Shown: one piece after another, positions 1-64,000 of the stretch | How the letters are laid out: each line of letters opens with the position of its first letter | How positions within the stretch are numbered: the first letter of the stretch is position 1 | Source of the DNA: Eubacteriales bacterium | Lineage (GTDB): Bacteria > Bacillota > Clostridia > Oscillospirales > CAG-272 | Direction of reading: 5' to 3' | Length of the DNA stretch: 64,000 nucleotides | Assembly: GCA_045638685.1 (NCBI GenBank) | Contig: JAZUBT010000035.1 | Coordinates: forward strand, 1,788-65,787 | The notes under the pieces: model-generated | What the model saw: the letters and a program-made list of their open reading frames with translations, nothing else | What the model was told of the DNA's origin: nothing | The model's database searches: none | Made by a program: the position numbers and the translations under genes

Positions 1-138
1 TCCGTAGGATATGCCGAGGAAATTTCGGAGAAAACCGGACTTCCCGTTCTTTATACCACGGTAAGCGAGAATATGTACTTGCCGCTTGAAGGTAAAATTA
101 AAAATCTCTATAAAATAAACCTGCAAAAACGTATGTAA
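1..138 (+). CDS. 3' end of a gene truncated by the window edge (SVGYAEEISEKTGLPVLYTT...LQKRM*), probably co-transcribed with the vor genes
   Basis: Open frame from position 1 to TAA at 136-138, 13 nt before the ferredoxin start; product not identifiable from this fragment. Confidence 0.6.
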   Translation, partial: SVGYAEEISEKTGLPVLYTTVSENMYLPLEGKIKNLYKINLQKRM

Positions 139-151
139 AGGAGAATTTACA

Positions 152-358
152 ATGGCAAAACTGACGTTCAAAACCGATAAATGTAAGGGTTGCGGTCTTT
201 GTGTAAGCGCCTGTCCTAAGGGTGTACTCGCACTTGCCGCTGATAAAATCAATCAAAAAGGACACCATCCGGTAGAGGCTGTAAACGAAGCGGCGTGTAT
301 CGGCTGCGCATTCTGCGCCACTATGTGTCCCGACTGTATAATCAAGGTAGAAAGGTAG
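152..358 (+). CDS. 2x[4Fe-4S] ferredoxin-like (delta) subunit of 2-oxoacid:ferredoxin oxidoreductase
   Basis: Two CxxCxxCxxxCP motifs (CKGCGLCVSACP, CIGCAFCATMCP); AGGAG RBS; adjacent to alpha/beta/gamma subunits. Confidence 0.92.
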   Translation: MAKLTFKTDKCKGCGLCVSACPKGVLALAADKINQKGHHPVEAVNEAACIGCAFCATMCPDCIIKVER

Positions 359-368
359 GACTTTAAAA

Positions 369-1436
369 ATGGCAGATAAGGTTTTAATGAAGGGTAACGA
401 AGCTATCGCAGAGGCCGCTATAATCGCGGGCTGCAGACATTACTTCGGTTATCCGATAACTCCTCAGACTGAAATTGCCGCATATATGGCAAAGAGAATG
501 CCGAAAATAGGCGGAGTATTTCTTCAGGCGGAGAGCGAAATTGCCGCTATAAATATGGTATATGGAGTTGCCGCAACGGGAAAACGCGTAATGACCTCCT
601 CGTCAAGCCCCGGGATTTCTCTTAAAGGAGAGGGCTTGTCCTATCTCGCGGGTGCGGATCTTCCTTCACTTATTATAAACGTTCAGAGAGGCGGCCCCGG
701 ACTCGGCGGTATTCAGCCCTCGCAGTCCGACTATTTCCAGGCGACCAAGGGCGGCGCTCACGGAGACTTCCATATGATAGTTTTAGCTCCCGCTTCGGTT
801 CAGGAGATGGCAGAGCTTACCGTTAAGGGATTTGACCTTGCGGATAAATACCGTATGACCTCTATGATTCTTGCAGACGGTACTATGGGACAGATGATGG
901 AGCCTGTTTCTCTTGATATTCCCGTAGGCGAGACGGTAGAAAAGCCGTGGGCGGTTACCGGAACTAAGATGCAGAGAGAGCATAACGTTGTAAACTCTCT
1001 TTATCTTAAGCCCGAAATGCTTGAGAAAACCAACTTTGAGCGTTACGAGCGCTATGAGGTAATAAAGCAGAACGAGGTAATGTACGAGCAGTACCTTATG
1101 GACGATGCGGAAATCTGCATAGCGGCGTTCGGTATTGCCGCGCGTGTTTCCAAAAATGCTATAAACGAAGCCCGTAAAAAGGGTATAAAGGTCGGTATGA
1201 TAAGACCTATAACACTCTGGCCGTTCCCGGAAAAGCAGTTTGCCGCTGCCGCGGAAAGGGTTAAGTCATTTATCTCCGTTGAGCTTTCGATGGGACAGAT
1301 GATAGAGGATATTAAGCTTGCCGTAAACGGAAAGGCGGAGGTTACGCTTTGTAACCGCTCCGGCGGTATGATACCGTCTCCCGAGCAGGTTCTTGCAGCG
1401 ATAGAGGCTGCGGCGGAAAAAGGAGGTAATAAGTAA
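369..1436 (+). CDS. vorB: 2-oxoacid:ferredoxin oxidoreductase alpha subunit, VorB/2-ketoisovalerate type
   Basis: MKGNEAIAEAA, GYPITPQTE, QAESE, TSSSSPG, QRGGPGLG motifs. Confidence 0.88.
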   Translation: MADKVLMKGNEAIAEAAIIAGCRHYFGYPITPQTEIAAYMAKRMPKIGGVFLQAESEIAAINMVYGVAATGKRVMTSSSSPGISLKGEGLSYLAGADLPSLIINVQRGGPGLGGIQPSQSDYFQATKGGAHGDFHMIVLAPASVQEMAELTVKGFDLADKYRMTSMILADGTMGQMMEPVSLDIPVGETVEKPWAVTGTKMQREHNVVNSLYLKPEMLEKTNFERYERYEVIKQNEVMYEQYLMDDAEICIAAFGIAARVSKNAINEARKKGIKVGMIRPITLWPFPEKQFAAAAERVKSFISVELSMGQMIEDIKLAVNGKAEVTLCNRSGGMIPSPEQVLAAIEAAAEKGGNK

Positions 1437-2179
1437 TGGTAGTATTTGATAAGCCCCATGCACTTGCGGATGTACCGCTTCACTACTGCCCCGGATGTAC
1501 CCACGGTATAGTTCACCGTCTGGTTGCCGAGGTTATTGATGAGCTTCAGATCGAAGGAAGAACGGTAGGAGTAGCGCCTGTTGGCTGCTCCGTTATGGCG
1601 TACGATTATTTCAACTGCGATATGATAGAGGCGGCTCACGGACGCGCGCCCGCTGTCGCAACAGGTGTTAAGCGTTCCGATCCCGAAAACATTGTATTTA
1701 CATATCAGGGAGACGGAGACCTTGCCTCGATAGGTATGGCAGAAACCGTACATGCGGCGGCAAGAAACGAAAACATCACAATTATATTCATAAATAACGC
1801 AATCTACGGTATGACCGGAGGACAGATGGCACCTACCTCACTTCCGGGACAGATTACCCAGACCTCTCCTTACGGAAGAGACGTAAACCACTGCGGATTC
1901 CCGATAAAGGTTTGCGAGATGCTTTCTCAGCTTGACGGCGCCGAGTACCTTGAGCGCGTAGCGGTAAATAACGTCAAAAACATAAAGAACGCTAAGAAGG
2001 CTATTAAGAAAGCGTTTGAAAATCAGGTTAACGGCAAGGGCTTTTCTCTTGTTGAGGTTGTTTCCAGCTGTCCTACCAACTGGGGACTTACTCCCGAAAA
2101 GGCTCTTGAGTGGATCGACGAAAAGATGCTTCCTTATTACCCGCTCGGTGTATATAAGGACAGATCGGCAGAGAAATAA
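1436..2179 (+). CDS. 2-oxoacid:ferredoxin oxidoreductase beta (TPP-binding) subunit
   Basis: [22 protein letters not shown] motif GDGD...NN, YGMTGGQ, CPTNW; TAATG overlap with alpha. Confidence 0.92.
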
Positions 2180-2200
2180 GAAAGGTAGGAGTGAGTGAAA

Positions 2201-2746
2201 ATGAAAACAACACAGTATCTTATCGCAGGATTCGGTGGACAGGGAATTCTGTTTGCCGGAAAATTTCTTGCATATAAAGGTCTTACCGACGGCGCAAACG
2301 TAAGCTGGCTTCCCTCGTACGGCCCCGAAATGAGAGGCGGTACCGCAAGCTGCAGCGTTATAATCAGCGACACCCCGGTAGGCTCTCCTATTGTATCAAA
2401 TCCCGACGTTCTTATTGCTATGAACCTTCCGTCTCTTGATAAGTATGAGGACAGCGTTGTTCCCGGCGGAACGATATACGTTGATTCCACCCTTATCGAG
2501 CGCAAGGTAAAGAGAACCGACGTAAACGTATTCTACATACCCGCAACTCAGATAGCTTCGGATAACAAGACTCCTACCCTTGCTAATATGATTATAATGG
2601 GTAAGGTTCTTAAGGAAAACGGAGAGTTCGACGATAAAACATCGGTTGACGCAGCCCTTAAAAAGGTTATTTCCGCAAAGCGTATGGATATGCTTGAAAC
2701 CAACCTCGGAGCTATGGTTCTCGGTAGAGATTACGCGGCTCTGTAA
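2201..2746 (+). CDS. 2-oxoacid:ferredoxin oxidoreductase gamma subunit
   Basis: AGFGGQG and [10 protein letters not shown] motifs; ATG 2201 is best spaced from the AGGAG RBS. Confidence 0.92.
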
Positions 2747-2872
2747 TTTTCGCAGTACCTAGAAACGGTGAAGTAGCCGTAAAATGGGATACGGTGCTCA
2801 AAACAGAAAGACTTTGTGTTTTTTTGGTTGATTTTGGGGAACGATAAAATTTAATTAATTTGGAGAAATATT

Positions 2873-3937
2873 ATGGAAATCAAAATAACAAAAACAACTA
2901 CTCCGGCGGCAAAGCCCGATCCGTCCACGCTTGGATTCGGTAAGGTTTTCACCGACCACATGTTCATTATGGAGTACACCGCGGATAAGGGTTGGCATGA
3001 CGCAAGAATTGTTCCCTTTGGAAAGATCGAGCTTCACCCCGCGTGTACCGCGCTTCATTACGGCTCCGAGGTTTTCGAGGGACTTAAGGCGTACCGCAAG
3101 GCTGACGGAAGCGTACAGCTTTTCAGACCTATCGAAAACATTCGCAGAATGAACCGCTCCGCAGAGCGTCTTTGTCTCCCCGAAATACCGGAGGATATCG
3201 CTATGCAGGTTCTTACCGAGTTTGTAAAATTCGAGCAGGAGTGGGTACCCTCCGCTCCCGGCACCTCGCTTTATATCCGTCCTTTTATGTACGGAAACGA
3301 CGAGACTCTCGGAGTTCATTCGGTAAAGCACGCTACCTTTATGATAATCACCTCTCCCGTAGGAAGCTACTACAAGGAGGGTATTAACCCCGTTAAAATT
3401 ATGATAGAAGCTGACGACGTAAGAGCTGTAAGAGGCGGCACGGGTGAGGCTAAATGCGGCGGTAACTACGCTGCAAGTAACCGTGCGGGCGAGAAAGCGG
3501 AGAAGAAGGGATATTCTCAGGTTCTCTGGCTTGACGGTGTTGAGCGTAAGTACATCGAAGAGGTTGGAGCTATGAACGTAATGTTCAAGATAGACGGAGA
3601 GATAGTTACTCCTATGCTCACCGGCTCCATTCTCCCCGGAATTACCCGTAAGTCCTGTATCGAAATGCTTAAGGCTGAGGGCTACAAGGTAAGCGAGAGA
3701 CTTATAAGCGTTGACGAGCTTGGTCAGGCTCTTGAAAACGGCAAGCTTGAGGAGGCATGGGGCTGCGGAACTGCGGCTGTTATCTCGCCTATCGGAGAGC
3801 TTTGCTACAAGGACGTTAAGTACGTAATTAACGACGGAAAAATCGGAGAGGTTACGGCTCACCTTTACGATACCATTACCGGTATTCAGTGGGGTAGGCT
3901 TGAGGACAAGTACGGCTGGACAAAGCCCCTTGTTTAA
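2873..3937 (+). CDS. ilvE: Branched-chain amino acid aminotransferase
   Basis: FTDHM, LHYG..FEGLKAY, PLP lysine in AKCGGNY, EVGAMN, ILPGITR, GTAAVISP. Confidence 0.96.
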   Translation: MEIKITKTTTPAAKPDPSTLGFGKVFTDHMFIMEYTADKGWHDARIVPFGKIELHPACTALHYGSEVFEGLKAYRKADGSVQLFRPIENIRRMNRSAERLCLPEIPEDIAMQVLTEFVKFEQEWVPSAPGTSLYIRPFMYGNDETLGVHSVKHATFMIITSPVGSYYKEGINPVKIMIEADDVRAVRGGTGEAKCGGNYAASNRAGEKAEKKGYSQVLWLDGVERKYIEEVGAMNVMFKIDGEIVTPMLTGSILPGITRKSCIEMLKAEGYKVSERLISVDELGQALENGKLEEAWGCGTAAVISPIGELCYKDVKYVINDGKIGEVTAHLYDTITGIQWGRLEDKYGWTKPLV

Positions 3938-3961
3938 GACGAAAAATTCACAATTTATTCA

Positions 3962-3990
3962 TTGACAAAAGCAGCTCGCTGTGATACAAT
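3962..3990 (+). promoter_or_regulatory. Sigma-A promoter of the T-box operon
   Basis: TTGACA (3962-3967), 17 nt spacer, TG-n-TACAAT extended -10 (3985-3990). Confidence 0.85.
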
Positions 3991-4009
3991 TACTTTGTTA
4001 TGACAAATG

Positions 4010-4262
4010 CAAAGAAGGAATTATTTTCCGCTGAAAGCATCACAGAGAGTCGGCGCTACGGTGCAAGTCGATATGCAGAAAACGGAAAAGTCTCGTTCCC
4101 GAGCAGAACCTCCGAAAGTTTTTCAGTAAGAGGCTCCGGAATGCCCCGTTATCAAGGCAAAAGGCTTGACAGAGTCTTACAGAGAGACCGCTTTTGCGGT
4201 AATCAGGGTGGTAACACGGATAAATTCGTCCCTGAAGCCTTATGGCTTCGGGGACTTTTTTT
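4010..4262 (+). promoter_or_regulatory. T-box riboswitch, leucine specifier (CUC)
   Basis: Stem I (GGAA/TTCC, TTTTCCG/CGGAAAA, AGAGA bulge, GGTGCAA loop), CTC at 4092-4094, CCGTTA F-box, T-box AGGGTGGTAACACGG (UGGU fits tRNA-Leu A73), terminator GTCCCTGAAGCC/GGCTTCGGGGAC + T-run at 4228-4262. Confidence 0.92.
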
Positions 4263-4292
4263 ATAAAATCAGCAGAAAGAGAGAACTTAAAA

Positions 4293-5690
4293 GTGAAAAA
4301 GATTACAATAGCCGATATGACTCTTACGGAATATTCCCAGACGTTATCGTTTAAAGAAAAGATTGAGGTTGTAAGAAGTCTTGATAACCTAAACGTTGAC
4401 GTTATATATATGCCGAGAATAGAAAACGTAAAGGCCGACAGCCTGCTTATCCGTACCGTTTCGGCGTTTGTAAAGAACAGCACGTTATGTGTCGAGGCGG
4501 GTAATACGGCCGAAAGTATAGAAGCGGCGGCTATGGCTATATCGGGAGCTAAAAGCGCCCGTATGTCGGTAAGGCTTCCCGTATCTCCCGTTCAGATGGA
4601 ATATACCTATCACAAAAAGCCTGCTAAAATGGCGGAGCTTGCGAAGGAGCTTTTTGCCGCAGCAACGGCAAAATGCGAGAACGTTGAGTTTTACGCGGAG
4701 GACGCAACCCGCGCTGACGGTGCGTTCTTACGCGAGATGGTAACGGCAGCGATAGACGCCGGAATAAAGACGGTTACCTTCTGCGACGACGAGGGTTCTA
4801 TGCTTCCAGACGAGTTTTCCGCGTTTATCGAGGGGCTCCGTAAGGATATTCCCGAGCTTGACGGTGTGTCTATTGGAGCGGTATGCAAAAACACGAACGG
4901 AATGTCAAGCGCCTCTGCCGTAATGGCGGTAAAGGCGGGAGTAAGTGAAATAAAGTGCTGCGTAGGTAAAAACGAAATCACCGGACTTTCCGATTTCGCG
5001 AAAATTCTTTCCGACAGCGGAGACAGATGCGGTGTTTATTCGAGCATCAACTACAACGTTCTCAGCCGTACAGTAAATCAGATAAAGTGGATAGAGGGCG
5101 ATAAAAAATCGGGTGTCTCGACTACCGTAGAGCTTTCCGATAACAATGCTGACGTATTTGATATTCACGATAGCGAGGAAAACGTAGCCGTAGCCGTTAA
5201 AAAGCTCGGTTATGAGCTTTCGGACGATGATTTTGTAAGGGTTTACGAGGAGTTTAAGCGTGTTGCCGCCAAGAAAAATATTACGGCAAAGGACCTCGAC
5301 GCGATCGTATCGAGCGTTGCGCTTCAGGTTCCCCCCACGTATAAGCTTGTAAGCTACGCTATAAATAGCGGAAACATTATTACTTCGTCTGCTCAGATAA
5401 AGCTTGATAAAAAGGGTGAATTTATAAGCGGAATCTCTATGGGAGACGGTCCTATTGACGCCGCCTTCAAAACCCTTGAGCAGATAATAGGACGTCATTT
5501 TGAGCTTGACGATTTCCAGATTCAGTCGGTAACCGAGGGACAGGAGGCTATGGGATACGCTCTCGTAAAGCTTCGTAACGAGGGCAAGCTTTACTCCGGA
5601 AACGGTATTTCCACCGATATTATGGAGGCATCAATCAAGGCATATATAAACGCAGTTAACAAAACGGTTTACGAGGAGGAAACAAAATGA
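4293..5690 (+). CDS. LeuA (2-isopropylmalate synthase)-like protein with degenerate catalytic domain and intact C-terminal regulatory domain
   Basis: LeuA architecture; C-terminal GDGPIDAA, FQIQSVTEG, GNGISTDIMEAS intact; DTTLRDG and HxH motifs replaced. GTG 4293 chosen because ATG 4242 lies inside the T-box terminator. Confidence 0.85.
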   Translation: MKKITIADMTLTEYSQTLSFKEKIEVVRSLDNLNVDVIYMPRIENVKADSLLIRTVSAFVKNSTLCVEAGNTAESIEAAAMAISGAKSARMSVRLPVSPVQMEYTYHKKPAKMAELAKELFAAATAKCENVEFYAEDATRADGAFLREMVTAAIDAGIKTVTFCDDEGSMLPDEFSAFIEGLRKDIPELDGVSIGAVCKNTNGMSSASAVMAVKAGVSEIKCCVGKNEITGLSDFAKILSDSGDRCGVYSSINYNVLSRTVNQIKWIEGDKKSGVSTTVELSDNNADVFDIHDSEENVAVAVKKLGYELSDDDFVRVYEEFKRVAAKKNITAKDLDAIVSSVALQVPPTYKLVSYAINSGNIITSSAQIKLDKKGEFISGISMGDGPIDAAFKTLEQIIGRHFELDDFQIQSVTEGQEAMGYALVKLRNEGKLYSGNGISTDIMEASIKAYINAVNKTVYEEETK

Positions 5691-8206
5691 AGCTTTCATT
5701 TTCAACAAAGGGCTGGCACGGTAAAACCTTTGAAGAGCTTTGTGAGATAGCAAAGGAGCTTCGCTTTTCCGGAATAGAGCTTCATAATATAAAAAACAAG
5801 CTGTTTACAGATAGCGACAGCGCGTTTAATGACTATGCAACCGCCGCTACTCTCCGCAGACTGTACGAGATGAAGATAAGCATTCCCTGTATAGACAGTA
5901 TATGCGATCCGGCTGATACGGAAAAGGCAGACGAGGCTATGAGAGAGCTTAAGGAGTGCATCCGTATAGCGAAAAATCTTCATATTCCTTATATAAGAGT
6001 ACACGCATCCGCTCACGGGGAAAAGGATTTTGAAACTGTAAGAGCTTTTATCTCCGAGATTCTTCCGATAGCGGAATCCGCGGGTGTTCATATTCTGCTT
6101 GAAACGAGCGGACTTTTCAGCGATGCAAAAACTCTCCGCGATATGCTTGATAGCTTTGCGAGTGATAGCCTTTCGGCGCTTTGGGATGTTTATTCCTCTT
6201 ATTTTATAGCCGGACAGTCTCCCGAAGCCACGATAGAAACTCTCGGCGCTTACGTAAAGCATATTCACATAAAGGACGCCGAAAAGACGGAGGACGGCAT
6301 ACGTTACTCTCTTATGGGCGAGGGACAGCTGCCTATCAGCGAGCTTATAGGTGCGCTGCGTTCCGTTAACTATAACGGCTTTATCTCGCTTGAATGGCAC
6401 CCGAAATGGTGCGAGGAGATAGATGACCTTGAAATTATCCTTTCTCAGTTTGAAAACTTTATGAGTCAGTTCAGCGATACCGCAAGAGCTGATAACTCAC
6501 TTTATTATAACAAATCCCATACGGGTAGATACGTCTGGAAAAAGGAGCTTCTTATAGACCTCACCTTTCCGAAGGTTCTCGACCGTATGGTTGAGGAGTT
6601 CCCCGACAAGCTTGCGTTTAAATATACAACGCTTGACTATACACGAACCTACTACGAGTTCAGAAAGGACGTTGACACCTTTGCCCGTAGCCTTATCTCG
6701 CTTAACGTTAAGCCGGGCGACCACGTTGCGGTATGGGCGACCAATATTCCGCAGTGGTATATAGCCTTCTGGGCAGTAACCAAGATAGGCGCGGTTCTCG
6801 TTTCAATGAACACGGCATACAAAATTCACGAGGCGGAGTATCTTTTAAAGCAGTCGGATACGCATACGCTTATTATGATTGACGGCTACCGCGACTCAAA
6901 TTACTCCGAGACGATAGCCGAGCTTTGCCCCGAGCTTGAAAACACAAAGCCCGGCACGCCGCTTCACAGCCGCCGTCTGCCCTTCCTCCGTAACGTAATT
7001 ACGGTAGGCTTTAAGCAGAAGGGCTGCCTTACTTGGGAGGAGACGGTAGCGAGAGCGGATATGGTACCGGTTGACGAGGTTTACCGCCGCGCCGCCGCCG
7101 TTGATAAGGACGACGTATGTAATATGCAGTACACCTCGGGAACCACCGGCTTCCCCAAGGGCGTTATGCTTACCCACTATAACGTTGTAAATAACGGAAA
7201 ATGCATCGGAGACAGAATGGATCTCTCCACCGCCGACAGAATGATGATACAGGTCCCGATGTTCCACTGCTTCGGAATGGTTCTTGCTATGACTGCAAGT
7301 ATGACGCACGGCGTTACCCTGCTTCCGCTTCCGTATTACGCGCCGAAGCCCGCGCTTGCGTGTATAAATTCTGAAAGAATAACCGCCTTCCACGGTGTTC
7401 CTACCATGTTTATATCGCTCCTTGAGCACGAGGACTTTGAAAAGACCGATTTTTCGTATATGCGTACCGGTATTATGGCGGGAAGCCCCTGTCCTATCTC
7501 CGTTATGCAGGACGTTATAAAGAAGATGCACATGGACGAGATAACCATAGTTTACGGACAGACCGAGGCGTCTCCCGGCTGTACTATGAGCTCAACCGAC
7601 GACCCTATTGAGGTAAGAGTAGGAACGGTAGGACGTGCGCTTCCCGAAATAGAATGCAAGATAGTTAATCCCGAAACGGGAGAGGAATGTCCCGATGACG
7701 TAACGGGAGAGTTTGTGGCGAGAGGCTACAACATTATGAAGGGCTACTACAAGATGCCCAAGGCTACCGCAGCGGCGATAGATAAGGACGGCTGGCTCCA
7801 TACGGGAGACCTTGCCTGCCGAACGGCGGAGGGTAATTTCCGTATTACGGGACGCCTTAAGGATATGATTATCAGAGGCGGAGAGAACATCTATCCAAAG
7901 GAGATAGAGGAGTTTATCTATACCCACCCGAAGGTTAAGGACGTTCAGGTTATAGGTGTTCCCGACGAGCAGTACGGCGAGGAGATAATGGCGTGTATCA
8001 TTTTGAAGGACGGCGAGGAAATGACCGTTTCCGAGATGAAGGACTACATTAATTCTCACATGGCGCGTCATAAGGTTCCGAAATATATTGACTTTGTAAA
8101 AGAGTTCCCGATGAACGTTGCGGGTAAGATACTTAAGTACAAAATGCGCGAGGACGCCATCGAAAAGCTTGGTCTGCAAAAGGCGGCAAAGGTGGTAACG
8201 GCGTAA
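5687..8206 (+). CDS. Fusion: N-terminal xylose-isomerase/AP-endonuclease-2-like TIM barrel + C-terminal AMP-forming acyl-CoA ligase
   Basis: N-term GIEL, LLET, WD, HIHIKD, GEG, SLEW; C-term QYTSGTTGFPKG, YGQTE, GWLHTGD, RLKDMIIRGGENIYP, GKILK; ATGA overlap with upstream gene. Confidence 0.9.
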   Translation: MKLSFSTKGWHGKTFEELCEIAKELRFSGIELHNIKNKLFTDSDSAFNDYATAATLRRLYEMKISIPCIDSICDPADTEKADEAMRELKECIRIAKNLHIPYIRVHASAHGEKDFETVRAFISEILPIAESAGVHILLETSGLFSDAKTLRDMLDSFASDSLSALWDVYSSYFIAGQSPEATIETLGAYVKHIHIKDAEKTEDGIRYSLMGEGQLPISELIGALRSVNYNGFISLEWHPKWCEEIDDLEIILSQFENFMSQFSDTARADNSLYYNKSHTGRYVWKKELLIDLTFPKVLDRMVEEFPDKLAFKYTTLDYTRTYYEFRKDVDTFARSLISLNVKPGDHVAVWATNIPQWYIAFWAVTKIGAVLVSMNTAYKIHEAEYLLKQSDTHTLIMIDGYRDSNYSETIAELCPELENTKPGTPLHSRRLPFLRNVITVGFKQKGCLTWEETVARADMVPVDEVYRRAAAVDKDDVCNMQYTSGTTGFPKGVMLTHYNVVNNGKCIGDRMDLSTADRMMIQVPMFHCFGMVLAMTASMTHGVTLLPLPYYAPKPALACINSERITAFHGVPTMFISLLEHEDFEKTDFSYMRTGIMAGSPCPISVMQDVIKKMHMDEITIVYGQTEASPGCTMSSTDDPIEVRVGTVGRALPEIECKIVNPETGEECPDDVTGEFVARGYNIMKGYYKMPKATAAAIDKDGWLHTGDLACRTAEGNFRITGRLKDMIIRGGENIYPKEIEEFIYTHPKVKDVQVIGVPDEQYGEEIMACIILKDGEEMTVSEMKDYINSHMARHKVPKYIDFVKEFPMNVAGKILKYKMREDAIEKLGLQKAAKVVTA

Positions 8207-9021
8207 TGTATGCGGGTAAGTTTTGGACGGTAGATGCTCACTGTCATATCTATCCCGAAAAAATAGCTGCAAGAGCAATTAACGGAACGGATACCTTTTA
8301 CGGACTTCATTCGGTAAAAAACGGTATTGCGGCTGACATGATAAAAGAGGGAACGGCCCTCGGAATAGATCACTACGTCGTTCAGTCGGTTGCTTCAACG
8401 CCAAGACAGGTCAAAAGCATAAACGAGTTTATCGCGAGAGAGGAAGCCGAATATAAAGGAAGGCTTACAGGGCTTGGAACACTTCACCCCGACAGCGAGG
8501 ATATAGAGGGTGATTTCGAGCATCTTTGCGAGCTTTCGCTCCACGGAGTAAAGCTTCACCCCGACATTCAAGGGTTTCGTATAGACGATAAAAGGTGTAT
8601 GAAAATATATGAGCTGTGTGAAAGCCACGGGCTTCCGATACTTATGCATACGGGAGACTATCGCTACGATAATTCTAACCCCGATAGGCTAATTCCTGTT
8701 TTGAAGGCATTTCCGAAGCTTATTACGGTCGGTGCGCATCTCGGCGGCTGGTCGGTATGGGACGAGGCGGCGAAGAAGCTTTGCGGATTTGAAAATTTTT
8801 ACGTTGATTCTTCTTCCTCGTTTAATTTTCTGACCGATGAGAAAATGAAGGAGCTTATCCTCGCTTACGGCGTGGATAGGGTGCTGTTTGCGACCGATTA
8901 TCCTATGTGGGATGCAGGCGAGGAGCTGAAGCGCCTTGCCTCCCTCGGATTTACCGATGAGGAGTATTCGCTTCTTCTCGGAAAAAACGCGGCAAAGGTT
9001 TTCGGTATAGGAGAAAATTAA
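8206..9021 (+). CDS. Amidohydrolase_2 family metal-dependent hydrolase/decarboxylase
   Basis: DAHCH, GVKLHP, HTG, AHLGG, FATDYP; TAATG overlap. Confidence 0.88.
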   Translation: MYAGKFWTVDAHCHIYPEKIAARAINGTDTFYGLHSVKNGIAADMIKEGTALGIDHYVVQSVASTPRQVKSINEFIAREEAEYKGRLTGLGTLHPDSEDIEGDFEHLCELSLHGVKLHPDIQGFRIDDKRCMKIYELCESHGLPILMHTGDYRYDNSNPDRLIPVLKAFPKLITVGAHLGGWSVWDEAAKKLCGFENFYVDSSSSFNFLTDEKMKELILAYGVDRVLFATDYPMWDAGEELKRLASLGFTDEEYSLLLGKNAAKVFGIGEN

Positions 9022-9026
9022 ATAAA

Positions 9027-9057
9027 AACGCCCTTGGACAGTAAGCCCAAGGGCGTT
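9027..9057. terminator. 11-bp hairpin after the amidohydrolase gene (no + strand U-tract)
   Basis: AACGCCCTTGG / CCAAGGGCGTT. Confidence 0.6.
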
Positions 9058-9135
9058 GGTACGGAAACAAAAACTTAAGGTACGGAAACAAAAACTTAGG
9101 GCACGGAAACAAAACTTAAGGTACAAAAACAAAAC
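9058..9135. repeat. Tandem repeat, 20-21 bp unit, about 4 copies
   Basis: GGTACGGAAACAAAAACTTAA, GGTACGGAAACAAAAACTTAG, GGCACGGAAACAAAACTTAA, GGTACAAAAACAAAAC. Confidence 0.9.
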
Positions 9136-9215
9136 CGTTATGGCACGATCGTGTTCTTTAACGGTGAAAATAAACTAACCCCGAAAGTGGGTAAAACAAA
9201 AAACGGAGCAGTAAA

Positions 9216-9998
9216 ATGAATTCTTTGGAAATAAGGGGAAGCCAAAGAAAGGTTTTTGCCGAGGGCATGAGAGATGCCATTCCGATAGGACTCGGATACC
9301 TTGCCGTATCCTTTTCTCTCGGTATTATGGCAAAAAATTCGGGACTTTCCGCTTTGCAGTCCTTTATCGCGAGTCTCCTCTGTATCGCCTCTGCGGGTGA
9401 GTATGCGGGCTTTGTGCTGATAGCGGCGAAGGCGGCATACATTGAGGTTGCCGTTATGACGCTTGTCGTAAACGCGAGATATATGCTTATGAGCTGCGCT
9501 CTCAGTCAAAAATTCTCGCCGAGCGAAAAGCTTTCACATAGGTTTTTCAGCGGATATTTCGTAACGGACGAAATTTTCGGTATAACCATGGCAAGAGAGG
9601 GCTTTTTGAACCCGTATTACGTTTACGGGGCGGCGTTTACCGCGGTACCGCTCTGGTCGATCGGAACTGCGATAGGCGCTATTGCGGGAGCGTGGCTTCC
9701 CGTGAGCATCGTAAGTGCGCTCAGCGTTGCGCTTTACGGAATGTTTATTGCGATAATAATTCCGCCGGCGAGAAAAAATAAGATTATAGCAGGTATAATC
9801 ACCGTTTGCTTTGTTCTTAGCTATTTAACGAAATTTATCCCTGCCGCGTGGAAGCTTTCCGAGGGTACGGTTACCATAATACTTACCGTTTTCATTTCCG
9901 CCGTGGCGGCGGTGCTTTTTCCCCGAAAGGACGACGAAGAGGAAGTGTGTTCCGAACGAGAGATGGTATCTGAGGAGAAAGGGGGAGAGGCTAAATGA
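9216..9998 (+). CDS. azlC: AzlC family branched-chain amino acid transporter subunit
   Basis: G..DAIPIGLGY..VSFSLG, VNARY.LMS, TDEIF; hydrophobic. Confidence 0.9.
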   Translation: MNSLEIRGSQRKVFAEGMRDAIPIGLGYLAVSFSLGIMAKNSGLSALQSFIASLLCIASAGEYAGFVLIAAKAAYIEVAVMTLVVNARYMLMSCALSQKFSPSEKLSHRFFSGYFVTDEIFGITMAREGFLNPYYVYGAAFTAVPLWSIGTAIGAIAGAWLPVSIVSALSVALYGMFIAIIIPPARKNKIIAGIITVCFVLSYLTKFIPAAWKLSEGTVTIILTVFISAVAAVLFPRKDDEEEVCSEREMVSEEKGGEAK

Positions 9999-10315
9999 AA
10001 AACAATATATTTGTCTATATCCTGATTATGGCGGGAGTTACATACCTTGTAAGAGTACTGCCTATCACCCTTATACGAAAGCAGATTAAAAACCGTTTTG
10101 TAAAATCCTTCCTTTATTACGTTCCGTACGTAACCCTTGCCGTTATGACGTTCCCCGCGATACTGAACGTTACACAGTCTCCGATTTCGGGAGCGATAGC
10201 TCTTGCGGTCGGAATAGCTCTCGCGTGGTTCGGCGCAAGTCTTTTCAAGGTTGCGGTTGCCTCTTGCTCGGTTGTGTTTATTTCAGAGCTGATAATGACG
10301 TATTTGATTAAGTAA
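9995..10315 (+). CDS. azlD: AzlD family transporter subunit
   Basis: MAGVTYLVRVLP, FLYYVPY..LA.MTFP; overlaps azlC. Confidence 0.88.
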   Translation: MKNNIFVYILIMAGVTYLVRVLPITLIRKQIKNRFVKSFLYYVPYVTLAVMTFPAILNVTQSPISGAIALAVGIALAWFGASLFKVAVASCSVVFISELIMTYLIK

Positions 10316-10342
10316 AAAACCTTCCCACGGGGAAGGTTTTTT
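10314..10342. terminator. Bidirectional intrinsic terminator between azlD and clpC
   Basis: AAAAAACCTTCCC-acg-GGGAAGGTTTTTT. Confidence 0.85.
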
Positions 10343-10347
10343 GCTTT

Positions 10348-12813
10348 TTATTCGCTTTTTTCTTTATTCCATACAAGACCGTTTTCATCTGCGGAAACGG
10401 TTACCGTATCGCCCTTTGCAAATTTTCCCTCAAGCATCGCCGTGGCAAAGCCGTCCTCTACCTTATGAACTATTGTACGGCGGAGAGGCCTTGCTCCGTA
10501 AACCCTGTCGGTTCCTTCCCTTGCGAGGTAGTCCATAGCCTTTTCGTCAAAGCGTATGTTAACCCCTATCGCCGCTATACGCTTTACAACAGATTTAATC
10601 ATATTATCGGCAATACGGCGTATATCCGCGTCGGAAAGCTTATCAAAGACTATAATCTCGTCAATTCGGTTAAGGAATTCGGGACGGAACGCTTCTTTAA
10701 GAGCGGACATTACGCGTTCTCTTGTAGCCGCCTTCTCGTCTGCGGGCGCGTTTGAAACGGTAAAGCCGAGCGTTTTTCCCGAGGTAGTTATTTCTCTTGC
10801 GCCAAGGTTCGAGGTCATAATGATAACCGCGTTTTTAAAGTCAACACGCCTACCCTGAGAGTCGGTTAAAATACCGTCGTCAAGTATCTGGAGCATAAGA
10901 TTAAAGACGTCGGGGTGCGCTTTTTCGATTTCGTCGAAAAGAACTACCGAATAAGGCTTACGGCGTATCTTCTCGGTAAGCTGACCGCCCTCATCGTATC
11001 CGATATAACCGGGAGGGGAGCCTATCATTTTGGATACGCTCGCCTTTTCCATATACTCCGACATATCTACCCTTATCATTGCGTTTTCGTCTCCGAAAAG
11101 GATTTCGGCAAGAGCCTTCGAAAGCTCGGTTTTACCGACACCCGTCGGCCCGAGGAATATAAACGAGCCTGTCGGACGGCTCGGGTCCTTAAGTCCTATT
11201 CTTGAACGTCTTATCGCGTTTGCGACGGATACTACCGCCTCGTCCTGACCGATAACTCTTTCGTGAAGCAGCTTTTCAAGGCTAAGGAGCCTGCTTTCCT
11301 CCTCCTCGGCAAGCTTTTTGACCGGTATGCCCGTCCACTGAGTAACTATTTCCTCTATGTCTGATGCGGTAACCGCATCGCTTTCCGGAGTTTTGTTTTT
11401 CTCCCATTCCGTTTTCTTGGCGTTGTACTCGTCATTAAGCTTCGTTTCCTCGTCGCGTATCCTTGCGGCCTTTTCGAAATCCTGGTCAACTATCGCGTCG
11501 CGCTTTTCGTCGGCAAGCTTTTTAAGCTGCGCTTCAAGAGCTTTGACGTCTTCGGGAACCGAAAGAGTGCCTATACGCTTTCTCGAAGCCGCCTCGTCGA
11601 TAAGGTCTATCGCTTTATCGGGCAGATAGCGGTCGCCTATATAACGTCTTGAAAGATTTACTGCCGCCGTAACGGCTCCGTCGGAGATTTTAAGCTTATG
11701 ATGCTCCTCGTATCTTGGGCGCAGTCCCATTAAAATCTTTACCGCGTCCTCGGGGGAGGGTTCTCCAACGCTGACCGACTGGAAGCGTCGCTCGAGCGCG
11801 GCGTCCTTTTCAATATATTTACGGTATTCCGATACCGTGGTGGCGCCTATTACCTGAAATTCACCCCTTGAAAGCGCGGGCTTTATAATGTTGGCGGCAT
11901 CCATGCTGCCCTCCGAGGTTGCCCCCGCGCCGACTATGGTGTGAATTTCGTCTATGAAAAGAATTACTCCGCGGTTACCTTTAACCTCGTTCATAACCCC
12001 TTTCAGGCGCTCCTCGAACTCACCCCTGTACTTTGTTCCCGCAAGCATACCCGAAACGTCAAGGCTTACTATTATTTTCCCCTTAAGATTTTCGGGCACG
12101 TCTCCATTGACTATTTTCTGCGCAAGTCCTTCCACAACGGCTGTTTTACCGACACCCGCCTCGCCTATAAGACAAGGATTGTTCTTTGTACGTCTTGACA
12201 GAATCTGTATAAGGCGTTCGCTTTCGCTGTCGCGTCCTATAACGGGATCAAGCTTTCCTTCCTTTGCCATTCTGGTAAGATCCTTGCCGTATTTTTTAAG
12301 ATTTGCCATTCCTCTGAAAGATTGAGAGCCGAGATTTTCCTCGCGGACGTCGTCTGTTTCTCCGCTATCCTCGCTGTCGGCACTCATTAAGGCAAGAAGA
12401 TCCTTTCCAAGCTCGGAAATATCAACTCCCTCCGCAGAGAGCAGCTTTACCGCAACGCAGTCGGAAAGAGAGAGGAGCGATATAAGAAGATGCTCCGTTC
12501 CGATAGCCTCGCTTCCGCGTTTTGTTGCCTCGTAAGCTGAGGCTTGTATGATTTTATTCATTTTTTCGGTTATGTTTCTCGGCGTGGGAGAGGTTGGCGT
12601 GCCGGAGCCCATGTGATTTTTAACCGATTCGTACATGGCCTCGTAGTCTATTCCGTGTTTGTCGAGAAGCTCCGTTGCCGCGCACTCCTGAACGCTTAAT
12701 ATACCGAGCAAAAGATGCTCTGAGCCGACGTCGGTATGACCGAGCTTTCCGGCTTCGCCGAGAGAGGCGTTAAGAGCCGCTTCCGCGTATTTTGTAAATT
12801 TACTGTTTGACAT
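10348..12813 (-). CDS. clpC: ATP-dependent Clp protease ATPase ClpC
   Basis: Clp-N repeats, [17 protein letters not shown] coil, [17 protein letters not shown]; start ATG 12813 with GGAG RBS. Confidence 0.96.
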
Positions 12814-13003
12814 TTTAATCTCCATTCCGCTATCCAAAGGATAGCTGATAGCATATTTAAGCGAGTTTTCCGTTTTTTGCATCGCGAAACAAAACGCTGC
12901 TTAGCCTTTTAGGAAAACTCAGACGTGAAAAGCTTTTTGTTAGCACTTGCCGAGCCTCCACGCCACACCCGTTCGTTAATAAACAGGCAGAAAAGATAAT
13001 GTT

Positions 13004-14023
13004 TTATCCGTGATTTACTTTTACGGTAGAAAGAGTATCCCGTACAAGTCTTGCTCTTGCCACGTCTCTTGCTGTATCGTCGTCAAGCCCTTCCTTGGTC
13101 ATAGAGATAGTAGCAGGCTGTACCGCAACAAGCAGCTCGCTCATTTTTTCATCGGTTATACCCGAAAGCAGTCCGATGCAAAGACCGAGCTTTATATCAG
13201 CAAAGCCGCTGTTAAACTCTGAGGAGGAGAGAACGTGAGCGCTTTTTAACAGACCGACGCTTCTTGCAATTTTATCGGTAAGCGCGGTTCTTTTAAGCTC
13301 GAAAATACCGTTTCTCGCCCCCCGCTCTGCCTCGACAAGCTTTTTAACGACGTCGGTTATAAGCTTTAAAATCTCCGTCTCGTCTATACCGAGAGAGGTG
13401 CGGTTTGAAATTTGATATATGCACCCCGCCGCCGAGCTTCCTTCCCCGTAAAGCCCACGAATGGTAATTCCCATTTTGCTTAAAGCTTGCTCATAAGAGG
13501 AAATTAAGTTTTTCAGCGTAAGCGCGGGCAGGCAAAGCATAGCGGAAACCCTCATAGCGCCGCCGAGATTTGTCGGACAGGCGGTAAGGTACCCGTATTT
13601 ATCGCTGTAAGCAATTTTGAGCTCTCCGCATATACGGTCGTCAGCCTTACTCGCGTTTTCATAGGCTTTTTTGGGAGCAAAGCCCGCGACTATGCTCTGT
13701 ATTCTTAAATGGTCCTCCTCGCAGACCATAATTTTAACCTTGTCGTTTCCGCCGCTGAGAAGCGCTCTTGTCTTGTCGGAGGAGGCAAATTCGGGGCTTA
13801 CGAAATGCATCTCCATATAAGAGCGGAGTCTATCCTTTTCCGATGAGGTGAAGCGCTCGCAGCCGTAGTCGCTAAGTGTTCCCGATACGGCGTCTATTAC
13901 ATCGGCTCTGCCCTTTTCGTCAAGTCTTGCGGGGAAGGGATAGTCCGAGAGGTTTCTTGCAAAACGAACTCTCGTTGATATAACGACGTCCTGCATATCT
14001 CCGGTTTCCGTGTACCAAGCCAT
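13004..14023 (-). CDS. mcsB: Protein arginine kinase McsB
   Basis: STRVRFARN, EEDHLRIQ, GYLTACPTNLG, RGLYGEGS; operon context. Confidence 0.93.
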   Translation of the reverse strand: MAWYTETGDMQDVVISTRVRFARNLSDYPFPARLDEKGRADVIDAVSGTLSDYGCERFTSSEKDRLRSYMEMHFVSPEFASSDKTRALLSGGNDKVKIMVCEEDHLRIQSIVAGFAPKKAYENASKADDRICGELKIAYSDKYGYLTACPTNLGGAMRVSAMLCLPALTLKNLISSYEQALSKMGITIRGLYGEGSSAAGCIYQISNRTSLGIDETEILKLITDVVKKLVEAERGARNGIFELKRTALTDKIARSVGLLKSAHVLSSSEFNSGFADIKLGLCIGLLSGITDEKMSELLVAVQPATISMTKEGLDDDTARDVARARLVRDTLSTVKVNHG

Positions 14024-14024
14024 A

Positions 14025-14522
14025 TCACTTATCCTCCTTCTTCTCAATAGCCTTTATTTTGTCCCTGATTTCGGCTGCTTTTTCATAATTTTCGGAAAGC
14101 ACAGCTTCCTCCTGCTCTTTTTTAAGAGCCTCTATTTCGTCTCGTTTGGTAAGCTCCTCAACGTGCTTTCCGGGTGCGGAGCCTGAATGCGTGGTATGAC
14201 CGTGAATTCCGTAAATGATTTTTGAAAGCTCCTCGGAGAAAACGTTATAACATTCCGCGCAGCCCGCACGTCCCGTTTTGGCAAGCTCACGTTTTGTTGA
14301 CTTACAGAGAGGACAAATCTTTTTCTCCGCTATTCCCGTGCCGCCAAGTATGCTGTCGCTGAAAAATCCCGAGAAGAGACTGTCGGCGCCACCGCTGAAA
14401 AACGTGCCGAGGTTTTCCTTTTCTGCGCATTCCGAGCAGAGCATACGCTCGCTTACTTCTCCGTTAATTACCTGCTTTATATGAACCGTCGCGCTGTTTT
14501 TATGGCATTTCTGACACAGCAT
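14025..14522 (-). CDS. mcsA: McsA activator (CxxC motifs + UVR domain)
   Basis: CQKC, CSEC, CPLC, CAEC; ENYEKAAEIRDKI. Confidence 0.92.
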   Translation of the reverse strand: MLCQKCHKNSATVHIKQVINGEVSERMLCSECAEKENLGTFFSGGADSLFSGFFSDSILGGTGIAEKKICPLCKSTKRELAKTGRAGCAECYNVFSEELSKIIYGIHGHTTHSGSAPGKHVEELTKRDEIEALKKEQEEAVLSENYEKAAEIRDKIKAIEKKEDK

Positions 14523-14534
14523 ATTTTCTTCCTC

Positions 14535-14957
14535 CTATATTATTGATAAAATTATTTTCTTGATAAGCGATGCCCGTACCGTGTCGCTTACCGCGTAGGC
14601 GTTTGCAATATTAATTATATTTGCTTCGCGCGGAGTTATGATGCCGCGCTCTGCGAGGTCAATTATAAATATGCTTCCGCTTTTTTCGTCAAGAGTATCA
14701 CCTATGGTGTAAAAAAGGTGCATAAGATATTCGTCCTTATGCATAAGCTTCTTGGTTATTCGAACGTAACCGCCACCACCGCGCCTGCTTTCTATAATAT
14801 AACCCCTTTCGGGTGTAAAGCGTGAGGTTATGACGTAGTTTATCTGACTTGGAACGCAGCCTATTTGCTCGGCAAGCTCATTTCGTTTAAGCTCAAGGCT
14901 TCCGCCCTCCTCCTCAAGCATCTCGGTCAGCATTTTTTCAATTATATCACTAAGCAT
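14535..14957 (-). CDS. ctsR: Class III stress gene repressor CtsR
   Basis: LSDIIE, CVPSQINYVITSRFT..RGY.IESRRGGGGYVRI; start ATG 14957. Confidence 0.95.
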   Translation of the reverse strand: MLSDIIEKMLTEMLEEEGGSLELKRNELAEQIGCVPSQINYVITSRFTPERGYIIESRRGGGGYVRITKKLMHKDEYLMHLFYTIGDTLDEKSGSIFIIDLAERGIITPREANIINIANAYAVSDTVRASLIKKIILSII

Positions 14958-15092
14958 TTTTCTACCGTTCCTTTCCTTGACTTTAACCGTTTTATGCAGC
15001 TGTGCTTTGAGTGAAAAAACACGCCGCGCATCTCTCGGGAAATCCCATAGTGTAAGTCGTCTTTTTTGTCGCATTCTTCTTTTTACGGTTTA

Positions 15093-15138
15093 ATTGTAGC
15101 ACAAAAGTCAAAGAAAGTCAAAGTCAAAGAAAGTCAAA
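15093..15138 (-). promoter_or_regulatory. ctsR operon sigma-A promoter overlapped by two CtsR boxes
   Basis: Minus strand TTGACT (15116-15121)-17-TG n TACAAT (15093-15098); AGTCAAA-GAA-AGTCAAA at 15106-15122 and 15122-15138. Confidence 0.9.
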
Positions 15139-15260
15139 TGTGTTTTGTTGTTGCTTGTTTGAGAAATAAAACGCGGTTATATCTCGTTTTTTCTCATTTT
15201 TTCTCGCTTTTTTAGTTTTTTGTATTTTTTGAGATTTTTAGTCATTTGCGTAAAAACGTA

Positions 15261-15289
15261 TTGACAATTTTTTCGGTTTGTTTTATAAT
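15261..15289 (+). promoter_or_regulatory. Consensus sigma-A promoter
   Basis: TTGACA-17-TATAAT. Confidence 0.85.
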
Positions 15290-15356
15290 AAAATAAAATA
15301 CTGTATTACAAGGGTTTGATAAGGCTTTTCGTATTACAAAAAAGAAAGAAAAACGT

Positions 15357-15899
15357 ATGACAAGAAACGACTGTTCACTTGCTATGCCCGATACCTACGT
15401 TGTTTTTGACCTTGAAACAACGGGGCTTTCCCCGAAAAAGGCGGAAATAATAGAGATAGGCGCCGTAAGAGTAAAAAACGGAAAAATAACGGAGAAATTT
15501 CAAACCTACGTAAAGCCGTATGGGCGTATCCCGCCTATGATAACACAGCTTACGGGGATAACCGAGGAAATGACGGTAAACGCGCCTCGGATAGAGGACG
15601 CTCTTCCGATGTTTATCTCGTTTATAAAGGACGATATTTTATTCGCGCACAACTCCTCCTTTGATTGTCGCTTTATCGGTACTGCCTGTCTTATTCTCGG
15701 TTACGATCCGAAAAACGAAGTAAGAGACAGCCTTGCCTTAGCAAGAAAATACATAAATGCGGAAAATCATAAGCTTGAAACCTTAAAAAATTTTCTCGGT
15801 ATTAAAAGAAAATCACATAATGCCGTCGATGACTGCATTGTAACCTTTGAGGTTATAGAGGAATGCAGAAGAAAATCTATGCTTTTGGAAACAGAGTAA
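15357..15899 (+). CDS. DnaQ-like (DEDDh) 3'-5' exonuclease
   Basis: VFDLETTG, IIEIGAV, AHN..FD, H.A.DD. Confidence 0.9.
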   Translation: MTRNDCSLAMPDTYVVFDLETTGLSPKKAEIIEIGAVRVKNGKITEKFQTYVKPYGRIPPMITQLTGITEEMTVNAPRIEDALPMFISFIKDDILFAHNSSFDCRFIGTACLILGYDPKNEVRDSLALARKYINAENHKLETLKNFLGIKRKSHNAVDDCIVTFEVIEECRRKSMLLETE

Positions 15900-15900
15900 A

Positions 15901-17721
15901 ATGAAAAAGAATAAAAATACAGATAAGAATACTGAATACAAGACCGTTACAGATTACCTACGACCGTTCAAGCTTTACGTGGTACTCACCGTAACGGTTA
16001 AATTTATCGCTACCTTTGCCGAGCTTTTCCTGCCGTCCACCCTTTCGTATATGGTCGATACGCTTGCACCCGCAAAGGACGTTAAGAAAATGGTTATTTT
16101 CGGTCTTATAATGGTGCTGTGCTCACTCGTCGCGCTTATAGGAAATATAACGGCGAACAGAATGGCGGCGAAAACGGCGAGTAAGATAACGGAGAAGCTA
16201 AGACACGACGTATATGTAAAAACGCTGTCGCTTTCCTGCCAAAAGACCGATGAGTTTACCGTTCCGACGCTTATTTCAAGGCTCACAAGCGATACCTATA
16301 ACCTACATAATATGCTCAGAATGGTACAGCAGGGCGGTATAAGAGGTCCTATAATCGTAATAGGCGGCATAATTATCACCTCGTTTCTCGATAAGGCTTT
16401 AACGCTTATACTCGTCGCGCTTCTGCCTGTCGTTTTCACCATAATATTCTTTATATCAAGAAAGGGTGTAAGAATATACGGAGACGTCCAGAAAACCTCG
16501 GACGAAATGGTTTCCGTGCTTCGTGAAAATATGGAGGGGGTACGTGTAATAAAGGCGCTCTCCAAAACCGAATACGAAAGAGAGCGTTTTTCGGGTATAA
16601 ACGAAAGGATATATAGGTACGACAGAAAAGCGGGAATAACCACAGGTCTTTCGGGCCCTGTTATGAACGTCTTTTTAAATCTCGGCTTTTGCGCGGTTAT
16701 ACTTGCCGGTGCGTACAGAGTTAACGCCAGACACACAGAGCCGGGTGTTATTATCGCGTTTTTAAGCTATTTTACCCTTATACTTATGGCTATGATGATG
16801 ATAAACAGAATTTTTATGCTTATAAGTAAGGGGGTAGCCTCGGGAAAAAGACTTAACGAGGTGCTTAAAGCCCCGTCAGACGACGATTTTACCCCTGTTT
16901 CTGCTACGAGTGATTGCGTAGAAGCGAATGCCGGTTACGGCTCGCAAGAGCACTTCGAAGCCGAGAAAAGTCAGGAGAGCCATTATCCGTATCACGTTTC
17001 CTTTGAAAACGTTACCTTTTCCTATTTAAAGAAAAGAAATAACCTTGAAAACCTTTCCTTTAATCTTAAAAGGGGAGAGACGCTTGGAATTATCGGTTCA
17101 ACCGGCTCGGGTAAAACCACTATAATTAATCTGCTTCTCAGATTTTATAAAGCCGATAGCGGTGAGGTAAAAATAAACGGAAAAAATATTAACGAGATAC
17201 CGAGAGGGAAGCTTTATAAAATGTTCGGCTCGGCGCTGCAAACCGATTTTCTTATGTCGGATACCATAAAAGAAAATATACGCTTTGAAAGAGACATTTC
17301 CGACGAGGAGATAACCTACGCCGCAGTAAACGCTCTTGCCGACGGCTTTATAAAGGATAAGAGCGGAGGATACGAGCATCTTCTTGACGTAAAAGCGGCA
17401 AACCTCAGCGGTGGACAAAAGCAGCGACTTCTTATCGCAAGAGCCATTGCTGGAAAGCCGGATATACTGATACTTGACGACTCGTGCAGCGGACTTGACT
17501 ATAAGACCGACTCTCTTTTACGTCAGAATCTCGGTAGCGGCTACGCCGAATGCACGAAGGTTATTGTTGCTCAAAGAGCGAGCACCGTAATGAACGCCGA
17601 CCTTATAATTGTAATGGACGACGGTGAGGTCGTCGGTATAGGCAGACACGACGAGCTTATGGAGAAATGTGAGCTTTACCGCGAGACTGCGATAGCGCAG
17701 ATGGCGGCTGCGAAAGAATAA
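15901..17721 (+). CDS. ABC exporter half (TMD+NBD), degenerate-site subunit of a heterodimer
   Basis: GSTGSGKT, LSGGQKQR, Walker B LDDS (E to D), switch AQR (H to Q). Confidence 0.92.
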   Translation: MKKNKNTDKNTEYKTVTDYLRPFKLYVVLTVTVKFIATFAELFLPSTLSYMVDTLAPAKDVKKMVIFGLIMVLCSLVALIGNITANRMAAKTASKITEKLRHDVYVKTLSLSCQKTDEFTVPTLISRLTSDTYNLHNMLRMVQQGGIRGPIIVIGGIIITSFLDKALTLILVALLPVVFTIIFFISRKGVRIYGDVQKTSDEMVSVLRENMEGVRVIKALSKTEYERERFSGINERIYRYDRKAGITTGLSGPVMNVFLNLGFCAVILAGAYRVNARHTEPGVIIAFLSYFTLILMAMMMINRIFMLISKGVASGKRLNEVLKAPSDDDFTPVSATSDCVEANAGYGSQEHFEAEKSQESHYPYHVSFENVTFSYLKKRNNLENLSFNLKRGETLGIIGSTGSGKTTIINLLLRFYKADSGEVKINGKNINEIPRGKLYKMFGSALQTDFLMSDTIKENIRFERDISDEEITYAAVNALADGFIKDKSGGYEHLLDVKAANLSGGQKQRLLIARAIAGKPDILILDDSCSGLDYKTDSLLRQNLGSGYAECTKVIVAQRASTVMNADLIIVMDDGEVVGIGRHDELMEKCELYRETAIAQMAAAKE

Positions 17722-17741
17722 GTAAGAAAGGGGGACTTGAA

Positions 17742-19544
17742 ATGAACAGAGGGCATATGCTTCCCGAAAAAGGCGGCAGAGGTGCGTCGGCAGAAAAGCT
17801 CAGCTCCGAAAGAAAAAAGGCCGTTGTTTTCCGTCTATGGAAATATCTTAGCCAAATGCGCTTTCCTTTAATCATAATAGGTATAGTGGTTGTCGCGAGT
17901 AACCTTTTCGCTCTTATCGGGCCGAAGCTTTCCGAGCCTGCGATAAACGCCATAAAGCCCGGAGCGGTTGATTTTGATACCGTTTTCTACTACGTAAGCC
18001 TTATGGTTATCTTTTACGTTGCCTCTGCGCTCCTTTCGTTTTTGCAGTCCTTCCTTATGACAACGGTAAGTAAAAGAATTACCTTTAACATACGCCGCGA
18101 TCTGTTTGAAAAGCTCTCGCGCCTACCCGTAAAATTCTTTGACACGCATCAGTCCGGTGAGATTATAAGCACAATGTCCTATGACGTTGATACCGTAAGC
18201 GCCTCGCTTTCGGCAGACCTTATACAGATATGTACGGCGCTTATAACGGTTACGGGATCGTTTATTATGATGCTAACCATTTCGAGAATTCTCGTTTTGG
18301 TTTTTGTTGTAACGATACCGATGTCGATAATTTTCTCGCGTTACAGAGCTAAAAAGGGCAGACCGCTGTTCAGAGAGCGCTCTGGTAAGCTCGGAGCTAT
18401 GAACGGATTTGCCGAGGAATCCATAGGCGGCTTCAGAACAATAAAGGCGTACAATAAGGAAGCGGAGTTTACCGAGCGCTTTGACGTTAAAAACAACGCG
18501 GCGAGCGATGCGTACCACCGCTCAGACAGACATTCCTGCATAGCAGGGCCCTCGGTAAACTTTATAAATAATATTTCTCTTGCTCTTATCTCCTTTTTCG
18601 GAGCGCTTCTTTATCTTTACTATCCCGAAACGCTGACGCTCGGAGCAATATCCTCCTTCGTTCTTTATTCAAGGAAGTTTTCCGGTCCGATAAACGAAAT
18701 TACAAATATATATAGCGAAATCCAGTCTGCGCTTGCGGCGGGAGAACGCGTTTTCCGTCTTATGGATGAAAAGGAGGATACTCCTGATAAGGCGGACGCG
18801 ACGGGCGAGCCTATAACTCGCGGCGAGATTGAATTTCAGAACGTTAATTTCGGATATACCGAGGATAAGATTATTATCAAAAATTTCAACTTGAAGGTAA
18901 GTCCCGGAAGCGTTATAGCGATAGTAGGGCATACGGGTGCGGGTAAAACCACGATAGTCAACCTGCTTATGCGCTTTTACGACGTTAATGAGGGTAGAAT
19001 ACTTATCGACGGAATAGATGTGCGCGACAGAAAAAGAGACGAGATGCGAAAAGCGTTTACCATGGTTTTGCAGGACACGTGGCTCTTTAACGGAAGCGTA
19101 TATGACAACATAGCCTACGGTAGCGAAGACGTATCCGAGGAGGCGGTAAGGGCGGTTGCGGAAAGAGCGAAGATAAACGGCTTTATAGAAGCTCTGCCGA
19201 GCGGTTACCGTACCGAGATAACGGACAACGGAACCAATATTTCAAAGGGACAAAAGCAGCTGCTTACCATAGCCAGAGCAATGCTTCCCGAAAGCGTAAT
19301 ACTTATACTTGACGAAGCGACCTCTAACGTTGATACGAGAACGGAGGCTAAGATAAGCGAGGCGATGTGTAGGCTTATGGAGGGTAAGACCTGCTTCGTT
19401 ATCGCTCACAGGCTTTCTACTATACAGAACGCTGACGTGATACTCGTAATGAAGGACGGGCAGGTCGCGGAAAGCGGAAGACACGAGGAGCTCTTGAAAA
19501 GAAACGGCGTTTACGCCGAGCTTTATTACTCGCAGTACAAATAG
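17742..19544 (+). CDS. ABC exporter half (TMD+NBD), consensus-site subunit
   Basis: GHTGAGKT, ISKGQKQL, LDEATS, IAHRLST. Confidence 0.92.
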   Translation: MNRGHMLPEKGGRGASAEKLSSERKKAVVFRLWKYLSQMRFPLIIIGIVVVASNLFALIGPKLSEPAINAIKPGAVDFDTVFYYVSLMVIFYVASALLSFLQSFLMTTVSKRITFNIRRDLFEKLSRLPVKFFDTHQSGEIISTMSYDVDTVSASLSADLIQICTALITVTGSFIMMLTISRILVLVFVVTIPMSIIFSRYRAKKGRPLFRERSGKLGAMNGFAEESIGGFRTIKAYNKEAEFTERFDVKNNAASDAYHRSDRHSCIAGPSVNFINNISLALISFFGALLYLYYPETLTLGAISSFVLYSRKFSGPINEITNIYSEIQSALAAGERVFRLMDEKEDTPDKADATGEPITRGEIEFQNVNFGYTEDKIIIKNFNLKVSPGSVIAIVGHTGAGKTTIVNLLMRFYDVNEGRILIDGIDVRDRKRDEMRKAFTMVLQDTWLFNGSVYDNIAYGSEDVSEEAVRAVAERAKINGFIEALPSGYRTEITDNGTNISKGQKQLLTIARAMLPESVILILDEATSNVDTRTEAKISEAMCRLMEGKTCFVIAHRLSTIQNADVILVMKDGQVAESGRHEELLKRNGVYAELYYSQYK

Positions 19545-19571
19545 AAAAAAGGCGACCTCGGTCGCCTTTTT
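19545..19571. terminator. Bidirectional intrinsic terminator
   Basis: AAAAAAGGCGAC-ctcg-GTCGCCTTTTT. Confidence 0.85.
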
Positions 19572-19586
19572 ATAATAATGAAAACA

Positions 19587-19617
19587 CCCCGACAGATTTT
19601 CTTATGCTCTGTCGGGG
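19587..19617 (-). terminator. Hairpin, likely minus-strand terminator downstream of mazG
   Basis: CCCCGACAGA / TCTGTCGGGG, followed by TGTTTT on the minus strand. Confidence 0.6.
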
Positions 19618-19765
19618 ATCAATTTATCCTTCGTGATAAGCTGGAAGCTGCTCTCCCTTATCGTGTTACCAAAACTTTATAAAATAACTTCAACACTTCA
19701 ATAGCTTCTTATTTATCTGTCAGTTTTACCGTAAGCTTTGCGTTTATATTACAAGCGCACGGACG

Positions 19766-20422
19766 CTACCCGCGAGTTTGCTCTATAAACGCATCGGAAA
19801 GATGACGCAGTACAGTCTCTGCGTTAACGTCAAGCTCCTCGCACTTGTATATGGCGTTAAGGAGCGCGTTTGCCGCCTCTCCCTCGGCGCCGCTTAAGAG
19901 GTTTTCTCTCGGCCTTACGTTTTCCTTTGCTGCCTTGTGGATAAGCTTCTGCGCTCTCATAAGAGCGGGGAGAGGCTTTGCCACGGAGCTGAGCTTTTCG
20001 GAAAGTCCGCTCTGCGACTTAGTCTCCGCCTTTATCTTATCCCAATTCTTTAAAACCTCTGCCGAATTTTTAACATTAAGGTTTCCGAAAACGTGAGGGT
20101 GGCGAACTATCATTTTTTGGCATACGCCGGTAACAACGTCGCCGTAGTTAAATTCACCCGCGTCTGACGAAATGTCGGAGTGGAAAACAATCTGAAGCAG
20201 AACGTCCCCAAGCTCCTCGCAGAGCATTTCGGGGCTTTTCATTTCAATAGCCTCTACCGTTTCGTAGGTTTCCTCAATAAGTCCCGGTATAATGCTTTCG
20301 TGTGTTTGCTCGGCATCCCACGGGCAGCCGTCCTTTCCCCTGAGTATTTTAATAATAAGGAGTAGGTCCTCCGTTGTAAAGCGGTCTTTGGCCTTTAGTA
20401 GTTCTTTTTCCTTTTCGTACAT
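19766..20422 (-). CDS. mazG: MazG nucleoside triphosphate pyrophosphohydrolase (short form)
   Basis: LR...GCPWD.EQTH.S, EETYE, EELGDVLLQIVFH, RHPHVF. Confidence 0.92.
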   Translation of the reverse strand: MYEKEKELLKAKDRFTTEDLLLIIKILRGKDGCPWDAEQTHESIIPGLIEETYETVEAIEMKSPEMLCEELGDVLLQIVFHSDISSDAGEFNYGDVVTGVCQKMIVRHPHVFGNLNVKNSAEVLKNWDKIKAETKSQSGLSEKLSSVAKPLPALMRAQKLIHKAAKENVRPRENLLSGAEGEAANALLNAIYKCEELDVNAETVLRHLSDAFIEQTRG

Positions 20423-20518
20423 AGACTTTATTCCTTTTTATAAAATTATAAATACAGTAAAGCGGATATGCTCTTGAAAAACAAGCTCATACCCGCCTTT
20501 TATTTTAATTTTGTTTTA

Positions 20519-21661
20519 TTAAAGCGTTCCTACAAATTCGGGCTTTAAAACTCCGTTTTCGTCAAGCTTTTCAATAAGCGTATGGATTTTATCAACCTGG
20601 TTAAGAAGGGGCCCTATGCTTTTATTGGTATGGAGAGAAGCAATGAGAAGCGCGACGTATTTGGACATATCAACGTCGGTGTACCAGTCTCTCGCTTTGA
20701 GCTCGGGGGTTCTGTATATAAGGTTGGTGGTGAATATCTGGTCGATTGCTCCGTCTCTGAACGCCTTGTCAATCTTTTTAAGTCCGTTGCAGAAAAGTCC
20801 GAAGGAGGCAAATACGAATACGCGTTTTGCGCCTCTGGATTTAAGCTGTCTTGCAACGTCAAGAACAGACTCTCCGGAGGAGATTATATCGTCAACGATT
20901 ATAACGTCCTTGTCCTTTACGCTCTTTCCGAGGTACTGGTGAGCCTTTATCGGGTTTTTACCGTCCTTAACAACCGTGTAGTCGCGTCGCTTGTAGAAGG
21001 TACCAAGCTCAAGCTTTAATACGGAGGAGTAGTACATACAGCGGTTCATTCCGCCCTCGTCGGGGGAAATCATCATAAGCTTTTCTTTGTTTATCGCTAT
21101 ATCAGGATACTTCTTAAGGAGAGCCTTTATCATCTGATAGGTAGGATGAACGTTATCAAAGCTGCACATCGGTATCGCGTTCTGAATACCTATATTATGT
21201 ATATCAAAGGAAATTATGTTTTCAACACCCATTCCCGAAAGCTCCTGAAGGGAGATTGCCGCGTCAAGAGATTCACGGAGGGTACGCTTATCCTGTCTGC
21301 CCTCGTAAATCATAGGCATAATGACGTTAACTCTGCGTCCCTTTCCCGCAACCGAGCAGATAACTCTCTTTAAATCCTGAAAGTGATCGTCGGGACTCAT
21401 CGGGTATTCCTTTTCGTACATTTTGAATTTTTCGCCGTGATTAAATACGTCTGCATATACGAAAATGTCGTGGTTGCGCATGGTGTCGTTTATAACAACC
21501 TTTGCCTCACCGGTTCCGAAACGGATATACTGTGGACGAATCAAAGAGGTTTCGTCGCTTTCAGCCCAAGTTTTAAGCCACGTATCTACCTTGTTAAGAA
21601 ATTCGTCGCAGCCTCTTGTGCCTATAATACTGAGCTTACCGCAAATTTGTTCCATTTCCAT
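20519..21661 (-). CDS. prs: Ribose-phosphate pyrophosphokinase (long clostridial type)
   Basis: RFGTGE, SPDEGG, YKRRD, VDDIISSGES PRPP-binding loop. Confidence 0.88.
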   Translation of the reverse strand: MEMEQICGKLSIIGTRGCDEFLNKVDTWLKTWAESDETSLIRPQYIRFGTGEAKVVINDTMRNHDIFVYADVFNHGEKFKMYEKEYPMSPDDHFQDLKRVICSVAGKGRRVNVIMPMIYEGRQDKRTLRESLDAAISLQELSGMGVENIISFDIHNIGIQNAIPMCSFDNVHPTYQMIKALLKKYPDIAINKEKLMMISPDEGGMNRCMYYSSVLKLELGTFYKRRDYTVVKDGKNPIKAHQYLGKSVKDKDVIIVDDIISSGESVLDVARQLKSRGAKRVFVFASFGLFCNGLKKIDKAFRDGAIDQIFTTNLIYRTPELKARDWYTDVDMSKYVALLIASLHTNKSIGPLLNQVDKIHTLIEKLDENGVLKPEFVGTL

Positions 21662-21706
21662 TGTTTTATGTCCTCCAAAAGATAGCAGAAAATATTTATA
21701 TATTTT

Positions 21707-21735
21707 ATTATAACAAAAAAAACAGTATTTTTCAA
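21707..21735 (-). promoter_or_regulatory. Sigma-A promoter for prs
   Basis: Minus strand TTGAAA-17-TATAAT. Confidence 0.7.
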
Positions 21736-21878
21736 CACTTTTACAAATTTTTTAGATAAAAATTTTATCAAAAAAAAGGCTTTGTTTTTGTGTATTTTTC
21801 ATATAGACAAAAATATTGCGGCATAAACAGAAATAAGCCGTCTTAGTGGCAGTTGGTTTTTTATCCGGGTTAAAATTT

Positions 21879-21926
21879 AAGCGTTAATAAGGCGGAAAAT
21901 AGGCTCCGCTTTATTAACGCTTTTTG
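21879..21926. terminator. 18-bp hairpin terminator
   Basis: AAGCGTTAATAAGGCGGA / TCCGCTTTATTAACGCTT + TTTT. Confidence 0.75.
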
Positions 21927-21963
21927 ATTTTATTAAATTAAAGTCTTTAAGGCTCGGATTTTA

Positions 21964-22809
21964 TTATATTAAAGCCTTGATTGCATCAACAGCCGCGGCG
22001 AATGCTGCCTCGCTGGTAGGATAGCTATCGACTATCTCGGTCTTGTTGTCCTTGTTTTCAAGCTCCGCAAGTCCTGCAAAGACGCGAAGATGAGGCTCAA
22101 CGGAGAGAGTCATTGTGCCGGGGCGCTTCTTAAGCTCGTCAATAATTTCCGGAAGGTGTCCGACACCCTTTCCCGCAGGGCAAACGGTTTTGTCCGCGCG
22201 GCAGTCCTTAATGTGCATGTAGTATATGTAGTCCTTAAGCTGGTTAAATGCGTCGGGGTAGGTTACAACGTCGGACTGAACGAAGTTAGCGGGGTCGAAG
22301 ATGCACTTGTAGCCGCCGTTAAAGTATTTCATTATGTCAAGGCAGCCCTCGGTCTTTTCTCCGTAAATGCCCTTTTCGTTCTCGTGGCAAAGGATTGCTC
22401 CGCTCGCGTTTGCGGCGTCAAGCATTCTGCTCATGTAGTCAAGAACCTGAGTTCTGTAAGGAGCGATGTTGGTGGTGTCCGGTACGAAGAAGGAGAAAAC
22501 TCTGATTCTCGGGGTGCCGAGTACGTTTGCAAGCTCGCATACGTGCTTGGTAAGCTCGATATGAGCGTTTATATCGTCGGTAAGCTTTATTTTTCCGAGA
22601 GGGGAGCCTATCGACCAAACGCCAAGTCCGTTTGCGTCAAGCTGCTTTTTAACCTCTTTTGCCTCGTCAACGGTAAGAGTGGAAATGTTCTTGCCGTTAA
22701 CACCTCTGATTTCGGTGTATTTAACTCCGTTTTTAAGCATGCCCTCTATCTGCTTTGAAAAGTCCTTAGAGTATTCGTCGGTAAACGCGCTTAATTCAAA
22801 TTTTGCCAT
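21964..22809 (-). CDS. Sugar phosphate isomerase/epimerase (xylose isomerase-like TIM barrel)
   Basis: SAFTDE, IRVFSF, HENEKG, FDPANF, HIKD, SVEPH. Confidence 0.88.
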   Translation of the reverse strand: MAKFELSAFTDEYSKDFSKQIEGMLKNGVKYTEIRGVNGKNISTLTVDEAKEVKKQLDANGLGVWSIGSPLGKIKLTDDINAHIELTKHVCELANVLGTPRIRVFSFFVPDTTNIAPYRTQVLDYMSRMLDAANASGAILCHENEKGIYGEKTEGCLDIMKYFNGGYKCIFDPANFVQSDVVTYPDAFNQLKDYIYYMHIKDCRADKTVCPAGKGVGHLPEIIDELKKRPGTMTLSVEPHLRVFAGLAELENKDNKTEIVDSYPTSEAAFAAAVDAIKALI

Positions 22810-22867
22810 GATGTTTTTTCCTTTCTTATTTGAAGGTTTTAATATTATTTTTTTTTAAATTTATTAT

Positions 22868-22896
22868 ATTATAACAACATTTTCCTTTTTTGTCAA
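22868..22896 (-). promoter_or_regulatory. Consensus sigma-A promoter
   Basis: Minus strand TTGACA-17-TATAAT. Confidence 0.85.
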
Positions 22897-23000
22897 GAGG
22901 AATAAAAAAATATATGAATTTTAATATTTTCTTTGTAAAAAAGAGATGCTTTCGGTTTCCCGTTAAAGCGCTTTGCCTGTCCTTGCTGTACGGTGAATGC

Positions 23001-25379
23001 TTACCTCTTTATTTCGATTACGGTAACGCCGTAGTCGCCCTCGCCGTAGTTACCCGCTCTGAAGGAGGCTACCCTCTTTTCCTTTTTTAACATATTCCAA
23101 AGAGCCGTGCGCAGCGCACCCGTTCCTTTGCCGTGCAGAAGCGTTACTGTGTTTACCCCCGCAAGAACTGCGTCGTCAATATATTTGTCAACGGCGAACC
23201 ACGCCTCGTCTCCCGTCATGCCGCGAAGATCTATTTCCGCCTTAAATGTGTTAGGGGCAAGAGTTTTGCTTATCGCTCCGCTCTTTTTCTTTTCGGACGT
23301 CTTTTTTGCTTCGGTAAGACGCAGGTTGTCAAGCGTCGTTTTGGTGGTTACAATTCCTGCTCTTACGGTAACGTTTCCGTCCTTGTCCGGCGGTTTTATT
23401 ACTGTACCAGTTCTGCCGACAGACAGGATAATTACCTCGTCTCCGACCTTAAGAGGACGCGTCGGCGCAACGGCCTCGGATTCCTCTTTTCTGCCGGAAA
23501 TAAGACTGTCCTCGGCTCCCCGCAGCTTTTGTCTTATTTCTTCCCTCGCTTCTTCAAGAGAGGCTTTTGTTCGCTTTCCGTCCTCCTGCTTTTGCAGTCT
23601 TTCAAGCTTATCGAAAATAAAGACAGAGGAAGCCTTCGCGCTTTCCATCATTCTTGTAGCCTGCTCGCGAAGATTTTGAGTGTCGCGGTAGGTCTTATCG
23701 GAAAGCTCGGTTATATACCTTCTTTTTTCCTTTTCGTACCTTTCAAATTCAGCCTTGGAGCTTTCAAGCTCGGCTCTTGCCTTTTCAAGCTCTATTCTTT
23801 GCTTGTCAAGAGAAGAAATAACGTCCTCAAGCCGCCTGTTTTCGGTGCTTATAAAACGCTCCGCTCGGCTTATGACGTTTTTCGAAAGTCCGAGCTTTTC
23901 CGAGATCGCAAATGCATTTGAGCGACCCGGAGCGCCTATTATCAGTCGGTAGGTAGGCTTCAAGGTTTCTATATCAAACTCGCAGCCTGCGTTGGTTACT
24001 CCGTCGTTGTTGGCGGCGTATTCCTTAAGCTCGGAGTAGTGAGTAGTCGCGGCGCAGAGCGAGCCCTTGTAGGAGCGTATCTCCTCAAGCACCGAAATAG
24101 CTATCGCTGCCCCCTCTATCGGATCCGTTCCCGCTCCAAGCTCGTCAAAAAGAACGAGACTTTCACGGCTTACCTTTTTCAGTATCTTTATTATATTGAC
24201 CATGTGCGAGGAGAAGGTTGAGAGCGACTGCTCAATGCTTTGCTCGTCGCCTATATCGGCAAGTATCTCCTCGAAAACTCCACACTCCGCGCTTTCGGCT
24301 GGAAGATGAAGTCCTGACTGAGCCATAAGAGCGAAAAGACCGAGGGTTTTAAGGGTTACCGTTTTTCCTCCCGTGTTGGGGCCGGTTATAACGAGGGTGT
24401 CAAAGCCTTCGCCGAGGGAAACGGATATCGGAACCACCGTTTTTGCATCAAGCAGAGGATGTCTTGCCTTTACAAGCTTTAAAACTCTTTTTTCGGTGAT
24501 TATCGGCTCTACCGCTTCATATTTATCGGCAAACTGCGCCTTTGCGAAAATAAAGGCGAGCTGCGTTATATTCATATAGTTTAGAAGTATCGTTTCTCCG
24601 TAAAGCGCGCAGTCGGAGGAAAGAGAGAATAATATACGTTCAATTTCTCTTGCTTCCTTTGTCTGAAGCTCACGAAGCTCGTTGTTTGCCTCGACAACCG
24701 CGTAAGGCTCAATAAAAACCGTCGCTCCCGTCGCGGAGGTATCGTGAACGAGGCCTTTTATTTCATTTTTATATTCCGCTTTTACGGGAACGACAAAACG
24801 GTCGTTTCTTACGGTAACAATGTTTTCCTGAAGATATTTTCCGTAAGCGCCCGAAACGTACCTTTGCAGAGTTTCTCTTACCGAGCCCTGACTGTGCCGT
24901 ATCTTTCTGCGCAGGTCTGCGAGCGCGGGACTTGCCTCGTCTGCAACGTAGTCCTCGGAGGGCAGCGCGCGGTATATCTTTTCCTCTAAAAAACGGTTAG
25001 GGGTAAGACGTCTGAAGATTACGTCAATAACCGTTTCGTCTGCCGAGCCGTTTTCGATATAGTCTATAAGCGATCTTGACGTACGAAGAACGTTTGCCAC
25101 GTCAAGAAGCTCGGACGGGGAGAGGGTGGATTTTTTCCTCGCCTTTTCAATAGAGTCGCCGACGTCCTTTACCGCAGAAAAGGATGGAAGCGATTTTTTC
25201 GATATAAGATACCTTGCGGCTGAAGTCTCAGCCTGCATACGCTTTATCCTTACCGCGTCGCTTTCGGGGGTAAGACGCAGAGCGGTCTCCTTTGCTCCCT
25301 CCGTTGCGGCGCACTCCGCGAGAAGCTCTCTTATTTTATTGTATTCAAGTGTTTTAACTGCTTTTTTAAAATCTGACAT
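23001..25379 (-). CDS. mutS2: Endonuclease MutS2 with C-terminal Smr domain
   Basis: ITGPNTGGKT, DIGDEQSIEQSLSTFS, DELGAGTDP, HGKGTG. Confidence 0.96.
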   Translation of the reverse strand: MSDFKKAVKTLEYNKIRELLAECAATEGAKETALRLTPESDAVRIKRMQAETSAARYLISKKSLPSFSAVKDVGDSIEKARKKSTLSPSELLDVANVLRTSRSLIDYIENGSADETVIDVIFRRLTPNRFLEEKIYRALPSEDYVADEASPALADLRRKIRHSQGSVRETLQRYVSGAYGKYLQENIVTVRNDRFVVPVKAEYKNEIKGLVHDTSATGATVFIEPYAVVEANNELRELQTKEAREIERILFSLSSDCALYGETILLNYMNITQLAFIFAKAQFADKYEAVEPIITEKRVLKLVKARHPLLDAKTVVPISVSLGEGFDTLVITGPNTGGKTVTLKTLGLFALMAQSGLHLPAESAECGVFEEILADIGDEQSIEQSLSTFSSHMVNIIKILKKVSRESLVLFDELGAGTDPIEGAAIAISVLEEIRSYKGSLCAATTHYSELKEYAANNDGVTNAGCEFDIETLKPTYRLIIGAPGRSNAFAISEKLGLSKNVISRAERFISTENRRLEDVISSLDKQRIELEKARAELESSKAEFERYEKEKRRYITELSDKTYRDTQNLREQATRMMESAKASSVFIFDKLERLQKQEDGKRTKASLEEAREEIRQKLRGAEDSLISGRKEESEAVAPTRPLKVGDEVIILSVGRTGTVIKPPDKDGNVTVRAGIVTTKTTLDNLRLTEAKKTSEKKKSGAISKTLAPNTFKAEIDLRGMTGDEAWFAVDKYIDDAVLAGVNTVTLLHGKGTGALRTALWNMLKKEKRVASFRAGNYGEGDYGVTVIEIKR

Positions 25380-25455
25380 AGTAGTTTAATTAAAAATAAT
25401 TTCTTTGATGTATTCGGTAATTTACGACTAATCGGTGTAAGGGGCACATAATACG

Positions 25456-25827
25456 TTATTTCACGTCTCCAAAAGCGCTTTTTATATGTTTTATTTCCGT
25501 TTTTCCGCTAAGAAAATAAACCTCGATAACGTCAATTCTGCACTTTTCCGCCTCATGGTGAAGCTTTTGGTACGCCTTTACCGCGGAGACAAAGTTTTTT
25601 CGTTTTTGATAAGTTACCGCAGATGACGGCCTACCGTATTTTGAGCCGCTGTCTGCGGTGCGCGCTTTTACCTCAACGAAAACAGTTCTGTCTCCGTCAA
25701 GAGCGATAATATCTATCTCTCCCGAGGCGGCACGGAAATTACGCTCCATTACGGTATATGAAAGCGAAACAAGGTACTCTGCGGCGGCGCTTTCGCCGCT
25801 CGCTCCTACCTGTGCGTTACTACTCAT
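25456..25827 (-). CDS. yraN: YraN family endonuclease-like protein
   Basis: G..GE..A..YL, RNFR...GEIDII, FVEVKAR, RIDVI. Confidence 0.9.
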   Translation of the reverse strand: MSSNAQVGASGESAAAEYLVSLSYTVMERNFRAASGEIDIIALDGDRTVFVEVKARTADSGSKYGRPSSAVTYQKRKNFVSAVKAYQKLHHEAEKCRIDVIEVYFLSGKTEIKHIKSAFGDVK

Positions 25828-26446
25828 TCTTGTTTAAAAACCCAAGGAAGGAAAGTCTGTGTATCGGAGAGGGGCCGTACTTACGCACAGCGTCCATGTG
25901 TTCCTTCGTCGGGTAGCCCTTGTGCTTTGCTATGTTGTATTCGGGGTACATCTCGTGCAGCTCCTCGCAAAGACGGTCTCTGGTAACCTTTGCGAGAATT
26001 GACGCCGCCGCGATATTCGGGGATTTTCCGTCGCCCTTTATTACGGTTACCGCCTTGCAGGGAAAGTCTCTCGCCACGTTTCCGTCCACGAGCGCAAGGT
26101 CGGGAGTCGGGGTAAGTCTTTCTATTGATCTTCGCATGGCGAGCTGCGAGGCGTTAAGAATGTTGATTTCGTCTATTACCTCGCTACCGACAAGCTCGAT
26201 AGCGTAGGCCAGGGCGTTTTCTTTTATAATTTCAAAAAGCTCCTCGCGTTTTTTTTCGGAAAGCTTTTTGGAGTCGTTAAGTCCGGGGAGAACAAATCCT
26301 CTCGGAAGAATACAGGCCGCCGCGGCAACGGGGCCGCAAAGAGGACCTCTGCCCGCCTCATCGGTTCCGCAGATTACCTTGAATCCACTCGCAAAATATT
26401 CTTCCTCAAGCTCCCACGTTAAAGGGTTTACGGTTTTTGTAGCCAT
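25820..26446 (-). CDS. rnhB: Ribonuclease HII
   Basis: GTDEAGRGP, DSKKL, VDG, KGD, AAASILAKV.RD, KHKGYPT. Confidence 0.95.
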   Translation of the reverse strand: MATKTVNPLTWELEEEYFASGFKVICGTDEAGRGPLCGPVAAAACILPRGFVLPGLNDSKKLSEKKREELFEIIKENALAYAIELVGSEVIDEINILNASQLAMRRSIERLTPTPDLALVDGNVARDFPCKAVTVIKGDGKSPNIAAASILAKVTRDRLCEELHEMYPEYNIAKHKGYPTKEHMDAVRKYGPSPIHRLSFLGFLNKNE

Positions 26447-26507
26447 AACTTTAACCACCTTTTTACGGAGTTTTATATTTATTTTTTATGTGTTTTACAG
26501 CTGTACC

Positions 26508-27371
26508 TTACGGCGTTTCAAGGGAAATTCTGCCTATCTTACCGCTACGGTATTCCTCAAGAAGCATTATAGCCGCGCGCTCGGTGTTAATTTCGCCGCC
26601 GCTGACAAGAAAACCTCTTTTTCTTCCGACGGTTGTTAAAACGTCGTAGTCGGAGTATTCCTCGGATAAATCCTCCGCATTCATTTTGTAACGCTGACAA
26701 AAGACGTCTGGAGCGAGGGCGCGAAGCCTTGAAACGAGAAGACAGGCTATGGTTTCGGTATCTAAAACGTCGTCCTTTATCGCTCCTGTTATCGCGAGAT
26801 TTTCGCCAACCGTATCGTCCTCAAATTTCGGCCAGAGAACACCGGGGGTATCAAGAAGGTCGAGTCCGTTTTTCGTCGGAACCCACTGCTTGTCCCTCGT
26901 TACGCCGGGGCGGTTTTCCGCCTTTGCCTTAGCCGAACCCGCTATGCGGTTGATAAAGGTGCTTTTTCCCGAGTTCGGTATGCCTACGACGAGCGCCTTA
27001 AGAGTTCTGCCCGACATACCCTTTTCGCTGTACCTTGCGAGCTTTTCGGCAAGAAGGGTTCTTATTGCGGGCATTATTTCACTAAATCCCTCGCCCGTAT
27101 TGCAGTCGGTGAAAATGCAGTCGGTGTTTGTTTTTTTGAAATAAGCCTTCCACCTTTGACTTACCGACGGGTTTGCAAGAGAAGCCTTGTTAAGCAGAAT
27201 AATTCTCGGCTTATTTTCGGCAAGCTTTTCTATATCAGGGTTATGTGAGGAATAGGGGATTCTTGCGTCAAGTATTTCTATTACAAAATCGACAAGAGTA
27301 AGGCTTTCCTTTATCAGTCTTTTTGTTTTAGCCATGTGGCCGGGAAACCACTGTATCTGCCTTGATTGCAT
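26508..27371 (-). CDS. rbgA: Ribosome biogenesis GTPase RbgA (YlqF)
   Basis: IQWFPGHM, DARIP.SS.NP, GIPNSGKS, LLDTPG. Confidence 0.95.
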   Translation of the reverse strand: MQSRQIQWFPGHMAKTKRLIKESLTLVDFVIEILDARIPYSSHNPDIEKLAENKPRIILLNKASLANPSVSQRWKAYFKKTNTDCIFTDCNTGEGFSEIMPAIRTLLAEKLARYSEKGMSGRTLKALVVGIPNSGKSTFINRIAGSAKAKAENRPGVTRDKQWVPTKNGLDLLDTPGVLWPKFEDDTVGENLAITGAIKDDVLDTETIACLLVSRLRALAPDVFCQRYKMNAEDLSEEYSDYDVLTTVGRKRGFLVSGGEINTERAAIMLLEEYRSGKIGRISLETP

Positions 27372-27490
27372 ATTTTTTCTCCTGTGCTTTATAACTGTTT
27401 CATTGTAAAAGGCTGCGTTCTATCGTTCCGAATAAATACCGTAAAACCGCCAAAAGGTGCCGCGAATTAAAATACCTTAAATTCAGCGTA

Positions 27491-28084
27491 CTAAAATATT
27501 TTAAATTCAGAGATAGGGGAGAATCTTACGCTGACCTTTCCGAGAATATATCTTTCGTCGATAAAGCCTATTCTCTCGTCTCGGCTGTCCGTTGAGCCGT
27601 TTCTGTTATCTCCCATTACGAAAACGTGGTTTTCGGGAACCGTGAACGTTTCGGGGAGGTGGTTCGACGGATTCATAGGTGCGGAGGATTTATTCACGTA
27701 GCTCTCGTTTATTTTCACCCCGTCAACGGTAACTGTCCAGCTTTCGTAGTCTATGGTAACAGTCTGTCCCTCGGTGGCTATTATCCTTTTTACAAGCGGT
27801 GTGTCAAGACCGTAGCTTTCGGACTGACAAACAATAATATCGTTTGCTTTTGGTGTATAATTAAACGTCGATACTATCAGAACGTCGCCATCCTTTAACG
27901 TCGGATACATAGAGCTTCCGATAACGGGGCTATGCTTAAAAAATATAGTAAGCAGTAAAATTCCCGCCGCAAAGCAGAGGGAAAACATCTCTACCCATTC
28001 AAAAAGGCGGCTGAAACGGTCAGGTCTTTTTATTTCGTTTTCCGTGTTTTCCGAGAACGAGCCGTTATTTAAATTATTATCCAT
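27491..28084 (-). CDS. lepB: Signal peptidase I
   Basis: GSSMYPTL, LVKRII, GDNRNGSTDSR. Confidence 0.93.
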   Translation of the reverse strand: MDNNLNNGSFSENTENEIKRPDRFSRLFEWVEMFSLCFAAGILLLTIFFKHSPVIGSSMYPTLKDGDVLIVSTFNYTPKANDIIVCQSESYGLDTPLVKRIIATEGQTVTIDYESWTVTVDGVKINESYVNKSSAPMNPSNHLPETFTVPENHVFVMGDNRNGSTDSRDERIGFIDERYILGKVSVRFSPISEFKIF

Positions 28085-28130
28085 TTCTATCCATTCTGCC
28101 TTTTACGGCGTTTTAGAGGTTTTAAGAAAA

Positions 28131-29363
28131 TTACTCAGAGGCCTTTCCGCCGACAAGAAGCTCCATAAGCTTTTCGCCGCGCGAGAGGTAAAGTCCCGTG
28201 CTTCCCGCGTTTTCTTCATTGAATGACTCTATTCCGTCGGAGCTGCTGCCGCTGTCGTATATCATAAACGGAACGGCGTCCATCGTGTGGGTGCGTTTGC
28301 AGATAGGCGTCGGATGGTCGGGAAGAATCATTATCTTAAAGCCTTCTCCGCTATCCTTTAAATACTCGTAAACAGGTTTTAAAATTTCCGAGTCTATTTT
28401 TTCTATTGAAAGAATCTTGTTTTCAAGCTCGGCGCGGTGTCCGCACTCGTCGGGCGCCTCTACGTGGAGATAAACAAGATCGGCTCCGTTTTTAAATTCC
28501 TCTATTGCCGCCTGTCCCTTGCCCTTAAAATTGGTGCTTATGTTTCCGGTTGCGCCCGGGACGTCAACCGATTTCATACCCGCGCAGATAGCAATTCCCT
28601 TTATAAGGTCAACCGCGGAAATAACCGAGGCATCAAGATCCCATTTTTTCTTGAACGAGGGAAGCGCGGGCTTTTTGCCGGGGGACCAGAACCACGCGGA
28701 GTTTGCGGGACGAAGGCCTCTTTTTATTCTGTCAAGGTTTACGGGGTGGTCTTTAAGTATTTCGTAGCTTCTTTTCTGAATTGAAAGGAATGGCTCCTCG
28801 GGGAGATATTCCGAAACAGACTGACCGAGAATGTCGTGGGGGCGCATAAATGCGGTAAAGCTCGGCGCGTTATTCCAGATAAGACAGTGGCGGTAGCTTA
28901 CGCCGGTGTAGAAATGCTTAAGCTCATCTCCCATTTCCGCCTGCAAGGACTTTATAAGCTTGTCGGCTTCGGGAGTGGTTATTTCGTCGGCGCCGTGATC
29001 TACCATTATCTTTTCCTCATACGGAACCTCGCAGCCCTCAGGATTACCGAGGGTAACAACGTTGCAGCGGTAAGCGGTGTCGTCGGGCTTCATATCAAGA
29101 CCGAGAGACATAGCCTCAAGAGGGGAGCGCCCCTTTGAGAATATTTCGGGATTGTAGGAAAGAACGGCAAGGTTGGCGGTATCCGACTCGGGCACCATTC
29201 CGTTAGGTACGTTTGATACCGTTCCCGCTACGGAAGCCTTTGCAAGGCTATCCATCGTCGGCTTTTTTGCTTTTGAAAGCGGAGTCCCGCCGCCTAAAGC
29301 TTCTATCGGGTAATCGGCTGCGCCATCGCAGAGTAAAACAAAGTATTTCATTTTTGCAGTCAT
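28131..29363 (-). CDS. apgM: Cofactor-independent phosphoglycerate mutase, ApgM family (some members proposed as homoserine kinases)
   Basis: DGAAD.P...LGG.TPL, PESD.AN, HVEAPDECGH, PDHPTP...RTH. Confidence 0.82.
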   Translation of the reverse strand: MTAKMKYFVLLCDGAADYPIEALGGGTPLSKAKKPTMDSLAKASVAGTVSNVPNGMVPESDTANLAVLSYNPEIFSKGRSPLEAMSLGLDMKPDDTAYRCNVVTLGNPEGCEVPYEEKIMVDHGADEITTPEADKLIKSLQAEMGDELKHFYTGVSYRHCLIWNNAPSFTAFMRPHDILGQSVSEYLPEEPFLSIQKRSYEILKDHPVNLDRIKRGLRPANSAWFWSPGKKPALPSFKKKWDLDASVISAVDLIKGIAICAGMKSVDVPGATGNISTNFKGKGQAAIEEFKNGADLVYLHVEAPDECGHRAELENKILSIEKIDSEILKPVYEYLKDSGEGFKIMILPDHPTPICKRTHTMDAVPFMIYDSGSSSDGIESFNEENAGSTGLYLSRGEKLMELLVGGKASE

Positions 29364-29531
29364 CCTTTGCAGTAAAATATATGTTTAAAATTACAGTTAT
29401 TATATCACATTTATAATTATTTATCAAGTGATTTTTTAAAATATTAACAATATTACGGGAATATTTTTATGTATGGAAAAAAGAAAGCTGAAAGATGTGG
29501 AAAATAAAATTGTAAACTTTTTGTGAAACAC

Positions 29532-29560
29532 TTGAAAAACGGATTTCATTATGATATAAT
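29532..29560 (+). promoter_or_regulatory. Sigma-A promoter for rplS
   Basis: TTGAAA-17-TG n TATAAT. Confidence 0.8.
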
Positions 29561-29573
29561 ATCTCTGTTAAAT

Positions 29574-29612
29574 TACGGACGGTCCGCTGCGAAGCTCTGC
29601 ATGAACGTCTAA
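29574..29612 (+). promoter_or_regulatory. L19 leader (ribosomal protein autoregulatory RNA)
   Basis: GACG-GTCCGCTG...ATGAA-CGTC hairpin directly upstream of the rplS RBS, matching the L19 leader pattern as I recall it. Confidence 0.75.
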
Positions 29613-29632
29613 GGTATAAGGAGGAAGCCAAA

Positions 29633-29974
29633 ATGGATTTAATTCAGGCTTTTGCAAACGAGCAGATAAACGAGAACGCACCCGTCGTTAATATCGGTGA
29701 AACCGTTAAGGTTCACTGCAAGATTAAGGACGGAGCCAACGAAAGAATACAGATTTTCGAAGGCACTGTAATCGGTAAAAAGGGCGGCGGAGTTTCCGAG
29801 ACCTTTACCGTAAGAAAGATTTCTTACGGCGTAGGCGTTGAAAAGATATTCCCCGTACACTCCCCCAACATCGCAAAGGTTGAGGTAGTAAGAAAAGGTA
29901 AGGTCAGACGCGCAAAGCTTAACTATTTGCGTAACAGAGTCGGTAAGAGCTCTAAGGTTAAAGAACTTATATAA
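29633..29974 (+). CDS. rplS: 50S ribosomal protein L19
   Basis: [33 protein letters not shown]. Confidence 0.98.
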
Positions 29975-29980
29975 CTTTTC

Positions 29981-30020
29981 AAAAATAAATGCCGTCCGTT
30001 ATGGGCGGCATTTATTTTTT
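29981..30020. terminator. Bidirectional intrinsic terminator
   Basis: AAAAATAAATGCCGTCC-gttat-GGGCGGCATTTATTTTT. Confidence 0.88.
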
Positions 30021-30190
30021 AGCTTGATATTAAAGCGCGGCGTATCGAAAGTGTTTAAGCCCTGCTTTCGTTATCCATAGTGTGAAAAATAAGACAGCGC
30101 TTCTTAATATGCGGAAAGCGTCGGCGTATTCAATGCGACCGCGAGCCGTTTTGTCTGCGGATTATATTGCCTTGTTATTAAAAAGCCTCG

Positions 30191-31342
30191 TTATCTTTCC
30201 GACCTTAAGATTTTTTCCACGTGATAGCAGAGTGAAAGCGCATCATTTTCGGTGTTAAACGCGCCGAGACTTACTCTTACCGCGCCGTCGCCCTCGGGAG
30301 TTGCAAATTTTTTGTGCGCAAGAGGAGAGCAGTGAAGCCCGGCTCTTACGCATATTCCGTACTCGTCTAAGCGCGCGGCAAACTTTTCCGAGGTAATGCC
30401 CTTTGCGGAAAAGAGCAGAAGCGTACCCGGTTTATTACCGTAAAGCTTTATCCCCTTAATATCCGAAAGTCGGTTTTGCATTAAAGAGCAAAGCCGTTTT
30501 TCTTTTTTCAGAAGCTCTCCGCGAGGAAAGCTGTTTATAAAATCTATGCCCTTTGAAAGTCCCGCTATCGAGACGAGAGGAAGCGTTCCCGCTTCAAGGC
30601 GGTCGGGTAGGAAATCCGGCATATAGGGGGATAGGGAGCGCACTCCGTTTCCACCCTCGGTAAAGGTGTCAGGCAGGTCGGTTTCAAAGCGTTTACCGTA
30701 AATAACAAACCCCGACCCCGGCGGGCCGTAAAGTCCCTTATGCCCCGGAGCGCACAGAAGATCAATAAAAGCGTCCTCTGTGTTTATCGGCAAAATCCCC
30801 GCGCTCTGTGATGCATCTACGAGAAAAATAAGTCCGTTTTCACGGCAGAAGCGTCCTATTTTTTCTATCGGGAGAGTGAAATTACAGACGTTGGAGTGAT
30901 GACAGGCGCAAATCATTCTTGTAGATGGTTTTATCCGTTTCCTTAGCTCCCGTATCTGCTCGTCTCCGTCCTCAAAGCTTTCGTAAATATCAAAACTTAT
31001 AAGTCCCTTTTCCGTAAGAGTGGCCACGGGACGCAGAACCGAGTTGTGCTCTATATCGGAGATAAGGACGTGATCCCCTCTCCGTAGGGTAGATTTTATT
31101 GCAAGATTTAAAGCCGCCGTGGCATTCAGTGTGAAAACGACACGCTCTGCCTCACCGCCGAAAAGCTCGGCTATCTTTTCACGACATCCGTAAACTGTAT
31201 TCGCCGCGGCAAGCGAAAGACGGTGAGAGGAACGCCCCGGGTTTCCGCATCCCGAGCGCAGTACGCTTGTAACCTCTGCGGTAACCGACGGAGGCTTTGG
31301 AAAGCTTGTAGCCGCATTGTCGAGATAAATTATGCGCTGCAT
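30191..31342 (-). CDS. Cysteine desulfurase-family PLP enzyme (aminotransferase class V)
   Basis: IYLDNAATS, EHNSV, DASQ, PGHKGL.GP.G.G, VRAGLHC.P. Confidence 0.9.
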   Translation of the reverse strand: MQRIIYLDNAATSFPKPPSVTAEVTSVLRSGCGNPGRSSHRLSLAAANTVYGCREKIAELFGGEAERVVFTLNATAALNLAIKSTLRRGDHVLISDIEHNSVLRPVATLTEKGLISFDIYESFEDGDEQIRELRKRIKPSTRMICACHHSNVCNFTLPIEKIGRFCRENGLIFLVDASQSAGILPINTEDAFIDLLCAPGHKGLYGPPGSGFVIYGKRFETDLPDTFTEGGNGVRSLSPYMPDFLPDRLEAGTLPLVSIAGLSKGIDFINSFPRGELLKKEKRLCSLMQNRLSDIKGIKLYGNKPGTLLLFSAKGITSEKFAARLDEYGICVRAGLHCSPLAHKKFATPEGDGAVRVSLGAFNTENDALSLCYHVEKILRSER

Positions 31343-31364
31343 AATAGTTTTTCAGCAGAAATGC

Positions 31365-31583
31365 TCAAAATCGGATTATTTTCACAATGCGGATTTTATT
31401 TTTATCAAGTATTTCCGCCGCAACGTCGGCATAGGAGGCGGAGACGGAAAGTCCGTACCCACACCCCTCCTCAAGGTGAGACGGCTTAACTACGACTGAA
31501 CGTATCCCGTTTTCGTAAAGCAGCTTTTTACCCTTCATTGCATGAGTAACCGAGCGTAGTACGATAGTGATTTCGGTATTCAT
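31365..31583 (-). CDS. DUF3343-like small protein (putative S/Se carrier partner)
   Basis: SVTHAMK.KKLL...GI, GCGYGL; adjacent to the desulfurase. Confidence 0.75.
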   Translation of the reverse strand: MNTEITIVLRSVTHAMKGKKLLYENGIRSVVVKPSHLEEGCGYGLSVSASYADVAAEILDKNKIRIVKIIRF

Positions 31584-31726
31584 TTTTGCTGTTTCCTTCC
31601 TTGTGGTTAATAGAGAAAACTTAAATTCTCTAATACATTATATGATAAAAACCGTTAAACGTACATTTTTGCAGTTCGACTACGGGTAATTTGCGTTTTG
31701 TTTTTTTAAAAAGCGGGGGACGGGGT

Positions 31727-32923
31727 TTAAATTATTCCGAAAAGAACAAGCGCTGCGCCTATCATGGTACATACCGCCGCCTGCGTAAGCTTGGCTTTTA
31801 AATAAGCCTTGGTGCTAAGTCCCATAGGGCAGGCAAAGGCGCAGTACTGCATATAAACCGAAAGTCCGCCAAACGCGGAAAAGGTAAAGGTTAGTATTTT
31901 AGCCGCCACGCTCCATAACGGAGACGGAAAAAGCGTAAGAGAATGCAGCGCCCCCACGCCGGAGCTTATCTCTGCAAACGCGCAGATGAAACTTACCGTA
32001 AGAGCGTTTGCGCCAACCGAAACAAGCGCCTCGGAGAGCGCTGACAGCATTACCTCGAAAAAGACCACAAAAGCTATGACCTTAAGCATTGAGAAGGCCG
32101 CCGCGGAAACTGCGTCGGAAAGTGCGCCCGAAAGTGAAAAATCCTTTTGAGCGCGCATGTTTGTACGGATTTCCGGCACATATCCCCCTGTCCTTCCTCT
32201 AAAACCGAAAAGCACCGCTCCCGTTATAACCGCGGAGAGCAGCTGTGATATGTAAAGCGACGCGCCAAACGTAACGCTTCCCCATATTCCCGCGCCGACG
32301 CCCGAAATCAGAAATCCAAGCCCCGCGTTATTGCTTATACCCGAAAGCTGCTCGGCGTCCTCTTTGCTTATATCCCCGGAAGCGTAAAGCGAAACAGCGG
32401 TTTTCGCGCCGACGGGGAAGCCGCAGAATGCTCCTAAGACAAACGCCGACGCCCCTTTTCCGTTAAGTCCGAATACTCTGTGAAAAATTTTACCGGTTAG
32501 CTTTTGCATAGCGTCCGGAAAGCCGGAATTAATTAAAAGCTCACCCGCAATCATAAATGGAAAAAGCGACGGGATAAGTGTTTTAAGACAGAGAGTAAGA
32601 GCGCTTTCAACTGCGGCAAAAGAGACACGGGGGTGCGTTAAAAGGTAGGAGACGAAGATAAAAACACCGCTCCATACCGCTACCTTAAACACGCTCGCCT
32701 TTCTTTTGTCAAACGTTAAAGCTTCTTTTCCGAATTTCCTTTCAAAAGGGCCTGAGCCGTGCGAGAAACGTGAGCCTTTTGTTTGTAGGGAAGGCTCTTT
32801 TCGGGGCAGGGAGCTTTTTTGTACGACGGGCGTCCTTTTCATTTGTAGGGGAAGGTTTTTTTCAAAGGCGCTTGTTTTTTCTAAGACAGGTGTCTTTTTT
32901 TCTGTCAACGTATTCAATGGCAT
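31727..32923 (-). CDS. YlbJ-like sporulation integral membrane protein (start uncertain)
   Basis: LIPSLFPFM, G.FCGFPVGAK, NNAG..F, EISSG, FGGLSV.MQ. Confidence 0.75.
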   Translation of the reverse strand: MPLNTLTEKKTPVLEKTSAFEKNLPLQMKRTPVVQKSSLPRKEPSLQTKGSRFSHGSGPFERKFGKEALTFDKRKASVFKVAVWSGVFIFVSYLLTHPRVSFAAVESALTLCLKTLIPSLFPFMIAGELLINSGFPDAMQKLTGKIFHRVFGLNGKGASAFVLGAFCGFPVGAKTAVSLYASGDISKEDAEQLSGISNNAGLGFLISGVGAGIWGSVTFGASLYISQLLSAVITGAVLFGFRGRTGGYVPEIRTNMRAQKDFSLSGALSDAVSAAAFSMLKVIAFVVFFEVMLSALSEALVSVGANALTVSFICAFAEISSGVGALHSLTLFPSPLWSVAAKILTFTFSAFGGLSVYMQYCAFACPMGLSTKAYLKAKLTQAAVCTMIGAALVLFGII

Positions 32924-33081
32924 TCCTCCGCATATAGTAGTTTAAAGCAGTATTTAATTTTATGTTTTCCGTTTTCATAAAATGCAAAACAGTATGCGGA
33001 GAATAAGCGTCTGAATAGGAATGCTTATATCAGCGTTTGGTAGATAGGTTTGCAGATAAAGAGAAAAAGGAGGGGCAGGGT

Positions 33082-33342
33082 ATGAAAAAACATAGAAATT
33101 TAAGCCGCGTAAAAAACGGTATAACAGGAAGTGAAAGCAGTGCGTTTTTGCGCTTTTCAAGAGAGATTACGGTGTGTGGGTGTAAAAAGGTACTGCATTA
33201 TGCTCCGGACACGGTAAGGCTTTTGCTTTCTGACGGCATAATGGAAATAAGCGGAGAGGGTATAACGGCCGCTACATATTTTGGTAGGGAGATAAAGCTT
33301 TCGGGGAAAATAGACCTGGTAAGGCTTATTGAATGTGAGTAA
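33082..33342 (+). CDS. YabP/YqfC family sporulation protein
   Basis: Small beta-rich protein ending GKI..V; strong AGGAGG RBS; directly upstream of yqfD-phoH. Confidence 0.7.
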   Translation: MKKHRNLSRVKNGITGSESSAFLRFSREITVCGCKKVLHYAPDTVRLLLSDGIMEISGEGITAATYFGREIKLSGKIDLVRLIECE

Positions 33343-33424
33343 ATATTAGGTGAAGCTGTATTTTCTGACAGCTTCGGTATGTAATTAGACTAAAAGCAAA
33401 GTCATTTAGGAAAGGTTTAGCGTT

Positions 33425-34621
33425 ATGAGCTTTTTAACTTCGTTGATAAGTTTTTTTGAAGGAAGAGTTAAAATCTACGCAGATGAAAAAAATAAGGATG
33501 CGCTCATCAGCTTCTTTGTTAATAACGGAATAAGAGCCACGGTATCGGCGGATAATGAAAAAGGAGGGATTTATACCGAAATTTCCCCCACTTTATTAAA
33601 AAAAATTGCTCCCGCTCTTGACAAATTAAATATTATGGTATATATTATTAATATATACGGTTTTAATAGACTACGCTCAAGATACGGTAAAAGATACGGC
33701 CTTTTGCTCGGGGCGCTTCTCTTTGTCGCGCTTTTGTGGGTGTCAACACTTTTCGTATGGAGGGTTGACGTTAGCGGAACCGAGCTTTTGTCAAAGGCTG
33801 AGGTTCGCGCGGAGCTTTCCGAGATGGGCGTTAAGGTTGGAGCTAAAATTTCAAAAATTAATCGCTCGGAGGTCTTAAATACCTTTTTAAAAGAGCACAC
33901 CGAGCTTTCGTGGGCGGCGCTTAATTTTAAGGGAACAACAGCAGTTCTTATTCTTAAAGAAACGGAAGAAAAGCCCGACGGTACTGAACCCGCTAAAAGC
34001 CGTCTTATGGTTGCCTCCGAAAGCGGTGTTATAAGGAGTGTAACGGTTTACGAGGGGGTGGCTACCGTCAAAGTCGGGACGGTGGTAAGCAAAGGCGACG
34101 TTCTTATTTCCGGTCTTATTTCGGGAAGCGGAGGACAGATAACAGACACCCCGCCGCTTAGGGTAACGAACGCCGTAGGCTCGGTAAAAGCCGAGGTGGT
34201 AAAGAATGTTGAGGTAAGTATTCCCTTTGCCGAGGAGCTTTCACGAACAGAAAAAAGTGAAAAAAAGGTTAGGGTTATATCGGTTTTCGGACGTGATTTT
34301 TCCTTCGGCAGTACCGAGGGAACGGTTTTGGAGGACGAAAGAAATATTACCTTTTTCGGGGTTGTCGAAATACCTGTTACCGTGAAAACCTTTTCGCAGG
34401 AGAGGGCGGTAACGGATACCGTTTCAAGGGACGGGGAGACCGCAAGGCTTGAGGCAGAAAGGCAGCTCTACAAAAAAATAGCGGAAGCGCTCGGAGAAGG
34501 CGAGCTTACCTACGTGAAAACCGAGTACGCCGAAACGGAGAGCGGGATTATCGGATATGCGGAAATAGGCTGCGTTATAGAAATAGCCGTACCGCACGAG
34601 GGACTTTTGAAATCGAAATAA
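33425..34621 (+). CDS. yqfD: Sporulation protein YqfD
   Basis: TM then FVWRVDVSG, LSWAALNFKGT, GVI..V.V..G...VK.G..V.KGDVLISG; synteny. Confidence 0.85.
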   Translation: MSFLTSLISFFEGRVKIYADEKNKDALISFFVNNGIRATVSADNEKGGIYTEISPTLLKKIAPALDKLNIMVYIINIYGFNRLRSRYGKRYGLLLGALLFVALLWVSTLFVWRVDVSGTELLSKAEVRAELSEMGVKVGAKISKINRSEVLNTFLKEHTELSWAALNFKGTTAVLILKETEEKPDGTEPAKSRLMVASESGVIRSVTVYEGVATVKVGTVVSKGDVLISGLISGSGGQITDTPPLRVTNAVGSVKAEVVKNVEVSIPFAEELSRTEKSEKKVRVISVFGRDFSFGSTEGTVLEDERNITFFGVVEIPVTVKTFSQERAVTDTVSRDGETARLEAERQLYKKIAEALGEGELTYVKTEYAETESGIIGYAEIGCVIEIAVPHEGLLKSK

Positions 34622-34750
34622 GTCGGCGGAAAAAAGCATTTCTTTAAAAGCAGTCCGGAGTCAGAACAGCAAAGACGGACATAACAAAACACAGAAAATT
34701 CGTTTAAAATTTTATCTAGCTATCCCTTGGGTAGCGGAATGCGAGTGAAA

Positions 34751-35749
34751 ATGGCGGAAAGAAAAATTCAAATGGAAAGCACCGAAAACATAAACGCGCT
34801 TTTCGGTCCTCTTGATGAAAACGTAAGAATGATTGAAAAGAAGTTTTCGGCAGACTGCGTTAACCGCGAAAGCGAATACGGTAACAGCATAATTATAACG
34901 GCTGATACCGAAGAAAACGCTTCCGGCGCGGCAAAGGCGCTTAAAATTTTAATGAAAACCGCAAGGCTTCAAGGCTCCCTTTCACTTCAAACCGTGGAGT
35001 ACGTAGCGGATACCGTCCTTGAGGGAAAGGACGAGGAGCTGCTCGGATACGACGAGGACTGCGTATGCGTAACGGTTAAGGGAAAACCGATTAAACCCAA
35101 AACTCACGGTCAGCAGAAATACGTGCGTCTCATAAAGAAAAACACAATAGTTTTCGGAATAGGCCCTGCGGGAACGGGAAAGACCTTTCTTGCGGTTGCT
35201 ATGGCGGTAACCGCGCTCCGTTCAAAGGAGGTGTCGAGAATAATACTTACCCGTCCTGCGGTTGAAGCGGGAGAAAAGCTCGGATACCTGCCGGGAGACC
35301 TTCAGAATAAAATCGATCCGTATCTCCGTCCGCTTTACGACGCGCTTTTTGAAATGCTTGGTCCCGAGGTGTACGCAAGACACCTTGAACGCGGAACGAT
35401 AGAGATAGCGCCGCTCGCATATATGAGAGGAAGAACGCTTGATGACGCGTTTATAATCGTTGACGAGGCACAGAATACTACGCGTGAGCAGATGAAAATG
35501 CTTCTTACCAGACTCGGTACACATTCAAAGATAGTGGTAACGGGAGATATAACACAGATAGACCTTCCGCGCGGAGCGGGAAGCGGTCTTATCGAGGCGT
35601 CCGAAATACTTTCGGATATAGACGATATTGCCATTCACAGATTTACCGAAAAGGACGTTGTAAGACATAGGCTTGTAAAGGAAATTATAGCAGCTTACGA
35701 GAAAAAGGAAGAAAAAAAGAAAGGAGCGGACGAAAAGGGAAATGAATAA
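34751..35749 (+). CDS. phoH: PhoH family ATPase
   Basis: GPAGTGKT, RPAVEAGEKLGYLPG, RGRTL, DEAQN, GDITQIDL. Confidence 0.95.
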   Translation: MAERKIQMESTENINALFGPLDENVRMIEKKFSADCVNRESEYGNSIIITADTEENASGAAKALKILMKTARLQGSLSLQTVEYVADTVLEGKDEELLGYDEDCVCVTVKGKPIKPKTHGQQKYVRLIKKNTIVFGIGPAGTGKTFLAVAMAVTALRSKEVSRIILTRPAVEAGEKLGYLPGDLQNKIDPYLRPLYDALFEMLGPEVYARHLERGTIEIAPLAYMRGRTLDDAFIIVDEAQNTTREQMKMLLTRLGTHSKIVVTGDITQIDLPRGAGSGLIEASEILSDIDDIAIHRFTEKDVVRHRLVKEIIAAYEKKEEKKKGADEKGNE

Positions 35750-36221
35750 AGTTTATATTACTGACAGTCAGGAAAAGGTAGCGGTAACGAGAGCGCTTGC
35801 GGGGCTTGTGCGCCGCGCGGTCGGACAGACTCTTAAATATGAAAGAGTGCCGTTTTCGGCAGAGCTTTCGGTTACCTTCGTTGATAACGACGATATTAAA
35901 AAGCTTAACGCGGAGTACAGAAGCATCGACAGAGAGACCGACGTGCTTTCCTTCCCGCTTTACGAGTCGGGAGAGATAGCCTTGAACGACGGGAAAAGAG
36001 CGGTGCTCGGAGACATAGTTATATCGCTTGAAAAGGCGGTATCTCAGGCAGCGGAATACGGACATTCCCTCGAAAGAGAGGTAGCATTCCTTACCGTGCA
36101 TTCGGTTCTTCATCTGCTCGGATACGATCACGAAACGGGACAAGAGGACGAAGAGGAGATGTTCTCTGTGCAGGAAGAAATACTTAAAAAAATGAAGCTT
36201 GGCAGAGCGGAAAACGAGTAG
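35742..36221 (+). CDS. ybeY: rRNA maturation RNase YbeY
   Basis: TDVLSFP, LGDIVIS, HSVLHLLGYDH. Confidence 0.95.
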   Translation: MNKVYITDSQEKVAVTRALAGLVRRAVGQTLKYERVPFSAELSVTFVDNDDIKKLNAEYRSIDRETDVLSFPLYESGEIALNDGKRAVLGDIVISLEKAVSQAAEYGHSLEREVAFLTVHSVLHLLGYDHETGQEDEEEMFSVQEEILKKMKLGRAENE

Positions 36222-36266
36222 GTCTCCGTTAAGACAGGCAGGAATAAAAAAGAAGTAGGACAGAAA

Positions 36267-37160
36267 ATGAAAAAAACCGGTTTTATTGCGATAGTGGGTA
36301 GGCCGAACGTCGGCAAATCCACGCTTCTAAACGCTCTCGTCGGTGAAAAGCTGGCTATTGTATCGAAAAAGCCGCAGACCACGAGAAACAAGATAACGGG
36401 AATACTTACTAAGGACGAGACACAGTACGTATTTATGGATACTCCAGGTATGCATACGCCGAAAACAAAGCTCGGAGACAGAATGGTATGGGAGACAAAC
36501 AGTGTCTTTTCCGGAGTTGACGCCGTTATACTCATAGTCGAGCCGATAGCAAGCTGCGGAGATATTGAGCGCGGTCTTATCGAAAAGATAAAGGGTAACG
36601 GGCTTCCGTCAATTCTCGTTATTAATAAAATTGACAGAACGAATCCGGAAGCGATAGGCGACACGATAAAGGCTTACGCCGACATACACGATTTTGATGC
36701 CGTCGTTCCGATTTCAGCGATTAAAAGCAAGGGCGTTGACGTTCTTCTTTCCGAGGTGGACAAGTTTATAACGGAGGGGGAGTGGTTCTTCCCCGAGGAC
36801 GCGATAACCGATCAGCCGGAGCGCGTTATAGTTGCCGAAACTATAAGAGAAAAGCTGCTCCGAACCTTGGAGGAGGAGGTGCCGCACGGTACCGCGGTCG
36901 TTATAGAGGAATTTAAGGAAGATGGCCGACTCCTCAGAATACGCGCCGAGATATTCTGCGAAAAAGCGACTCATAAGAGTATAATAATCGGTAAAAACGG
37001 GGCCACCTTGAAGCTGATAGGAAGCCGCGCGAGAGAGGATATAGAAAATTTCTTCGGAATAAAGGTCTTTCTTGATCTTTGGGTTAAGGTTAAGGAGAAC
37101 TGGCGTAACAGCGACGTTCTTTTAAATAACTTTGGCTTTAACAGTATGGACGGGGACTAA
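36267..37160 (+). CDS. era: GTPase Era
   Basis: GRPNVGKS, PQTTR, DTPG, NKID, KH domain IIIGKNG. Confidence 0.96.
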   Translation: MKKTGFIAIVGRPNVGKSTLLNALVGEKLAIVSKKPQTTRNKITGILTKDETQYVFMDTPGMHTPKTKLGDRMVWETNSVFSGVDAVILIVEPIASCGDIERGLIEKIKGNGLPSILVINKIDRTNPEAIGDTIKAYADIHDFDAVVPISAIKSKGVDVLLSEVDKFITEGEWFFPEDAITDQPERVIVAETIREKLLRTLEEEVPHGTAVVIEEFKEDGRLLRIRAEIFCEKATHKSIIIGKNGATLKLIGSRAREDIENFFGIKVFLDLWVKVKENWRNSDVLLNNFGFNSMDGD

Positions 37161-37180
37161 TAAAAATCCGGTGAAAATTT

Positions 37181-37966
37181 ATGCTATCAAATTTTAAAGG
37201 TCTTGTTCTGTCGGACGTTTCGTGGGGCGAAAACGATAAGATGCTCTCGGTGCTTACGGCGGAGTACGGAAAAATATCGGTGCTTTTAAAGGGAGGAAAC
37301 AGCCTTAAGAACAAGGCTGCGGGAGCCTCTATGCCGCTTTGCTACAGCGAGTTTATTACTGCTGACAGAGGTGGTCGTCCTTGGATACGCGAGGCAAGAG
37401 AGCTTGAAGGCTTTACGAGCATCAGAGGAAGTCTTGAGGATACGGCGACGGCTCTTTATATCTGCGAGGTGGCTGCCGAGGTCTGCGTTGAAAACGGAGA
37501 CGAAAGCGAGATGCTTCAGCTCGTTCTTAATACTCTTTACGCGCTTGATAGGGCGTTAAAGCCGAGAGAAATCATAAAGGCGGCGTTTGAGCTGCGCGCG
37601 GCGGCGGTTTGCGGATTTACTCCCGACCTTGTCAGCTGCTCGGAATGCGGAAGGGACGAGAGTGAGCTTATGTATCTTGACGTTATGGACGGTGTTATGC
37701 ACTGCGCCGAATGTCATAGAAAGCATAATGCTGCGACAGAGGTCAGAGAGGGGCATACCATGCTTCTGATGCTGTTGGACAGAGAGCTGCTTGACGCTAT
37801 GAGATACGTTTCCTATTCAAACGCGAAAAAATATCTCTCCTTTGACCTTAGTCCGGAGAGGTATCGCGTTTTTTCGGAATACTGCGAAAAATATCTTGTC
37901 AACCATATTGATAAGGAGTTTCGCACACTTTCGTTTTTAAAATCGTTAAGGCATCTGCCTAAATGA
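37181..37966 (+). CDS. recO: DNA repair protein RecO
   Basis: GENDK.L..LT.E.GKI, Zn finger CSEC...CAEC; follows era. Confidence 0.9.
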   Translation: MLSNFKGLVLSDVSWGENDKMLSVLTAEYGKISVLLKGGNSLKNKAAGASMPLCYSEFITADRGGRPWIREARELEGFTSIRGSLEDTATALYICEVAAEVCVENGDESEMLQLVLNTLYALDRALKPREIIKAAFELRAAAVCGFTPDLVSCSECGRDESELMYLDVMDGVMHCAECHRKHNAATEVREGHTMLLMLLDRELLDAMRYVSYSNAKKYLSFDLSPERYRVFSEYCEKYLVNHIDKEFRTLSFLKSLRHLPK

Positions 37967-38093
37967 GAGAGTTAAATGTTAAAAATACCAAAAAGGTCGG
38001 GTGGGAAAAGACCGGACGCTGTAGATTTTAAGCGCTCCCGTACCGCCGGTTAAATGAATTAAGGAGAAAAACACAGAAAGGTTTAAAGATAAA

Positions 38094-39587
38094 ATGAACT
38101 ACATAAGCACAAGAGGATACGGAGTTAAAGAAGGAGAGCCTACCACCGCGGCGGGCGCGATAAAGCAGGGACTTGCGCCCGATGGCGGACTTTTTATGCC
38201 GGAGACTATTCCGAGCCTTGAGGAGGGCGAGATTTCAAGACTTGCAAAAATGAGCTATCCCGAGAGAGCGGCAAGCGTTCTTTCAAGGTTTTTAACCGAC
38301 TATACCTACGAGGAGCTTCTTTCCGACTGCTCCGAGGCGTACAGTGAGACTCGCTTCCCCGGTGGAGCGGCACCTGTCTCTGCGCTCGGAAGCAAGATGA
38401 GAATTTTAGAGCTTTGGCACGGTCCTACGGCGGCGTTTAAGGATATGGGGCTACAGATTATGGCGAGACTTTTCGTAAGATCGTTAAAAAAGACGGGAGA
38501 AAAGAGAACCGCCCTTATTCTCGTTGCGACGTCGGGAGATACGGGAAAGGCGGCGCTCGAAGGGTATAAGGACGTTGACGGAGTTAAGATAGCGGTATTC
38601 TATCCGGTTGACGGAGTAAGCCGCGTGCAGAAGCTCCAGATGGCTACGCAGGAGGGCGGAAACGTAGATGTTTTTGCCGTTAAGGGTAACTTTGTCGATG
38701 CGCAGAACGGCGTTAAAAGGATCTTCTCTGACGTCGAAATGAAAAAGGCGCTTGATGAAAAGGGTTATTTCTTCTCGTCCGCCAACTCCATAAACTGGGG
38801 AAGACTTGTTCCGCAGATAGTTTATTACATTTCCGCGTACTGCGACCTCGTTGCGAGCGGAGATATTAAGCTCGGTGAAAAAATCGACGTCTGCGTTCCT
38901 ACGGGTAACTTCGGCAACATTTTTGCAGCGTATATAGCTAAGAAAATGGGCCTTCCGGTCGGTAAATTCGTCTGCGCGTCAAACAAAAATAATATCCTCA
39001 CCGATTTCCTTAGCACCGGTGTTTACGACAGAAACCGCGCGTTCCATACGACGATGTCTCCTTCGATGGATATACTTATTTCCTCTAACCTTGAGCGTTT
39101 GCTTTATCTTGTTGCCGGCAGCGAGGCCACGGCAAACTATATGAAGGAGCTGAATACTACCGGTAAATATAAGGTAAGCGACGAAATTTTAGCAAAGATT
39201 AAGAGTGAATTTGCCGGCTACTGCTGCGACGAGGAAGGAACGGCAAAGACGATTAAGGAGCTTTATGAGGGATATAACTATCTCTCCGACACTCACTCCG
39301 CGGTAGGAATAAGCTGTGCCTCTCAGTACCTTGATGCGGCAGGCGAAAACGCATCTGCGCGTATCGTCATCGCATCAACTGCAAGTCCGTACAAATTTGC
39401 GTCCTCTGTTTACGAGGCTCTTGAAAGCAAGGCGGCTCCCGAAGGAACGGCGGCGCTTGACGCACTTTCCGCTCTTACCGATGTGCCGATTACCGCACCT
39501 CTTGCGGGACTTGACAAAAAGGCTGTTCGCTTTACGAGAGTTATCGAAAGCGATGAAATGCCGAAGGCTTCTATCGAAATTCTTTAA
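38094..39587 (+). CDS. thrC: Threonine synthase
   Basis: YISTRG, GLAPDGGL, LELWHGPT.AFKD, ATSGDTG, SANSINWGR, VPTGNFGN. Confidence 0.95.
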   Translation: MNYISTRGYGVKEGEPTTAAGAIKQGLAPDGGLFMPETIPSLEEGEISRLAKMSYPERAASVLSRFLTDYTYEELLSDCSEAYSETRFPGGAAPVSALGSKMRILELWHGPTAAFKDMGLQIMARLFVRSLKKTGEKRTALILVATSGDTGKAALEGYKDVDGVKIAVFYPVDGVSRVQKLQMATQEGGNVDVFAVKGNFVDAQNGVKRIFSDVEMKKALDEKGYFFSSANSINWGRLVPQIVYYISAYCDLVASGDIKLGEKIDVCVPTGNFGNIFAAYIAKKMGLPVGKFVCASNKNNILTDFLSTGVYDRNRAFHTTMSPSMDILISSNLERLLYLVAGSEATANYMKELNTTGKYKVSDEILAKIKSEFAGYCCDEEGTAKTIKELYEGYNYLSDTHSAVGISCASQYLDAAGENASARIVIASTASPYKFASSVYEALESKAAPEGTAALDALSALTDVPITAPLAGLDKKAVRFTRVIESDEMPKASIEIL

Positions 39588-39679
39588 GCCTTTGGACGGT
39601 GCGACGCTTTGTAAAAGCGGCAAAAAAACGGAGAAGCAGAACAGCTGAATTCAACGGCCGCATATAATCGCTGAATGTG

Positions 39680-39862
39680 TTAGTTAAATTTAACGCGAGG
39701 CTTAAATGTTGCGCACACGGTATCACTGCAGCAGCTTGCTTCTATCGGACCTATTGAAATTTGCTTTGCCGTGCAGTGTCCTATTCCGTCGTGGTACTCA
39801 CAGTAAACGACGTCGCATACAACGTTTTTAATGGGCTTTTGCTGTTTTTTTCCGTTATCCAT
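39680..39862 (-). CDS. DUF1540-like small Cys-rich protein
   Basis: V.C.V..C.YH....C.A..I......T.C.TF pattern; AGGAG RBS. Confidence 0.78.
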   Translation of the reverse strand: MDNGKKQQKPIKNVVCDVVYCEYHDGIGHCTAKQISIGPIEASCCSDTVCATFKPRVKFN

Positions 39863-40018
39863 TTTAATTTGTCTCCTTAAAATAATTAAGTTTAAGATTA
39901 TTATTTCCGTGCGCTGAAGGGTTTATCCCGAAGCAGAGAGATTTTTTGAAAAGAGCAGCGGCTTATACCGAGGGCATTAAAAAATTTATAAACGCGTAAA
40001 TTAAAAGAAAGGAAGCCT

Positions 40019-40723
40019 ATGTCGATTTTTGTATTATCCGATACGCATCTGTCCGAAAGCGTGTCAAAGCCTATGGATATTTTTGGCTTCCGGTGGAAAA
40101 GCTGGACGGAAAAGCTTTCCGAAAACTGGAAAAATACCGTTACCGAAAACGATACCGTAATAATCCCCGGAGACATCTCGTGGGGAATGAGTATGGAGGA
40201 AGCAAAAGAGGATCTTTTACTTCTTGAGCGACTTCCGGGTAAGAAAATAATAGGCAAGGGAAACCACGATTATTGGTGGGGGACCGTTTCAAAGATAGAG
40301 GATTTTTTTGATAAGAACGAAATTACAAGTATAAAGGTGCTTTTTAACAACGCTTTTTTGGTGGAAAACACCGTTATCGCGGGATGCCGCGGTTGGTACA
40401 GCGACGAGAAAAACGCGCCGGATAACGCTGACTATGAAAAGATAGTAAAGCGAGAGTTGGGTAGGCTGAAAATGAGTCTTTCGGCGGCTAAAAAGCTTTC
40501 GGAGGACGCAAGACGGCTTGTCTTTTTCCATTTCCCGCCTGTTCTCGGAGATTTCCTTTGCAGAGAAATAATAGACGTGCTTAAGGAGTATGACGTTACC
40601 GAGTGTTATTTCGGTCATATACACGGCAAATACGATATTCCCCCTACGTTTGAATTTGACGGGATAAGCTTTACCATAGTTTCGGCGGACTATCTTGATT
40701 TTAAGCCACTTAAAATTAATTAA
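40019..40723 (+). CDS. Metallophosphoesterase (calcineurin-like)
   Basis: DTH, GDISW, GNHD, H.PP, GHIH. Confidence 0.9.
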   Translation: MSIFVLSDTHLSESVSKPMDIFGFRWKSWTEKLSENWKNTVTENDTVIIPGDISWGMSMEEAKEDLLLLERLPGKKIIGKGNHDYWWGTVSKIEDFFDKNEITSIKVLFNNAFLVENTVIAGCRGWYSDEKNAPDNADYEKIVKRELGRLKMSLSAAKKLSEDARRLVFFHFPPVLGDFLCREIIDVLKEYDVTECYFGHIHGKYDIPPTFEFDGISFTIVSADYLDFKPLKIN

Positions 40724-40805
40724 ACTTAAAATTAGTTTTTGAGTTGTAAACACGCGGAAAACTTTAAAAAATTATTGACGAAGTATTAATTTTGCGACAA
40801 GGTGG

Positions 40806-40834
40806 TTGACTTTTTCGCTAAGTGCGTGTAAAAT
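40806..40834 (+). promoter_or_regulatory. Sigma-A promoter for tig
   Basis: TTGACT-17-TAAAAT. Confidence 0.7.
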
Positions 40835-40925
40835 ATATAGGAATATAATAAATATATTATAAAGGAATTGAAAAACGAAAGGAGCGTCGCCGTTTAAAGA
40901 AAAACATTCGGCGGCGAGGAAAAAA

Positions 40926-42344
40926 ATGAGTCTTATCAAAACAGAAAAGCTTGAAAAAAACCGCGTTGAGCTTCAGATCGGCATAGACAGAGCAGCTCTT
41001 GACGCAGAGGTTAAAAAGGTTTACAAAAAGGAAATCGGAAAAATGAATATCCCCGGCTTCCGTAAGGGTAAAGCTCCGCTCGCAATAGTAGAGAAGCTTT
41101 ACGGAAAGGGAATTTTCGTAGATGAAGCGCTTAACAATCTTCTTCCCGATGCTTATGAGGCGGCGGTTAAGGAGGCAGGTCTTGCCGTTGTTTCCCGTCC
41201 CGAGTTCGACATCGTTTCTATGGAAGATGGTGCTGACGTAGTACTTAAGGCACTTGTTGACGTTAAGCCCGAGGTAACTCTTAAGGAGTATAAGGGACTT
41301 AAGGCAGAGCGCGACGCTATCGAGGTTACCGACGATATGGTTGACGCCGACATAAAGGCTGCTCAGCAGAGAGCGGCAAGAGAGGTTGAGGTTACCGATC
41401 GCGCTTCCGAAATGGGCGACACTGCCGATATAGATTTCGAGGGCTTTGTAGATGGAACTCCGTTTGAAGGCGGAAAGGGCGAGCATCACAAGCTTAAGCT
41501 TGGCTCCGGTCAGTTTATCCCCGGCTTCGAGGAGCAGGTTGCGGGTAAGAACATAGGCGAAGAGTTTGACGTAAACGTAACCTTCCCCGAGGAATACGGC
41601 GCATCCGAGCTTGCCGGCAAGGCAGCTGTATTTAAGTGTAAGCTTCACGGTATAACCAAGGAAGAACTCCCCGAGCTTGACGACGAGTTTGCAAAGGATA
41701 TGTCCTTTGACAACCTTGACGCTTACAAGGCAGACGTTCGCGCAAAGATAACCGAGAGATTGGAAAAGACGGCAGAGCAGGTAATAGAGAACAGAGTTCT
41801 TGATGCGCTTCTTGAAAACATGGAGGCTGAGATACCGGAGTCTATGTACGTAAACGAGGTGGAAAACCAGCTTCGTGAGTACGATATGCAGCTTCGTTCC
41901 AACGGACTTGATCTTAATACCTACTTTAAGTACACCGGCCAGACTCTTGAGCAGCTCCGCGAGAACTTCCGTCCCCGCGCAGAGCGTTCCGTAAAGGTTC
42001 GTCTTGCTCTTGAGGCTGTTGTTAAGGCAGAGGGCATCAGCGCAACCGAGGAGGAGATAAACGCCGAGTACGATCGTATGGCGGCTATGTACTCTATGGA
42101 GGTTGATAAGGTTAAGGAGGCTGTTGCAAGCGAGGACCTCGCGGCAGACCTTAACGTTCAGAACGCACTTAAGCTTGTAAAGGACAACGCAGTTGTAACC
42201 GAGAAGAAGGCAGAAAAGCCGAAGACCGCAACTAAAACCACCAAGGCAAAGGCGGCGGAAAAGGCAGACGGGGAAAAGCCCGCTAAGCCGAAGACCACGA
42301 GAACAAAGAAGGCGGCTGCGGAAAAAACCGAAAAGGCTGAATAA
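40926..42344 (+). CDS. tig: Trigger factor with a Lys/Ala/Thr-rich C-terminal tail
   Basis: IPGFRKGK, FKBP domain FEGG..LGSGQFIPGFE. Confidence 0.96.
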   Translation: MSLIKTEKLEKNRVELQIGIDRAALDAEVKKVYKKEIGKMNIPGFRKGKAPLAIVEKLYGKGIFVDEALNNLLPDAYEAAVKEAGLAVVSRPEFDIVSMEDGADVVLKALVDVKPEVTLKEYKGLKAERDAIEVTDDMVDADIKAAQQRAAREVEVTDRASEMGDTADIDFEGFVDGTPFEGGKGEHHKLKLGSGQFIPGFEEQVAGKNIGEEFDVNVTFPEEYGASELAGKAAVFKCKLHGITKEELPELDDEFAKDMSFDNLDAYKADVRAKITERLEKTAEQVIENRVLDALLENMEAEIPESMYVNEVENQLREYDMQLRSNGLDLNTYFKYTGQTLEQLRENFRPRAERSVKVRLALEAVVKAEGISATEEEINAEYDRMAAMYSMEVDKVKEAVASEDLAADLNVQNALKLVKDNAVVTEKKAEKPKTATKTTKAKAAEKADGEKPAKPKTTRTKKAAAEKTEKAE

Positions 42345-42505
42345 AATTTTAAATTAAAAGTTATAATTAGGGACGGCGGTGAAGTTTTTTACCGCCGTTC
42401 AGTAGCCTATAATGAAAAAGCATATCAAAAGTCAGTAGCTGTTCAGGGCAGAAGTCTAAGTTAAAGCTACAAAACATAAAAACAAGAAAGGAACGGTAAA
42501 AGCAG

Positions 42506-43090
42506 ATGGCACTTGTACCAACCGTAATACAGCAGACAAATCACGGTGAACGCGCGTATGATATATATTCGCGTCTTCTCACCGACAGAATTATATTCCT
42601 CTCTGATGAGGTAAACGACGTAACAGCATCTCTCGTAGTTGCGCAGCTCTTGTTCCTTGAATCGCAGGATGCCGATAAGGATATTTCCTTCTATATAAAC
42701 AGCCCCGGCGGTTCAGTTTCCGCAGGTCTTGCCATTTATGACACCATGAACTTTATTAAATGCGACGTATCGACGATATGCGTCGGAATGGCGGCAAGCA
42801 TGGGCGCATTCCTGCTTTCGGCGGGAGCTAAGGGCAAGCGTTTTGCTCTTCCTAACAGCGAGATAATGATTCATCAGCCTCTCGGGGGATTTCAGGGACA
42901 GGCGTCGGATATAAAAATACATTCCGACCACATTCTCCGTACCAAGGATAAGCTTAACAGAATTCTTGCGGCAAATACCGGAAAGCCGCTTTCCGTAATC
43001 GAGAAGGATACTGACAGAGATAACTTCCTTACAGCAGAGGCTGCTATGGAGTACGGTCTTATCGATAAGGTTCTTGATAAGAGAATTTAA
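42506..43090 (+). CDS. clpP: ATP-dependent Clp protease proteolytic subunit
   Basis: [27 protein letters not shown]. Confidence 0.97.
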
Positions 43091-43175
43091 GCCCACAGAC
43101 TAAAAAACTTATAAGGAACTAAGCCTTTATCAGCTAACCTTAAAGACCGTAATCAGAAAGGAAACACCGAGACCG

Positions 43176-44498
43176 ATGGCAAATAACCGTACCCCTACTC
43201 ATTCCGCAAGACACTGTATTTTTTGCGGAAAAAACGAAGCTCACGTAGGCTTTCTTATACCGTCTCCCACGGGGCTTTATATATGTAATAACTGTATCGA
43301 GACCTGCAATGAAATTATAGGAGAGGTAGAGATAAGCGAAAACATTTCCGGTCTTACCTACGAGACTCTTCCCAAGCCGCAAGCTATAAAAAAAATACTT
43401 GATGATTACGTAATAGGACAGGACAACGCTAAAAAGGCGCTTTCCGTTGCCGTATATAATCATTATAAGAGAATTTTGCAAAGTCCGGGAACGGCTCTTG
43501 GCAGCAGAAAAAGAGGAGCGCAAAAGAAGAGCTCCGACGAGGTGGAGATACAAAAGAGTAACGTTCTTTTGCTTGGACCTACCGGCGTAGGAAAAACCTA
43601 TCTTGCGGAAACTCTTGCAAAAACCCTTAAGGTTCCTTTTGCGATAGCGGACGCTACTACGCTTACCGAGGCAGGATACGTTGGAGAGGACGTCGAGAAC
43701 ATTCTCTTAAGACTTATTCAGGCTGCGGATTACAACGTAGAGCTTGCTGAAATGGGAATTATATATATTGATCAAATAGACAAGATTTCAACACGCTCGG
43801 ACAACCGTTCTATAACGAGAGACGTTTCGCGCGAGGGTGTTCAGCAGGCGCTTCTTAAAATCCTTGAGGGAACGGTGGCAAACGTTCCACCGCAGGGCGG
43901 AAGAAAGCACCCGAATCAGGAGTTTATAAGAATAAACACCGAAAACATACTGTTTATCTGCGGCGGAGCATTTGATACCATACAAGATATAATAGAAAAC
44001 CGCAAGGGAAACTCGGCTATTGGATTTAACAGTACAATTATGACAAAATCCGAAAAGCTTTCAAATTCTCCGTATAAGGACGTAACTCCGCACGACGTTG
44101 TAAAGTTTGGTCTTATTCCGGAGCTTGTAGGACGTCTTCCGATAATCGTCAGCCTTGACAGTCTTGATAACGAGGCGCTCATAAGAATATTAAACGAGCC
44201 TAAAAACTCGCTTGTAAAGCAGTATAAAAAGCTCTTTAGCTTTGATAACGCGGAGCTTGAGTTTACCGACGGCGCGCTTGCCGCGATTTCCGAAAAGGCT
44301 ATTGACAGAAACACAGGCGCAAGAGGACTTCGGGCTATTTTAGAGGAAACCATGCTTGATATTATGTATGAAATTCCCTCAAGAACCGACGTTGAAAAGG
44401 TTATTATAACCGATGAGACGGTCAAGAACAAAAAGGCGCCAAAGCTTGTATTAAAGGCAGAAAGCGAGTCAGAGGACAGCGAAGAAAAAATCGGATAG
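43176..44498 (+). CDS. clpX: ClpX ATPase (Walker B reads DQ; see findings)
   Basis: C4 zinc finger, [25 protein letters not shown] loop, TGARGLR. Confidence 0.93.
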
Positions 44499-44499
44499 A

Positions 44500-44542
44500 T
44501 ATAAAAAAGAACTAAGCAGTAAAACGCTTAGTCCTTTTTTAT
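44500..44542. terminator. Bidirectional terminator after clpX
   Basis: AAAAAAGAACTAAGC...GCTTAGTCCTTTTTT. Confidence 0.75.
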
Positions 44543-44554
44543 TTATAAGTTATT

Positions 44555-45472
44555 TTAGTTTTCGTTTTTGTTTGTTTCGTCATTGGTTTCGTTTGCGGCT
44601 AAGTCTGACGGAGCTGAATTTTCCTCCGAGGTGTTTTCGCTTTCGGTTAAAAATACGGGGCCTTCGTTTTGCTCAAGGAGAACCGGAATAAACTGACTTG
44701 CTATTCTGCCTTTACCGCGTCTTTTGATATAGAAAAATCCTATTACGCTGAAAACGACGGCGCCGACAAAATTAACGAACATATCTTTTATTGTGTCGGA
44801 GAGGCCTATATCAAGATACCCGTTTTCGATAACGGCGATTTTACCGCCGGCGTATTCTATTGTGGTTTTGCTTATATCCGTTAAAAGCTCTTTGTTTATC
44901 GGCGATGCCACAGACATAAAGGAGGTAACTACGCGATCCTTTTGCATATCGGTCATAAGAAGCAGGTCGGCAGAAAATTCAAAAAACTCCCAAAGGACTC
45001 CTATTGTCATCGAAAAGCAGAACGCGGTAATTGCGACGTATATGGGGGACATAGTGAATTTTATCCTCGGATTTTGGTTAATTATATCTATAAGACAAAA
45101 TCCGAAGGCGGCAAATATAAAGCCGTTGGTGGTGTGGAGCATTGTATCCCAGAACGCGTATTTTTGATAGAAGCCACCTATTTCTCCGAATATCTCGGCG
45201 CAGAAAATAAATATAAATGCAAGCGTTTCCAAAACCGTCGGTAGCTCGAGCTTAAAGTTTTTTTCGACAAACGGCGGTATAAGAAAGAGAATAAGGCAAA
45301 GTCCCGCTGTAAAAAGGCTTTCGTACCGTTTATCTACTATACAGCGAATCATAACCAGAATTACGGCGATTCTTAAAACGACGTAAACGGCAAAAGCAAC
45401 CTTGTTCGTTTTTATCTGGTCAATAAGAGAGGTATAATATTTGATCGGAGAGGGATTTTTTCTTTTACTCAT
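44555..45472 (-). CDS. Conserved hypothetical membrane protein
   Basis: Multiple TM segments, WDTMLHT..G, WEFFEF, DTIKDM.VN; start ATG 45472 with GGAGG RBS and TTGACT-17-TATAAT promoter at 45515-45543. Confidence 0.8.
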   Translation of the reverse strand: MSKRKNPSPIKYYTSLIDQIKTNKVAFAVYVVLRIAVILVMIRCIVDKRYESLFTAGLCLILFLIPPFVEKNFKLELPTVLETLAFIFIFCAEIFGEIGGFYQKYAFWDTMLHTTNGFIFAAFGFCLIDIINQNPRIKFTMSPIYVAITAFCFSMTIGVLWEFFEFSADLLLMTDMQKDRVVTSFMSVASPINKELLTDISKTTIEYAGGKIAVIENGYLDIGLSDTIKDMFVNFVGAVVFSVIGFFYIKRRGKGRIASQFIPVLLEQNEGPVFLTESENTSEENSAPSDLAANETNDETNKNEN

Positions 45473-45610
45473 TTTGTTTTCCTTTCCTCCTTTATTATTC
45501 GGGTTTATACCTTTATTATACGCCTTGGATTTCTTTAAGTCAATAAACTTAATATGTCGAAAAAGAAAATTAATACTCTTTTCTTGTTCGAGGTTTTGTA
45601 GCATAACGAA

Positions 45611-45840
45611 CGGCGGCGCACGAAATTTTCCCGTGCTCCTAAGCTTGCGGCTCCCTCGGCATCATTTCCGTTACGGAAATGATGCCGCTTTTTTAAAAAG
45701 TAATTCCTCGGGAATTACAGAAAACACGGATGTTTTCGCGGCAAGACCGGTATTTTAAAAAGCGGACGCGGTTAACGTTTGGTTAACCGCGTCCGAGGGA
45801 GCCGTAAGCTTTGGAGCTTCCGCAGAACTTCCCGCCGCCG
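45611..45840. other. Highly structured intergenic element (candidate ncRNA or ssDNA structure) with a perfect four-way junction
   Basis: Nested inverted repeats: 8-bp outer stem, 22-bp stem, two 13-bp hairpins, 11-bp stem closing further small hairpins. Confidence 0.7.
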
Positions 45841-45940
45841 AAGAAAAAATACGCACAAAAAAGGATATACCTTCGTTAACCGAAAATATATCCCTTTAAT
45901 TGTTTTTTTGTTTTGAATATTTAAAACTTAAAGTCTAAAA

Positions 45941-46159
45941 TTAAACTATAAAGCGAACGATGCTTCCGCTGATGTCCTCGTCGGAAACACAGTATATATT
46001 TTCCCACTCCATTTTTGCAAGAATAGCTCCGAGCTGGGATTTTGCGCATATCTGCTGATGCTTGTCATCGCTCAAAAATACCTGTCCGGGGTGGGAGGAT
46101 ACGATAGCAACGAAATCCGTTACGTCAGTCATGGTGTTAAGCTCTATACGTACTTTCAT
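45941..46159 (-). CDS. HPr-like small protein lacking the His15 motif
   Basis: DFV..VS, AKS.LG (Ser46 region); GGAG RBS. Confidence 0.7.
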   Translation of the reverse strand: MKVRIELNTMTDVTDFVAIVSSHPGQVFLSDDKHQQICAKSQLGAILAKMEWENIYCVSDEDISGSIVRFIV

Positions 46160-46229
46160 CTGGTTTTCTCCTTACATAAATAATTTTATAATAAAACCGT
46201 AGCGTAAAATTTAATTTTTACGTTGCTGC

Positions 46230-46997
46230 TTACTGAGCAGCCTCAACGATAACGGTGAAATCGGGCGCTTTAAGAGACGCGCCGCCGATAAGTCCTCCGT
46301 CAACGTTGACCTTTCCGAGAAGCTCAGATGCATTCTTTGCATTCATCGAGCCTCCGTACTGTATAACGGTTGCCTCTGCAACGTCATTTCCGTAAAGCTT
46401 TGAAAGAGTTGCTCTTATAGTTCCGCAGGTTTCGTCTGCCTGCTCGGGAGTTGCGGTAAGACCTGTTCCAATACCCCATACAGGCTCGTAAGCGATTATG
46501 ACGTTTTTCATATCCTCGGCGCTGATGCCTGCAAGGTCAAGCTTTGTCTGCATGGAAACGACCTCGTCGGTAATTCCTGCAAGTCTTTCCTCTTTAACCT
46601 CACCTACGCAGAGTATAACCTTAAGCCCTGCGTTAAGAGCAGCCTTCGTGCGAAGGTTAACGGTCTCGTCGGTTTCGGCAAAGTACTGACGGCGCTCGGA
46701 GTGTCCGATTATTACGTACTCAACGCCGCATTCGGTAAGCATTTTAGCGGAGATTTCTCCGGTGTAAGCGCCGCTTTCCGCAAAGTGTACGTTCTCTGCG
46801 CCAACCTTGATGTTGGTGCCCTTTGTAGCCTCAACAGCTACGGAAATGTCAACGTAAGGAACGCATATAACGATATCGCAGCCGTTTTTACCGGCAACCA
46901 TGGGCTTGAGCTCCTCGATAAGCGCCTTAGCCTCAGCGGGAGTTTTGTTCATTTTCCAGTTACCGGCTATAACAACCGGTCTTTTTGCTTTATTCAT
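46230..46997 (-). CDS. tpiA: Triosephosphate isomerase
   Basis: AGNWKMN, GAYTGEIS, IGHSERR, AYEPVW, YGGS, GGASL. Confidence 0.97.
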   Translation of the reverse strand: MNKAKRPVVIAGNWKMNKTPAEAKALIEELKPMVAGKNGCDIVICVPYVDISVAVEATKGTNIKVGAENVHFAESGAYTGEISAKMLTECGVEYVIIGHSERRQYFAETDETVNLRTKAALNAGLKVILCVGEVKEERLAGITDEVVSMQTKLDLAGISAEDMKNVIIAYEPVWGIGTGLTATPEQADETCGTIRATLSKLYGNDVAEATVIQYGGSMNAKNASELLGKVNVDGGLIGGASLKAPDFTVIVEAAQ

Positions 46998-47143
46998 TTT
47001 GTTCTCCAATCTGCTGCCGTGACGACAGCAACTTAAAATTTTCAGCTTTTTTCTATGTGTTTTGCCGCGAAAGGTATTCGGCATTTAAAAGATAAGGCGT
47101 GAAAACAGTTTTTTCAAAGCTTTCACGCCTCTCGTTTTAATAA

Positions 47144-48439
47144 TTATTTGTCATTAAGACAAGCAATACCGGGAAGCTCAATTCCTTCAAGGAATTCAAG
47201 CGATGCGCCGCCTCCGGTGGAAATGTGAGTCATCTTGTCAGCATATCCGAGCTTTTCAACTGCAGCAGCACTGTCGCCACCACCTATGATAGAAATAGCG
47301 CCGCTTTCCGCAACGGCGGAAGCAACCGACTCGGTGCCGGCCGCAAAGTTCTTCCACTCGGAAACACCCATCGGTCCGTTCCATACAACAGTGCCTGCGC
47401 CCTTGATAGCGTTAGCAAAGAGTTTACGCGTCTCGGGACCTATGTCAAGTCCCATCCAGCCGTCGGGAATGTTGTCGGAGTTTACCTCCATATACTCGGT
47501 GTTCTCATCGTAAGCCTTACCGACTCTGTTGTCAACGGGGAGAAGGAAATTAACGCCCTTGGCCTTAGCCTTAGCTATCATCTCGTTTGCAAGGTCTATC
47601 TTGTCGGTCTCGCAAAGCGAGGTGCCTACGCTGTGTCCCTGTGCCGCAAAGAAGGTGTACGCCATACCGCCGCCGATTATGAGAGTGTCAACCTTTTCGA
47701 GAAGGTTATTGATAACGCCTATCTTGTCGGAAACCTTTGCTCCGCCGAGAATTGCAACGAAGGGACGTGCGGGATCTGCAAGAGCCTTACCCATTATCGA
47801 AATCTCTTTTCCGATAAGGTATCCGCAAACTGCGGGGAGATAGTCGGCAACTCCCGCGGTGGAAGCATGGGCTCTGTGAGCGGAGCCGAAAGCATCGTTT
47901 ACGTAAACGTCAGCGTAATCAGCAAGCTCTTTTGCGAAATCAGCGCCGTTCTTAGTCTCTCTTGCGTCAAAGCGAACGTTCTCTATAAGAACAGCCTCGC
48001 CTTCCTTAAGAGCTCCAATCTTAGCCTTTGCGTCGGGGCCTATAATGTCCTCAGCGAAGGTAACCTTTCCGCCGAGAAGCTCGTTAAGTCTGTCAGCAAC
48101 GGGCTTAAGAGTAAATTTCTTCTTGTCGTCAAGAGCCTTCTTGAGGAAATCTGCCTTAGCAGCTGTCTGCTCAGCCTCGGGAAGAGCCTCAACCTTCTGC
48201 TTTTCCTTCTTGGTGAGACCGAAGCCCTCGCTAAAGATGCTGTGGGGCTTGCCCATATGAGAGCAGAGGATAACCTTAGCGCCCTTGTCAAGGAGATACT
48301 TAATGGTGGGGAGCGCGCCTACGATTCTCTTGTCGGAGGTGATAACTCCATCCTTAAGCGGTACGTTGAAATCGCAGCGAACAAGAACCTTCTTGCCGGC
48401 AACGTCAATGTCCTCAATTGTTTTTTTGTTGTACATCAT
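47144..48439 (-). CDS. pgk: Phosphoglycerate kinase with an about 35-aa insertion
   Basis: [43 protein letters not shown]. Confidence 0.97.
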
Positions 48440-48761
48440 AGTTTTGTTCCTTTCTTATTTTAACAGCATGCGCCGATTAATTATTCATTTATAATATTAT
48501 CATAAAAACGGAAAAATATCAAGGGGTTTTTAATATTTTCTGGAAAAACTTTCTTAATTTATAAGATTTAATATTTGAAAAACAAGATTTTATATAATTA
48601 ACTAAAGATTTCCATATTAATCACATCGCTTTCACATAAAAGTTATAAAATATATATTGTTTAACCGTTTTAAAGTAAGGAGCAGGGTTAAGTGAAACGA
48701 CTGCATTTATCTAAGACTTATTTACGTATTACGGTAAAACACAGAAAAATCGCTCGTAGCT

Positions 48762-49823
48762 ATGGGGGCAGATAAAATGGTTACAAATTTTAAAGTAAAC
48801 GGACTGTATAAAACGGACGTCTTTAAAAACATAGAGTTTGCGCTTGAGAGTGGCGTTCTTTGCGTTCTTTCAAAGAAGCCCGAAAGAAGCTCTGCGCTTC
48901 TCGATACGCTTGTCGGCGTTAAAGCCGCGGACGGCGGAGAAATATTCGGTAATGAAGGTGCGGCGTATATACCCAAGGGCGCGCCTTTGCCGAGCTATCT
49001 TACCGTAAAGGAATACCTCTGCTTCGTTTTGAAAATAAAAAATGAAACCGAGCTTCCCGAAAAGGTACTTGAAATTACAGAGGATTTCTATGAGAAAGTA
49101 ATAGAAACGCTTTCGCCGCTTGAAAGACTTTCACTCGGTGTGGCAGCGTCTCTTATAGGAAATCCGAGTGTTATCGCTTTAGAGGAGCCGTACCGCGATT
49201 TGACCTTTGACGAGTACGGTGATTTTAAGCAGCTTATTTTTTCCGTCTCGGAGAAAACTCCGGTTATTTTTTCATCCTCCTCTGTTTTTGAGTGCAAGGA
49301 GATAAGCGACAAGGCTCTGGTGCTTTCCACGGGCAGTCAAATTTATTTCGGAGAAACCAAAGCGCTTTTTGAAACCGATATAAACAAAACGGACGTTTGT
49401 TGCCTTATTAAAGGTGATGAAAAGGCGATAATTGCTACAATAGAGCGATACAGTCCCGAAATCAAGGAAACCGTAAGGGAAGGAGTTTACTTGGTTACGG
49501 TAAAAGATGTTCCGATGTTCCGCGCGGCGGAAACAAGAAGCAGAATAAAAAAGCAGCTTTCAAAGGCTCGGCTTTCGTTGCTTGAAATAAGATCGGAAAA
49601 GGAAGCGCTGTTTAATATAATCGGAGAGCTTACGGAGTGCGACAGAAAAAAACGCGCCGAGTACGAGGAAAGCGCGTCTTTAAAAGCTACAAAAATAACT
49701 CGCTCGCTTATTTCATTTAGTCATGACGAGGATAGCGAGGACGATGAAATTGACGGCGAGGACGGTGTTCTTGAAGACATTGAGGAAACTTATGAAGATA
49801 CAATGTTCTCGGAAGATGATTAA
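48762..49823 (+). CDS. Degenerate ABC ATPase-like protein with an acidic tail (start may be 48777)
   Basis: ABC remnants (LTVKEYL.F, LS..ER, GNP.VIALEEP) but no Walker A, signature or H-switch. Confidence 0.65.
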   Translation: MGADKMVTNFKVNGLYKTDVFKNIEFALESGVLCVLSKKPERSSALLDTLVGVKAADGGEIFGNEGAAYIPKGAPLPSYLTVKEYLCFVLKIKNETELPEKVLEITEDFYEKVIETLSPLERLSLGVAASLIGNPSVIALEEPYRDLTFDEYGDFKQLIFSVSEKTPVIFSSSSVFECKEISDKALVLSTGSQIYFGETKALFETDINKTDVCCLIKGDEKAIIATIERYSPEIKETVREGVYLVTVKDVPMFRAAETRSRIKKQLSKARLSLLEIRSEKEALFNIIGELTECDRKKRAEYEESASLKATKITRSLISFSHDEDSEDDEIDGEDGVLEDIEETYEDTMFSEDD

Positions 49824-49881
49824 AACAGTATAGAAAAAGACTTATATTGTTATTTTGTTATATAAGAAAGGGCTTTGATAA

Positions 49882-50745
49882 ATGAAACCTGTTTATTCTC
49901 TTACGCTTAAATCCCTTATGCGGAATTTAAAGACGTATGTGTTTTTGGCGGTTATGATCCTGGCGGAGGGCTTTTTCCTTACCTATATTAATTTTAACAA
50001 CCGGTATTCGGTAGTCGAATATTCGCTTGAATTTATCGAAATAGTACTAATGCTTCTGCTCCCGCTTATAACTGCGGAGATTTTCTCCGCAGAACGCGAA
50101 AACGGATTTGAAAAAACGCTTTTCGCCCTCGGTGTGTCGAAGCCGTCGCTTTATATGGGTAAGGCTTTGGCTGTTCTTACCGTTTTTCTCATTCCGCACA
50201 CGCTTTTAATTATTACTCCGTTTGTTTTTGAGATATTCGGAATTGTAAATTTAACTTCAGCGACCGCATCGGTTTTTGCTTATTTTTTGTCGGGCGCTTC
50301 TCTTATATCGGTCTGTCTCTTTATTTCGCTGACCGTTAAAAAGCGCTTCCATTCTTATATTGTATCTTACGCCGCTATGCTACTTATTTACTTTTTTGGT
50401 ATTTTTGCATCGGTTGTACCTGTAACACGTAACTTCAGTCTGCTTCTTTTAACCGTTATCGCGATAGTCATCTCGGTGCTCATATATCTTTTCACAAAAT
50501 CCGGACTTATATTCGGCGGATTTTTCTGCATAGTCGAGGCGCTTCTTATTTTCTTTTATTTTATAACGCCCAAAGCATTTGCGGGAGCGCTTTCGGTATT
50601 TTTAGACCTTCTTTCGCCCTGCGCGTCTCTTAACGCGATTATATATGGGCCGTTTGATATAACTGCGATAGTTCATCTCATTTTATTTGCCGCGATATTC
50701 GTTTCTCTTTCGCTTATGCAGCTGCATAGACGGAAGTATGAGTAA
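49882..50745 (+). CDS. ABC-2/GldF-like permease
   Basis: PLIT...FS.ERE.G, GK.LA; multiple TM segments. Confidence 0.75.
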   Translation: MKPVYSLTLKSLMRNLKTYVFLAVMILAEGFFLTYINFNNRYSVVEYSLEFIEIVLMLLLPLITAEIFSAERENGFEKTLFALGVSKPSLYMGKALAVLTVFLIPHTLLIITPFVFEIFGIVNLTSATASVFAYFLSGASLISVCLFISLTVKKRFHSYIVSYAAMLLIYFFGIFASVVPVTRNFSLLLLTVIAIVISVLIYLFTKSGLIFGGFFCIVEALLIFFYFITPKAFAGALSVFLDLLSPCASLNAIIYGPFDITAIVHLILFAAIFVSLSLMQLHRRKYE

Positions 50746-50764
50746 GGGAAAGGGGGATAAATAA

Positions 50765-52261
50765 ATGTTTTTTGATAAGCTTTCCCGAAAAACGGGAGAA
50801 AAACACGCAGCGCTTATAATCATTTTTTCGCTTATTTTAATAGCCGCTCTTGTACTCCTCGGCGTTAAACTTATTCCGACCGTTTATACACGGCTCGACC
50901 TTTCCGCAAACTCTATGTACACTCTTTCTCCCGAAACCGAGAAGCTAATATCATCGGTTGACGAGGACGTTACAATCTATCTTATCGCTCCCTTAGGAGA
51001 GGAAAACGACGGCATAAAAACCTTTTTGGAAAGATATTCCGGTAAAAGTAAGCGTATAACCTTAAAAACTCTTGATCCGGTAGCCGACGAGGAGGAAATT
51101 TACAAGTATTCAGGCTCGACTCCCCCGTCTAACAGTATAGTGGTCAAGACGGATACCCGCTATAAGCTTATTCCCTACTACGATCTGTTCTACTACGGAG
51201 AGGATGCGTATAATTACGCGTATCAGATTTACGCGCAGTACCGAAACGCAGGTTATATAGACTCAAGCCTGAGCTTTGACGACTATCTTAAAAAATACGC
51301 GGTTTACGACGGCTGCTATTCGGGATACGAATACGAGGAGAGCATAAACTCGGCGATAAGATACGTTACCTCGGATACGCTTAAAAAGATATACCTTCTT
51401 GCGGGACACGAGGAGGATTCCCCATCGTTTGACGTCTATAACCATATTACCAATTTCGGTATAGAGCTTACAAGAATTAACGCCGAAAAGATAGATATTC
51501 CCGCCGACACGGATTTGTTACTCCTTTTCCCGAACACGGATATTTCAGCCGTGGAAAAGGATAAGCTTTCGGAATATATGAAAAACGGCGGAAAGGTCCT
51601 TCTTGTTACCACTCAGGGTATTGATTACAATACTCTTTATACCTTGCTTAAGGAATACGGTGTTGAAAGCGACGGTAAATATCTTTGCGAGGATAACGAA
51701 TACTATAATTTCGAGAAAATTCCCGCATACACGGTTCCCGATATTTCCGACGAGGGACTTGCAGCTATTCTTGAAGAGCAGGCGGGAACGCTTCTTCTTG
51801 CCGGAACGACGGGTATAACGTTTACCGAGACGATTCCCGCCGGTATTACCGTTAAGCCGCTTCTTACCACCTCTCCCGAAAGCTATACCACGGAGGATAT
51901 GGAAAATTATAAGTTTAACGACGCTACCGATACGAGAAGGGTGAGATATACGGGTGTTTCCGCTATGAACGAAAACGGCGGCGGATTTGTGTGGATTTCC
52001 GCTCCGAGTGTGCTTTATGAGGATTACACGGTCTATACGAACGGCGGCAATCTTCTTACCCTGACGTATTATATAAATACGCTTACCGAGAACGTTTACG
52101 AGGAGCCTATTCCTACGGTAATGCTTACGTTGGCGCCGCTTAACGCACCGAAATGGTTTATATACACCTTTGCCTCGGTTTTCTGCGGAGTGATACCGCT
52201 CGGACTTATCGGATACGCGGTAATACGTAAAAGACGCGTTTACCTTAAAACCGCAAGCTGA
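50765..52261 (+). CDS. GldG-like ABC auxiliary component
   Basis: DLS.N.MYTLS.ET, KIYLLAGHEE, L.EY..NGGK.L; N- and C-terminal TM. Confidence 0.78.
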   Translation: MFFDKLSRKTGEKHAALIIIFSLILIAALVLLGVKLIPTVYTRLDLSANSMYTLSPETEKLISSVDEDVTIYLIAPLGEENDGIKTFLERYSGKSKRITLKTLDPVADEEEIYKYSGSTPPSNSIVVKTDTRYKLIPYYDLFYYGEDAYNYAYQIYAQYRNAGYIDSSLSFDDYLKKYAVYDGCYSGYEYEESINSAIRYVTSDTLKKIYLLAGHEEDSPSFDVYNHITNFGIELTRINAEKIDIPADTDLLLLFPNTDISAVEKDKLSEYMKNGGKVLLVTTQGIDYNTLYTLLKEYGVESDGKYLCEDNEYYNFEKIPAYTVPDISDEGLAAILEEQAGTLLLAGTTGITFTETIPAGITVKPLLTTSPESYTTEDMENYKFNDATDTRRVRYTGVSAMNENGGGFVWISAPSVLYEDYTVYTNGGNLLTLTYYINTLTENVYEEPIPTVMLTLAPLNAPKWFIYTFASVFCGVIPLGLIGYAVIRKRRVYLKTAS

Positions 52262-52346
52262 TATTAAAAAACAAAATGGCGAACTATGGTGTGTGCTCCA
52301 AAGGACGGTTTTGAAATCAAATAGAATACGTTACCTGCCGATAGGA

Positions 52347-52384
52347 AAAGGACGAAGAATTGTTAAAATTCCTCGTCCTTTTTT
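52347..52384. terminator. Intrinsic terminator between convergent genes
   Basis: AAAAGGACGA-AGAATT / AATTCC-TCGTCCTTTTTT. Confidence 0.7.
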
Positions 52385-52434
52385 CTTGATAAGCACTGCG
52401 TTTGTGTCCGCAGAGGCTTTTTTAGTTATATAAA

Positions 52435-53295
52435 TTAATTTGCCGGAACAAAGCCTTCGGGAAGCTTAAAGTCGGTAAGCCTCTTAAAATAGCGCTTGTT
52501 TTCCTCCCAAATTATGATGTTTTTTTCCTTAACGTTTGCCGAAAGACGCTTTACGCATATGAGAGTATCGGACGGAAAAACGTTAAATGCCGTATAAAAT
52601 TTCGCAACGTCAAGTGAATTTAAATAAAGAGAACATTCATCGTATCTAACGCCTGACGTTACGCCCATTTCGTCAAGCGATATGAAAACACCGTTATCGT
52701 GGAGGTTTTTGTAATAATCCACGTCGATTAGGAAAATAACGTAGTCGCCCGCAATAGCGTTTACCGAGAGCGTTTCCTCGTTGTCCTTTATAATCGACGG
52801 ATTTAAAAAGTAATCGCTTATACCCTTGTCGTACATAGCCTGAAGTTCGTCGGTATTCATAAGAATAATGTCAAAAAGCTCGGCAGAGGTCTTACCGTCG
52901 CCGTTATAGTCAGCGTCTATCTGCTGCGAAAAGGCGTCCTGCACCGCGTCTCTCCCTGTTTCCGACAAAACAGCAGGTCCTGCGTAAAGGACGCGCACGT
53001 CGTACTTCTCTTTGGTAACGGACTGTACTATAAGCACGGTGAATACGGTTACAAAGAAAAGCGCGATAAGAATGTACCACTTATAGTAAAACCAAAGGTC
53101 TAAAGGAGAAAGTCTTTGTTTTACCGCCGCGCCGCCTTGTGATGCGGCAGGCGCTATATCACTTTCGGGAGATATGCCTGTTTTTGCCGCGAGCTTTCTT
53201 GCCTCCAAAGATAATCCTATTTCCGTATCCTCGATGGATACATTATTTTGGGGCTCGGTGCGGTTTTCGGTTTTGTTATTTACGTTTTCGGACAT
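52435..53295 (-). CDS. Hypothetical membrane-anchored protein
   Basis: WFYYKW + TM helix then a soluble domain; GGAG RBS. Confidence 0.75.
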   Translation of the reverse strand: MSENVNNKTENRTEPQNNVSIEDTEIGLSLEARKLAAKTGISPESDIAPAASQGGAAVKQRLSPLDLWFYYKWYILIALFFVTVFTVLIVQSVTKEKYDVRVLYAGPAVLSETGRDAVQDAFSQQIDADYNGDGKTSAELFDIILMNTDELQAMYDKGISDYFLNPSIIKDNEETLSVNAIAGDYVIFLIDVDYYKNLHDNGVFISLDEMGVTSGVRYDECSLYLNSLDVAKFYTAFNVFPSDTLICVKRLSANVKEKNIIIWEENKRYFKRLTDFKLPEGFVPAN

Positions 53296-53338
53296 TTTAA
53301 GTCTCCGTTTCTTTGATACGAAAGGTAAAGGGGGTAAA

Positions 53339-54169
53339 TTAAATCAGCGAAAATACAAGTATAACGGCAATACCGAGCACTATTCGGTAGTAGCCGAACA
53401 GCTTAAAGTCGTGGCGTTTTACAAAGCTCATTAAAAACTTTATCGCAAGTACCGAAACGGTAAAAGCGACCGCTGATCCGAGAAGAAGCGTTAAAAGCTC
53501 CGCTCCCGAAAAATCAAAGCCGAATTTTATCAGCTTCAGCGCGCTTGCGCCGAGCATGGTTGGAACTGCAAGGAAGAAGGTGAATTCCGCGGCGGCAACA
53601 CGCGAGACGCCGATTATAAGCGCGCCTATTATCGTTGCTCCGGAGCGAGAGGTTCCCGGTATCATTGAAAGCACCTGAAAAAGACCGATTATAACAGCCG
53701 TTTTGTATCCTATATTTTCAAGGCTGTCAATTTTAGGAGCTTTGTCCCTGTTTAAGCGTTCTATTACAATGAAAAGAATGCCGTAAAAAATCAGCATTAC
53801 TGATATGGAAATCGCGCCGCCGAAGTACTTTTCAAGCGTTTCGTCAAATATAAAACCGAGCACGGCAGAGGGAATACAGGCAACTGCGACCTTAAGCCAC
53901 ATTGAAAGGATGTCCTTTTTTACATATAGCTTTTCGTTTTTTCCGAAGGGAATCATTTTTTTGCGGAACAGCACTACGACGGCGAGTATTGCGCCGAGCT
54001 GAATTACAACGAAAAACATTTCCTTAAAGCTTTCGGTTGCGGAAAGCGGTAAAAACGCATCGAAAAGCAGCATATGTCCCGTACTGCTGACCGGGAGCCA
54101 TTCGGTTATACCCTCGATAATGCCTATTAAAATTATTTTGAGCAGTTCAAATAAAGTTATATTTTCCAT
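53339..54169 (-). CDS. uppP: Undecaprenyl-diphosphate phosphatase
   Basis: GIIEGITEWLPVSSTGH, IQLGAILAV, PGTSRSGATI. Confidence 0.96.
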   Translation of the reverse strand: MENITLFELLKIILIGIIEGITEWLPVSSTGHMLLFDAFLPLSATESFKEMFFVVIQLGAILAVVVLFRKKMIPFGKNEKLYVKKDILSMWLKVAVACIPSAVLGFIFDETLEKYFGGAISISVMLIFYGILFIVIERLNRDKAPKIDSLENIGYKTAVIIGLFQVLSMIPGTSRSGATIIGALIIGVSRVAAAEFTFFLAVPTMLGASALKLIKFGFDFSGAELLTLLLGSAVAFTVSVLAIKFLMSFVKRHDFKLFGYYRIVLGIAVILVFSLI

Positions 54170-54313
54170 TACCCGTTTCCTTTAAAAATATTTTTACAAG
54201 CTTATGCGTACGCGCTCTTTTATATGCTCCGTGTCGAAGGTAAAAGCCGGCTGTTTATGATATTGATAAAGCCGGAAAAAGAGCGCATAAGCTTTTTTCG
54301 TGTTACGAAAGGC

Positions 54314-55015
54314 TTATATACCGAAAAACTTACGAAGCTCTGAAAAGCCGCCCGAGGGAATGCTCGATATATCCTCGCCGTTTTTATTAATAAGGCAGTC
54401 GGTAAGAAGGAAAACCTTAATTCCGAGCTTTTCAGCTGCCACGTCCTCGGTGGCGTCGTTTCCTACCATGGTGCAGCTTTCCGCGCTGATACCGTATGTA
54501 TCGAGTATGCTTTTGTAGTAATCCGGATTTGGCTTGCAGAAGCAGGAGTTTTCATATGTGGTGTAAAATTCAAAATCCTCGGGGGAAAAACCCGCCCAGC
54601 GAATTCTCGCTCTTGTCGCTACCGCAGGGAAGATAGGGTTTGTCGCAAGTCCTACGCGAAATCCCTTTTCCTTTAACGCGTTAACCGTTTTTTTAGCCTC
54701 GGCATTGTATCCGCAAACGTCCTTTACCTTATCAAAATCGTTTTGGTAGAACTCATCGAAAAGGGGGAGATGCTCCTTTACACCTTCACCGAAAATCTGG
54801 TAAAACTTATCCCAGAAAGCAGCCTCGTTTGTGCGGCTTCCGTCATTTTTAACCATATTTCCCGTGCCTGCCCAGATAGCCTTTACAAGTGCTTCGGGAT
54901 TATATCCGTATGGCATAAGCTTTCCTGCAAGTCCTTTGAAATATGCTTTTGTAAAGACCTCTTGATCCATCGGAAGAAGTGTTCCGTCGAGGTCAAATAA
55001 AACCCATTTATCCAA
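54314..55015 (-). CDS. HAD family hydrolase
   Basis: FDLDGTL, ATNP, KPNP.YY, VGND..ED; TTG start with AGGAG RBS. Confidence 0.9.
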   Translation of the reverse strand: MDKWVLFDLDGTLLPMDQEVFTKAYFKGLAGKLMPYGYNPEALVKAIWAGTGNMVKNDGSRTNEAAFWDKFYQIFGEGVKEHLPLFDEFYQNDFDKVKDVCGYNAEAKKTVNALKEKGFRVGLATNPIFPAVATRARIRWAGFSPEDFEFYTTYENSCFCKPNPDYYKSILDTYGISAESCTMVGNDATEDVAAEKLGIKVFLLTDCLINKNGEDISSIPSGGFSELRKFFGI

Positions 55016-55154
55016 GTTGCTTTATCTCCTTTTTACGGTACTTTCGGATAAACACCTATGCTAGTGTATAGAAATATTATAGCATAGCATAGCTTAAAAA
55101 TCAACCGTTTTATATTTTTTAATAAAAAATAATTACTTTAATTTAATGAATTTT

Positions 55155-55195
55155 TAAAAAAGCGCCGCAACGGGTTTATCTGCGGCGCTTTTTTT
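55155..55195. terminator. Bidirectional intrinsic terminator
   Basis: AAAAAAAGCGCCGCA...TGCGGCGCTTTTTTT. Confidence 0.85.
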
Positions 55196-55221
55196 ATTAT
55201 TCATTTTTTACCCCAAGCTTT

Positions 55222-55285
55222 TTACTCCGAGTTTTGTTTTTACTCCGAGTTTTGTTTTTACTTCGAGTTTTGTTTTTACTCTGAG
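55222..55285. repeat. 18-bp tandem repeat (about 3.5 copies) including the stop codon of the ABC gene
   Basis: TACTCCGAG at 55223 and 55241, TACTTCGAG at 55259, TACTCTGAG at 55277; linker TTTTGTTTT. Confidence 0.9.
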
Positions 55286-58200
55286 CGGAGTGCTTCAACG
55301 GGGTCCTTCTTTGCGGCTATTCTCGACGGAATAAGTCCCGAAATAAGGGTCAGCGCCATGCTTATAGCGACAAGTATAACAGCGCCTGCGGGAGGAAGCG
55401 CGGCAATTCCCGAAATTCCCGATAAATGCTTAATTATAAGACCTATCGGAATGTTAAGAAGAACAGTTACTATAATTCCTATTGCGCCAGAGGCAAAGCC
55501 TACTATAAGCGTCTCGGCATTAAATACGTTGGCAACATCTCTCTTGGACGCACCCATTGCGCGGAGAATACCTATTTCCTTTGCTCTTTCAAGAACAGAG
55601 ATGTAGGTTATAATTCCTATCATAATAGAGGAAACTATCAGCGAAATGGAGACGAAGAATATAAGAACGTAAGAAATAGCGTCAATTATAGAGGTTACAG
55701 ATGACATTATAAGTCCGACGTAGTCGGTGTAGCTTATCTTGTCGTTTTCTTCCGTCTGCTCGCTGTTGTATTGCTCGATTATATCCGCGATAAATTCCTT
55801 ATCCTCGAAGCTTATCGGGTATATCGAAATATAGTCGGGAGAGGACTTGTCGTGTGCGCCGAAAAGCTCGTAGTTTTCTTCAAGCGTTGTCGGAGCCTCG
55901 TGCGGAACGTACTCGTCAAAGAAGGAAACAAGCTGCGCGTCGGTGTAAACGTTATTGGCAATCGCGGTGTCAAGCGCAAGGGCAAGCTTTTTGTTCTTTC
56001 CGTTTTCGCTCTGCGACGGAGCCTTTTCCGTTCTGTACGTTTCTCTCGCTTTTTCGTCGATTATGCCGTCGAAGGCGGTATTAACAGCAGTGGAATCCAT
56101 AGTTCCCACCAGAGCTTCGATTTGGCTCTGTTCAAGTGCGGTTATTGACTTGTAATGCTCTACGATATAGGCTCTTCGTATCTGTTCCGAAACAACAATG
56201 GAGGTTCCTTGATAGAAGCTGCTGTTTGTCTCACCGAGCGAATAGGCGTCTGCAACGCTTAAAAGTAGCTTGTAGATTTCCTCGTTACTCATATCTCCGT
56301 ATTTATCGTTAAAGCCTTCTGCACCTAATATGCCTTGAGCGATAGAGTTAAGGTATAACGGCGGCATTTTAGCATAAATAATTCCAAAGATTATCTTCGT
56401 CTTTTCAGCGTCAAGCTCAACCGCGTTCGGAGAGTTAACTATCTCGTCAACGTATTTCTGCGCGCTGTCAGTCATGCTCTTTCTGACCGTATCGAGAGCA
56501 AAGGTGTAGATATAGTTGTAAAGCTGCTCGTCGGTAAACGTTTCAAAGTACTTTTTGATTATTTCCTCGTTGCCGACACCCGCGTACTTTAAAATGATGC
56601 TCATAAGCTCATCTCTGCCGGACGTAGGGGTTACGCCGAGAGAGGGAAGCATGGCGTCGGCGCCAGCCTTTACGGCGTCCTCGTTCGGGGTGGTTAGCAT
56701 AAGTCTGTAAATTTCTGCCTTTTTCATCTCGTTTGCTTCGGCAATATATGACTTGAAGGCAGCCGGCTTATCCGCGTCGGGGATTACGGAGTCATTGGGA
56801 GCAACGAAGGGGAGTCCGGTAAATACGTCAATTTCGGTATTGGCGTTCTGCGCCTTTACTATATCGCTGCCCGCTACCGCATCAATAAGGTATTCCGTAA
56901 GCGCGTAGGTGTAAATAAGAGTGCCCGAAAGCGAGCCTGCGGTGGCTTCGGGGTTCTGACGGATAATTCCGGAAATAGTTAAATCAAGTCCGTTTGCGAT
57001 TATTCCGTTAAGCTCGGCAGATGAGGTTTCACTGCGGTAGTCGAGCCACTCGCCCGTAATTGCGTGCTTATAATAGTAGTCGCTCGTCGGTATAATTTTG
57101 TAGGTGATGCCGATAAGCTGATCGTAGGTGAATTCCTGAATTTCGGATTCGATGGGGGTGCCGTTAATCGCGCCCATAACCGCCGAAAGCATCTCGTCCT
57201 TTGTGGTAAGACCGAGGCTGTAAAGAGAGAGGTCGGTGATTCTATTATCCGAGGAAACGAGGAGTACTACCTCGTTTTTGCTCTTAGGCCAATCTCCCGC
57301 AACAATATCGTACTGCTCCTTTATCATATCGTGCATCAGCGGACCGCCTTCTACGGCGTCCTTCGGAGGGAGCATTTCCTGCCATACGTTAAAGGAAGAA
57401 AAGCTTGTATTCATCATAGAGGAGGCGTTGTTCTGGCTAAGTCCCATATCGACGGCCATATCAACGAAAAGCTCGTTTATATCGGCTTTATAGTAGCTTC
57501 CGTCGGGATTTTTAAGGTAGGCGTTGATATCGGCGTTGTAGCCGTATCTTATGAGGGAGGCGTGCTCCTTTATTTTATTATCTTCCTTGTCAAGGAACAC
57601 CTTAAACTTATCAAGGTTATTCGTGCTGGTCGCCGGGTTCATCATTGAGGTAAGAAGATTATAAGAAACGTTGTTGGAATAAATCTTATTTGGATCGGCG
57701 TTTTCCGGCTTTCCGCTTTCGCCCATAAAGCTTGTTATAAATGAGGAAACGTCCATTTCTTCTTTTTGAAGAGTTATCGGGTATGAGGAAAGAGTTTCCT
57801 TCTGAACTCTGCTGATAAAGGCGTTAATTCCGTTTGAAAGGGAGAGGATAAGCGCTATACCGATTATACCTATACTGCCAGCAAACGAGGTCATAAAGGT
57901 TCTGGTTTTCTTGGTTAAAAGGTTGTTAAACGAAAGGCTTATCGCGGTGAAAAAGGACATTGACGGACGTTTTAGCTTTTTGCTTTTCGGCGTCTTTTTT
58001 TCCTTCCTTTCCACTGCCGCTTTTTCGTCGTTCTCGTAGCTAACGTCGGTGGTTGCGGTGTTTTCAGGCTCGGTGAGAGCGGAGCCTTCGGCATTAAGGA
58101 GAGCTTCCTTTTCAGCCTCGGCCTTAATGAGAGCCTCTGTGTTTGCCTCTGCATCTTCGACTGAGTATGGGTTGGAGTCGCCGATAATTTTTCCGTCCTT

Positions 58201-58863
58201 AAGTCTTATTATTCTGTCGGAATACTGATCTGCCAGCTCGGGATTGTGCGTTACCATTATGATAAGCTTATCCTTTGAAATTTCGCGCAGTATATCCATT
58301 ATCTGTACCGACGTGTCGGTATCAAGCGCGCCCGTAGGCTCGTCGGCGAGAAGTATCTCCGGATCGTTTACAAGCGCTCTCGCTATGGCAACTCTCTGCA
58401 TCTGACCGCCCGACATCTGGCTCGGCTTTTTATAAATCTGGTCTCCGAGTCCTACCTTTATGAGCACCTCCTCGGCGCGTTTTCTGCGCTCTGCCTTGGA
58501 AACACCCGAAAGGGTAAGAGCAAGCTCAACGTTGGCTATTACAGTCTGGTGCGGGATAAGGTTATAGCTCTGGAAAACAAATCCTATCGAGTGGTTACGG
58601 TAGGTATCCCAGTCGCCGTCCTTATAGTTTTTTGTGGAAACGCCTTTGATCGTAATATCGCCGCTTGTGTATCTGTCAAGACCGCCAACAATATTAAGAA
58701 GCGTGGTTTTTCCGCAGCCCGAATGTCCGAGAATGGAAACGAATTCATTTTTACGGAACGCGACGGTAACGTCGTCAAGCGCTCGAACCACGGTGTCTCC
58801 GCTTACGTAATCCTTTACAATATTTTTGAGTATCAGCAATTTTTTAACCTCTGTTTCTATCAT
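55276..58863 (-). CDS. MacB/FtsX-type ABC transporter, ATPase-permease fusion with a very large extracytoplasmic domain
   Basis: GHSGCGKT, MSGGQMQR, LADEPTGALD; C-terminal SVLER.KEIGILRAMGA and DPVEALRSE. Confidence 0.92.
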   Translation of the reverse strand: MIETEVKKLLILKNIVKDYVSGDTVVRALDDVTVAFRKNEFVSILGHSGCGKTTLLNIVGGLDRYTSGDITIKGVSTKNYKDGDWDTYRNHSIGFVFQSYNLIPHQTVIANVELALTLSGVSKAERRKRAEEVLIKVGLGDQIYKKPSQMSGGQMQRVAIARALVNDPEILLADEPTGALDTDTSVQIMDILREISKDKLIIMVTHNPELADQYSDRIIRLKDGKIIGDSNPYSVEDAEANTEALIKAEAEKEALLNAEGSALTEPENTATTDVSYENDEKAAVERKEKKTPKSKKLKRPSMSFFTAISLSFNNLLTKKTRTFMTSFAGSIGIIGIALILSLSNGINAFISRVQKETLSSYPITLQKEEMDVSSFITSFMGESGKPENADPNKIYSNNVSYNLLTSMMNPATSTNNLDKFKVFLDKEDNKIKEHASLIRYGYNADINAYLKNPDGSYYKADINELFVDMAVDMGLSQNNASSMMNTSFSSFNVWQEMLPPKDAVEGGPLMHDMIKEQYDIVAGDWPKSKNEVVLLVSSDNRITDLSLYSLGLTTKDEMLSAVMGAINGTPIESEIQEFTYDQLIGITYKIIPTSDYYYKHAITGEWLDYRSETSSAELNGIIANGLDLTISGIIRQNPEATAGSLSGTLIYTYALTEYLIDAVAGSDIVKAQNANTEIDVFTGLPFVAPNDSVIPDADKPAAFKSYIAEANEMKKAEIYRLMLTTPNEDAVKAGADAMLPSLGVTPTSGRDELMSIILKYAGVGNEEIIKKYFETFTDEQLYNYIYTFALDTVRKSMTDSAQKYVDEIVNSPNAVELDAEKTKIIFGIIYAKMPPLYLNSIAQGILGAEGFNDKYGDMSNEEIYKLLLSVADAYSLGETNSSFYQGTSIVVSEQIRRAYIVEHYKSITALEQSQIEALVGTMDSTAVNTAFDGIIDEKARETYRTEKAPSQSENGKNKKLALALDTAIANNVYTDAQLVSFFDEYVPHEAPTTLEENYELFGAHDKSSPDYISIYPISFEDKEFIADIIEQYNSEQTEENDKISYTDYVGLIMSSVTSIIDAISYVLIFFVSISLIVSSIMIGIITYISVLERAKEIGILRAMGASKRDVANVFNAETLIVGFASGAIGIIVTVLLNIPIGLIIKHLSGISGIAALPPAGAVILVAISMALTLISGLIPSRIAAKKDPVEALRSE

Positions 58864-59201
58864 ATTTTTCTGCTAAAAACGGTGAGCATAGGTGCGATTT
58901 AACGTTTCCTGTCAAATGCATAAAGCTCCGTATTTTACTATTTGATTATATTATACAGTTTTATTTTAAACGGCAAATAAATTACTTCAATTTCTTAAAT
59001 TAATATTTATTTAACTTTTTTTAAACTGTGAATTTAAAGCGACATTTATTTGCTTAAATATATTTAAAAGTTTAAAATAACCGATAATTCTCCAAATGCA
59101 CTGTTAGTAATGCTTTACGGGGAGAAAAATGAGGAAAATTCCGAAAATTCTTGCTTTGTCGGTACTCGCCAACAACTTACTTATTGTTTTGTTTTTGATA
59201 A

Positions 59202-59237
59202 AAAACAAGCGAGGCTTAATTTCAGCCTCGCTTGTTT
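59202..59237. terminator. Intrinsic terminator
   Basis: AAACAAGCGAGGCT-taatttc-AGCCTCGCTTGTTT. Confidence 0.8.
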
Positions 59238-59241
59238 CGGT

Positions 59242-59511
59242 TTATTTTTTATTGTATCTTTCTATCTGCTCGTATGAGTATTCGAGAGCCTCGAACATTC
59301 CGTTTTTAAATTCGTTTGCTCTGAGAACCTCATTTCCCGCTGCCGTGGATTTTATTGTAACCATTATCGGTCCCGCGGCGTCTCCCGCAAGCATTATCAT
59401 TTCGGCAAAAGCCTTTTTGTTAAGATCTCCGTAAGCAAGAGCGTTGTTTTCGCATAAAACAACGGGATGTCCTTTGTAAACTACGTAGTTTGTTATTTTA
59501 CCGTTTGCCAT
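59242..59511 (-). CDS. Small hypothetical protein
   Basis: AAAGGA RBS, own terminator, normal codon usage. Confidence 0.75.
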   Translation of the reverse strand: MANGKITNYVVYKGHPVVLCENNALAYGDLNKKAFAEMIMLAGDAAGPIMVTIKSTAAGNEVLRANEFKNGMFEALEYSYEQIERYNKK

Positions 59512-59732
59512 ATCCGTTTTCCTTTCGTGTGTAGAAGCTGAAGCTCAGCCTTAAAAAATATCTTGTTATTATTGTACATTAATTTTTAAATTAATTCTAT
59601 CTAAATTTGTAAATTTTATTATGCCGCGCTTTACGGTGTGCTCTTAAGTTCTAAAAACCTTTTTAAGGCATAAAATGGTATAGCCAGAAAAATAAAAAGA
59701 TAATTTTAAAAACAGAAAGGATAGTAGTAAAA

Positions 59733-60683
59733 ATGAACAGATATTTGCCCGAGGGAAGCCTTATCGGTACTCGCGAAAACAGAGAATACGTAACGTCAGT
59801 CAGCGGACTTGAAAGAGCTATGGCAGAGGGAAAGATACTTGAAGGTATGGCGGTAAGCTGTGATAGAGAGCTTAACATCACCGTTGACCTTTACGGAATA
59901 AAGGGAATTATTCCCAAAAACGAGGCGCTCTACTCCGAGGAGGGCTTTAAGGATATAGCCGTTATAACGAGAGTAGGTAAGGCGGTGGCGTTTAAGGTTA
60001 TAGGAATGGAGAAGGAGGAGGACGGTAGCATAAGAGCGGTGCTTTCAAGACGCGCGGCGCAGATTGAATGTATGCAGCGCTACGTAACGCAGCTTTACGA
60101 GGGGGATATAATAAATGCGAAGGTAACGCATCTTGAACAGTTCGGAGCTTTTGTTGACGTTGGCTGCGGTATAGTTTCGCTTCTTTGTATAGACTGTATT
60201 TCGGTATCAAGAATATCTCACCCGAAAAACAGATTTAGCGTAGGAATGCCTATAAAAGCGGTGGTTAAAAGTATTGACCGAGAGACGGGTAGGCTTTACG
60301 TAACTCATAAAGAGCTGCTCGGTACGTGGAAGGAAAACGTGCAGCGCTTTCATATAGGACAGACGGTTTCGGGGGTAGTGAGATCAATAGAGGACTACGG
60401 TGTTTTTATTGAGCTTACGCCTAATCTCGCGGGGCTTGGCGAGCTTTCCGAGGGAATAAACGTCGGGGATACGGTGGCGGTTTACATAAAAAACATTATA
60501 CCTGAGAGAATGAAGATTAAGCTTGTTATAATAGACGTAGGCAAGAACGACGATACCTTACCGGGCTTTGAATATTTTATAAACGATAGCGAGCATATCG
60601 ATAGATGGGTGTATTCGCCCGAAGAAAGTAAGCGAGTGGTGGAAACCGTTTTTGACGGAGATGATTCCCATTCCTTAAATTAA
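59733..60683 (+). CDS. S1 RNA-binding domain protein (ribosomal S1-like)
   Basis: About three S1 repeats (FGAFVDVG, YGVFIEL). Confidence 0.85.
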   Translation: MNRYLPEGSLIGTRENREYVTSVSGLERAMAEGKILEGMAVSCDRELNITVDLYGIKGIIPKNEALYSEEGFKDIAVITRVGKAVAFKVIGMEKEEDGSIRAVLSRRAAQIECMQRYVTQLYEGDIINAKVTHLEQFGAFVDVGCGIVSLLCIDCISVSRISHPKNRFSVGMPIKAVVKSIDRETGRLYVTHKELLGTWKENVQRFHIGQTVSGVVRSIEDYGVFIELTPNLAGLGELSEGINVGDTVAVYIKNIIPERMKIKLVIIDVGKNDDTLPGFEYFINDSEHIDRWVYSPEESKRVVETVFDGDDSHSLN

Positions 60684-60799
60684 CCGCTCCGTTTTCCGCT
60701 TTTGGTTCTCAGCTTTTTGCACAAGCAGAAAGAGCAAACACACAAGACGAAAAGCTCTTGTTTGTTTGCTCTTTTGTTTTTACTCTACGGTGAGAAAGC

Positions 60800-61276
60800 T
60801 TAAATTTCTCTGCCGCGGCTTTTTTGGTATCGTTCAATGTCGCGGTCAGCCTGCTTTTTAGCGGCATCCTCGCGTTTGTCATATAATTTTTTTCCCTTGC
60901 AAAGCCCAAGCTCAAGCTTTACGTGAGAGCCGCTGAAATAAAGAGATAGAGGGACTAAGGTGTACCCTTGCTGACCTATAAGCCCTTTAAGCTTCATAAT
61001 CTCTCTTTTGTGCATCAGCAGCTTTCGGTCGCGCAGAGGATCTCTGTTAAAGATATTGCCCTTTTCGTAAGGACTTATGTGGATTCCCGTTGCGAAAATC
61101 TCTCCGTTATCTATAACGCAGTATGAATCCTTTAAATTAACCTGTCCTGCGCGAAGGCTTTTGACCTCGGTTCCGAAAAGAGCTATACCCGTCTCGTAGG
61201 TTTCATCTACGAAAAAATCGTGGTACGCCTTGCGGTTTTGCGCAATTATTTTTTTATGGGATTTGTTTTCCGCCAT
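60800..61276 (-). CDS. smpB: SsrA-binding protein
   Basis: [33 protein letters not shown]. Confidence 0.97.
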
Positions 61277-61381
61277 TGTTTTTCTCCAATTGTTTTAAAA
61301 GTTACGTAAGAAGGGCGACGCATCGGTGCGAGGTCGCATACCGGAATTTCTGCGCCAAGAGAGAGCGTCTGCCGTTTGTTT

Positions 61382-62095
61382 TCAGGACTGCGGAACGGGA
61401 ATGGACACCTTTTCCGTTTTAAGCGAATAACTGCCGGTTGCACTTTCGCAGCCTACGGCAAGAACGTATATATACCCACCGTCAAGCGTTACCGTCTCTG
61501 TTTTATTTGCCGAAAAACGGGCTACCTCATGAACGTACGTGTCTTCAATTATATTTATACCGAGCTCGTTTTGCTTTACTCTGTAACTTTCGTCTATTCG
61601 CAGTATTCTCGCTTCAAGATTTCCGCTTGTTAGCTCGGATGAGAAAATGAAGTTAAGGGTGCTGTCGGTTTTTTTAGCATAGGTAAGGTCATAGTGGTTG
61701 AAGCTTTTAAAATTAACACTGTAATTTACCGTTTCGCTGCCCGAAAAATCGTTAGGGTAAATTCCCTTTGCGTTGTTATATTTTACAGTAGTATTATAGC
61801 TTAGCGCGAAGGATGCGTCCGAGTCGAAGAAATTATAGCCGTACTCGTTATCGAAAACGCCGATAAATTCGGAAAAACCAAGCGTTTGCAGAGACGTGTC
61901 CTCTCCGTTGGTATCCTTAAGTATAACGCTTGACATCAGCTCGCCGTAAATGGCTACCGACTGTCCTCCGTATATATATCCGGACAGTATAGCTATAATT
62001 AGACCTACTATGCCTATTATCCATATCCACAGAGGGAGCTTGCCCGTGCTTTTCTTATCGTCATTGAAGCTGTTATGGTTAAAATAACTGTTCAC
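61382..62095 (-). CDS. Hypothetical protein with N-terminal TM anchor
   Basis: GTG start, TM segment LWIWIIGIVGLIIAIL, beta-rich remainder. Confidence 0.7.
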   Translation of the reverse strand: MNSYFNHNSFNDDKKSTGKLPLWIWIIGIVGLIIAILSGYIYGGQSVAIYGELMSSVILKDTNGEDTSLQTLGFSEFIGVFDNEYGYNFFDSDASFALSYNTTVKYNNAKGIYPNDFSGSETVNYSVNFKSFNHYDLTYAKKTDSTLNFIFSSELTSGNLEARILRIDESYRVKQNELGINIIEDTYVHEVARFSANKTETVTLDGGYIYVLAVGCESATGSYSLKTEKVSIPVPQS

Positions 62096-62114
62096 TTTGC
62101 AATCACTTTCTGAG

Positions 62115-62321
62115 TTAAATTTCTTTTTTCGTTATTTTTTCTAACTTTCCGTCGGGGCGCTGAATAGAAGTGTTATCAAGTATTCCGATTAGCCCACGCC
62201 GAAAATCCTCTCTGTATTCGTCGCGAAGAGCCTTTTGTTCGGCAAGCTCCTCTGCCGAAAGCGGCTCCTTTTTTGATTTTCTCGCGAGAAAATTAAGTCT
62301 GTCAAGCTTTTTCTGTTCCAA
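62115..62321 (-). CDS. DUF896 (UPF0291/YnzC-like) protein
   Basis: RLN.LARKSK...LS.EE..EQ..LR.EY. Confidence 0.85.
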   Translation of the reverse strand: MEQKKLDRLNFLARKSKKEPLSAEELAEQKALRDEYREDFRRGLIGILDNTSIQRPDGKLEKITKKEI

Positions 62322-62356
62322 TTTTAAAAAATTCCTTTCGGTATTTGTACAATGCT

Positions 62357-62385
62357 ATTATACTGTAATAAAGATATTATGTCAA
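62357..62385 (-). promoter_or_regulatory. Consensus sigma-A promoter for the DUF896-hypothetical-smpB unit
   Basis: Minus strand TTGACA-17-TATAAT. Confidence 0.85.
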
Positions 62386-62449
62386 GGCAGAAATAGTAAT
62401 ATTTATAAAACTTTGTTAAAATTGCATATAAAATAATAAAGTAAAAATA

Positions 62450-62478
62450 TTGATAAATTTTGGAAAATATGCTATAAT
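62450..62478 (+). promoter_or_regulatory. Sigma-A promoter for the EIIC-like gene
   Basis: TTGATA-17-TG n TATAAT. Confidence 0.75.
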
Positions 62479-62553
62479 TATTTTGTTATTATCATTAAAA
62501 ACCGAATTTTGCCGAATTATGAGACGTTGCAAAACGGTTAAAAGAAAGGAAGA

Positions 62554-63699
62554 ATGAAAATGGATAATAATCAGGAAAAGGTAGAAAAACAGGAAAATAA
62601 GATTTTGGCATTTCTTAAAAGAAAGAACGTAGAAATTTCCGCGAAGCGCTACGGCATAGACGCGCTCGGAGCAATGGCGCTCGGTCTCTTTGCCTCGCTT
62701 CTTATAGGTACCATTCTCAAAGCTCTCGGAATGATTCCGGGACTTGACGTTTTCAAGGAGCTTGGCGGCTACGCTCAGGCGGTTGCCGGACCGGCTATGG
62801 CGGTGGCTATCGCGTTCGCTCTTAAAGCTCCGCCGCTGGTTATGTATTCAGCTCTTATGGTTGGACAAGCTTCAAACGCTCTCGGTGGCGCGGGCGGACC
62901 TCTTGCGGTTCTTTTCATTACGATAATTGCCGTTGAGTTCGGTAAGATAGTATCTAAGGAAACAAAGGTTGATATACTCGTAACTCCCTTTGTAACGGTT
63001 GTTGTCGGAGGACTTCTTGCAAAGCTTATCGCTCCCGGCATTGGAGTTATAGTCGGTTATCTCAGTAACTTCATCGGCTGGGCAACCACTCAGCAGCCCT
63101 TCATAATGGGTGTTATCGTTTCTGTTATTATAGGCATAGCGCTTACTCTTCCGATAAGCTCCGCGGCCATCTGCGCGGCTCTTGGTCTTAGCGGCATGGC
63201 GGTATATAACGCTGCGGGTGAGCTTATAGCTCGCGATTATAACGGACTTGCCCTTGCTGGCGGCGCCGCGGTTGCGGGATGCTGCGCGCATATGATTGGC
63301 TTTGCGGTTATGAGCTTTAAGGAAAACGGTGTTGGCGGACTTGTTTCTCAGGGTATAGGAACCAGCATGCTTCAGATGCCTAACCTTGTAAAAAATCCCC
63401 GTCTTTGGATCCCCCCGATTATTGTTTCTGCTATTACCGGCCCGCTTGCTACCTGTGTTTTCAAAATGAGAATGTTCGACGTTGCGATAAACTCCGGTAT
63501 GGGTACCTGCGGACTTCTCGGTCCTATCGGTATTATCCTCGGCTGGTTCGGTGGACAGTACCCCGATGCCGTAACCGCGCTTGACTGGGTTGGCGTTGCT
63601 CTCGTATGCTTTGTTATCCCTGCGGTTCTCACTCCCATTCTCGGTGAGGTTCTGAGAAGAATAGGCTGGATAAAGGAAAACGACTTAAAGCTTGACTAA
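62554..63699 (+). CDS. PTS EIIC-like (EIIC_2 family) membrane transporter
   Basis: IDALGAMALGLFASLLIG, TLPISSAA, GTSMLQ.PN, SGMGTCGL.G. Confidence 0.82.
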   Translation: MKMDNNQEKVEKQENKILAFLKRKNVEISAKRYGIDALGAMALGLFASLLIGTILKALGMIPGLDVFKELGGYAQAVAGPAMAVAIAFALKAPPLVMYSALMVGQASNALGGAGGPLAVLFITIIAVEFGKIVSKETKVDILVTPFVTVVVGGLLAKLIAPGIGVIVGYLSNFIGWATTQQPFIMGVIVSVIIGIALTLPISSAAICAALGLSGMAVYNAAGELIARDYNGLALAGGAAVAGCCAHMIGFAVMSFKENGVGGLVSQGIGTSMLQMPNLVKNPRLWIPPIIVSAITGPLATCVFKMRMFDVAINSGMGTCGLLGPIGIILGWFGGQYPDAVTALDWVGVALVCFVIPAVLTPILGEVLRRIGWIKENDLKLD

Positions 63700-63769
63700 A
63701 TTATAAGTTAAAGAATAAAAAGCTTTAATAAGGCAAAGAATAAAGAAAAATAAAACTGACGGAGAAGAT

Positions 63770-64000
63770 ATGGTTATAACCGAAAAAAGAAAGGTTGTCG
63801 TGGTCGGATGCGGATTCGTAGGAATGAGCTATGCCTACGCTATGGTAAACCGCGGCACCTGCGACGAGCTTGTACTGATAGACATTGATAAAAAACGAGC
63901 TGAAGGAGAGGCTATGGACTTAAATCACGGTCTCGCCTTTGCCTCAAGCAATATGAAAATCAAGGCGGGAGAGTATAGCGATTGCTTTGACGCGGATATA
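63770..64000 (+). CDS. ldh: L-lactate dehydrogenase (5' part; runs off the window)
   Basis: MVITEKRKVVVVGCGFVGMSYAY...ELVLIDID..RAEGEAMDLNHG; GGAG RBS. Confidence 0.9.
   Translation, partial: MVITEKRKVVVVGCGFVGMSYAYAMVNRGTCDELVLIDIDKKRAEGEAMDLNHGLAFASSNMKIKAGEYSDCFDADI

Follow-up and report, generated by a model that had tools for sequence, protein, structure and literature searches.

Rumen bacteria carboxylate isovalerate, isobutyrate and 2-methylbutyrate to leucine, valine and isoleucine, according to work by Allison and co-workers from the 1960s to the 1980s as cited in PMC7356843, and a 2020 paper (PMC7709123) still describes the reverse reaction as 'not proven yet' at the level of the enzyme. 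That work consists of labelling and physiology without assigned genes or regulation. The cluster described here shares its predicted chemistry, its habitat (gut and rumen) and the kind of organism, but is proposed as a specific set of genes in which three ligases are each under a T-box.

The oxidoreductase of the cluster resembles 2-ketoisovalerate:ferredoxin oxidoreductase (VOR), in which delta, alpha, beta and gamma subunits are likewise encoded in one operon. Its alpha subunit passes the VorB subfamily cut-off; the other three (beta, gamma and delta) stay under the equivalog cut-offs. Enzymes of the Vor type can run in both directions, and the oxidative one is that usually annotated and described, whereas the context here favours reduction. 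In addition, nearly every vor-containing locus (35 of 37) has a P-loop NTPase gene attached.

Purified MbcS of Staphylococcus aureus activates 2-methylbutyrate and isobutyrate, with isovalerate a poor substrate (PMC10026030). MbcS is the best-matching curated family of the Val- and Ile-gated ligases, which have about 235 extra N-terminal residues (HTH_3 and Cupin_2). MbcS serves fatty acid synthesis; the ligases described here are instead under T-box control and grouped with Vor and IlvE. The leucine-gated ligase belongs to another clade, PRK12583-like. The selectivity of MbcS would fit a separate ligase type for leucine.

As in known T-box regulons, the leader upstream of the leucine genes is an ordinary transcription-terminating T-box with a specifier, T-box sequence and terminator; the difference lies in the targets, which here are acyl-CoA ligases and an oxidoreductase. 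Neither appears in the main text of the T-box and riboswitch regulon surveys PMC2494555 and PMC3766115. A Leu T-box upstream of leuA is already known, for example in Geobacter (PMC2700814). A literature search covering openly accessible main texts found no description of the system.

Gene content and signals of the window

We analysed positions 1,788 to 65,787 (forward strand) of contig JAZUBT010000035.1 (C35) from a Eubacteriales bacterium of CAG-272 (GCA_045638685.1); this whole stretch of 64,000 nt is called the window. The initial annotation had described vor, ilvE, T-box-controlled leuA-like, ligase and amidohydrolase genes and azlCD between 152 and 10315, and ORF, Pfam and NCBIfam analysis recovered every gene there on the plus strand (Table 1). 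Its reading of the leader as a Leu T-box was borne out as well: the leader exceeds the RF00230 gathering score, and the RF00230 alignment and the sequence give a CUC specifier at 4092-4094, with the T-box sequence at 4206-4218. The genome holds two copies of tRNA-Leu(GAG). The upstream P-loop NTPase ORF spans C35:1263-1922 in the contig ORF list and starts upstream of the window. NF005507, matched by the alpha subunit, carries a dehydrogenase subunit name.

Table 1. Features of the vor-ilvE-pLeuA region, in window coordinates
Feature	Position	Strand	Evidence or remark
P-loop NTPase gene, 3′ end	1..135	+	220 aa, CbiA/ParA/NUBPL-like; precedes vorD
Vor delta, 68-aa two-[4Fe-4S] ferredoxin-like	152..358	+	Pfam Fer4 families; OorD/PorD-type matches below cut-offs
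Vor alpha (VorB)	369..1436	+	POR_N + PFOR_II; NF005507 VorB 539.6 bits vs cut-off 399
Vor beta, thiamine diphosphate-binding	1436..2179	+	TPP_enzyme_C; 2-oxoacid:ferredoxin oxidoreductase beta models below cut-offs
Vor gamma	2195..2746	+	Pfam POR; gamma-subunit models below cut-offs
IlvE, branched-chain amino acid aminotransferase	2873..3937	+	Aminotran_4; NF009897 481.5 vs 307; TIGR01123 405 vs 250
Promoter-like site TTGACA-17-TACAAT, TG upstream	3962..3990	+	11/12 consensus; just 5′ of T-box
Leu T-box leader	4003..4236	+	RF00230 111.4 bits vs gathering score 93
T-box intrinsic terminator, 12-bp stem then T run	4228..4262	+	overlaps 3′ arm of T-box model
pLeuA (LeuA-like, catalytically dead), 465 aa from GTG	4293..5690	+	HMGL-like + LeuA_dimer (Pfam)
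Fusion protein, N-terminal xylose-isomerase-like TIM barrel	5687..6541	+	AP_endonuc_2 (Pfam)
Fusion protein, AMP-forming acyl-CoA ligase domain	6542..8206	+	AMP-binding + AMP-binding_C (Pfam)
Amidohydro_2 metal hydrolase	8206..9021	+	Pfam
13-bp GC-rich hairpin	9027..9057	.	directly 3′ of amidohydrolase gene
azlC	9216..9998	+	Pfam AzlC
azlD	9995..10315	+	Pfam AzlD

The promoter-like site is the top-scoring one within window positions 1-10600, a range in which none was found before vorD. The hairpin downstream of the amidohydrolase gene probably marks where the Leu operon ends; we infer termination there, rather than read it directly, because the plus strand has no T run. A terminator lies at 10310-10346, 3′ of azlD. 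ATG 4242 was considered as the start of pLeuA and rejected, as it falls within the T-box terminator (4228-4255 without the rest of the T run); the likely start is GTG 4293, which agrees with the starts of homologues.

The LeuA-like protein, the fused ligase and the amidohydrolase

pLeuA has the two-part architecture of LeuA (2-isopropylmalate synthase), an HMGL-like barrel followed by LeuA_dimer. Unlike LeuA, it lacks the catalytic motifs and falls far under every LeuA cut-off in NCBIfam (279.8 against 532; 240.2 against 598.7). Relative to 3ewb, LRDGEQ is replaced by LTEYSQ and HCHDD by VCKNT. When 69 family members were aligned, the catalytic sites were unconserved or deleted throughout, neither the catalytic Arg/Asp motif nor the His-x-His motif being conserved; GERAGN is deleted, as are some 30 residues that include the AFAHESGIHQ motif. 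The description of this protein as a catalytically degenerate LeuA thus stands.

The most conserved part of pLeuA is the C-terminal LeuA_dimer domain, where dozens of alignment columns reach 90% or more. M. tuberculosis LeuA is matched over its full length by an AF2 model of pLeuA (pLDDT 87.6), and one of the matching entries, 3fig, has leucine bound. From this domain pattern it is possible, as a tentative reading, that pLeuA retains a leucine-binding allosteric domain and serves the ligase as a regulatory partner that senses leucine. The good conservation of the allosteric domain fits the idea of a feedback sensor.

The ligase domain of the fusion scored 696.5 bits against PRK12583, below the cut-off of 832, and is 74-92% identical over 80 related loci; we propose that it is an isovalerate-CoA ligase. 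The AF2 model of the TIM domain (pLDDT 91.3) matches Art22, AsbF and sugar 3-epimerases. Its E/D/H/E tetrad is intact in the window copy and in all six fusions without pLeuA, and the Asp and last Glu are missing from most pLeuA-linked copies. The domain was matched in 202 of the 400 genomes of the class sample and is ligase-fused in most of them. At the six loci where the fusion occurs without pLeuA, all four leaders found have a CUC T-box. The metal ligands of the amidohydrolase (HxH, His, His, Asp) are kept in 95% or more of 48 homologues, and the gene is present in 49 of the 66 loci with enough downstream flank.

Linked ligases and conservation in relatives

Two T-boxes lie on contig C18, one reading the Val codon GUA (90.4 bits) and the other the Ile codon AUC (87.6 bits), and each precedes a ligase with HTH_3, Cupin_2 and AMP-binding domains. 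The starts of C18 and C35 share an exact overlap of 141 nt, so that the Val-gated ligase runs into the P-loop gene, vorDBAG and ilvE. The Val T-box and its ligase thereby lie just upstream of the window, and the Ile unit lies 6.4 kb further upstream in divergent orientation. The three Rfam T-box matches outside the window scored 80-90 bits, under the gathering score of 93, with E-values of about 1e-17 to 1e-19. The assembly yielded no tRNA-Ile gene. The P-loop protein has weak Pfam CbiA/ParA matches (seen with the L008 orthologue) and a weak MrpORP match.

Among NCBIfam models, MbcS (NF047394) fits the HTH-cupin ligase best, with 445 bits (cut-off 850) over residues 236-754. Because both ligase types fall under curated cut-offs, their substrates can only be proposed. 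In relatives, leaders of HTH-cupin ligases read GUA in 14 cases, AUC in 10 and CUG in one, and in the tree the Ile-gated ligases form a single clade (11/11, support 100/100). The trio of Leu-, Val- and Ile-T-box ligases also occurs in many relatives.

Conservation was examined in 400 Clostridia genomes (class sample), 121 genomes (family sample) and 80 related loci, which derive from rumen and hindgut MAGs. pLeuA orthologues occur in 78 of the 400 class genomes. Of 49 leaders found before pLeuA, 48 were readable, and these specify CUC in 47 cases and CUG in one. In all 70 loci whose upstream flank measures 1450 nt or more, pLeuA lies directly 5′ of the fusion. Both flanks reach 6 kb or more in 28 loci, of which 19 include vorB, 18 ilvE and 19 the P-loop gene. 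AzlCD, which had been counted as part of the system, dropped out, as azlC is present in 0 of the 80 related loci.

Within the family sample, 46 genomes contain pLeuA and 27 a true LeuA, not counting one fragment; just one of the 46 pLeuA genomes has both. VorB is present in 40 of these 46, with VorB fragments at contig ends in two more, and ilvC in 10, counts that overstate the evidence because related genomes are not independent. The route is not strictly a replacement for the canonical pathway, since those 10 genomes keep ilvC and one keeps true LeuA.

In the present genome, whose assembly is 91.6% complete, no match was found for ilvB, ilvC, ilvD or leuD, and no active leuA scored over its cut-off. 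Weak matches to leuA, leuC and leuB were rejected as, respectively, a homocitrate/citrate-synthase-like protein, the PRK11413 hydratase (aconitase-like) and an IDH-like protein. The observation that the window lacks leuBCD was therefore correct, and none of leuBCD was found in the rest of the 91.6%-complete genome either.

The proposed route and competing readings

T-boxes switch genes on when the cognate tRNA is uncharged, and induction by uncharged tRNA of a ligase that consumes ATP to AMP fits synthesis rather than breakdown. Most likely, this conserved, starvation-switched gene set builds leucine, valine and isoleucine from the branched short-chain acids of neighbouring organisms. An AMP-forming ligase would convert the branched short-chain acid to its acyl-CoA, the four-subunit Vor would add CO2 to the acyl-CoA at the expense of reduced ferredoxin, yielding the 2-oxo acid, and IlvE would transaminate this to the amino acid. 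Gating would take place at the ligase step, each of the three T-boxes reading the uncharged tRNA of its own product. The Leu (CUC) channel, in the window, would consist of pLeuA, the TIM-barrel/ligase fusion (acting on isovalerate) and the amidohydrolase; the Val (GUA) channel of an HTH-cupin-ligase (isobutyrate), the P-loop protein, vorDBAG and ilvE; and the Ile (AUC) channel of the second HTH-cupin-ligase (2-methylbutyrate). The substrates and the direction of Vor are what we infer in this scheme, which would stand in for the canonical ilv/leu pathway not found in the genome. For the salvage route as a whole, from branched acids to branched-chain amino acids through three T-box-gated ligases, Vor and IlvE in place of ilv/leu, we estimate a probability of about two in three.

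The initial annotation had proposed that ligase, reverse Vor and IlvE act in biosynthesis and are supplied by this one locus. Comparison strongly supports the biosynthetic combination, with the restriction that the ligase in the window serves the Leu channel only. The linkage of vor and ilvE is conserved, but in this genome both stand behind the Val T-box, which counts against a Leu-gated supply of Vor, and the Val and Ile ligases lie outside the window.

A role in breakdown and lipid synthesis, in which IlvE and Vor would oxidise leucine, valine and isoleucine while the ligases scavenge branched acids to prime branched-chain membrane fatty acids in the manner of MbcS, is unlikely. It would agree with the usual oxidative annotation of Vor-type enzymes and the name of NF005507, with the formation of branched acids by a PFOR-type enzyme in gut clostridia (bioRxiv 10.1101/401489), and with the closeness of the HTH-cupin ligases to MbcS, which feeds FabH in the account given in PMC10026030. 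However, degrading a scarce amino acid would be senseless under T-box induction, and the three specifiers pair with three ligase types. The near-exclusion of pLeuA and true LeuA also speaks for the salvage route, as does the failure to find another source of the three carbon skeletons in the genome. It is highly improbable that pLeuA is a functionless, decaying leuA remnant behind an old T-box, with only the ligase of importance: 71 of 78 pLeuA matches in the class sample lack an internal stop, the gene invariably adjoins the fusion, its C-terminal domain is the best-conserved part and its AF2 model is confident, although the catalytic residues and an essential segment are gone and TIM-ligase fusions work behind Leu T-boxes without pLeuA in other Clostridia.

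The Leu operon might instead run other or longer leucine-supplying chemistry, the TIM barrel and amidohydrolase preparing a different precursor for the ligase, such as a C5/C6 acid that bears a conjugate, a hydroxyl group or another modification, with Vor and IlvE finishing the conversion. Protein fusion usually denotes consecutive steps, and the TIM fold, commonly fused to the ligase, resembles isomerases, dehydratases and epimerases. Because the amidohydrolase ligands and the TIM tetrad of the window copy are kept, chemistry beyond the proposed scheme may occur, and the intact tetrads of the pLeuA-free fusions point the same way. We nevertheless consider this rather unlikely, as the tetrad is incomplete in most pLeuA-linked copies, 17 of the 66 loci with enough downstream flank showed no amidohydrolase, and searches yielded no candidate substrate. 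Isovalerate is moreover abundant in the gut and usable without preparation.

One pLeuA genome, G013, counts against the scheme, having pLeuA and the TIM-ligase without Vor and its sole PFOR-like frame on another contig. In G070, pLeuA, the TIM-ligase, the P-loop gene and vorDBAG all lie on one strand. G036 and G075 have no Vor; in both, a frame of about 1170-1190 aa with a weak VorB match lies on the same contig just downstream of pLeuA and the TIM-ligase (and ilvE, where present), so that a PFOR-type enzyme, judged by size, appears to replace Vor at the same position.

Gene content and leucine leader of the cluster

The cluster was analysed with an ORF list, Pfam and NCBIfam, and the features are collected in the table below. 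The initial annotation had read these genes as a leucine-regulated pathway from branched-chain acids to branched-chain amino acids; every gene it named is present, all on the + strand. The 2-oxoacid:ferredoxin oxidoreductase (Vor) consists of four separate subunits, and the domains POR_N/PFOR_II, TPP_enzyme_C, POR and Fer4 were all found. Behind it lie IlvE, a T-box, a catalytically degenerate LeuA-like protein (pLeuA), a fusion of a TIM barrel with an acyl-CoA ligase (TIM-ligase), an amidohydrolase and AzlCD.

Features of the cluster, its right border, and relatives of leuA, leuC and leuB on other contigs (C44, C7, C25) of the same genome
Feature	Position	Strand	Evidence or remark
Vor delta	152-358	+	ORF, Pfam Fer4 domain
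Vor alpha (VorB)	369-1436	+	NF005507, 539.6 bits vs cut-off 399
Vor beta	1436-2179	+	ORF, TPP_enzyme_C domain
Vor gamma	2195-2746	+	ORF, Pfam POR domain
IlvE	2873-3937	+	NF009897, 481.5 vs 307; TIGR01123, 405 vs 250
Promoter	3962-3990		near-consensus
T-box	4003-4236	+	RF00230, 111.4 bits vs gathering score 93
Specifier CUC	4092-4094		Stem I loop
T-box sequence	4206-4218		
Competing terminator	4228-4255		
pLeuA	4293-5690	+	likely start GTG 4293; HMGL-like and LeuA_dimer domains
Xylose-isomerase-like TIM barrel / AMP-forming acyl-CoA ligase fusion	5687-8206	+	Pfam, NCBIfam
Amidohydro_2 protein	8206-9021	+	PF04909, 105.7 bits vs gathering 26.4
Hairpin	9027-9057		
21-nt tandem repeat	9058-9147		3.7 copies, 85% matches
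AzlC and AzlD	9216-10315	+	Pfam, 125.3 and 50.9 bits
ctsR, mcsB-like (ATP:guanido phosphotransferase), ClpC/ClpB-like AAA+ chaperone operon	10348-15074	-	right border of cluster
Homocitrate/Re-citrate-synthase-like	C44:38386-39846		487 aa
PRK11413 aconitase-type hydratase	C7:52205-54451		749 aa
Isocitrate-dehydrogenase-like	C25:19056-20225		390 aa

The leader before pLeuA is the sole Rfam T-box found in the window. The covariance alignment and the sequence place its specifier in the Stem I loop, followed by a G and the closing stem, and the genome carries two genes for the matching tRNA-Leu(GAG). An ATG at 4242 falls within the terminator, and the GTG at 4293, as used in homologues, is most likely the pLeuA start. 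T-boxes turn genes on when they bind uncharged tRNA, and the leader is predicted from its sequence to be a tRNA-Leu-responsive read-through switch.

pLeuA contains an HMGL-like barrel (PF00682, 101.7 bits) and a LeuA_dimer domain (PF08502, 117.6 bits), and lies under both LeuA equivalog cut-offs (NF002086, 279.8 against 532; TIGR00973, 240.2 against 598.7). Compared with the Listeria LeuA domain 3ewb, LRDGEQ is replaced by LTEYSQ and HCHDD by VCKNT. We take LRDGEQ to hold the catalytic Arg and Asp, HxHxHND the metal-binding His-x-His, and AFAHESGIHQ to be a conserved LeuA segment. When 69 pLeuA family members were aligned with four true LeuA proteins of the same bacterial family, the catalytic sites were unconserved or deleted in the 69, which also lack GERAGN and some 30 residues that include AFAHESGIHQ. 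Judged by these motifs pLeuA is catalytically dead, in agreement with the initial annotation. A reading as a pseudogene was rejected because the protein is conserved, and its most conserved region in the 69-member alignment is the C-terminal allosteric domain. Its AlphaFold model (pLDDT 87.6) matches full-length M. tuberculosis LeuA, the leucine-bound entry included. The dead LeuA may be a leucine-sensing partner of the ligase. A complex prediction for pLeuA and the TIM domain gave no answer (score 0.01, mark 0.32) and is evidence neither for nor against such a partnership.

AzlCD, which had been counted as part of the system, does not belong to it: azlC occurs in none of 80 related loci, and a hairpin and a tandem repeat separate azlCD from the operon. 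The Pfam AzlC and AzlD domains are present, and AzlC scores 50.4 against a cut-off of 332.35 for the azlC equivalog TIGR00346. The repeat, with the unit GGTACGGAAACAAAAACTTAA, begins right after the hairpin and may be a regulatory region for azlCD.

Proposed valine and isoleucine channels outside the window

The genome assembly (1.62 Mb, 91.6% complete) was searched for the canonical pathway. No match to ilvB, ilvC, ilvD or leuD and no LeuA over cut-off was found anywhere in it, so that at this completeness the canonical pathway was not found. The weak matches to leuA, leuC and leuB were homocitrate/citrate-synthase-like, isocitrate-dehydrogenase-like and OadA proteins and the PRK11413 hydratase, the last over cut-off. 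The three proteins on C44, C7 and C25 were the only relatives of leuA, leuC and leuB found, and probably form the oxidative TCA branch to glutamate.

The contig of the window (C35) runs 1787 bases further upstream, where it carries a ligase gene truncated at the contig edge, with the last 415 residues remaining, and a P-loop NTPase gene (220 aa) that ends at window position 135. On the minus strand of a second contig, C18, a T-box with the valine specifier GUA (90.4 bits, under the score of 93; E 4e-19) precedes a gene for a protein with HTH_3, Cupin_2 and AMP-binding domains, of which the first 392 residues are present before the contig breaks off at its start. Another T-box on C18, with the isoleucine specifier AUC (87.6 bits, also under 93; E 2e-18), precedes a complete 754-aa protein with the same three domains. 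The start of C18, reverse-complemented, and the start of C35 share an exact 141-nt overlap that splits one ligase gene, and the assembly break therefore falls within the Val-gated ligase gene. From this overlap the genome order of the three channels is inferred: the Ile T-box and its ligase, divergent and 6.4 kb away; the Val T-box, ligase, P-loop gene, vorDBAG and ilvE; the promoter, Leu T-box, dead LeuA, TIM-ligase and amidohydrolase; and then azlCD. Three amino-acid-specific T-boxes thus stand before ligases of distinct types, linked to an oxidoreductase and IlvE. ARAGORN found 42 tRNA genes in the assembly and none for isoleucine; the tRNA-Ile gene probably lies in an unassembled rRNA operon.

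Conservation and co-occurrence in Clostridia

A search with the fusion gave more than 600 matching stretches in species-representative genomes, of which the best 80 were kept; all 80 are from gut or rumen Clostridia MAGs. pLeuA lies immediately upstream of the TIM-ligase in all 70 loci whose upstream flank reaches 1450 nt or more. Among 28 loci flanked by 6 kb or more on each side, vorB was found in 19, ilvE in 18, the P-loop gene in 19 and an HTH-cupin domain in 14. Of 37 loci with vor, 35 also have the P-loop gene, and of 66 loci whose downstream flank is 1300 nt or longer, 49 have the amidohydrolase. One genome (G070) has pLeuA, TIM-ligase, P-loop gene and vorDBAG on the same strand. Identity across loci is 74-92% for the ligase domain, 35-70% for the TIM domain and 41-63% for pLeuA. 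At one locus (L008:13449-14798) a gene of the Glu/Leu/Phe/Val dehydrogenase family (449 aa) follows the amidohydrolase, and may supply the amino-group donor for IlvE.

Leaders before pLeuA, that of the window included, read CUC in 47 of 49 cases; one reads CUG, and one is cut off and unreadable. The leaders of L008, L026, L031 and L075 were read as CUC from the alignment. Before HTH-cupin ligases the specifier was GUA in 14 cases, AUC in 10 and CUG in one. A tree of 26 of these ligases groups all 11 Ile-gated sequences in one clade (support 100/100) and places the Val-gated ones outside it. One locus, L054, contains all three channels.

Co-occurrence was counted in 121 genomes of the same family and in 400 Clostridia genomes, unlisted genomes being scored as no match; the members of both samples are related and the counts are therefore not independent. 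In the family sample pLeuA orthologues occur in 46 genomes and true LeuA over cut-off in 27, plus one fragment, and the two come close to excluding each other, a single genome (G046) having both. ilvC was found in 39 genomes, 10 of them with pLeuA; nine of these 10 keep the Val/Ile trunk and have pLeuA instead of LeuA, which fits a leucine-specific module. A search for leuC at E <= 1e-60 matched none of the 121, those with true LeuA included, and is uninformative since the threshold or model is unsuited to the clostridial LeuC type.

VorB was found in 73 of the 121 genomes; of the 46 pLeuA carriers, 40 have it. Two of the six exceptions have VorB fragments at contig ends, and another (G092) is 68% complete. 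In two more, a frame of about 1170-1190 aa lies just after pLeuA and TIM-ligase, with or without ilvE (L089, G036:C19 from about 58880; L090, G075:C33 from about 23260). These frames match VorB weakly, and neither genome has a four-subunit Vor. By size and this weak match they are putative PFOR-type enzymes, in which case the oxidoreductase was replaced at the same position in both genomes. The last exception, G013, has its only PFOR-like frame on another contig.

In the class sample pLeuA occurs in 78 of 400 genomes, from many families, and the TIM domain in 202, mostly within frames of 820-900 aa that correspond to fusions. A TIM match was present in 75 of 77 other pLeuA genomes; in the remaining two, pLeuA is at a contig end. 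Six fusions were fetched from genomes that lack pLeuA, and their ligase domains are 67-78% identical to that of the window. Four have a T-box directly upstream, in every case CUC. It follows that the Leu T-box belongs to the fusion ligase, and that pLeuA is an addition in one large sub-branch. A fifth fusion (L099, G381:C1) belongs to an operon of TIM-ligase, P-loop gene, vorDBAG and HTH-cupin ligase, in which the T-box motif was not found. The near-palindrome TTTGGCATATGTCA occurs twice there, about 200-260 nt ahead of the start of the TIM-ligase (L099:9406, minus strand); it is a possible operator, to which the fused ligase might bind through its HTH domain.

Proposed route and alternatives

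AMP-forming ligases run in the activating direction, and Vor-type enzymes are reversible. Rumen bacteria carboxylate isovalerate, isobutyrate and 2-methylbutyrate to leucine, valine and isoleucine (Allison and co-workers, as cited in PMC7356843), and in 2020 the reverse reaction was described as 'not proven yet' (PMC7709123). In the scheme we propose, the TIM-ligase would activate isovalerate, the Val-gated ligase isobutyrate and the Ile-gated ligase 2-methylbutyrate. MbcS, the best curated model for the HTH-cupin ligases, accepts 2-methylbutyrate and isobutyrate as a purified enzyme and uses isovalerate poorly (PMC10026030). Vor, to judge from its linkage to IlvE and to T-box-gated ligases, would work reductively on the acyl-CoA, IlvE would transaminate the 2-oxo acid, and the P-loop protein would be a maturation factor for Vor. 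A catabolic role was rejected as unlikely, given the logic of the T-boxes and the failure to find the canonical pathway in this genome.

Several observations count against this scheme. Both ligase types fall under the cut-offs of their best curated models: the window ligase domain matches PRK12583 (NF009233) over residues 287-831 with 696.5 bits against 832, and the HTH-cupin ligases match MbcS (NF047394) with 445 against 850, which makes them relatives but not members of that family. Some pLeuA carriers keep ilvC (10/46), one keeps true LeuA, and G013 has no linked oxidoreductase. As vor and ilvE stand behind the Val T-box in the genome studied, the scheme does not explain how Vor would respond to leucine starvation. 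Its main gap is that the TIM domain and the amidohydrolase have no assigned step, and this is the ground for a less likely alternative in which the two would carry out extra chemistry in the leucine operon. In at least 95% of 48 sequences the amidohydrolase keeps its metal ligands (HxH, His, His, Asp), which hints at chemistry that the scheme does not require. The TIM domain has an AP_endonuc_2 Pfam domain and the matching fold (model pLDDT 91.3), and in a structure search resembles the isomerase Art22, the dehydratase AsbF and sugar 3-epimerases. From the last we take a Glu/Asp/His/Glu set to be its metal tetrad; it is intact in the window copy and in all six fusions without pLeuA. Among 46 pLeuA-linked copies the tetrad Asp is variable, and the last Glu is often replaced and falls short of a majority, Val standing in many of the rows shown. 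For the TIM domain and the amidohydrolase, nothing beyond membership of generic families came out of PDB sequence searches, the Atlas, Foldseek and a search of representatives, in which 106 clusters, fragments in many cases, matched at E <= 1e-30; neither the PDB sequence search nor the Atlas suggested an amidohydrolase substrate. Several large Clostridia genomes have stand-alone proteins similar to the TIM domain (about 270-295 aa, some 30-36% identity), beside the fusion or replacing it.

Branched short-chain acids have been known for sixty years as growth factors of rumen and gut anaerobes, and are fed to dairy cattle. To our knowledge the genes of the activation step and their control have not been pinned down so far. 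Taken singly, the chemistry, the T-boxes, Vor, IlvE and the MbcS-type ligases are already known; the assignment of the activation step, the gating by three T-box channels, the two fusion architectures and the recycled dead LeuA appear to be new. In a literature search confined to main texts and leaving out most subscription journals, we found no account of T-box-gated branched-acid ligases with Vor and IlvE, nor of the dead LeuA, the TIM-ligase or HTH-cupin-ligase fusions. Term searches in the main texts of two T-box and riboswitch regulon surveys gave no description either.

Taken together, the results are open to a broader reading, to which as a whole we give a tentative probability of about 0.3. 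About one-fifth of the sampled Clostridia species would have swapped the de novo leucine branch for a starvation-gated salvage module, in which a dead isopropylmalate synthase survives only as an allosteric subunit that binds leucine and holds back an isovalerate-CoA ligase. The Val and Ile sister ligases, with their fused HTH-cupin sensors, would each combine an enzyme with a DNA-binding regulator in a single polypeptide. Along with Vor and IlvE, these genes would supply the genetic explanation, long sought, of why gut and rumen anaerobes require branched acids, and the cross-feeding of protein-fermentation products back to amino acids would be a regulated three-channel pathway. If this is true, one gene set tells which uncultured Clostridia need their neighbours' protein fermentation for leucine, valine and isoleucine, and explains both how need is sensed, through three T-boxes, and how waste of ATP is avoided. 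It would also provide a clean example of a pseudoenzyme recruited from a biosynthetic enzyme, substrates that can be tested on two ligase architectures not yet studied, and metagenome markers for auxotrophy, culture media and branched-acid turnover. Such a marker is widespread, the dead LeuA occurring in 78/400 and the TIM-ligase fusion family in up to 202/400 of the sampled Clostridia genomes. In L054 a further gene set occupies 1337-8286, upstream of pLeuA and the three channels. It encodes an AMP-binding ligase, a PaaK-like ligase, a class I aminotransferase and proteins like the IorA and IorB subunits of indolepyruvate:ferredoxin oxidoreductase, and by analogy looks like a parallel route from aryl-acetates to aromatic amino acids.

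Follow-up and report, generated by a model that had tools for sequence, protein, structure and literature searches.

Organization of the Locus

The window, by which we mean the whole 64,000-nucleotide stretch of DNA under analysis, carries near its start a series of genes, all on the forward strand, in which an acyl-CoA ligase is immediately preceded by a homolog of 2-isopropylmalate synthase (LeuA) that we call LeuAx. Positions are those of the window and are obtained by subtracting 1787 from the coordinates of its own contig (C35). The features are as follows.

1–135, forward strand: 3′ part of a CbiA/ParA-like P-loop gene (tblastn with the P-loop protein of locus L009, C35:1266-1922, 64% identity)
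137–355, forward strand: VorD-like 2x[4Fe-4S] ferredoxin subunit (tblastn, C35:1924-2142, 94.5% identity to the L009 protein)
369–2746, forward strand: VorA (369–1436), VorB (1436–2179), and VorG (2195–2746) (Pfam POR_N/PFOR_II, TPP_enzyme_C, and POR)
2873–3937, forward strand: IlvE, branched-chain amino acid aminotransferase (NCBIfam NF009897, 481.5 bits for a cut-off of 307)
3962–3990, forward strand: promoter-like site, TTGACA, 17 nt, TACAAT, with TG before the second hexamer (11 of 12 positions matched; consensus match only)
4003–4262, forward strand: Leu T-box leader (Rfam RF00230, 111.4 bits for a gathering score of 93)
4293–5690, forward strand: LeuAx, a catalytically dead LeuA homolog (motif alignment, Pfam, and fold)
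5687–8206, forward strand: 839-aa fusion of a xylose-isomerase-like TIM barrel (residues 1–285, 5687–6541) and an AMP-forming acyl-CoA ligase (6542–8206), hereafter TIM::ligase (Pfam AP_endonuc_2, AMP-binding, and AMP-binding_C; PDB relatives)
8206–9021, forward strand: Amidohydro_2 family protein, Amh (Pfam PF04909, 105.7 bits)
9216–10315, forward strand: AzlC (9216–9998) and AzlD (9995–10315), a branched-chain amino acid transporter pair (Pfam AzlC and AzlD)

Pfam identifies VorA, VorB, and VorG as subunits of a 2-oxoacid:ferredoxin oxidoreductase. In locus L009, the ortholog of the VorD-like subunit matches Fer4 families, and that of the P-loop protein matches CbiA/ParA at scores below the Pfam cut-offs. 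The P-loop gene comes after an HTH-cupin-ligase with a Val T-box, the ligase gene of which runs off the start of the contig. At the other end of the series, azlC and azlD are neighbors of the putative operon, a hairpin at 9027–9057 separating Amh from azlC.

Within the operon, the genes overlap: the stop codon of LeuAx (TGA, 5688–5690) shares the sequence ATGA with the start codon of the ligase (ATG, 5687–5689), and the ligase stop overlaps the ATG of Amh as TAATG. Amh is an optional third gene; matches with a coverage of at least 90% were obtained for 51 of 81 loci and, in more distant families, for 5 of 18. As for the ligase, its best NCBIfam model is the generic "fatty acid CoA ligase family," with a score under the cut-off, and PRK12583 reaches 696.5 bits, under its cut-off of 832; its TIM domain retains E139, H192, H194, and D197.

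The T-box leader displays the specifier CUC, a leucine codon, at 4092–4094, and a terminator hairpin at 4228–4255 followed by a U run. A leucine specifier was found in all 59 leaders that precede LeuAx (CUC in 57, CUG in 2), which ties the operon to leucine supply. T-boxes turn genes on when their cognate tRNA is uncharged, which speaks for a biosynthetic direction of the operon. Neighboring T-box leaders have GUA (25 cases) or AUC (2 cases) as specifiers and, where we inspected the open reading frame that follows (L009, L055, and the genome of the window), they precede HTH-cupin-ligase paralogs; the paralogous ligases located beside VorDABG and IlvE are under Val and Ile T-box control.

Loss of Catalytic Residues in a LeuA-Derived Family under Purifying Selection

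LeuAx is encoded by an uninterrupted frame of 465 aa (4293–5690). The start of the longest open reading frame, ATG 4242, was rejected because this codon lies inside the terminator hairpin of the T-box; given this location and the family consensus, which opens with MKxIxIxD, GTG 4293 is the likely start. HMMER alignments with the solved bacterial LeuA barrels 3ewb, 3eeg, and 3rmj place DMTLTEYSQ of LeuAx opposite DTTLRDGEQ (R→T, D→E, G→Y, and E→S), VCKNT opposite HCHND (H→V and H→K), and CCVGKNEIT opposite the NGxGERAGN loop. The divalent-metal site, formed by the Asp of LRDGxQ and the HxH pair, is consequently absent from the protein of the window, which has E13, V197, and K199 at these positions. 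The same holds for the family at large: in a set of 108 LeuAx-type proteins, each representing a 50%-identity cluster, none keeps both catalytic histidines and only three keep one, the metal Asp is retained in 8, R and D together in 3, and a four-residue deletion affects the NGxGERAGN loop in 94. Of the barrel motifs, EDATR and DxxG are retained in part, and four residues, F20, E103, Y104, and K109, are specific to the family and invariant or nearly so. The sequence-only reading of this DNA had proposed a LeuA derivative that has lost its catalytic motifs, and these alignments and counts bear it out.

Resemblance to LeuA is not due to chance, because Pfam detects both HMGL-like (PF00682, E-value 5.7e−29, 101.7 bits) and LeuA_dimer (PF08502, E-value 4.5e−34, 117.6 bits, profile positions 2–130 of 131). 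The protein can be divided into a degenerate DRE-TIM barrel (approximately residues 1–255), a helical linker (256–335) that contains a disordered stretch at 273–285, and a LeuA_dimer regulatory domain (approximately residues 336–465). An AlphaFold2 model has a pLDDT of 92.3; its top Foldseek matches are Mycobacterium tuberculosis LeuA, and it superimposes on the bacterial barrels 3ewb, 3eeg, and 3rmj with an rmsd of 1.7–2.0 Å.

The two ends of the protein have fared differently. HMGL-like scores amount to 61–107 bits in LeuAx proteins versus 252–311 bits in P0261, P0264, and P0245, whereas PF08502 scores are 101–118 bits in LeuAx versus 105–115 bits in true LeuAs, the match covering profile positions 2–130 of 131 in four LeuAx proteins (4–130 in one of them). 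The regulatory domain contains GDGPIDAA, FQIQSVTEG, and GNGISTDIMEAS in the window and, in the family, retains GDGPIDA and SGxGxSTDI, two motifs common to Leu-regulated LeuAs; its retention had also been claimed from the sequence alone, and the equal Pfam scores agree with it. When the C-terminal domain was used as a query, phmmer reached only the regulatory domain of CimA (3f6g, E-value 0.094) and a profile of the domain reached the same entry with an E-value of 0.0057, neither search extending to M. tuberculosis LeuA. Because PF08502 domains can be Ile-specific, as in CimA, homology does not settle which ligand LeuAx binds.

Accessory subdomain I (PF22617, HCS_D2) is needed for LeuA catalysis. 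It was found in none of the four LeuAx proteins scanned (the window protein, P0013, P0190, and P0236), whereas the canonical LeuAs P0261 and P0264 contain it with scores of 93–95 bits. These losses bear on the view that LeuAx is a still-active, unorthodox isopropylmalate or citramalate synthase and the sole maker of the leucine precursor. Its LeuA fold and regulatory domain, the Leu T-box in front of it, and the lack of a canonical LeuA in carriers would all suit such an enzyme, but the metal site is present in 0 of 108 representatives, subdomain I is lost, all NCBIfam LeuA and CimA models score far under their cut-offs, and the product would meet no LeuB in 44 of 46 carrier genomes. We consider this view highly improbable, and an active isopropylmalate synthase was rejected on the absence of metal site, subdomain I, and LeuB.

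Could LeuAx then be a functionless leuA relic in decay, as the disappearance of the catalytic residues and of the pathway in carriers might suggest? Comparison of 19 disjoint LeuAx pairs gave a median dN/dS of 0.079 for the entire gene, with values of 0.03–0.13, and medians of 0.086 for the barrel, 0.101 for the linker, and 0.022 for the regulatory domain; medians for the ligase and IlvE are 0.024 and 0.029. All 81 copies are uninterrupted, the single apparent stop being the natural terminator. The per-domain dN/dS check recommended along with the sequence-only reading thus reveals purifying selection in all domains and no neutral decay. Moreover, 58 of 299 sampled genomes of other Clostridia contain the family, always with the same gene order. 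A relic is therefore barely credible, and the pseudogene reading was rejected on these selection and synteny data. In a tree from which locus L102 was left out, a branch with an SH-aLRT support of 100 separates the 35 LeuAx sequences from the rest. The LeuAx proteins of Clostridia make up a large family of single origin, on which purifying selection acts. Metagenome assemblies of Clostridia are the source of the related loci, and many of these assemblies have gut, rumen, or faecal in their titles.

It had been anticipated that pipelines would miscall LeuAx as leuA, which is not what we observed at NCBI: the four named proteins among the best 120 homologs are all "hypothetical protein" (confirmed for two), and every NCBIfam LeuA model stays far under its cut-off, the best being NF002086 with 279.7 bits for 532, and TIGR00973 reaching 240.4 bits for 598.7. 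Automatic cluster names in the ESM Atlas are "HMGL-like/LeuA allosteric domain-containing protein" or "2-isopropylmalate synthase family protein." The gene matters for metabolic reconstruction, as taking LeuAx for leuA would produce a false score of leucine prototrophy, and ignoring the operon a false score of auxotrophy.

Linkage to the Ligase and Proposed Role of LeuAx

LeuAx is present in 46 of the 121 genomes of the window's own family. TIM::ligase lies directly downstream in every case where it could be seen: in the 76 loci that have downstream DNA, in the 46 carrier genomes of the family, and in the 18 loci of other Clostridia families. No fusion of LeuAx to another protein was found in a weak search for longer forms.

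Genomes were classed by hand, a long match with an E-value of at most 2e−71 and at least 37% identity being scored as LeuAx (fragments in G029, G051, and G079), and two-piece matches with E-values of at least 1e−37, mostly in open frames of 484–586 aa, as true LeuA (two shorter contig-end fragments in G096). LeuAs of other types are missed by the LeuAx query, as 24 LeuB-positive genomes gave no match. A LeuB above the cut-off is lacking in 44 of the 46 carriers and present in 35 of the 75 noncarriers; LeuAx and leuB are nearly mutually exclusive among genomes of the family. The genome of the window (91.6% complete) illustrates this situation, with no IlvD, no KARI, one aconitase of 777 aa, and a single Iso_dh-family gene that scores 139 bits for a LeuB cut-off of 353. 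Because IlvD is present in 10 of the 46 carriers, the link with the loss of branched-chain synthesis is limited to the leucine branch. Reciprocally, the ligase can do without LeuAx, since 15 of the 121 genomes have TIM::ligase alone. A T-box directly precedes this LeuAx-free ligase in seven of the eight cases examined, with a CUC specifier in all seven, and these ligases behind a Leu T-box occur in genomes that have LeuA or LeuB. The N-terminal TIM barrel of the ligase, the scarcity of leuB in carriers, and the existence of the ligase without LeuAx are observations added here to those of the sequence-only reading.

We read the region as a route from isovalerate to leucine by reductive carboxylation. 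In the proposed scheme, the ligase would convert isovalerate to isovaleryl-CoA, VorDABG would reductively carboxylate isovaleryl-CoA to 2-ketoisocaproate, and IlvE would aminate the latter to leucine. LeuAx and TIM::ligase, whose stop and start codons overlap, would be made together from an operon that the Leu-tRNA T-box turns on at leucine shortage. LeuAx itself descends from a 2-isopropylmalate synthase that lost its metal site, substrate ligands, and accessory subdomain I, and has retained a well-folded barrel and a canonical LeuA_dimer domain, of the amino-acid-binding kind. Its most likely role would be to sense leucine, probably while docked on the N-terminal TIM domain of the ligase, so that the end product would feed back on the step that commits isovalerate to this route. 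That LeuAx is a LeuA-derived pseudoenzyme acting as a leucine-sensing regulatory partner of TIM::ligase in this route is our preferred reading, and we regard it as evenly poised. The substrate of the ligase, the binding of leucine, the contact between the two proteins, and the direction of regulation are its putative elements.

The idea of a repurposed sensor acting on the ligase or on Vor had already been put forward by the sequence-only reading. What stands of it is a dead LeuA with an intact regulatory domain, under selection and coupled to the ligase by the ATGA overlap, for which both the uninterrupted 465-aa frame and the junction with the 839-aa ligase gene were seen again in the window, and by the TIM::ligase that follows in all loci with enough DNA, together with the Leu T-box; the accompanying expectation about leuA miscalls is not supported. 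A complex prediction with LeuAx and the TIM domain of the ligase gave scores of 0.03 and 0.01, set against a mark of 0.32, and speaks neither for nor against binding. In a mirror-tree comparison, the distances of the LeuAx barrel and of the TIM domain co-vary with a partial r of 0.65 when the ligase and Amh are controlled for, and the value for the barrel and Amh is −0.04, the locus pairs being nonindependent and no significance value being attached; this gives a weak hint that the barrel and the TIM domain may co-evolve.

The constraint on the LeuAx barrel is close to that on the ligase TIM domain (dN/dS 0.086 vs. 0.062), unlike what a mere spacer would show, and the barrel must therefore do something specific; instead of docking, this might be catalysis or the binding of a ligand. 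LeuAx might be a new enzyme, whose remodeled barrel, either by itself or jointly with the TIM domain and Amh, would catalyze a new, metal-independent step of leucine salvage, for example, by handling a different precursor or by proofreading acyl-adenylates or thioesters. Leu would then still exert feedback on this new activity through the regulatory domain. Such a catalyst would account for the clear purifying selection on the barrel, for the near invariance of F20, E103, Y104, and K109, for the conservation of E139, H192, H194, and D197 in the TIM domain, and for the presence of three extra protein modules for leucine that the Val and Ile ligases lack. However, the residue classes known for DRE-TIM Claisen condensation vary within the family and no new fixed set takes their place, with at least six distinct residues at position 13 and at least eight at each of the first His, the second His, and E136. 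In addition, Amh is optional (51/81 and 5/18 loci) and the ligase occurs without LeuAx in 15 of 121 genomes, so that we think this explanation unlikely.

A purely structural role was also considered, in which LeuAx would dimerize through its LeuA_dimer domain to assemble or stabilize the ligase, perhaps bridging it to Vor, and would not sense leucine. The obligate adjacency to the ligase, the stop/start overlap in the window, and the co-varying distances of LeuAx and the TIM domain are in keeping with a scaffold, as is the organization of LeuA itself, described in passages of PMC9860122 as a domain-swapped dimer whose accessory and regulatory domains hold it together. But no part of LeuAx is more constrained than its regulatory domain (dN/dS 0.022), which keeps GDGPIDA and SGxGxSTDI as in Leu-regulated LeuAs, a constraint that would seem to exceed the needs of dimerization alone. 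A scaffold devoid of sensing strikes us as quite unlikely.

Coming back to the leucine-sensing partner, a broader scenario can be drawn, in which the feedback module of LeuA moved between pathways: after lineages of Clostridia had given up the isopropylmalate route, the leucine-binding domain of a dead LeuA would have come to throttle an isovalerate-CoA ligase through its TIM domain. Combined with VorDABG, IlvE, and the HTH-cupin-ligases under Val and Ile T-boxes, the operon would then supply the genes, long missing, of the Allison pathway from branched-chain fatty acids to amino acids in gut and rumen bacteria, as well as its regulation. We put this forward tentatively, as possible but on balance doubtful. 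To make branched-chain amino acids, many Clostridia of the gut and rumen apparently rely on branched-chain fatty acids produced by their neighbors, and the biochemistry of the isovalerate route has been known since the 1960s, its genes and control being unassigned in the literature that we examined. The locus offers a testable gene set, with three amino-acid-specific T-boxes, three ligases, one Vor, one IlvE, and LeuAx inside. LeuAx is a widespread and unannotated pseudoenzyme derived from LeuA and, if it senses leucine for the ligase, it would provide a clear bacterial case of an allosteric domain that outlived catalysis and was rewired to a different pathway.

Comparison with Known Systems

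In one literature collection, we found no report of the LeuAx family, of a Leu-T-box ligase operon, or of an isopropylmalate synthase pseudoenzyme. The closest relative is the bacterial LeuA of the TIGR00973/PRK00915 type, with which LeuAx shares the DRE-TIM fold, the helical linker, and a C-terminal LeuA_dimer domain of equal Pfam score. It differs from this enzyme by the absence of the Asp/His/His metal site and of HCS_D2 subdomain I, by its four-residue loop deletion, by a length shorter by approximately 40–50 residues, by its position in a separate clade, and by its genomic setting, next to a ligase instead of leuBCD and in genomes without leuB.

The carboxylation of isovalerate to leucine was described in rumen bacteria by Allison and co-workers (1962, 1966), as cited in a passage of PMC7356843, and the reverse reaction is called "not proven yet" in an excerpt of PMC7709123; no gene assignment for the route was found in the literature examined. 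The acyl-CoA ligase, VorDABG, and IlvE of the window, under branched-chain amino acid T-boxes, fit this biochemistry, and the LeuAx, TIM, and Amidohydro_2 modules are extra with respect to the classical scheme. According to the part of PMC13381585 that deals with it, the PF08502 domain taken from CimA recognizes Ile on its own, which shows that a LeuA_dimer domain can bind an amino acid without a working catalytic domain. This module is an engineered, Ile-specific sensor, whereas LeuAx is natural and its ligand putative.

Finally, HisZ, a catalytically dead paralog of HisRS, serves as an activator of HisG(S) and as the mediator of feedback by histidine, as stated in excerpts of PMC9734150 and PMC10795190. 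If our reading of LeuAx is right, both would be dead paralogs of an amino-acid-recognizing enzyme that became the allosteric subunit of the first committed enzyme in the synthesis of that amino acid. The folds are unrelated, and the complex and feedback are proven for HisZ whereas those of LeuAx are putative. LeuAx would also differ from HisZ in that its ancestor, LeuA, was already under feedback control, as the first enzyme of another route to leucine.

Architecture and conservation of the LeuAx locus

The LeuA homologue LeuAx is encoded by an uninterrupted frame of 465 residues whose stop overlaps the start of the following ligase gene (ATGA); both features, first proposed in the sequence-only reading, were borne out by translation and by the junction sequence. 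The longest form of the ORF opens at an ATG at 4242, inside the T-box terminator hairpin (4228-4255), and the family consensus N-terminus is MKxIxIxD. Together these rule out that ATG and make the GTG at 4293 the likely start.

Features of the window in gene order (strand in brackets)
First in order (+): tail of a P-loop protein gene
Following (+): VorD, VorA, VorB, VorG (2-oxoacid:ferredoxin oxidoreductase)
After VorG (+): branched-chain aminotransferase IlvE (481.5 bits; cut-off 307)
Between IlvE and the leader (+): promoter-like site
5' of LeuAx (+): T-box leader, 111.4 bits
4293-5690 (+): LeuAx
Directly 3' of LeuAx (+): 839-aa fusion of a xylose-isomerase-like TIM barrel and an AMP-forming acyl-CoA ligase (TIM::ligase)
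8206-9021 (+): Amidohydro_2 protein, overlapping the ligase gene by TAATG; no NCBIfam match
3' of the Amidohydro_2 gene (+): branched-chain amino acid transporter pair AzlCD
10348-12882 (-): 844-aa frame, ClpC-type AAA+ chaperone-like (from translation)
13004-14047 (-): 347-aa frame, McsB arginine kinase-like (from translation)

The two minus-strand frames look, from their translations, like ordinary neighbours. Among the best 80 of 286 related stretches, drawn from one-genome-per-species contigs, TIM::ligase lies directly 3' of LeuAx in 76, and the remaining four contigs stop at most 354 nt past the gene. Within the window's own family, LeuAx occurs in 46 of 121 genomes, a count that rests on a manual split of LeuAx from other LeuA-type matches, and TIM::ligase is directly downstream in all 46. 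A survey of 300 genomes of the class, the window's own included, gave 59 with a LeuAx match at E <= 1e-60, and the pair is present in 18 of 18 loci taken from other families. The ligase domain is unusually conserved across loci (68-98% identity; LeuAx 34-93%, TIM domain 29-94%). The Amidohydro_2 gene is an optional operon member, carried by 51 of the 81 close loci and by only 5 of the 18 distant ones. Within the TIM domain (5687-6541), E139, H192, H194 and D197 vary little or not at all among 50 orthologues, 6 of 25 rows shown have Val or Ile in place of the beta-8 Glu of 'SLEW', and the His-before-GEG position of relatives is variable; this domain, too, may be a metalloenzyme that has partly degenerated.

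Catalytic residues, fold and selection in the LeuAx family

In LeuAx, Pfam matches HMGL-like (E 5.7e-29) over the barrel and LeuA_dimer (E 4.5e-34), and the NCBIfam models for LeuA, CimA and homocitrate synthase all score far under cut-off (best 279.7 vs 532 bits). In alignment with solved bacterial LeuA barrels, DMTLTEYSQ falls on DTTLRDGEQ, VCKNT on HCHND and CCVGKNEIT on the NGxGERAGN loop, in agreement with the degenerate motifs originally read. Searched against 1.84 billion cluster representatives, the window protein gave 4407 matches at E <= 0.001, and the 113 of at least 430 residues among the best 150 formed the family alignment: 108 of LeuAx type (30-64% identity to the window protein) and 5 on the LeuA side. 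Both metal His are kept in none of the 108 and one in three; the metal Asp is kept in 8, the Arg in 35, Arg and Asp together in 3 and the Glu of EDATR in 26, and the four NGxGERAGN-loop residues of LeuA are missing in 94. The lost positions carry varied residues, with no new fixed replacement. As judged from these alignments, loss of catalytic residues is a trait of the whole LeuAx family.

The AlphaFold2 model (117-row alignment; pLDDT 92.3) has a single disordered stretch (273-285), and its top Foldseek match is M. tuberculosis LeuA, with bacterial LeuA barrels at an rmsd of 1.7-2.0 A. The Pfam barrel scores 61-107 bits in LeuAx versus 280-311 in the canonical LeuAs P0261 and P0264, and the HCS_D2 accessory subdomain (93-95 bits in these two) is absent from all four LeuAx scanned; LeuA_dimer scores 101-118 bits versus 105-114. 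P0245, a LeuA-side protein that keeps HxH, has a barrel of 252 bits, a LeuA_dimer of 115 bits and no HCS_D2 match. An unorthodox active synthase would share this fold and would have to work without the residues listed; we regard it as highly improbable.

Two LeuA-side representatives, P0256 (511 aa) and P0268 (483 aa), have lost HxH (R..Y and C..R) and retained HCS_D2; they look like separate degenerations of LeuA. A LeuA_dimer 54-68% identical to the window's also occurs in ten metagenome proteins (P0232, P0242, P0243, P0246, P0250, P0251, P0253, P0255, P0259, P0262), five of which have partial unrelated N-terminal domains (MFS, Laminin_G_3, MBOAT, 7TMR-HDED, response-regulator receiver). All junctions lie near the LeuAx linker position, and these fusions may be assembly chimeras or true domain shuffling.

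Codon alignments of 80 related loci and the window gave, over 19 disjoint pairs (NG86), low median dN/dS values in every part of LeuAx: 0.086 in the barrel, 0.101 in the linker and 0.022 in the regulatory domain, compared with 0.062 for the TIM domain, 0.024 for the ligase and 0.029 for IlvE. LeuAx is intact in 81 of 81 copies, the sole flagged stop being the natural terminator. The missing motifs would suit a relic; neutral decay with frameshifts is ruled out by the intact copies and low dN/dS, and a relic is the least probable reading of all. In a maximum-likelihood tree of 35 LeuAx, 11 true LeuAs from same-family genomes and 5 other representatives (locus L102 left out), all 35 LeuAx lie on one side of a branch with an SH-aLRT of 100.

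T-box control and the isopropylmalate route

A T-box allows expression of the genes behind it when the matching tRNA carries no amino acid. In the window T-box the specifier loop reads CUC, a codon for leucine. With an nhmmer profile from four Rfam-confirmed leaders, we found 59 leaders directly 5' of LeuAx (CUC in 57, CUG in 2) and 27 others in those loci, specifying GUA (Val, 25) or AUC (Ile, 2). The Val/Ile T-boxes examined (loci L009 and L055) precede ~760-aa fusions of an XRE-type HTH, Cupin_2 and an AMP-binding ligase, an architecture that recalls a ligase doubling as a DNA-binding regulator. In L009 the Val fusion is followed by a P-loop protein and VorD, then VorA, VorB, VorG and IlvE. 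The window's genome has all three units: Val split across contigs C18 and C35, Ile on C18 and Leu in the window.

HTH-cupin-ligase genes
L009:1919-4207
L055:14050-16329 and 16674-18956
C18:8246-10486 (window's genome)
C18:1166-3, continuing in C35:2-1246 (window's genome, upstream of the window)

In the window's genome (91.6% complete) no IlvD or KARI was found; there are one Iso_dh-family gene (139 bits vs the LeuB cut-off of 353) and one aconitase (777 aa). Its two other HMGL-like genes look, by sequence, like a citrate/homocitrate-synthase type lacking LeuA_dimer and an OadA-like carboxyltransferase. A 487-aa HMGL-like protein (genome G000, C44:38386-39849; L001:1264-2727) has TDTTFRDGQQ and HGHND intact and no LeuA_dimer; with the single aconitase and Iso_dh genes, it may, we assume, serve glutamate synthesis as an enzyme of the Re-citrate-synthase type.

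Across the family, whose genomes are related and not independent, LeuB exceeds its cut-off in 2 of 46 LeuAx genomes versus 35 of 75 others, and IlvD in 10 of 46 versus 33 of 75, so that the exclusion concerns the leucine branch specifically. TIM::ligase occurs without LeuAx in 15 of the 121 genomes, 13 of which have a true LeuA or LeuB. In seven of the eight such loci fetched it lies directly behind a T-box (nhmmer), five of the eight T-boxes reaching the Rfam gathering score, and the specifier is CUC in 7 of 7 (L089 by Rfam alignment). The core unit is thus the Leu T-box with TIM::ligase, to which LeuAx is added in genomes that lack the isopropylmalate route. At one LeuAx-less locus, a THF riboswitch (81.5 bits; L088:5449-5547, minus strand) adjoins the Leu T-box.

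A putative leucine-sensing partner of the ligase

Acyl-CoA formation is driven by AMP-forming ligases. In a genome that lacks the isopropylmalate route, a ligase induced by leucine starvation and encoded beside Vor and a transaminase is consistent with carboxylation of isovalerate to leucine, in which, we infer, isovalerate would be the ligase substrate. Such a route is known from rumen bacteria (as cited in PMC7356843), and the portion of PMC7709123 consulted describes the reverse Vor reaction as still unproven at gene level.

LeuAx is a non-catalytic protein under selection whose gene is firmly linked to that of the ligase. It is best conserved in the domain that binds the amino acid in a Leu-inhibited enzyme (domain roles as in PMC9860122). 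Its most likely role, to which we give about an even chance, is that of a putative regulatory partner that would sense leucine for the ligase. In CimA, the PF08502 domain functions on its own as a sensor of Ile (PMC13381585), so that this domain can act without catalysis and its ligand is unreadable from homology alone. The firmly linked gene pair would also accord with a scaffold that has no part in leucine sensing; given the conservation of the amino-acid-binding domain, we think such a scaffold quite improbable. Against a regulatory partner, the ligase also occurs without LeuAx, and the reading accounts for neither the TIM nor the Amidohydro_2 module. The constraint on the barrel, moreover, is that of a working domain, so the barrel could have acquired a new function in catalysis or ligand binding; with no fixed residue in place of those lost, a neo-enzyme seems to us unlikely. 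For the regulatory partner, pairwise distances of the LeuAx barrel track those of the TIM domain (partial r 0.65, controlling for the ligase and Amidohydro_2 proteins; barrel versus Amidohydro_2 -0.04), which weakly suggests the TIM domain as the contact.

The expected miscalling of such genes as leuA was not seen in NCBI records, where 'hypothetical protein' is the label of all four proteins that have a name among the best 120 homologues (two confirmed in records); automatic Atlas names of LeuAx clusters either follow the domains or read '2-isopropylmalate synthase family protein'. A search of the accessible literature found no paper joining 'isopropylmalate synthase' with 'pseudoenzyme' and no description of the LeuAx family or its operon. 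The closest functional precedent for the putative role would be HisZ, the catalytically dead HisRS paralogue that gives HisG its histidine feedback (PMC9734150 and PMC10795190, in the parts consulted). Dead paralogues used as regulators are an already known kind; one that derives from LeuA and is coupled to a ligase under a Leu T-box is, as far as we have seen, new.

What the first reader, a model, noticed from the sequence alone, without database searches (positions are those of the whole stretch)
45611..45840. Unannotated 230-nt element folding into a perfect four-way junction
Seen: outer stem CGGCGGCG 45611-45618 / CGCCGCCG 45833-45840; long stem 45635-45657 / 45795-45817 (22 bp, one mismatch, one G-U on the + strand); hairpin 45658-45686 (13 bp); stem 45687-45698 / 45753-45763 enclosing hairpins GTAATTCC/GGAATTAC and GAAAACA/TGTTTTC; hairpin 45764-45794 (13 bp). 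The four helices meet with no unpaired base and every crossover falls at a C|G step (CGG/CCG), allowing short branch migration. It lies between the putative terminator of pgk-tpiA-HPr-like and the promoter of the next gene, so it is neither that terminator nor an obvious 5' leader. I see no hallmarks of tRNA, SRP, 6S, RNase P, tmRNA or common riboswitches. Inference: a novel structured ncRNA, or, given the nearly pure Watson-Crick pairing, an ssDNA/cruciform element such as a non-autonomous mobile palindrome.
Basis: partly seen in the sequence, partly recalled or inferred. Interest (0 to 1): 0.75.

Follow-up and report, generated by a model that had tools for sequence, protein, structure and literature searches.

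The report
Single-copy nested four-way-junction palindromic element
A 230-base stretch between two gene units folds into a cross-within-a-cross of near-perfect hairpins that evolution has kept intact in two sister species, but it matches no known RNA family and its job, most likely blocking stray transcription, is unproven.

Summary
Window 45611-45840 folds on either strand at about -130 kcal/mol (z -13 and -12). It is the most stable of 3924 non-coding 240-nt windows in this genome. It lies on the gene strand (minus) between a real terminator (45859-45897) and an 11/12 sigma-70 promoter (45543-45515).

It matches no Rfam family and is single-copy. The only homologue found is one sister species (G005), at the same locus. 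The next relative (G001) has terminator then promoter with nothing between them.

Between the two species, paired columns are 92% identical, unpaired ones 46%, and four-fold codon sites 65%. Six pairs changed on both sides and still pair (0.21 expected). So the helices are under selection and the loops are not.

The fold is equally good on both strands and wobble pairs are rare. That argues against a one-strand RNA.

Best reading (about 0.35): a lineage-specific branched palindromic insertion, REP/BIME- or SPRITE-like in design but single-copy, kept as a two-way transcription barrier.

Rivals: a DNA-level (ssDNA or cruciform) signal, a one-strand ncRNA, or a neutral relic. No expression data could be obtained. 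Interest is moderate.

The parts
45611..45840 (.). Whole element, 230 nt: two nested four-way junctions, equally stable on both strands
   Evidence: fold, z -13.1 and -12.0; rank 1 of 3924 non-coding windows; orthologue in G005
45611..45618 (.). Outer stem, 5' half (CGGCGGCG); pairs with 45833-45840
   Evidence: Invariant in both species (8 of 8 pairs never vary). Sequence conservation between G000 and G005 starts and stops at these octamers
45833..45840 (.). Outer stem, 3' half (CGCCGCCG)
45620..45634 (.). Small hairpin in the 16-nt strand of the internal loop (ACG/CGT, 3 bp)
   Evidence: helix 2, one G-C to C-G double change
45635..45657 (.). Long stem, 5' arm; pairs with 45795-45817
   Evidence: One T-A to G-C double change (alignment columns 49/200). 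The middle AAGCTT/AAGCTT part is degenerate in G005
45795..45817 (.). Long stem, 3' arm
45658..45686 (.). Hairpin A (13 bp). On the plus strand it is followed by CTTTTTT, so it is terminator-like in G000
   Evidence: plus-strand terminator-like site 45657-45687. In G005 the third pair is broken (C-G to T.C) and the T run is only 3
45687..45763 (.). Inner four-way junction: A/T stem (45687-45698 with 45753-45763) around c1 45700-45718, c2 45720-45737 and c3 45739-45749
   Evidence: c2 has a C-G to T-A double change. On the minus strand c1 plus its T run is terminator-like in both species
45764..45794 (.). Hairpin B (13 bp). On the minus strand it is followed by CTTTTT, so it is terminator-like in G000
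   Evidence: minus-strand site 45795-45763; one A-T to G-C double change; not flagged as terminator-like in G005
45859..45897 (-). Intrinsic terminator T1 of the pgk-tpiA-72aa unit: 17-bp hairpin followed by UUUUUUGUG
   Evidence: fold -24 kcal/mol, z -4.6. Conserved in G005 and, in similar form, in G001
45515..45543 (-). Sigma-70-type promoter of the downstream gene (TTGACT, 17 nt, TATAAT; 11 of 12)
   Evidence: Also present in G005 (TTGATT, 17 nt, TATAAT) and G001
44555..45472 (-). Downstream gene: 305-aa membrane protein (P0001, 306 aa as stored with one residue ahead of the Met), no known family
   Evidence: translation. The GGAGG ribosome-binding site ahead of the ATG at 45472 is seen. 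No Pfam or NCBIfam match
45941..46159 (-). Upstream gene: 72-aa protein (P0002), no known family, last gene after pgk (47144-48439) and tpiA (46230-47084)

Best explanation
The element is a lineage-specific, single-copy, branched palindromic insertion. It entered the spacer between the terminator of the pgk-tpiA-72aa unit and the promoter of the next gene in the common ancestor of two sister species. Since then it has been held by selection that acts on its helices and treats both strands alike. In design it is REP/BIME- or SPRITE/Correia-like: stacked palindromic units flanked by T/A runs. The most likely mechanism (inferred, not shown) is a two-way transcription barrier or insulator. RNA polymerase entering from either side meets very stable GC-rich hairpins followed by U runs. 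On the minus strand these are hairpin B and c1. On the plus strand they are hairpin A or c3. This would keep read-through from the strongly expressed glycolytic unit, and antisense transcription from the other side, out of the neighbouring promoter region. Shown: the structure, its position, the selection on pairing, the strand symmetry, single copy, and the presence/absence pattern. Inferred: origin by insertion, and the barrier function.
For: 1. Position. The element lies between terminator T1 and an 11/12 promoter, and all flanking genes are on the minus strand.
2. Terminator-like sites inside the element. G000 has one on the plus strand and two on the minus strand (4 sites in the 901-nt region against 1.4 +/- 1.3 in shuffles). 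G005 has one on each strand.
3. Selection on helices only. Paired columns are 151 of 164 identical, unpaired 33 of 71, hairpin loops 16 of 33, and four-fold sites of five flanking genes 417 of 642. Loop lengths also differ between the species.
4. Compensation. Six pairs changed on both sides and still pair, against 0.21 expected; 0 of 100000 random placements reach 6. Slid-partner controls give 0-1.
5. Strand symmetry. Consensus folds are -111.05 (plus) and -113.45 (minus), 82 pairs each, with only 1-3 G.U pairs. G000 folds slightly better on plus and G005 on minus. Five Watson-Crick to Watson-Crick double changes stand against one Watson-Crick to G.U change. That is what a structure needed on both strands predicts.
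6. Gain by insertion. Present in G000 and G005 and in 0 of the other 11 genus genomes. G001 has T1, then 58 nt, then the promoter; G002, G010 and G011 have spacers of about 80-160 nt. G000 and G005 are closer to each other than to G001 in 5 of 5 genes.
7. Background. In a published survey of human-microbiome candidate RNAs, 250 of 3161 were palindromic and 230 of those 250 were predicted terminators (PMC8040213, passages read). G000 and G005 also share another large palindrome built around a bidirectional terminator, and it has two copies in G005.
Against: 1. T runs are not conserved hairpin by hairpin. Hairpin A is followed by T6 in G000 but T3 in G005, and hairpin B by T5 but T4. Neither is flagged as terminator-like in G005. 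What stays constant is the ability of the two T/A blocks to pair with each other.
2. A terminator needs only a local hairpin. This model does not explain why the 22-bp long stem (one clean double change) and the invariant outer stem are kept.
3. A good terminator (T1) already stands 20 nt upstream.
4. Insertion is inferred from presence and absence only. No target-site duplication and no donor copy were found anywhere.
5. There are only two sequences, so all the statistics rest on one species pair.
6. There are no expression data.
Confidence: 0.35

Rival explanations
1. DNA-level signal. The branched fold forms in single-stranded DNA (lagging-strand template or another ssDNA intermediate), or partly as cruciforms. 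It would be bound or used by a protein for topology, nucleoid organisation, replication or recombination, much as REP/BIME elements are said to bind gyrase and IHF, or as ssDNA-folded sites such as integron attC or the CTX-phage attP work (these comparisons are recalled, not read here).
For: Strand symmetry and near-pure Watson-Crick pairing in both species. Wobble pairs are avoided on both strands: 1-3 of 82 pairs. No promoter for the element was found on either strand. Long-range stems are conserved, which local terminators do not need. DNA-parameter folds are -84 to -86 kcal/mol. Earlier notes of this scan describe several branched four-way-junction palindromic repeat families that their authors read as DNA elements (unchecked leads).
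Against: No partner protein is evident. There is no Y1/RAYT transposase in G000, G005 or G001 (0 of 3) and no recombinase next to the element. Extruding 230 bp as a double cruciform is energetically demanding (general knowledge). Functional single-copy chromosomal ssDNA structures are rare. GC skew shows no replication landmark here.
Confidence: 0.25
2. A one-strand structured RNA. It could be a stand-alone small RNA, for example read on the plus strand and ending at T1, which has T-rich sequence on both sides. Or it could be a structured part of a read-through pgk-operon transcript that stabilises or processes it.
For: A conserved global fold with compensatory changes is the classic signature of structured RNA. 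The element is GC-rich (50%) in an AT-rich spacer. T1 is flanked by A/T runs on both sides. Two or three G.U pairs lie on the plus strand in the long stem.
Against: No sigma-70-like promoter on either strand immediately upstream. The 24 nt upstream on the plus strand are not conserved. No conserved unpaired nucleotides (33 of 71 identical, below the 65% seen at four-fold sites). No consistent strand preference. No Rfam match. Helices are 13-22 bp, nearly perfect, with free loops, which is unlike known riboswitches or ribozymes (general knowledge).
Confidence: 0.2
3. A functionless relic of a mobile or replication-generated palindrome. Its arms would stay matched by intramolecular template switching (quasi-palindrome correction) rather than by selection.
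For: Narrow distribution: 2 of 13 genus genomes. The spacer downstream of the 72-aa gene also holds unrelated insertions in G001 and G006. Some decay is seen in G005: a broken pair in hairpin A, a mismatch in the A/T stem, and a degenerate middle of the long stem.
Against: Arm-to-arm correction alone should let pairs change at about the neutral rate, roughly a third or more of pairs at this divergence (my own estimate). Only 6 of 82 pairs changed, while unpaired positions diverged to 46% identity. Hairpins A and B are different sequences, so the element is not a simple duplicated and inverted palindrome.
Confidence: 0.08

Closest known systems
REP / BIME mosaic elements of Enterobacteria and Pseudomonas
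   Same: Extragenic and placed between transcription units. Built of several GC-rich palindromic units with linker motifs. Strand-symmetric. Often sit just after operon ends.
   Different: REP/BIME elements occur in tens to hundreds of copies and go with RAYT (Y1) transposases. Here there is one copy per genome and no Y1_Tnp gene in 3 of 3 genomes searched. REP units are simple hairpins in tandem, not a closing stem around three branches nested twice.
Terminator-like interspersed repeats and MITEs of Gram-positive and other bacteria: SPRITE, RUP and BOX (pneumococcus), Correia (Neisseria), ERIC
   Same: Size of 100-250 bp. Terminal inverted repeats. Fold into long hairpins when transcribed. 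Carry terminator-like hairpins. Presence or absence differs between related genomes.
   Different: Those are multi-copy and their copies are kept similar by recent spread. This element is single-copy, orthologous in two species, and its helices show purifying selection. No target-site duplication was seen.
Bidirectional intrinsic terminators, and the 'palindromic candidate structured RNAs' of human microbiomes (PMC8040213; passages read)
   Same: [quoted passage not shown] GC-rich hairpins flanked by A and T runs. Located at the end of a transcription unit.
   Different: Ordinary bidirectional terminators are one hairpin of 20-40 nt. This element is 230 nt with seven helices, two four-way junctions, and long-range stems that termination does not need. 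The examples described in the passages read are 80-132 bp.
Branched four-way-junction palindromic intergenic repeats noted earlier in this scan in uncultured gut Clostridia and termite-gut Verrucomicrobia (e1-4909427, e1-5145011, e1-2365878, e1-2722943; AI notes, unchecked)
   Same: A closing stem around exactly three hairpins. Near-perfect junctions. The fold rather than the loops is conserved. One note reports copies that sit one inside another. Not in Rfam.
   Different: Those are 78-109 nt and multi-copy. This one is 230 nt and single-copy, and no such repeat family was found in this genome. No look-alike sequence is in the scan's index.
Single-strand-DNA folded sites: AAV inverted terminal repeat (T-shaped hairpin), CTX-phage attP forked hairpin, integron attC, ssoA origins of rolling-circle plasmids (all recalled)
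   Same: A branched hairpin formed by one DNA strand with almost pure Watson-Crick pairing. Helices rather than loops matter.
   Different: No phage, plasmid, integron or replication genes nearby. No match in phage or plasmid collections. No defining motifs were tested beyond chance level.

Membership tests
Any Rfam 15 family | Covariance-model score at or above the family's gathering threshold | tested here: not met
   permissive E-value scan of 44000-47500 on both strands. The best match overlapping the element is RsaA at 25.7 bits against a threshold of 50 (E 0.23). Termite-leu scores 18.6 against 51.
Intrinsic (Rho-independent) terminator, bidirectional | GC-rich hairpin followed directly by a U run, on each strand | tested here: inconclusive
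   G000: plus strand, hairpin A with T6; minus strand, hairpin B with T5 and c1 with T5. G005: plus strand, c3 with T5; minus strand, c1 with T6; A and B not flagged. At least one site per strand in each species, but not the same hairpins.
Intrinsic (Rho-independent) terminator, bidirectional | Transcripts actually end there | not testable with these tools
   No sequencing run was listed for this stretch.
MITE (non-autonomous transposable palindrome) | Terminal inverted repeats | tested here: met
   8-bp perfect terminal repeat plus a 23-nt subterminal repeat, separated by non-matching 15-16-nt segments.
MITE (non-autonomous transposable palindrome) | Several copies in the genome or in related genomes | tested here: not met
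   One copy in G000. One in G005. Full-length copies found in 0 of the other 11 genus genomes, 0 of 150 order genomes at E up to 0.001, and only 2 weak partial matches in 150 family genomes.
MITE (non-autonomous transposable palindrome) | Target-site duplication and an empty site in a relative | tested here: inconclusive
   G001 has terminator then promoter without the element, but the spacers are too diverged to fix the insertion point. No direct repeat flanks the element in G000 or G005.
REP / BIME / REPIN | High copy number of the palindromic unit | tested here: not met
   No module of the element recurs in G000 at more than 18 nt. In 400 family genomes there were only 21-37-nt matches in 10 genomes, and six inspected places showed none of the element's architecture.
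REP / BIME / REPIN | RAYT / Y1 transposase in the genome | tested here: not met
   PF01797 found in 0 of 3 genomes (G000, G005, G001; 91-95% complete). The control search found it in 6 of 14 known genomes.
Retron msr-msd RNA | Reverse transcriptase gene next to the structured RNA | tested here: not met
   No RVT_1 match anywhere in G000. G005 has one on another contig. The neighbours are a membrane protein and a 72-aa protein.
Branched four-way-junction palindromic repeats (earlier notes of this scan) | Closing stem around three hairpins with few unpaired junction bases | tested here: met
   Met twice, nested. Outer: long stem / A / A-T stem / B with 0 unpaired bases. Inner: A-T stem / c1 / c2 / c3 with 6 unpaired bases.
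Branched four-way-junction palindromic repeats (earlier notes of this scan) | Dispersed multi-copy family in the same genome | tested here: not met
   A scan of 9145 non-coding 130-nt windows of G000 for tight multibranch folds gave 35 window hits at about 32 places, mostly tRNA-like folds or unrelated sequences, and no recurring family resembling this element.

The most novel reading that the evidence does not exclude
The element is a domesticated, self-similar (four-way junction inside a four-way junction) structural signal that acts as folded single-stranded or cruciform DNA and is selected on both strands. That would make it a single-copy, functional relative of the undescribed branched-palindrome repeats seen in uncultured gut Clostridia, and it would show that such branched DNA folds have a cellular role in topology, replication or recombination rather than being merely selfish.
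Probability: 0.2. Interest if true: 0.7.

Novelty: new variant of a known kind. Interest (0 to 1): 0.42.

Why it matters
If the reading is right, this is a clean natural case of a palindromic insertion turned into a kept cis-element. It is single-copy, so its selection signal is not confounded by transposition. Its helices evolve about five times more slowly than its loops, and the constraint acts on both strands. That makes it a convenient test object for an open question: do the branched 'palindrome of palindromes' elements now turning up in uncultured bacteria work as RNA (terminators or insulators) or as DNA structures?

The practical reach is small. The element is known from two species only, and nothing links it to a phenotype.

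Tried and rejected
**Searches for relatives or a donor copy**
- Rfam permissive scan: nothing.
- BLAST in 60 relatives: only G005 full-length; three genomes had 22-38-nt matches.
- Covariance model R1 (built):
  - Genus: 1 of 12 genomes.
  - Family sample: 2 weak matches in 150 genomes. G019 scores 42 bits; it is two terminator-like hairpins right after an ORF, single-copy, and homology is doubtful. G069 scores 20 bits, outer stem only.
  - Order sample: 0 of 150.
- BLAST in 400 family genomes: only short matches in 10; six inspected places are unrelated.
- Genome contigs pattern scan (hairpin B plus GAGGG): 14 stretches. Thirteen are not Clostridia-type records (most are Actinomycetota, from their titles). 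One (L044) scores the same 293.1 bits as the G005 copy, so it adds no new sequence.
- Metagenome-contig scan with the c1-c2 pattern: 5 stretches, 0 match the model.
- Viral contigs with two patterns: 3 + 26 stretches, 0 of 29 match the model. The three hairpin-A hits share an identical stretch in three records and show none of the element's architecture.
- Phage collection: no match. Plasmids: one 25-nt match.

**Expression**
- No run was listed for this stretch and no RNA holder was listed.

**Ideas rejected**
- Retron: no RT in G000.
- REP/RAYT: no Y1 transposase.
- Replication landmark: GC skew follows gene strand only.
- Protein-binding duplex palindromes: the spacer lengths of c1 and of hairpin A differ between the species, which suits loops, not dimer sites.
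- Coding: the conservation follows the stems, not codons.
- Strand assignment from G.U pairs or energies: no consistent signal.
- Cloverleaf repeat family in this genome: not found.

**Other**
- Earlier-findings look-ups by place and by sequence: nothing near the element and no look-alike.

Full report
**1. The observation**

- The outer stem is 45611-45618 with 45833-45840.
- The long stem is 45635-45657 with 45795-45817. It has 21 Watson-Crick pairs, one G.T and one T.T.
- Hairpin A is 45658-45686.
- An A/T-rich stem, 45687-45698 with 45753-45763, encloses three small hairpins: c1 (45700-45718), c2 (45720-45737) and c3 (45739-45749).
- Hairpin B is 45764-45794.
- The four helices of the outer junction abut without an unpaired base, and each junction step is C|G.
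- The A/T stem with c1, c2 and c3 is a second, nearly perfect four-way junction, so the element is one junction nested in another.

The minimum-energy fold reproduces this on both strands. The plus strand gives -129.8 kcal/mol, z -13.1. The minus strand gives -128.5, z -12.0. In each case 0 of 200 shuffles fold as well.

I folded all 3924 mostly non-coding 240-nt windows of the 1.62-Mb assembly. The two windows over the element rank first and second, both by raw energy and after correction for GC.

**2. Surroundings**

All flanking genes are on the minus strand. They are pgk (47144-48439), tpiA (46230-47084) and a 72-aa protein (45941-46159), then the element, then a 305-aa membrane protein (44555-45472).

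Neither small flanking protein has a Pfam or NCBIfam family, so 'HPr-like' is not supported.

Directly after the 72-aa gene lies a 17-bp hairpin followed by UUUUUUGUG (45859-45897). This is the operon terminator, T1. Downstream of the element is an 11/12 sigma-70 promoter, TTGACT-17-TATAAT, at 45543-45515. A GGAGG ribosome-binding site and the ATG at 45472 follow it.

The scan found no promoter-like site on either strand that would read into it.

Inside the element the same scan flags terminator-like hairpins in both directions. In G000 these are hairpin A with T6 on the plus strand, and hairpin B with T5 and c1 with T5 on the minus strand.

**3. Distribution**

- The element is single-copy in its own genome.
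- Rfam 15, searched permissively, gives nothing. The best overlapping match is RsaA at 25.7 bits against a threshold of 50.
- Among 12 other species of the genus, only G005 has it, at the same locus.
- A covariance model built from the two copies found nothing convincing elsewhere:
  - In 150 family genomes it gave two weak partial matches.
  - In 150 order genomes it gave 0 matches.
  - The G019 match (42 bits) is two tandem terminator-like hairpins directly after an ORF. It is single-copy, and I do not count it as a homologue.
- BLAST over 400 family genomes gave only 21-37-nt matches.
- Pattern scans of the species-representative genome collection, the JGI metagenome contigs and the viral contigs added no further copy. 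Neither did BLAST against phage and plasmid collections.

The same spacer differs in the relatives.
- G001 is the next closest species. It has the T1-like terminator, then 58 nt, then TTGACT-17-TATAAT, with no element.
- G002, G010 and G011 have spacers of about 80-160 nt.
- G004 and G012 have the membrane-protein gene inverted.
- G006 carries a different palindrome cluster there.

G000 and G005 are closer to each other than either is to G001 in 5 of 5 genes compared. The simplest history is therefore a gain in the common ancestor of G000 and G005. Loss in G001 is not excluded. I saw no target duplication and found no donor.

**4. Selection**

The two copies align over their whole length.

| Class of position | Identical between G000 and G005 | Share |
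|---|---|---|
| Paired columns of the consensus structure | 151 of 164 | 92% |
| Unpaired columns | 33 of 71 | 46% |
| Hairpin-loop columns | 16 of 33 | 48% |
| Four-fold degenerate sites of five flanking genes | 417 of 642 | 65% |

Loops also differ in length.

Of the 13 paired columns that differ, 12 form six pairs that changed on both sides and still pair. One each lies in the small internal-loop hairpin, the A/T stem, c2 and hairpin B. Two lie in the long stem, one of them a G.U to U.G change next to an indel. Random placement of 13 substitutions gives 0.21 such pairs on average, and 0 of 100000 trials reach six. Sliding the partners by 1-3 columns gives 0-1.

There is also decay in G005.
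- The third pair of hairpin A changed on both sides and is broken (C-G to T.C).
- One A/T-stem pair became A.A.
- The AAGCTT/AAGCTT middle of the long stem no longer pairs well.

A palindrome kept matched only by arm-to-arm template switching should change pairs at roughly the neutral rate. That is my own estimate, not a computed result. Six changed pairs of 82 is far fewer. I conclude that the helices are under purifying selection and the loops and linkers are not. With two sequences this rests on a single species pair.

**5. Which strand, RNA or DNA**

Nothing picks out a strand.
- G000 folds slightly better on plus (-131.0 against -128.5). G005 folds better on minus (-132.3 against -124.6).
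- Consensus folds of the alignment and of its reverse complement are -111.05 and -113.45, each with 82 pairs. G.U pairs number 1-2 on plus and 3 on minus.
- Between the species there are five Watson-Crick to Watson-Crick double changes but only one Watson-Crick to G.U change.

In RNAs read from one strand, wobble intermediates are usually common (general knowledge). Their scarcity on both strands suggests that a mismatch on either strand is harmful. That fits a structure needed on both strands, meaning transcription from both directions or DNA itself. It counts against a one-strand ncRNA. So does the lack of conserved unpaired nucleotides.

**6. Mechanism**

The reading I favour (about 0.35) is a kept palindromic insertion that acts as a two-way transcription barrier between a strongly expressed glycolytic unit and the next promoter.
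- It has the ingredients: very stable GC-rich hairpins next to T/A runs in both orientations, in both species.
- It has the position.
- It is strand-symmetric.
- It belongs to the class that dominates published palindromic candidates. In PMC8040213, 230 of 250 palindromic candidates were predicted terminators (passages read).

The weaknesses are plain.
- The T runs after hairpins A and B are not conserved.
- T1 already stands upstream.
- Termination does not need the long stem or the invariant outer stem, yet both are kept.

That last point is the main argument for the DNA-level rival (0.25), in which the whole branched fold is what is recognised. A one-strand RNA (0.2) and a neutral relic (0.08) remain possible. 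No sequencing run could be found, so expression is unknown.

**7. Comparison with what is known**

In design the element is closest to REP/BIME mosaics and to terminator-like interspersed repeats such as SPRITE, Correia and ERIC (recalled). It fails their defining features.
- It is not multi-copy.
- No RAYT-type transposase gene is present in any of the 3 genomes searched.
- It has no visible target duplication.
- It is not a retron RNA, because G000 has no reverse transcriptase.

Earlier notes of this scan are AI notes that I did not verify. They describe several multi-copy families of 78-109-nt 'closing stem plus three hairpins' repeats in uncultured gut Clostridia and other bacteria, some nested. 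They also describe a palindromic repeat at the stop codons of a pgk-tpiA-gpmI operon in another genome.

These notes changed my reading towards an insertion of that general kind. I tested whether this genome has such a family and found none. The index holds no look-alike of the element's sequence.

The G000/G005 lineage does carry at least one other large palindrome, built around a bidirectional terminator. It has one copy in G000 and two in G005, and none was found in G001. Large palindromic insertions therefore do occur in this lineage.

Tables S1 and S3 of PMC8040213 might list this element. Supplements were closed, so I could not check.

**8. Verdict**

This is a real, strongly selected, strand-symmetric, single-copy nested four-way-junction element known from two species. 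It is absent from Rfam and from every collection searched. It is a new variant of the palindromic intergenic element kind, and its function is unproven. Interest is moderate. It is a tidy test case for RNA-level against DNA-level function of branched palindromes, but its distribution is tiny and no phenotype is attached.

Noticed in passing
window 45545-45586 (TGTCGAA at 45555-45561): A roughly 40-nt block just upstream of the -35 of the membrane-protein promoter is almost identical in G000 and G005 but not in G001. It contains TGTCGAA, which matches the Spo0A-box consensus as I recall it. The downstream gene may be under sporulation-type control.
   Followed up: no
window 44555-45604: The longest ORF (349 aa, ATG at 45604) would run over the promoter and end 7 nt from the element. 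The ribosome-binding site, the promoter and the conservation pattern point to the ATG at 45472 as the real start. An automatic annotation using the long form would hide the spacer.
   Followed up: partly
L023 (G001) 1700-2160: G001 has a 13-nt tandem duplication of the end of the 72-aa gene (TTTCATAGTTTAA twice) and about 290 nt of extra AT-rich sequence before its terminator. The spacer after this gene differs in nearly every species of the genus.
   Followed up: no
L027 (G006), first 300 nt after the 72-aa gene: A different cluster of palindromes (with a GGGGCAAAGCCCC-type hairpin and T/A-run palindromes) sits at the same position in G006. This suggests the site is a hot spot for palindromic insertions.
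   Followed up: no
G000:C29:16230-16500 (L089, L094); G005:C133:17026-17227 and G005:C56:2900-3033 (L095, L096): A second large nested palindrome, about 230 nt, centred on a bidirectional terminator. There is one copy in G000 and two in G005 with different flanks (80-82% identity). None was found in G001. It is likely a mobile or REP-like family, and it has no Rfam match at gathering score.
   Followed up: partly
G000:C7:167981-168280 and C7:170381-170680 (L088): Two very stable unannotated structures flank a 492-aa large serine recombinase (Resolvase, Recombinase and zinc-ribbon domains) next to a tRNA gene. This is probably the edge of an integrated element.
   Followed up: partly
G000:C3:26301-26600 and C16:10541-10840 (L091, L092): Two paralogous structured regions of about 200 nt share a GCCAAACAAA...TTTGTTTGGCGAC closing stem and an AAATGCAAATTCC motif, and each is followed by a terminator. 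Neither has an Rfam match at gathering score. They are a candidate two-copy RNA or leader.
   Followed up: no
G000:C25:4861-5160 (L090): A multi-hairpin unit of about 190 nt is repeated directly, just after two tRNA genes.
   Followed up: no
G000 contigs C28, C38, C7, C25: There are small dispersed hairpin repeats: GGCAGGTAAGCACCTGC six times and GCGTCGCTAAGGC seven times, often side by side. This looks like a REP-like family, unrelated in sequence to the element.
   Followed up: no
L046-L049 (four contigs of one metagenome assembly): An AT-rich organism carries at least four copies of a small hairpin repeat, AGGTAATTCC-nnn-GGAATTACTGAAAAT, in 3' spacers ahead of terminators. It shares the c1-c2 motif used as the search pattern but does not match the element's model.
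   Followed up: partly
loci L021-L031: The 72-aa gene and the membrane-protein gene are neighbours in 8 of 11 genus loci, in two of them with the membrane-protein gene inverted. The pair of unknown-function genes may be functionally linked.
   Followed up: no
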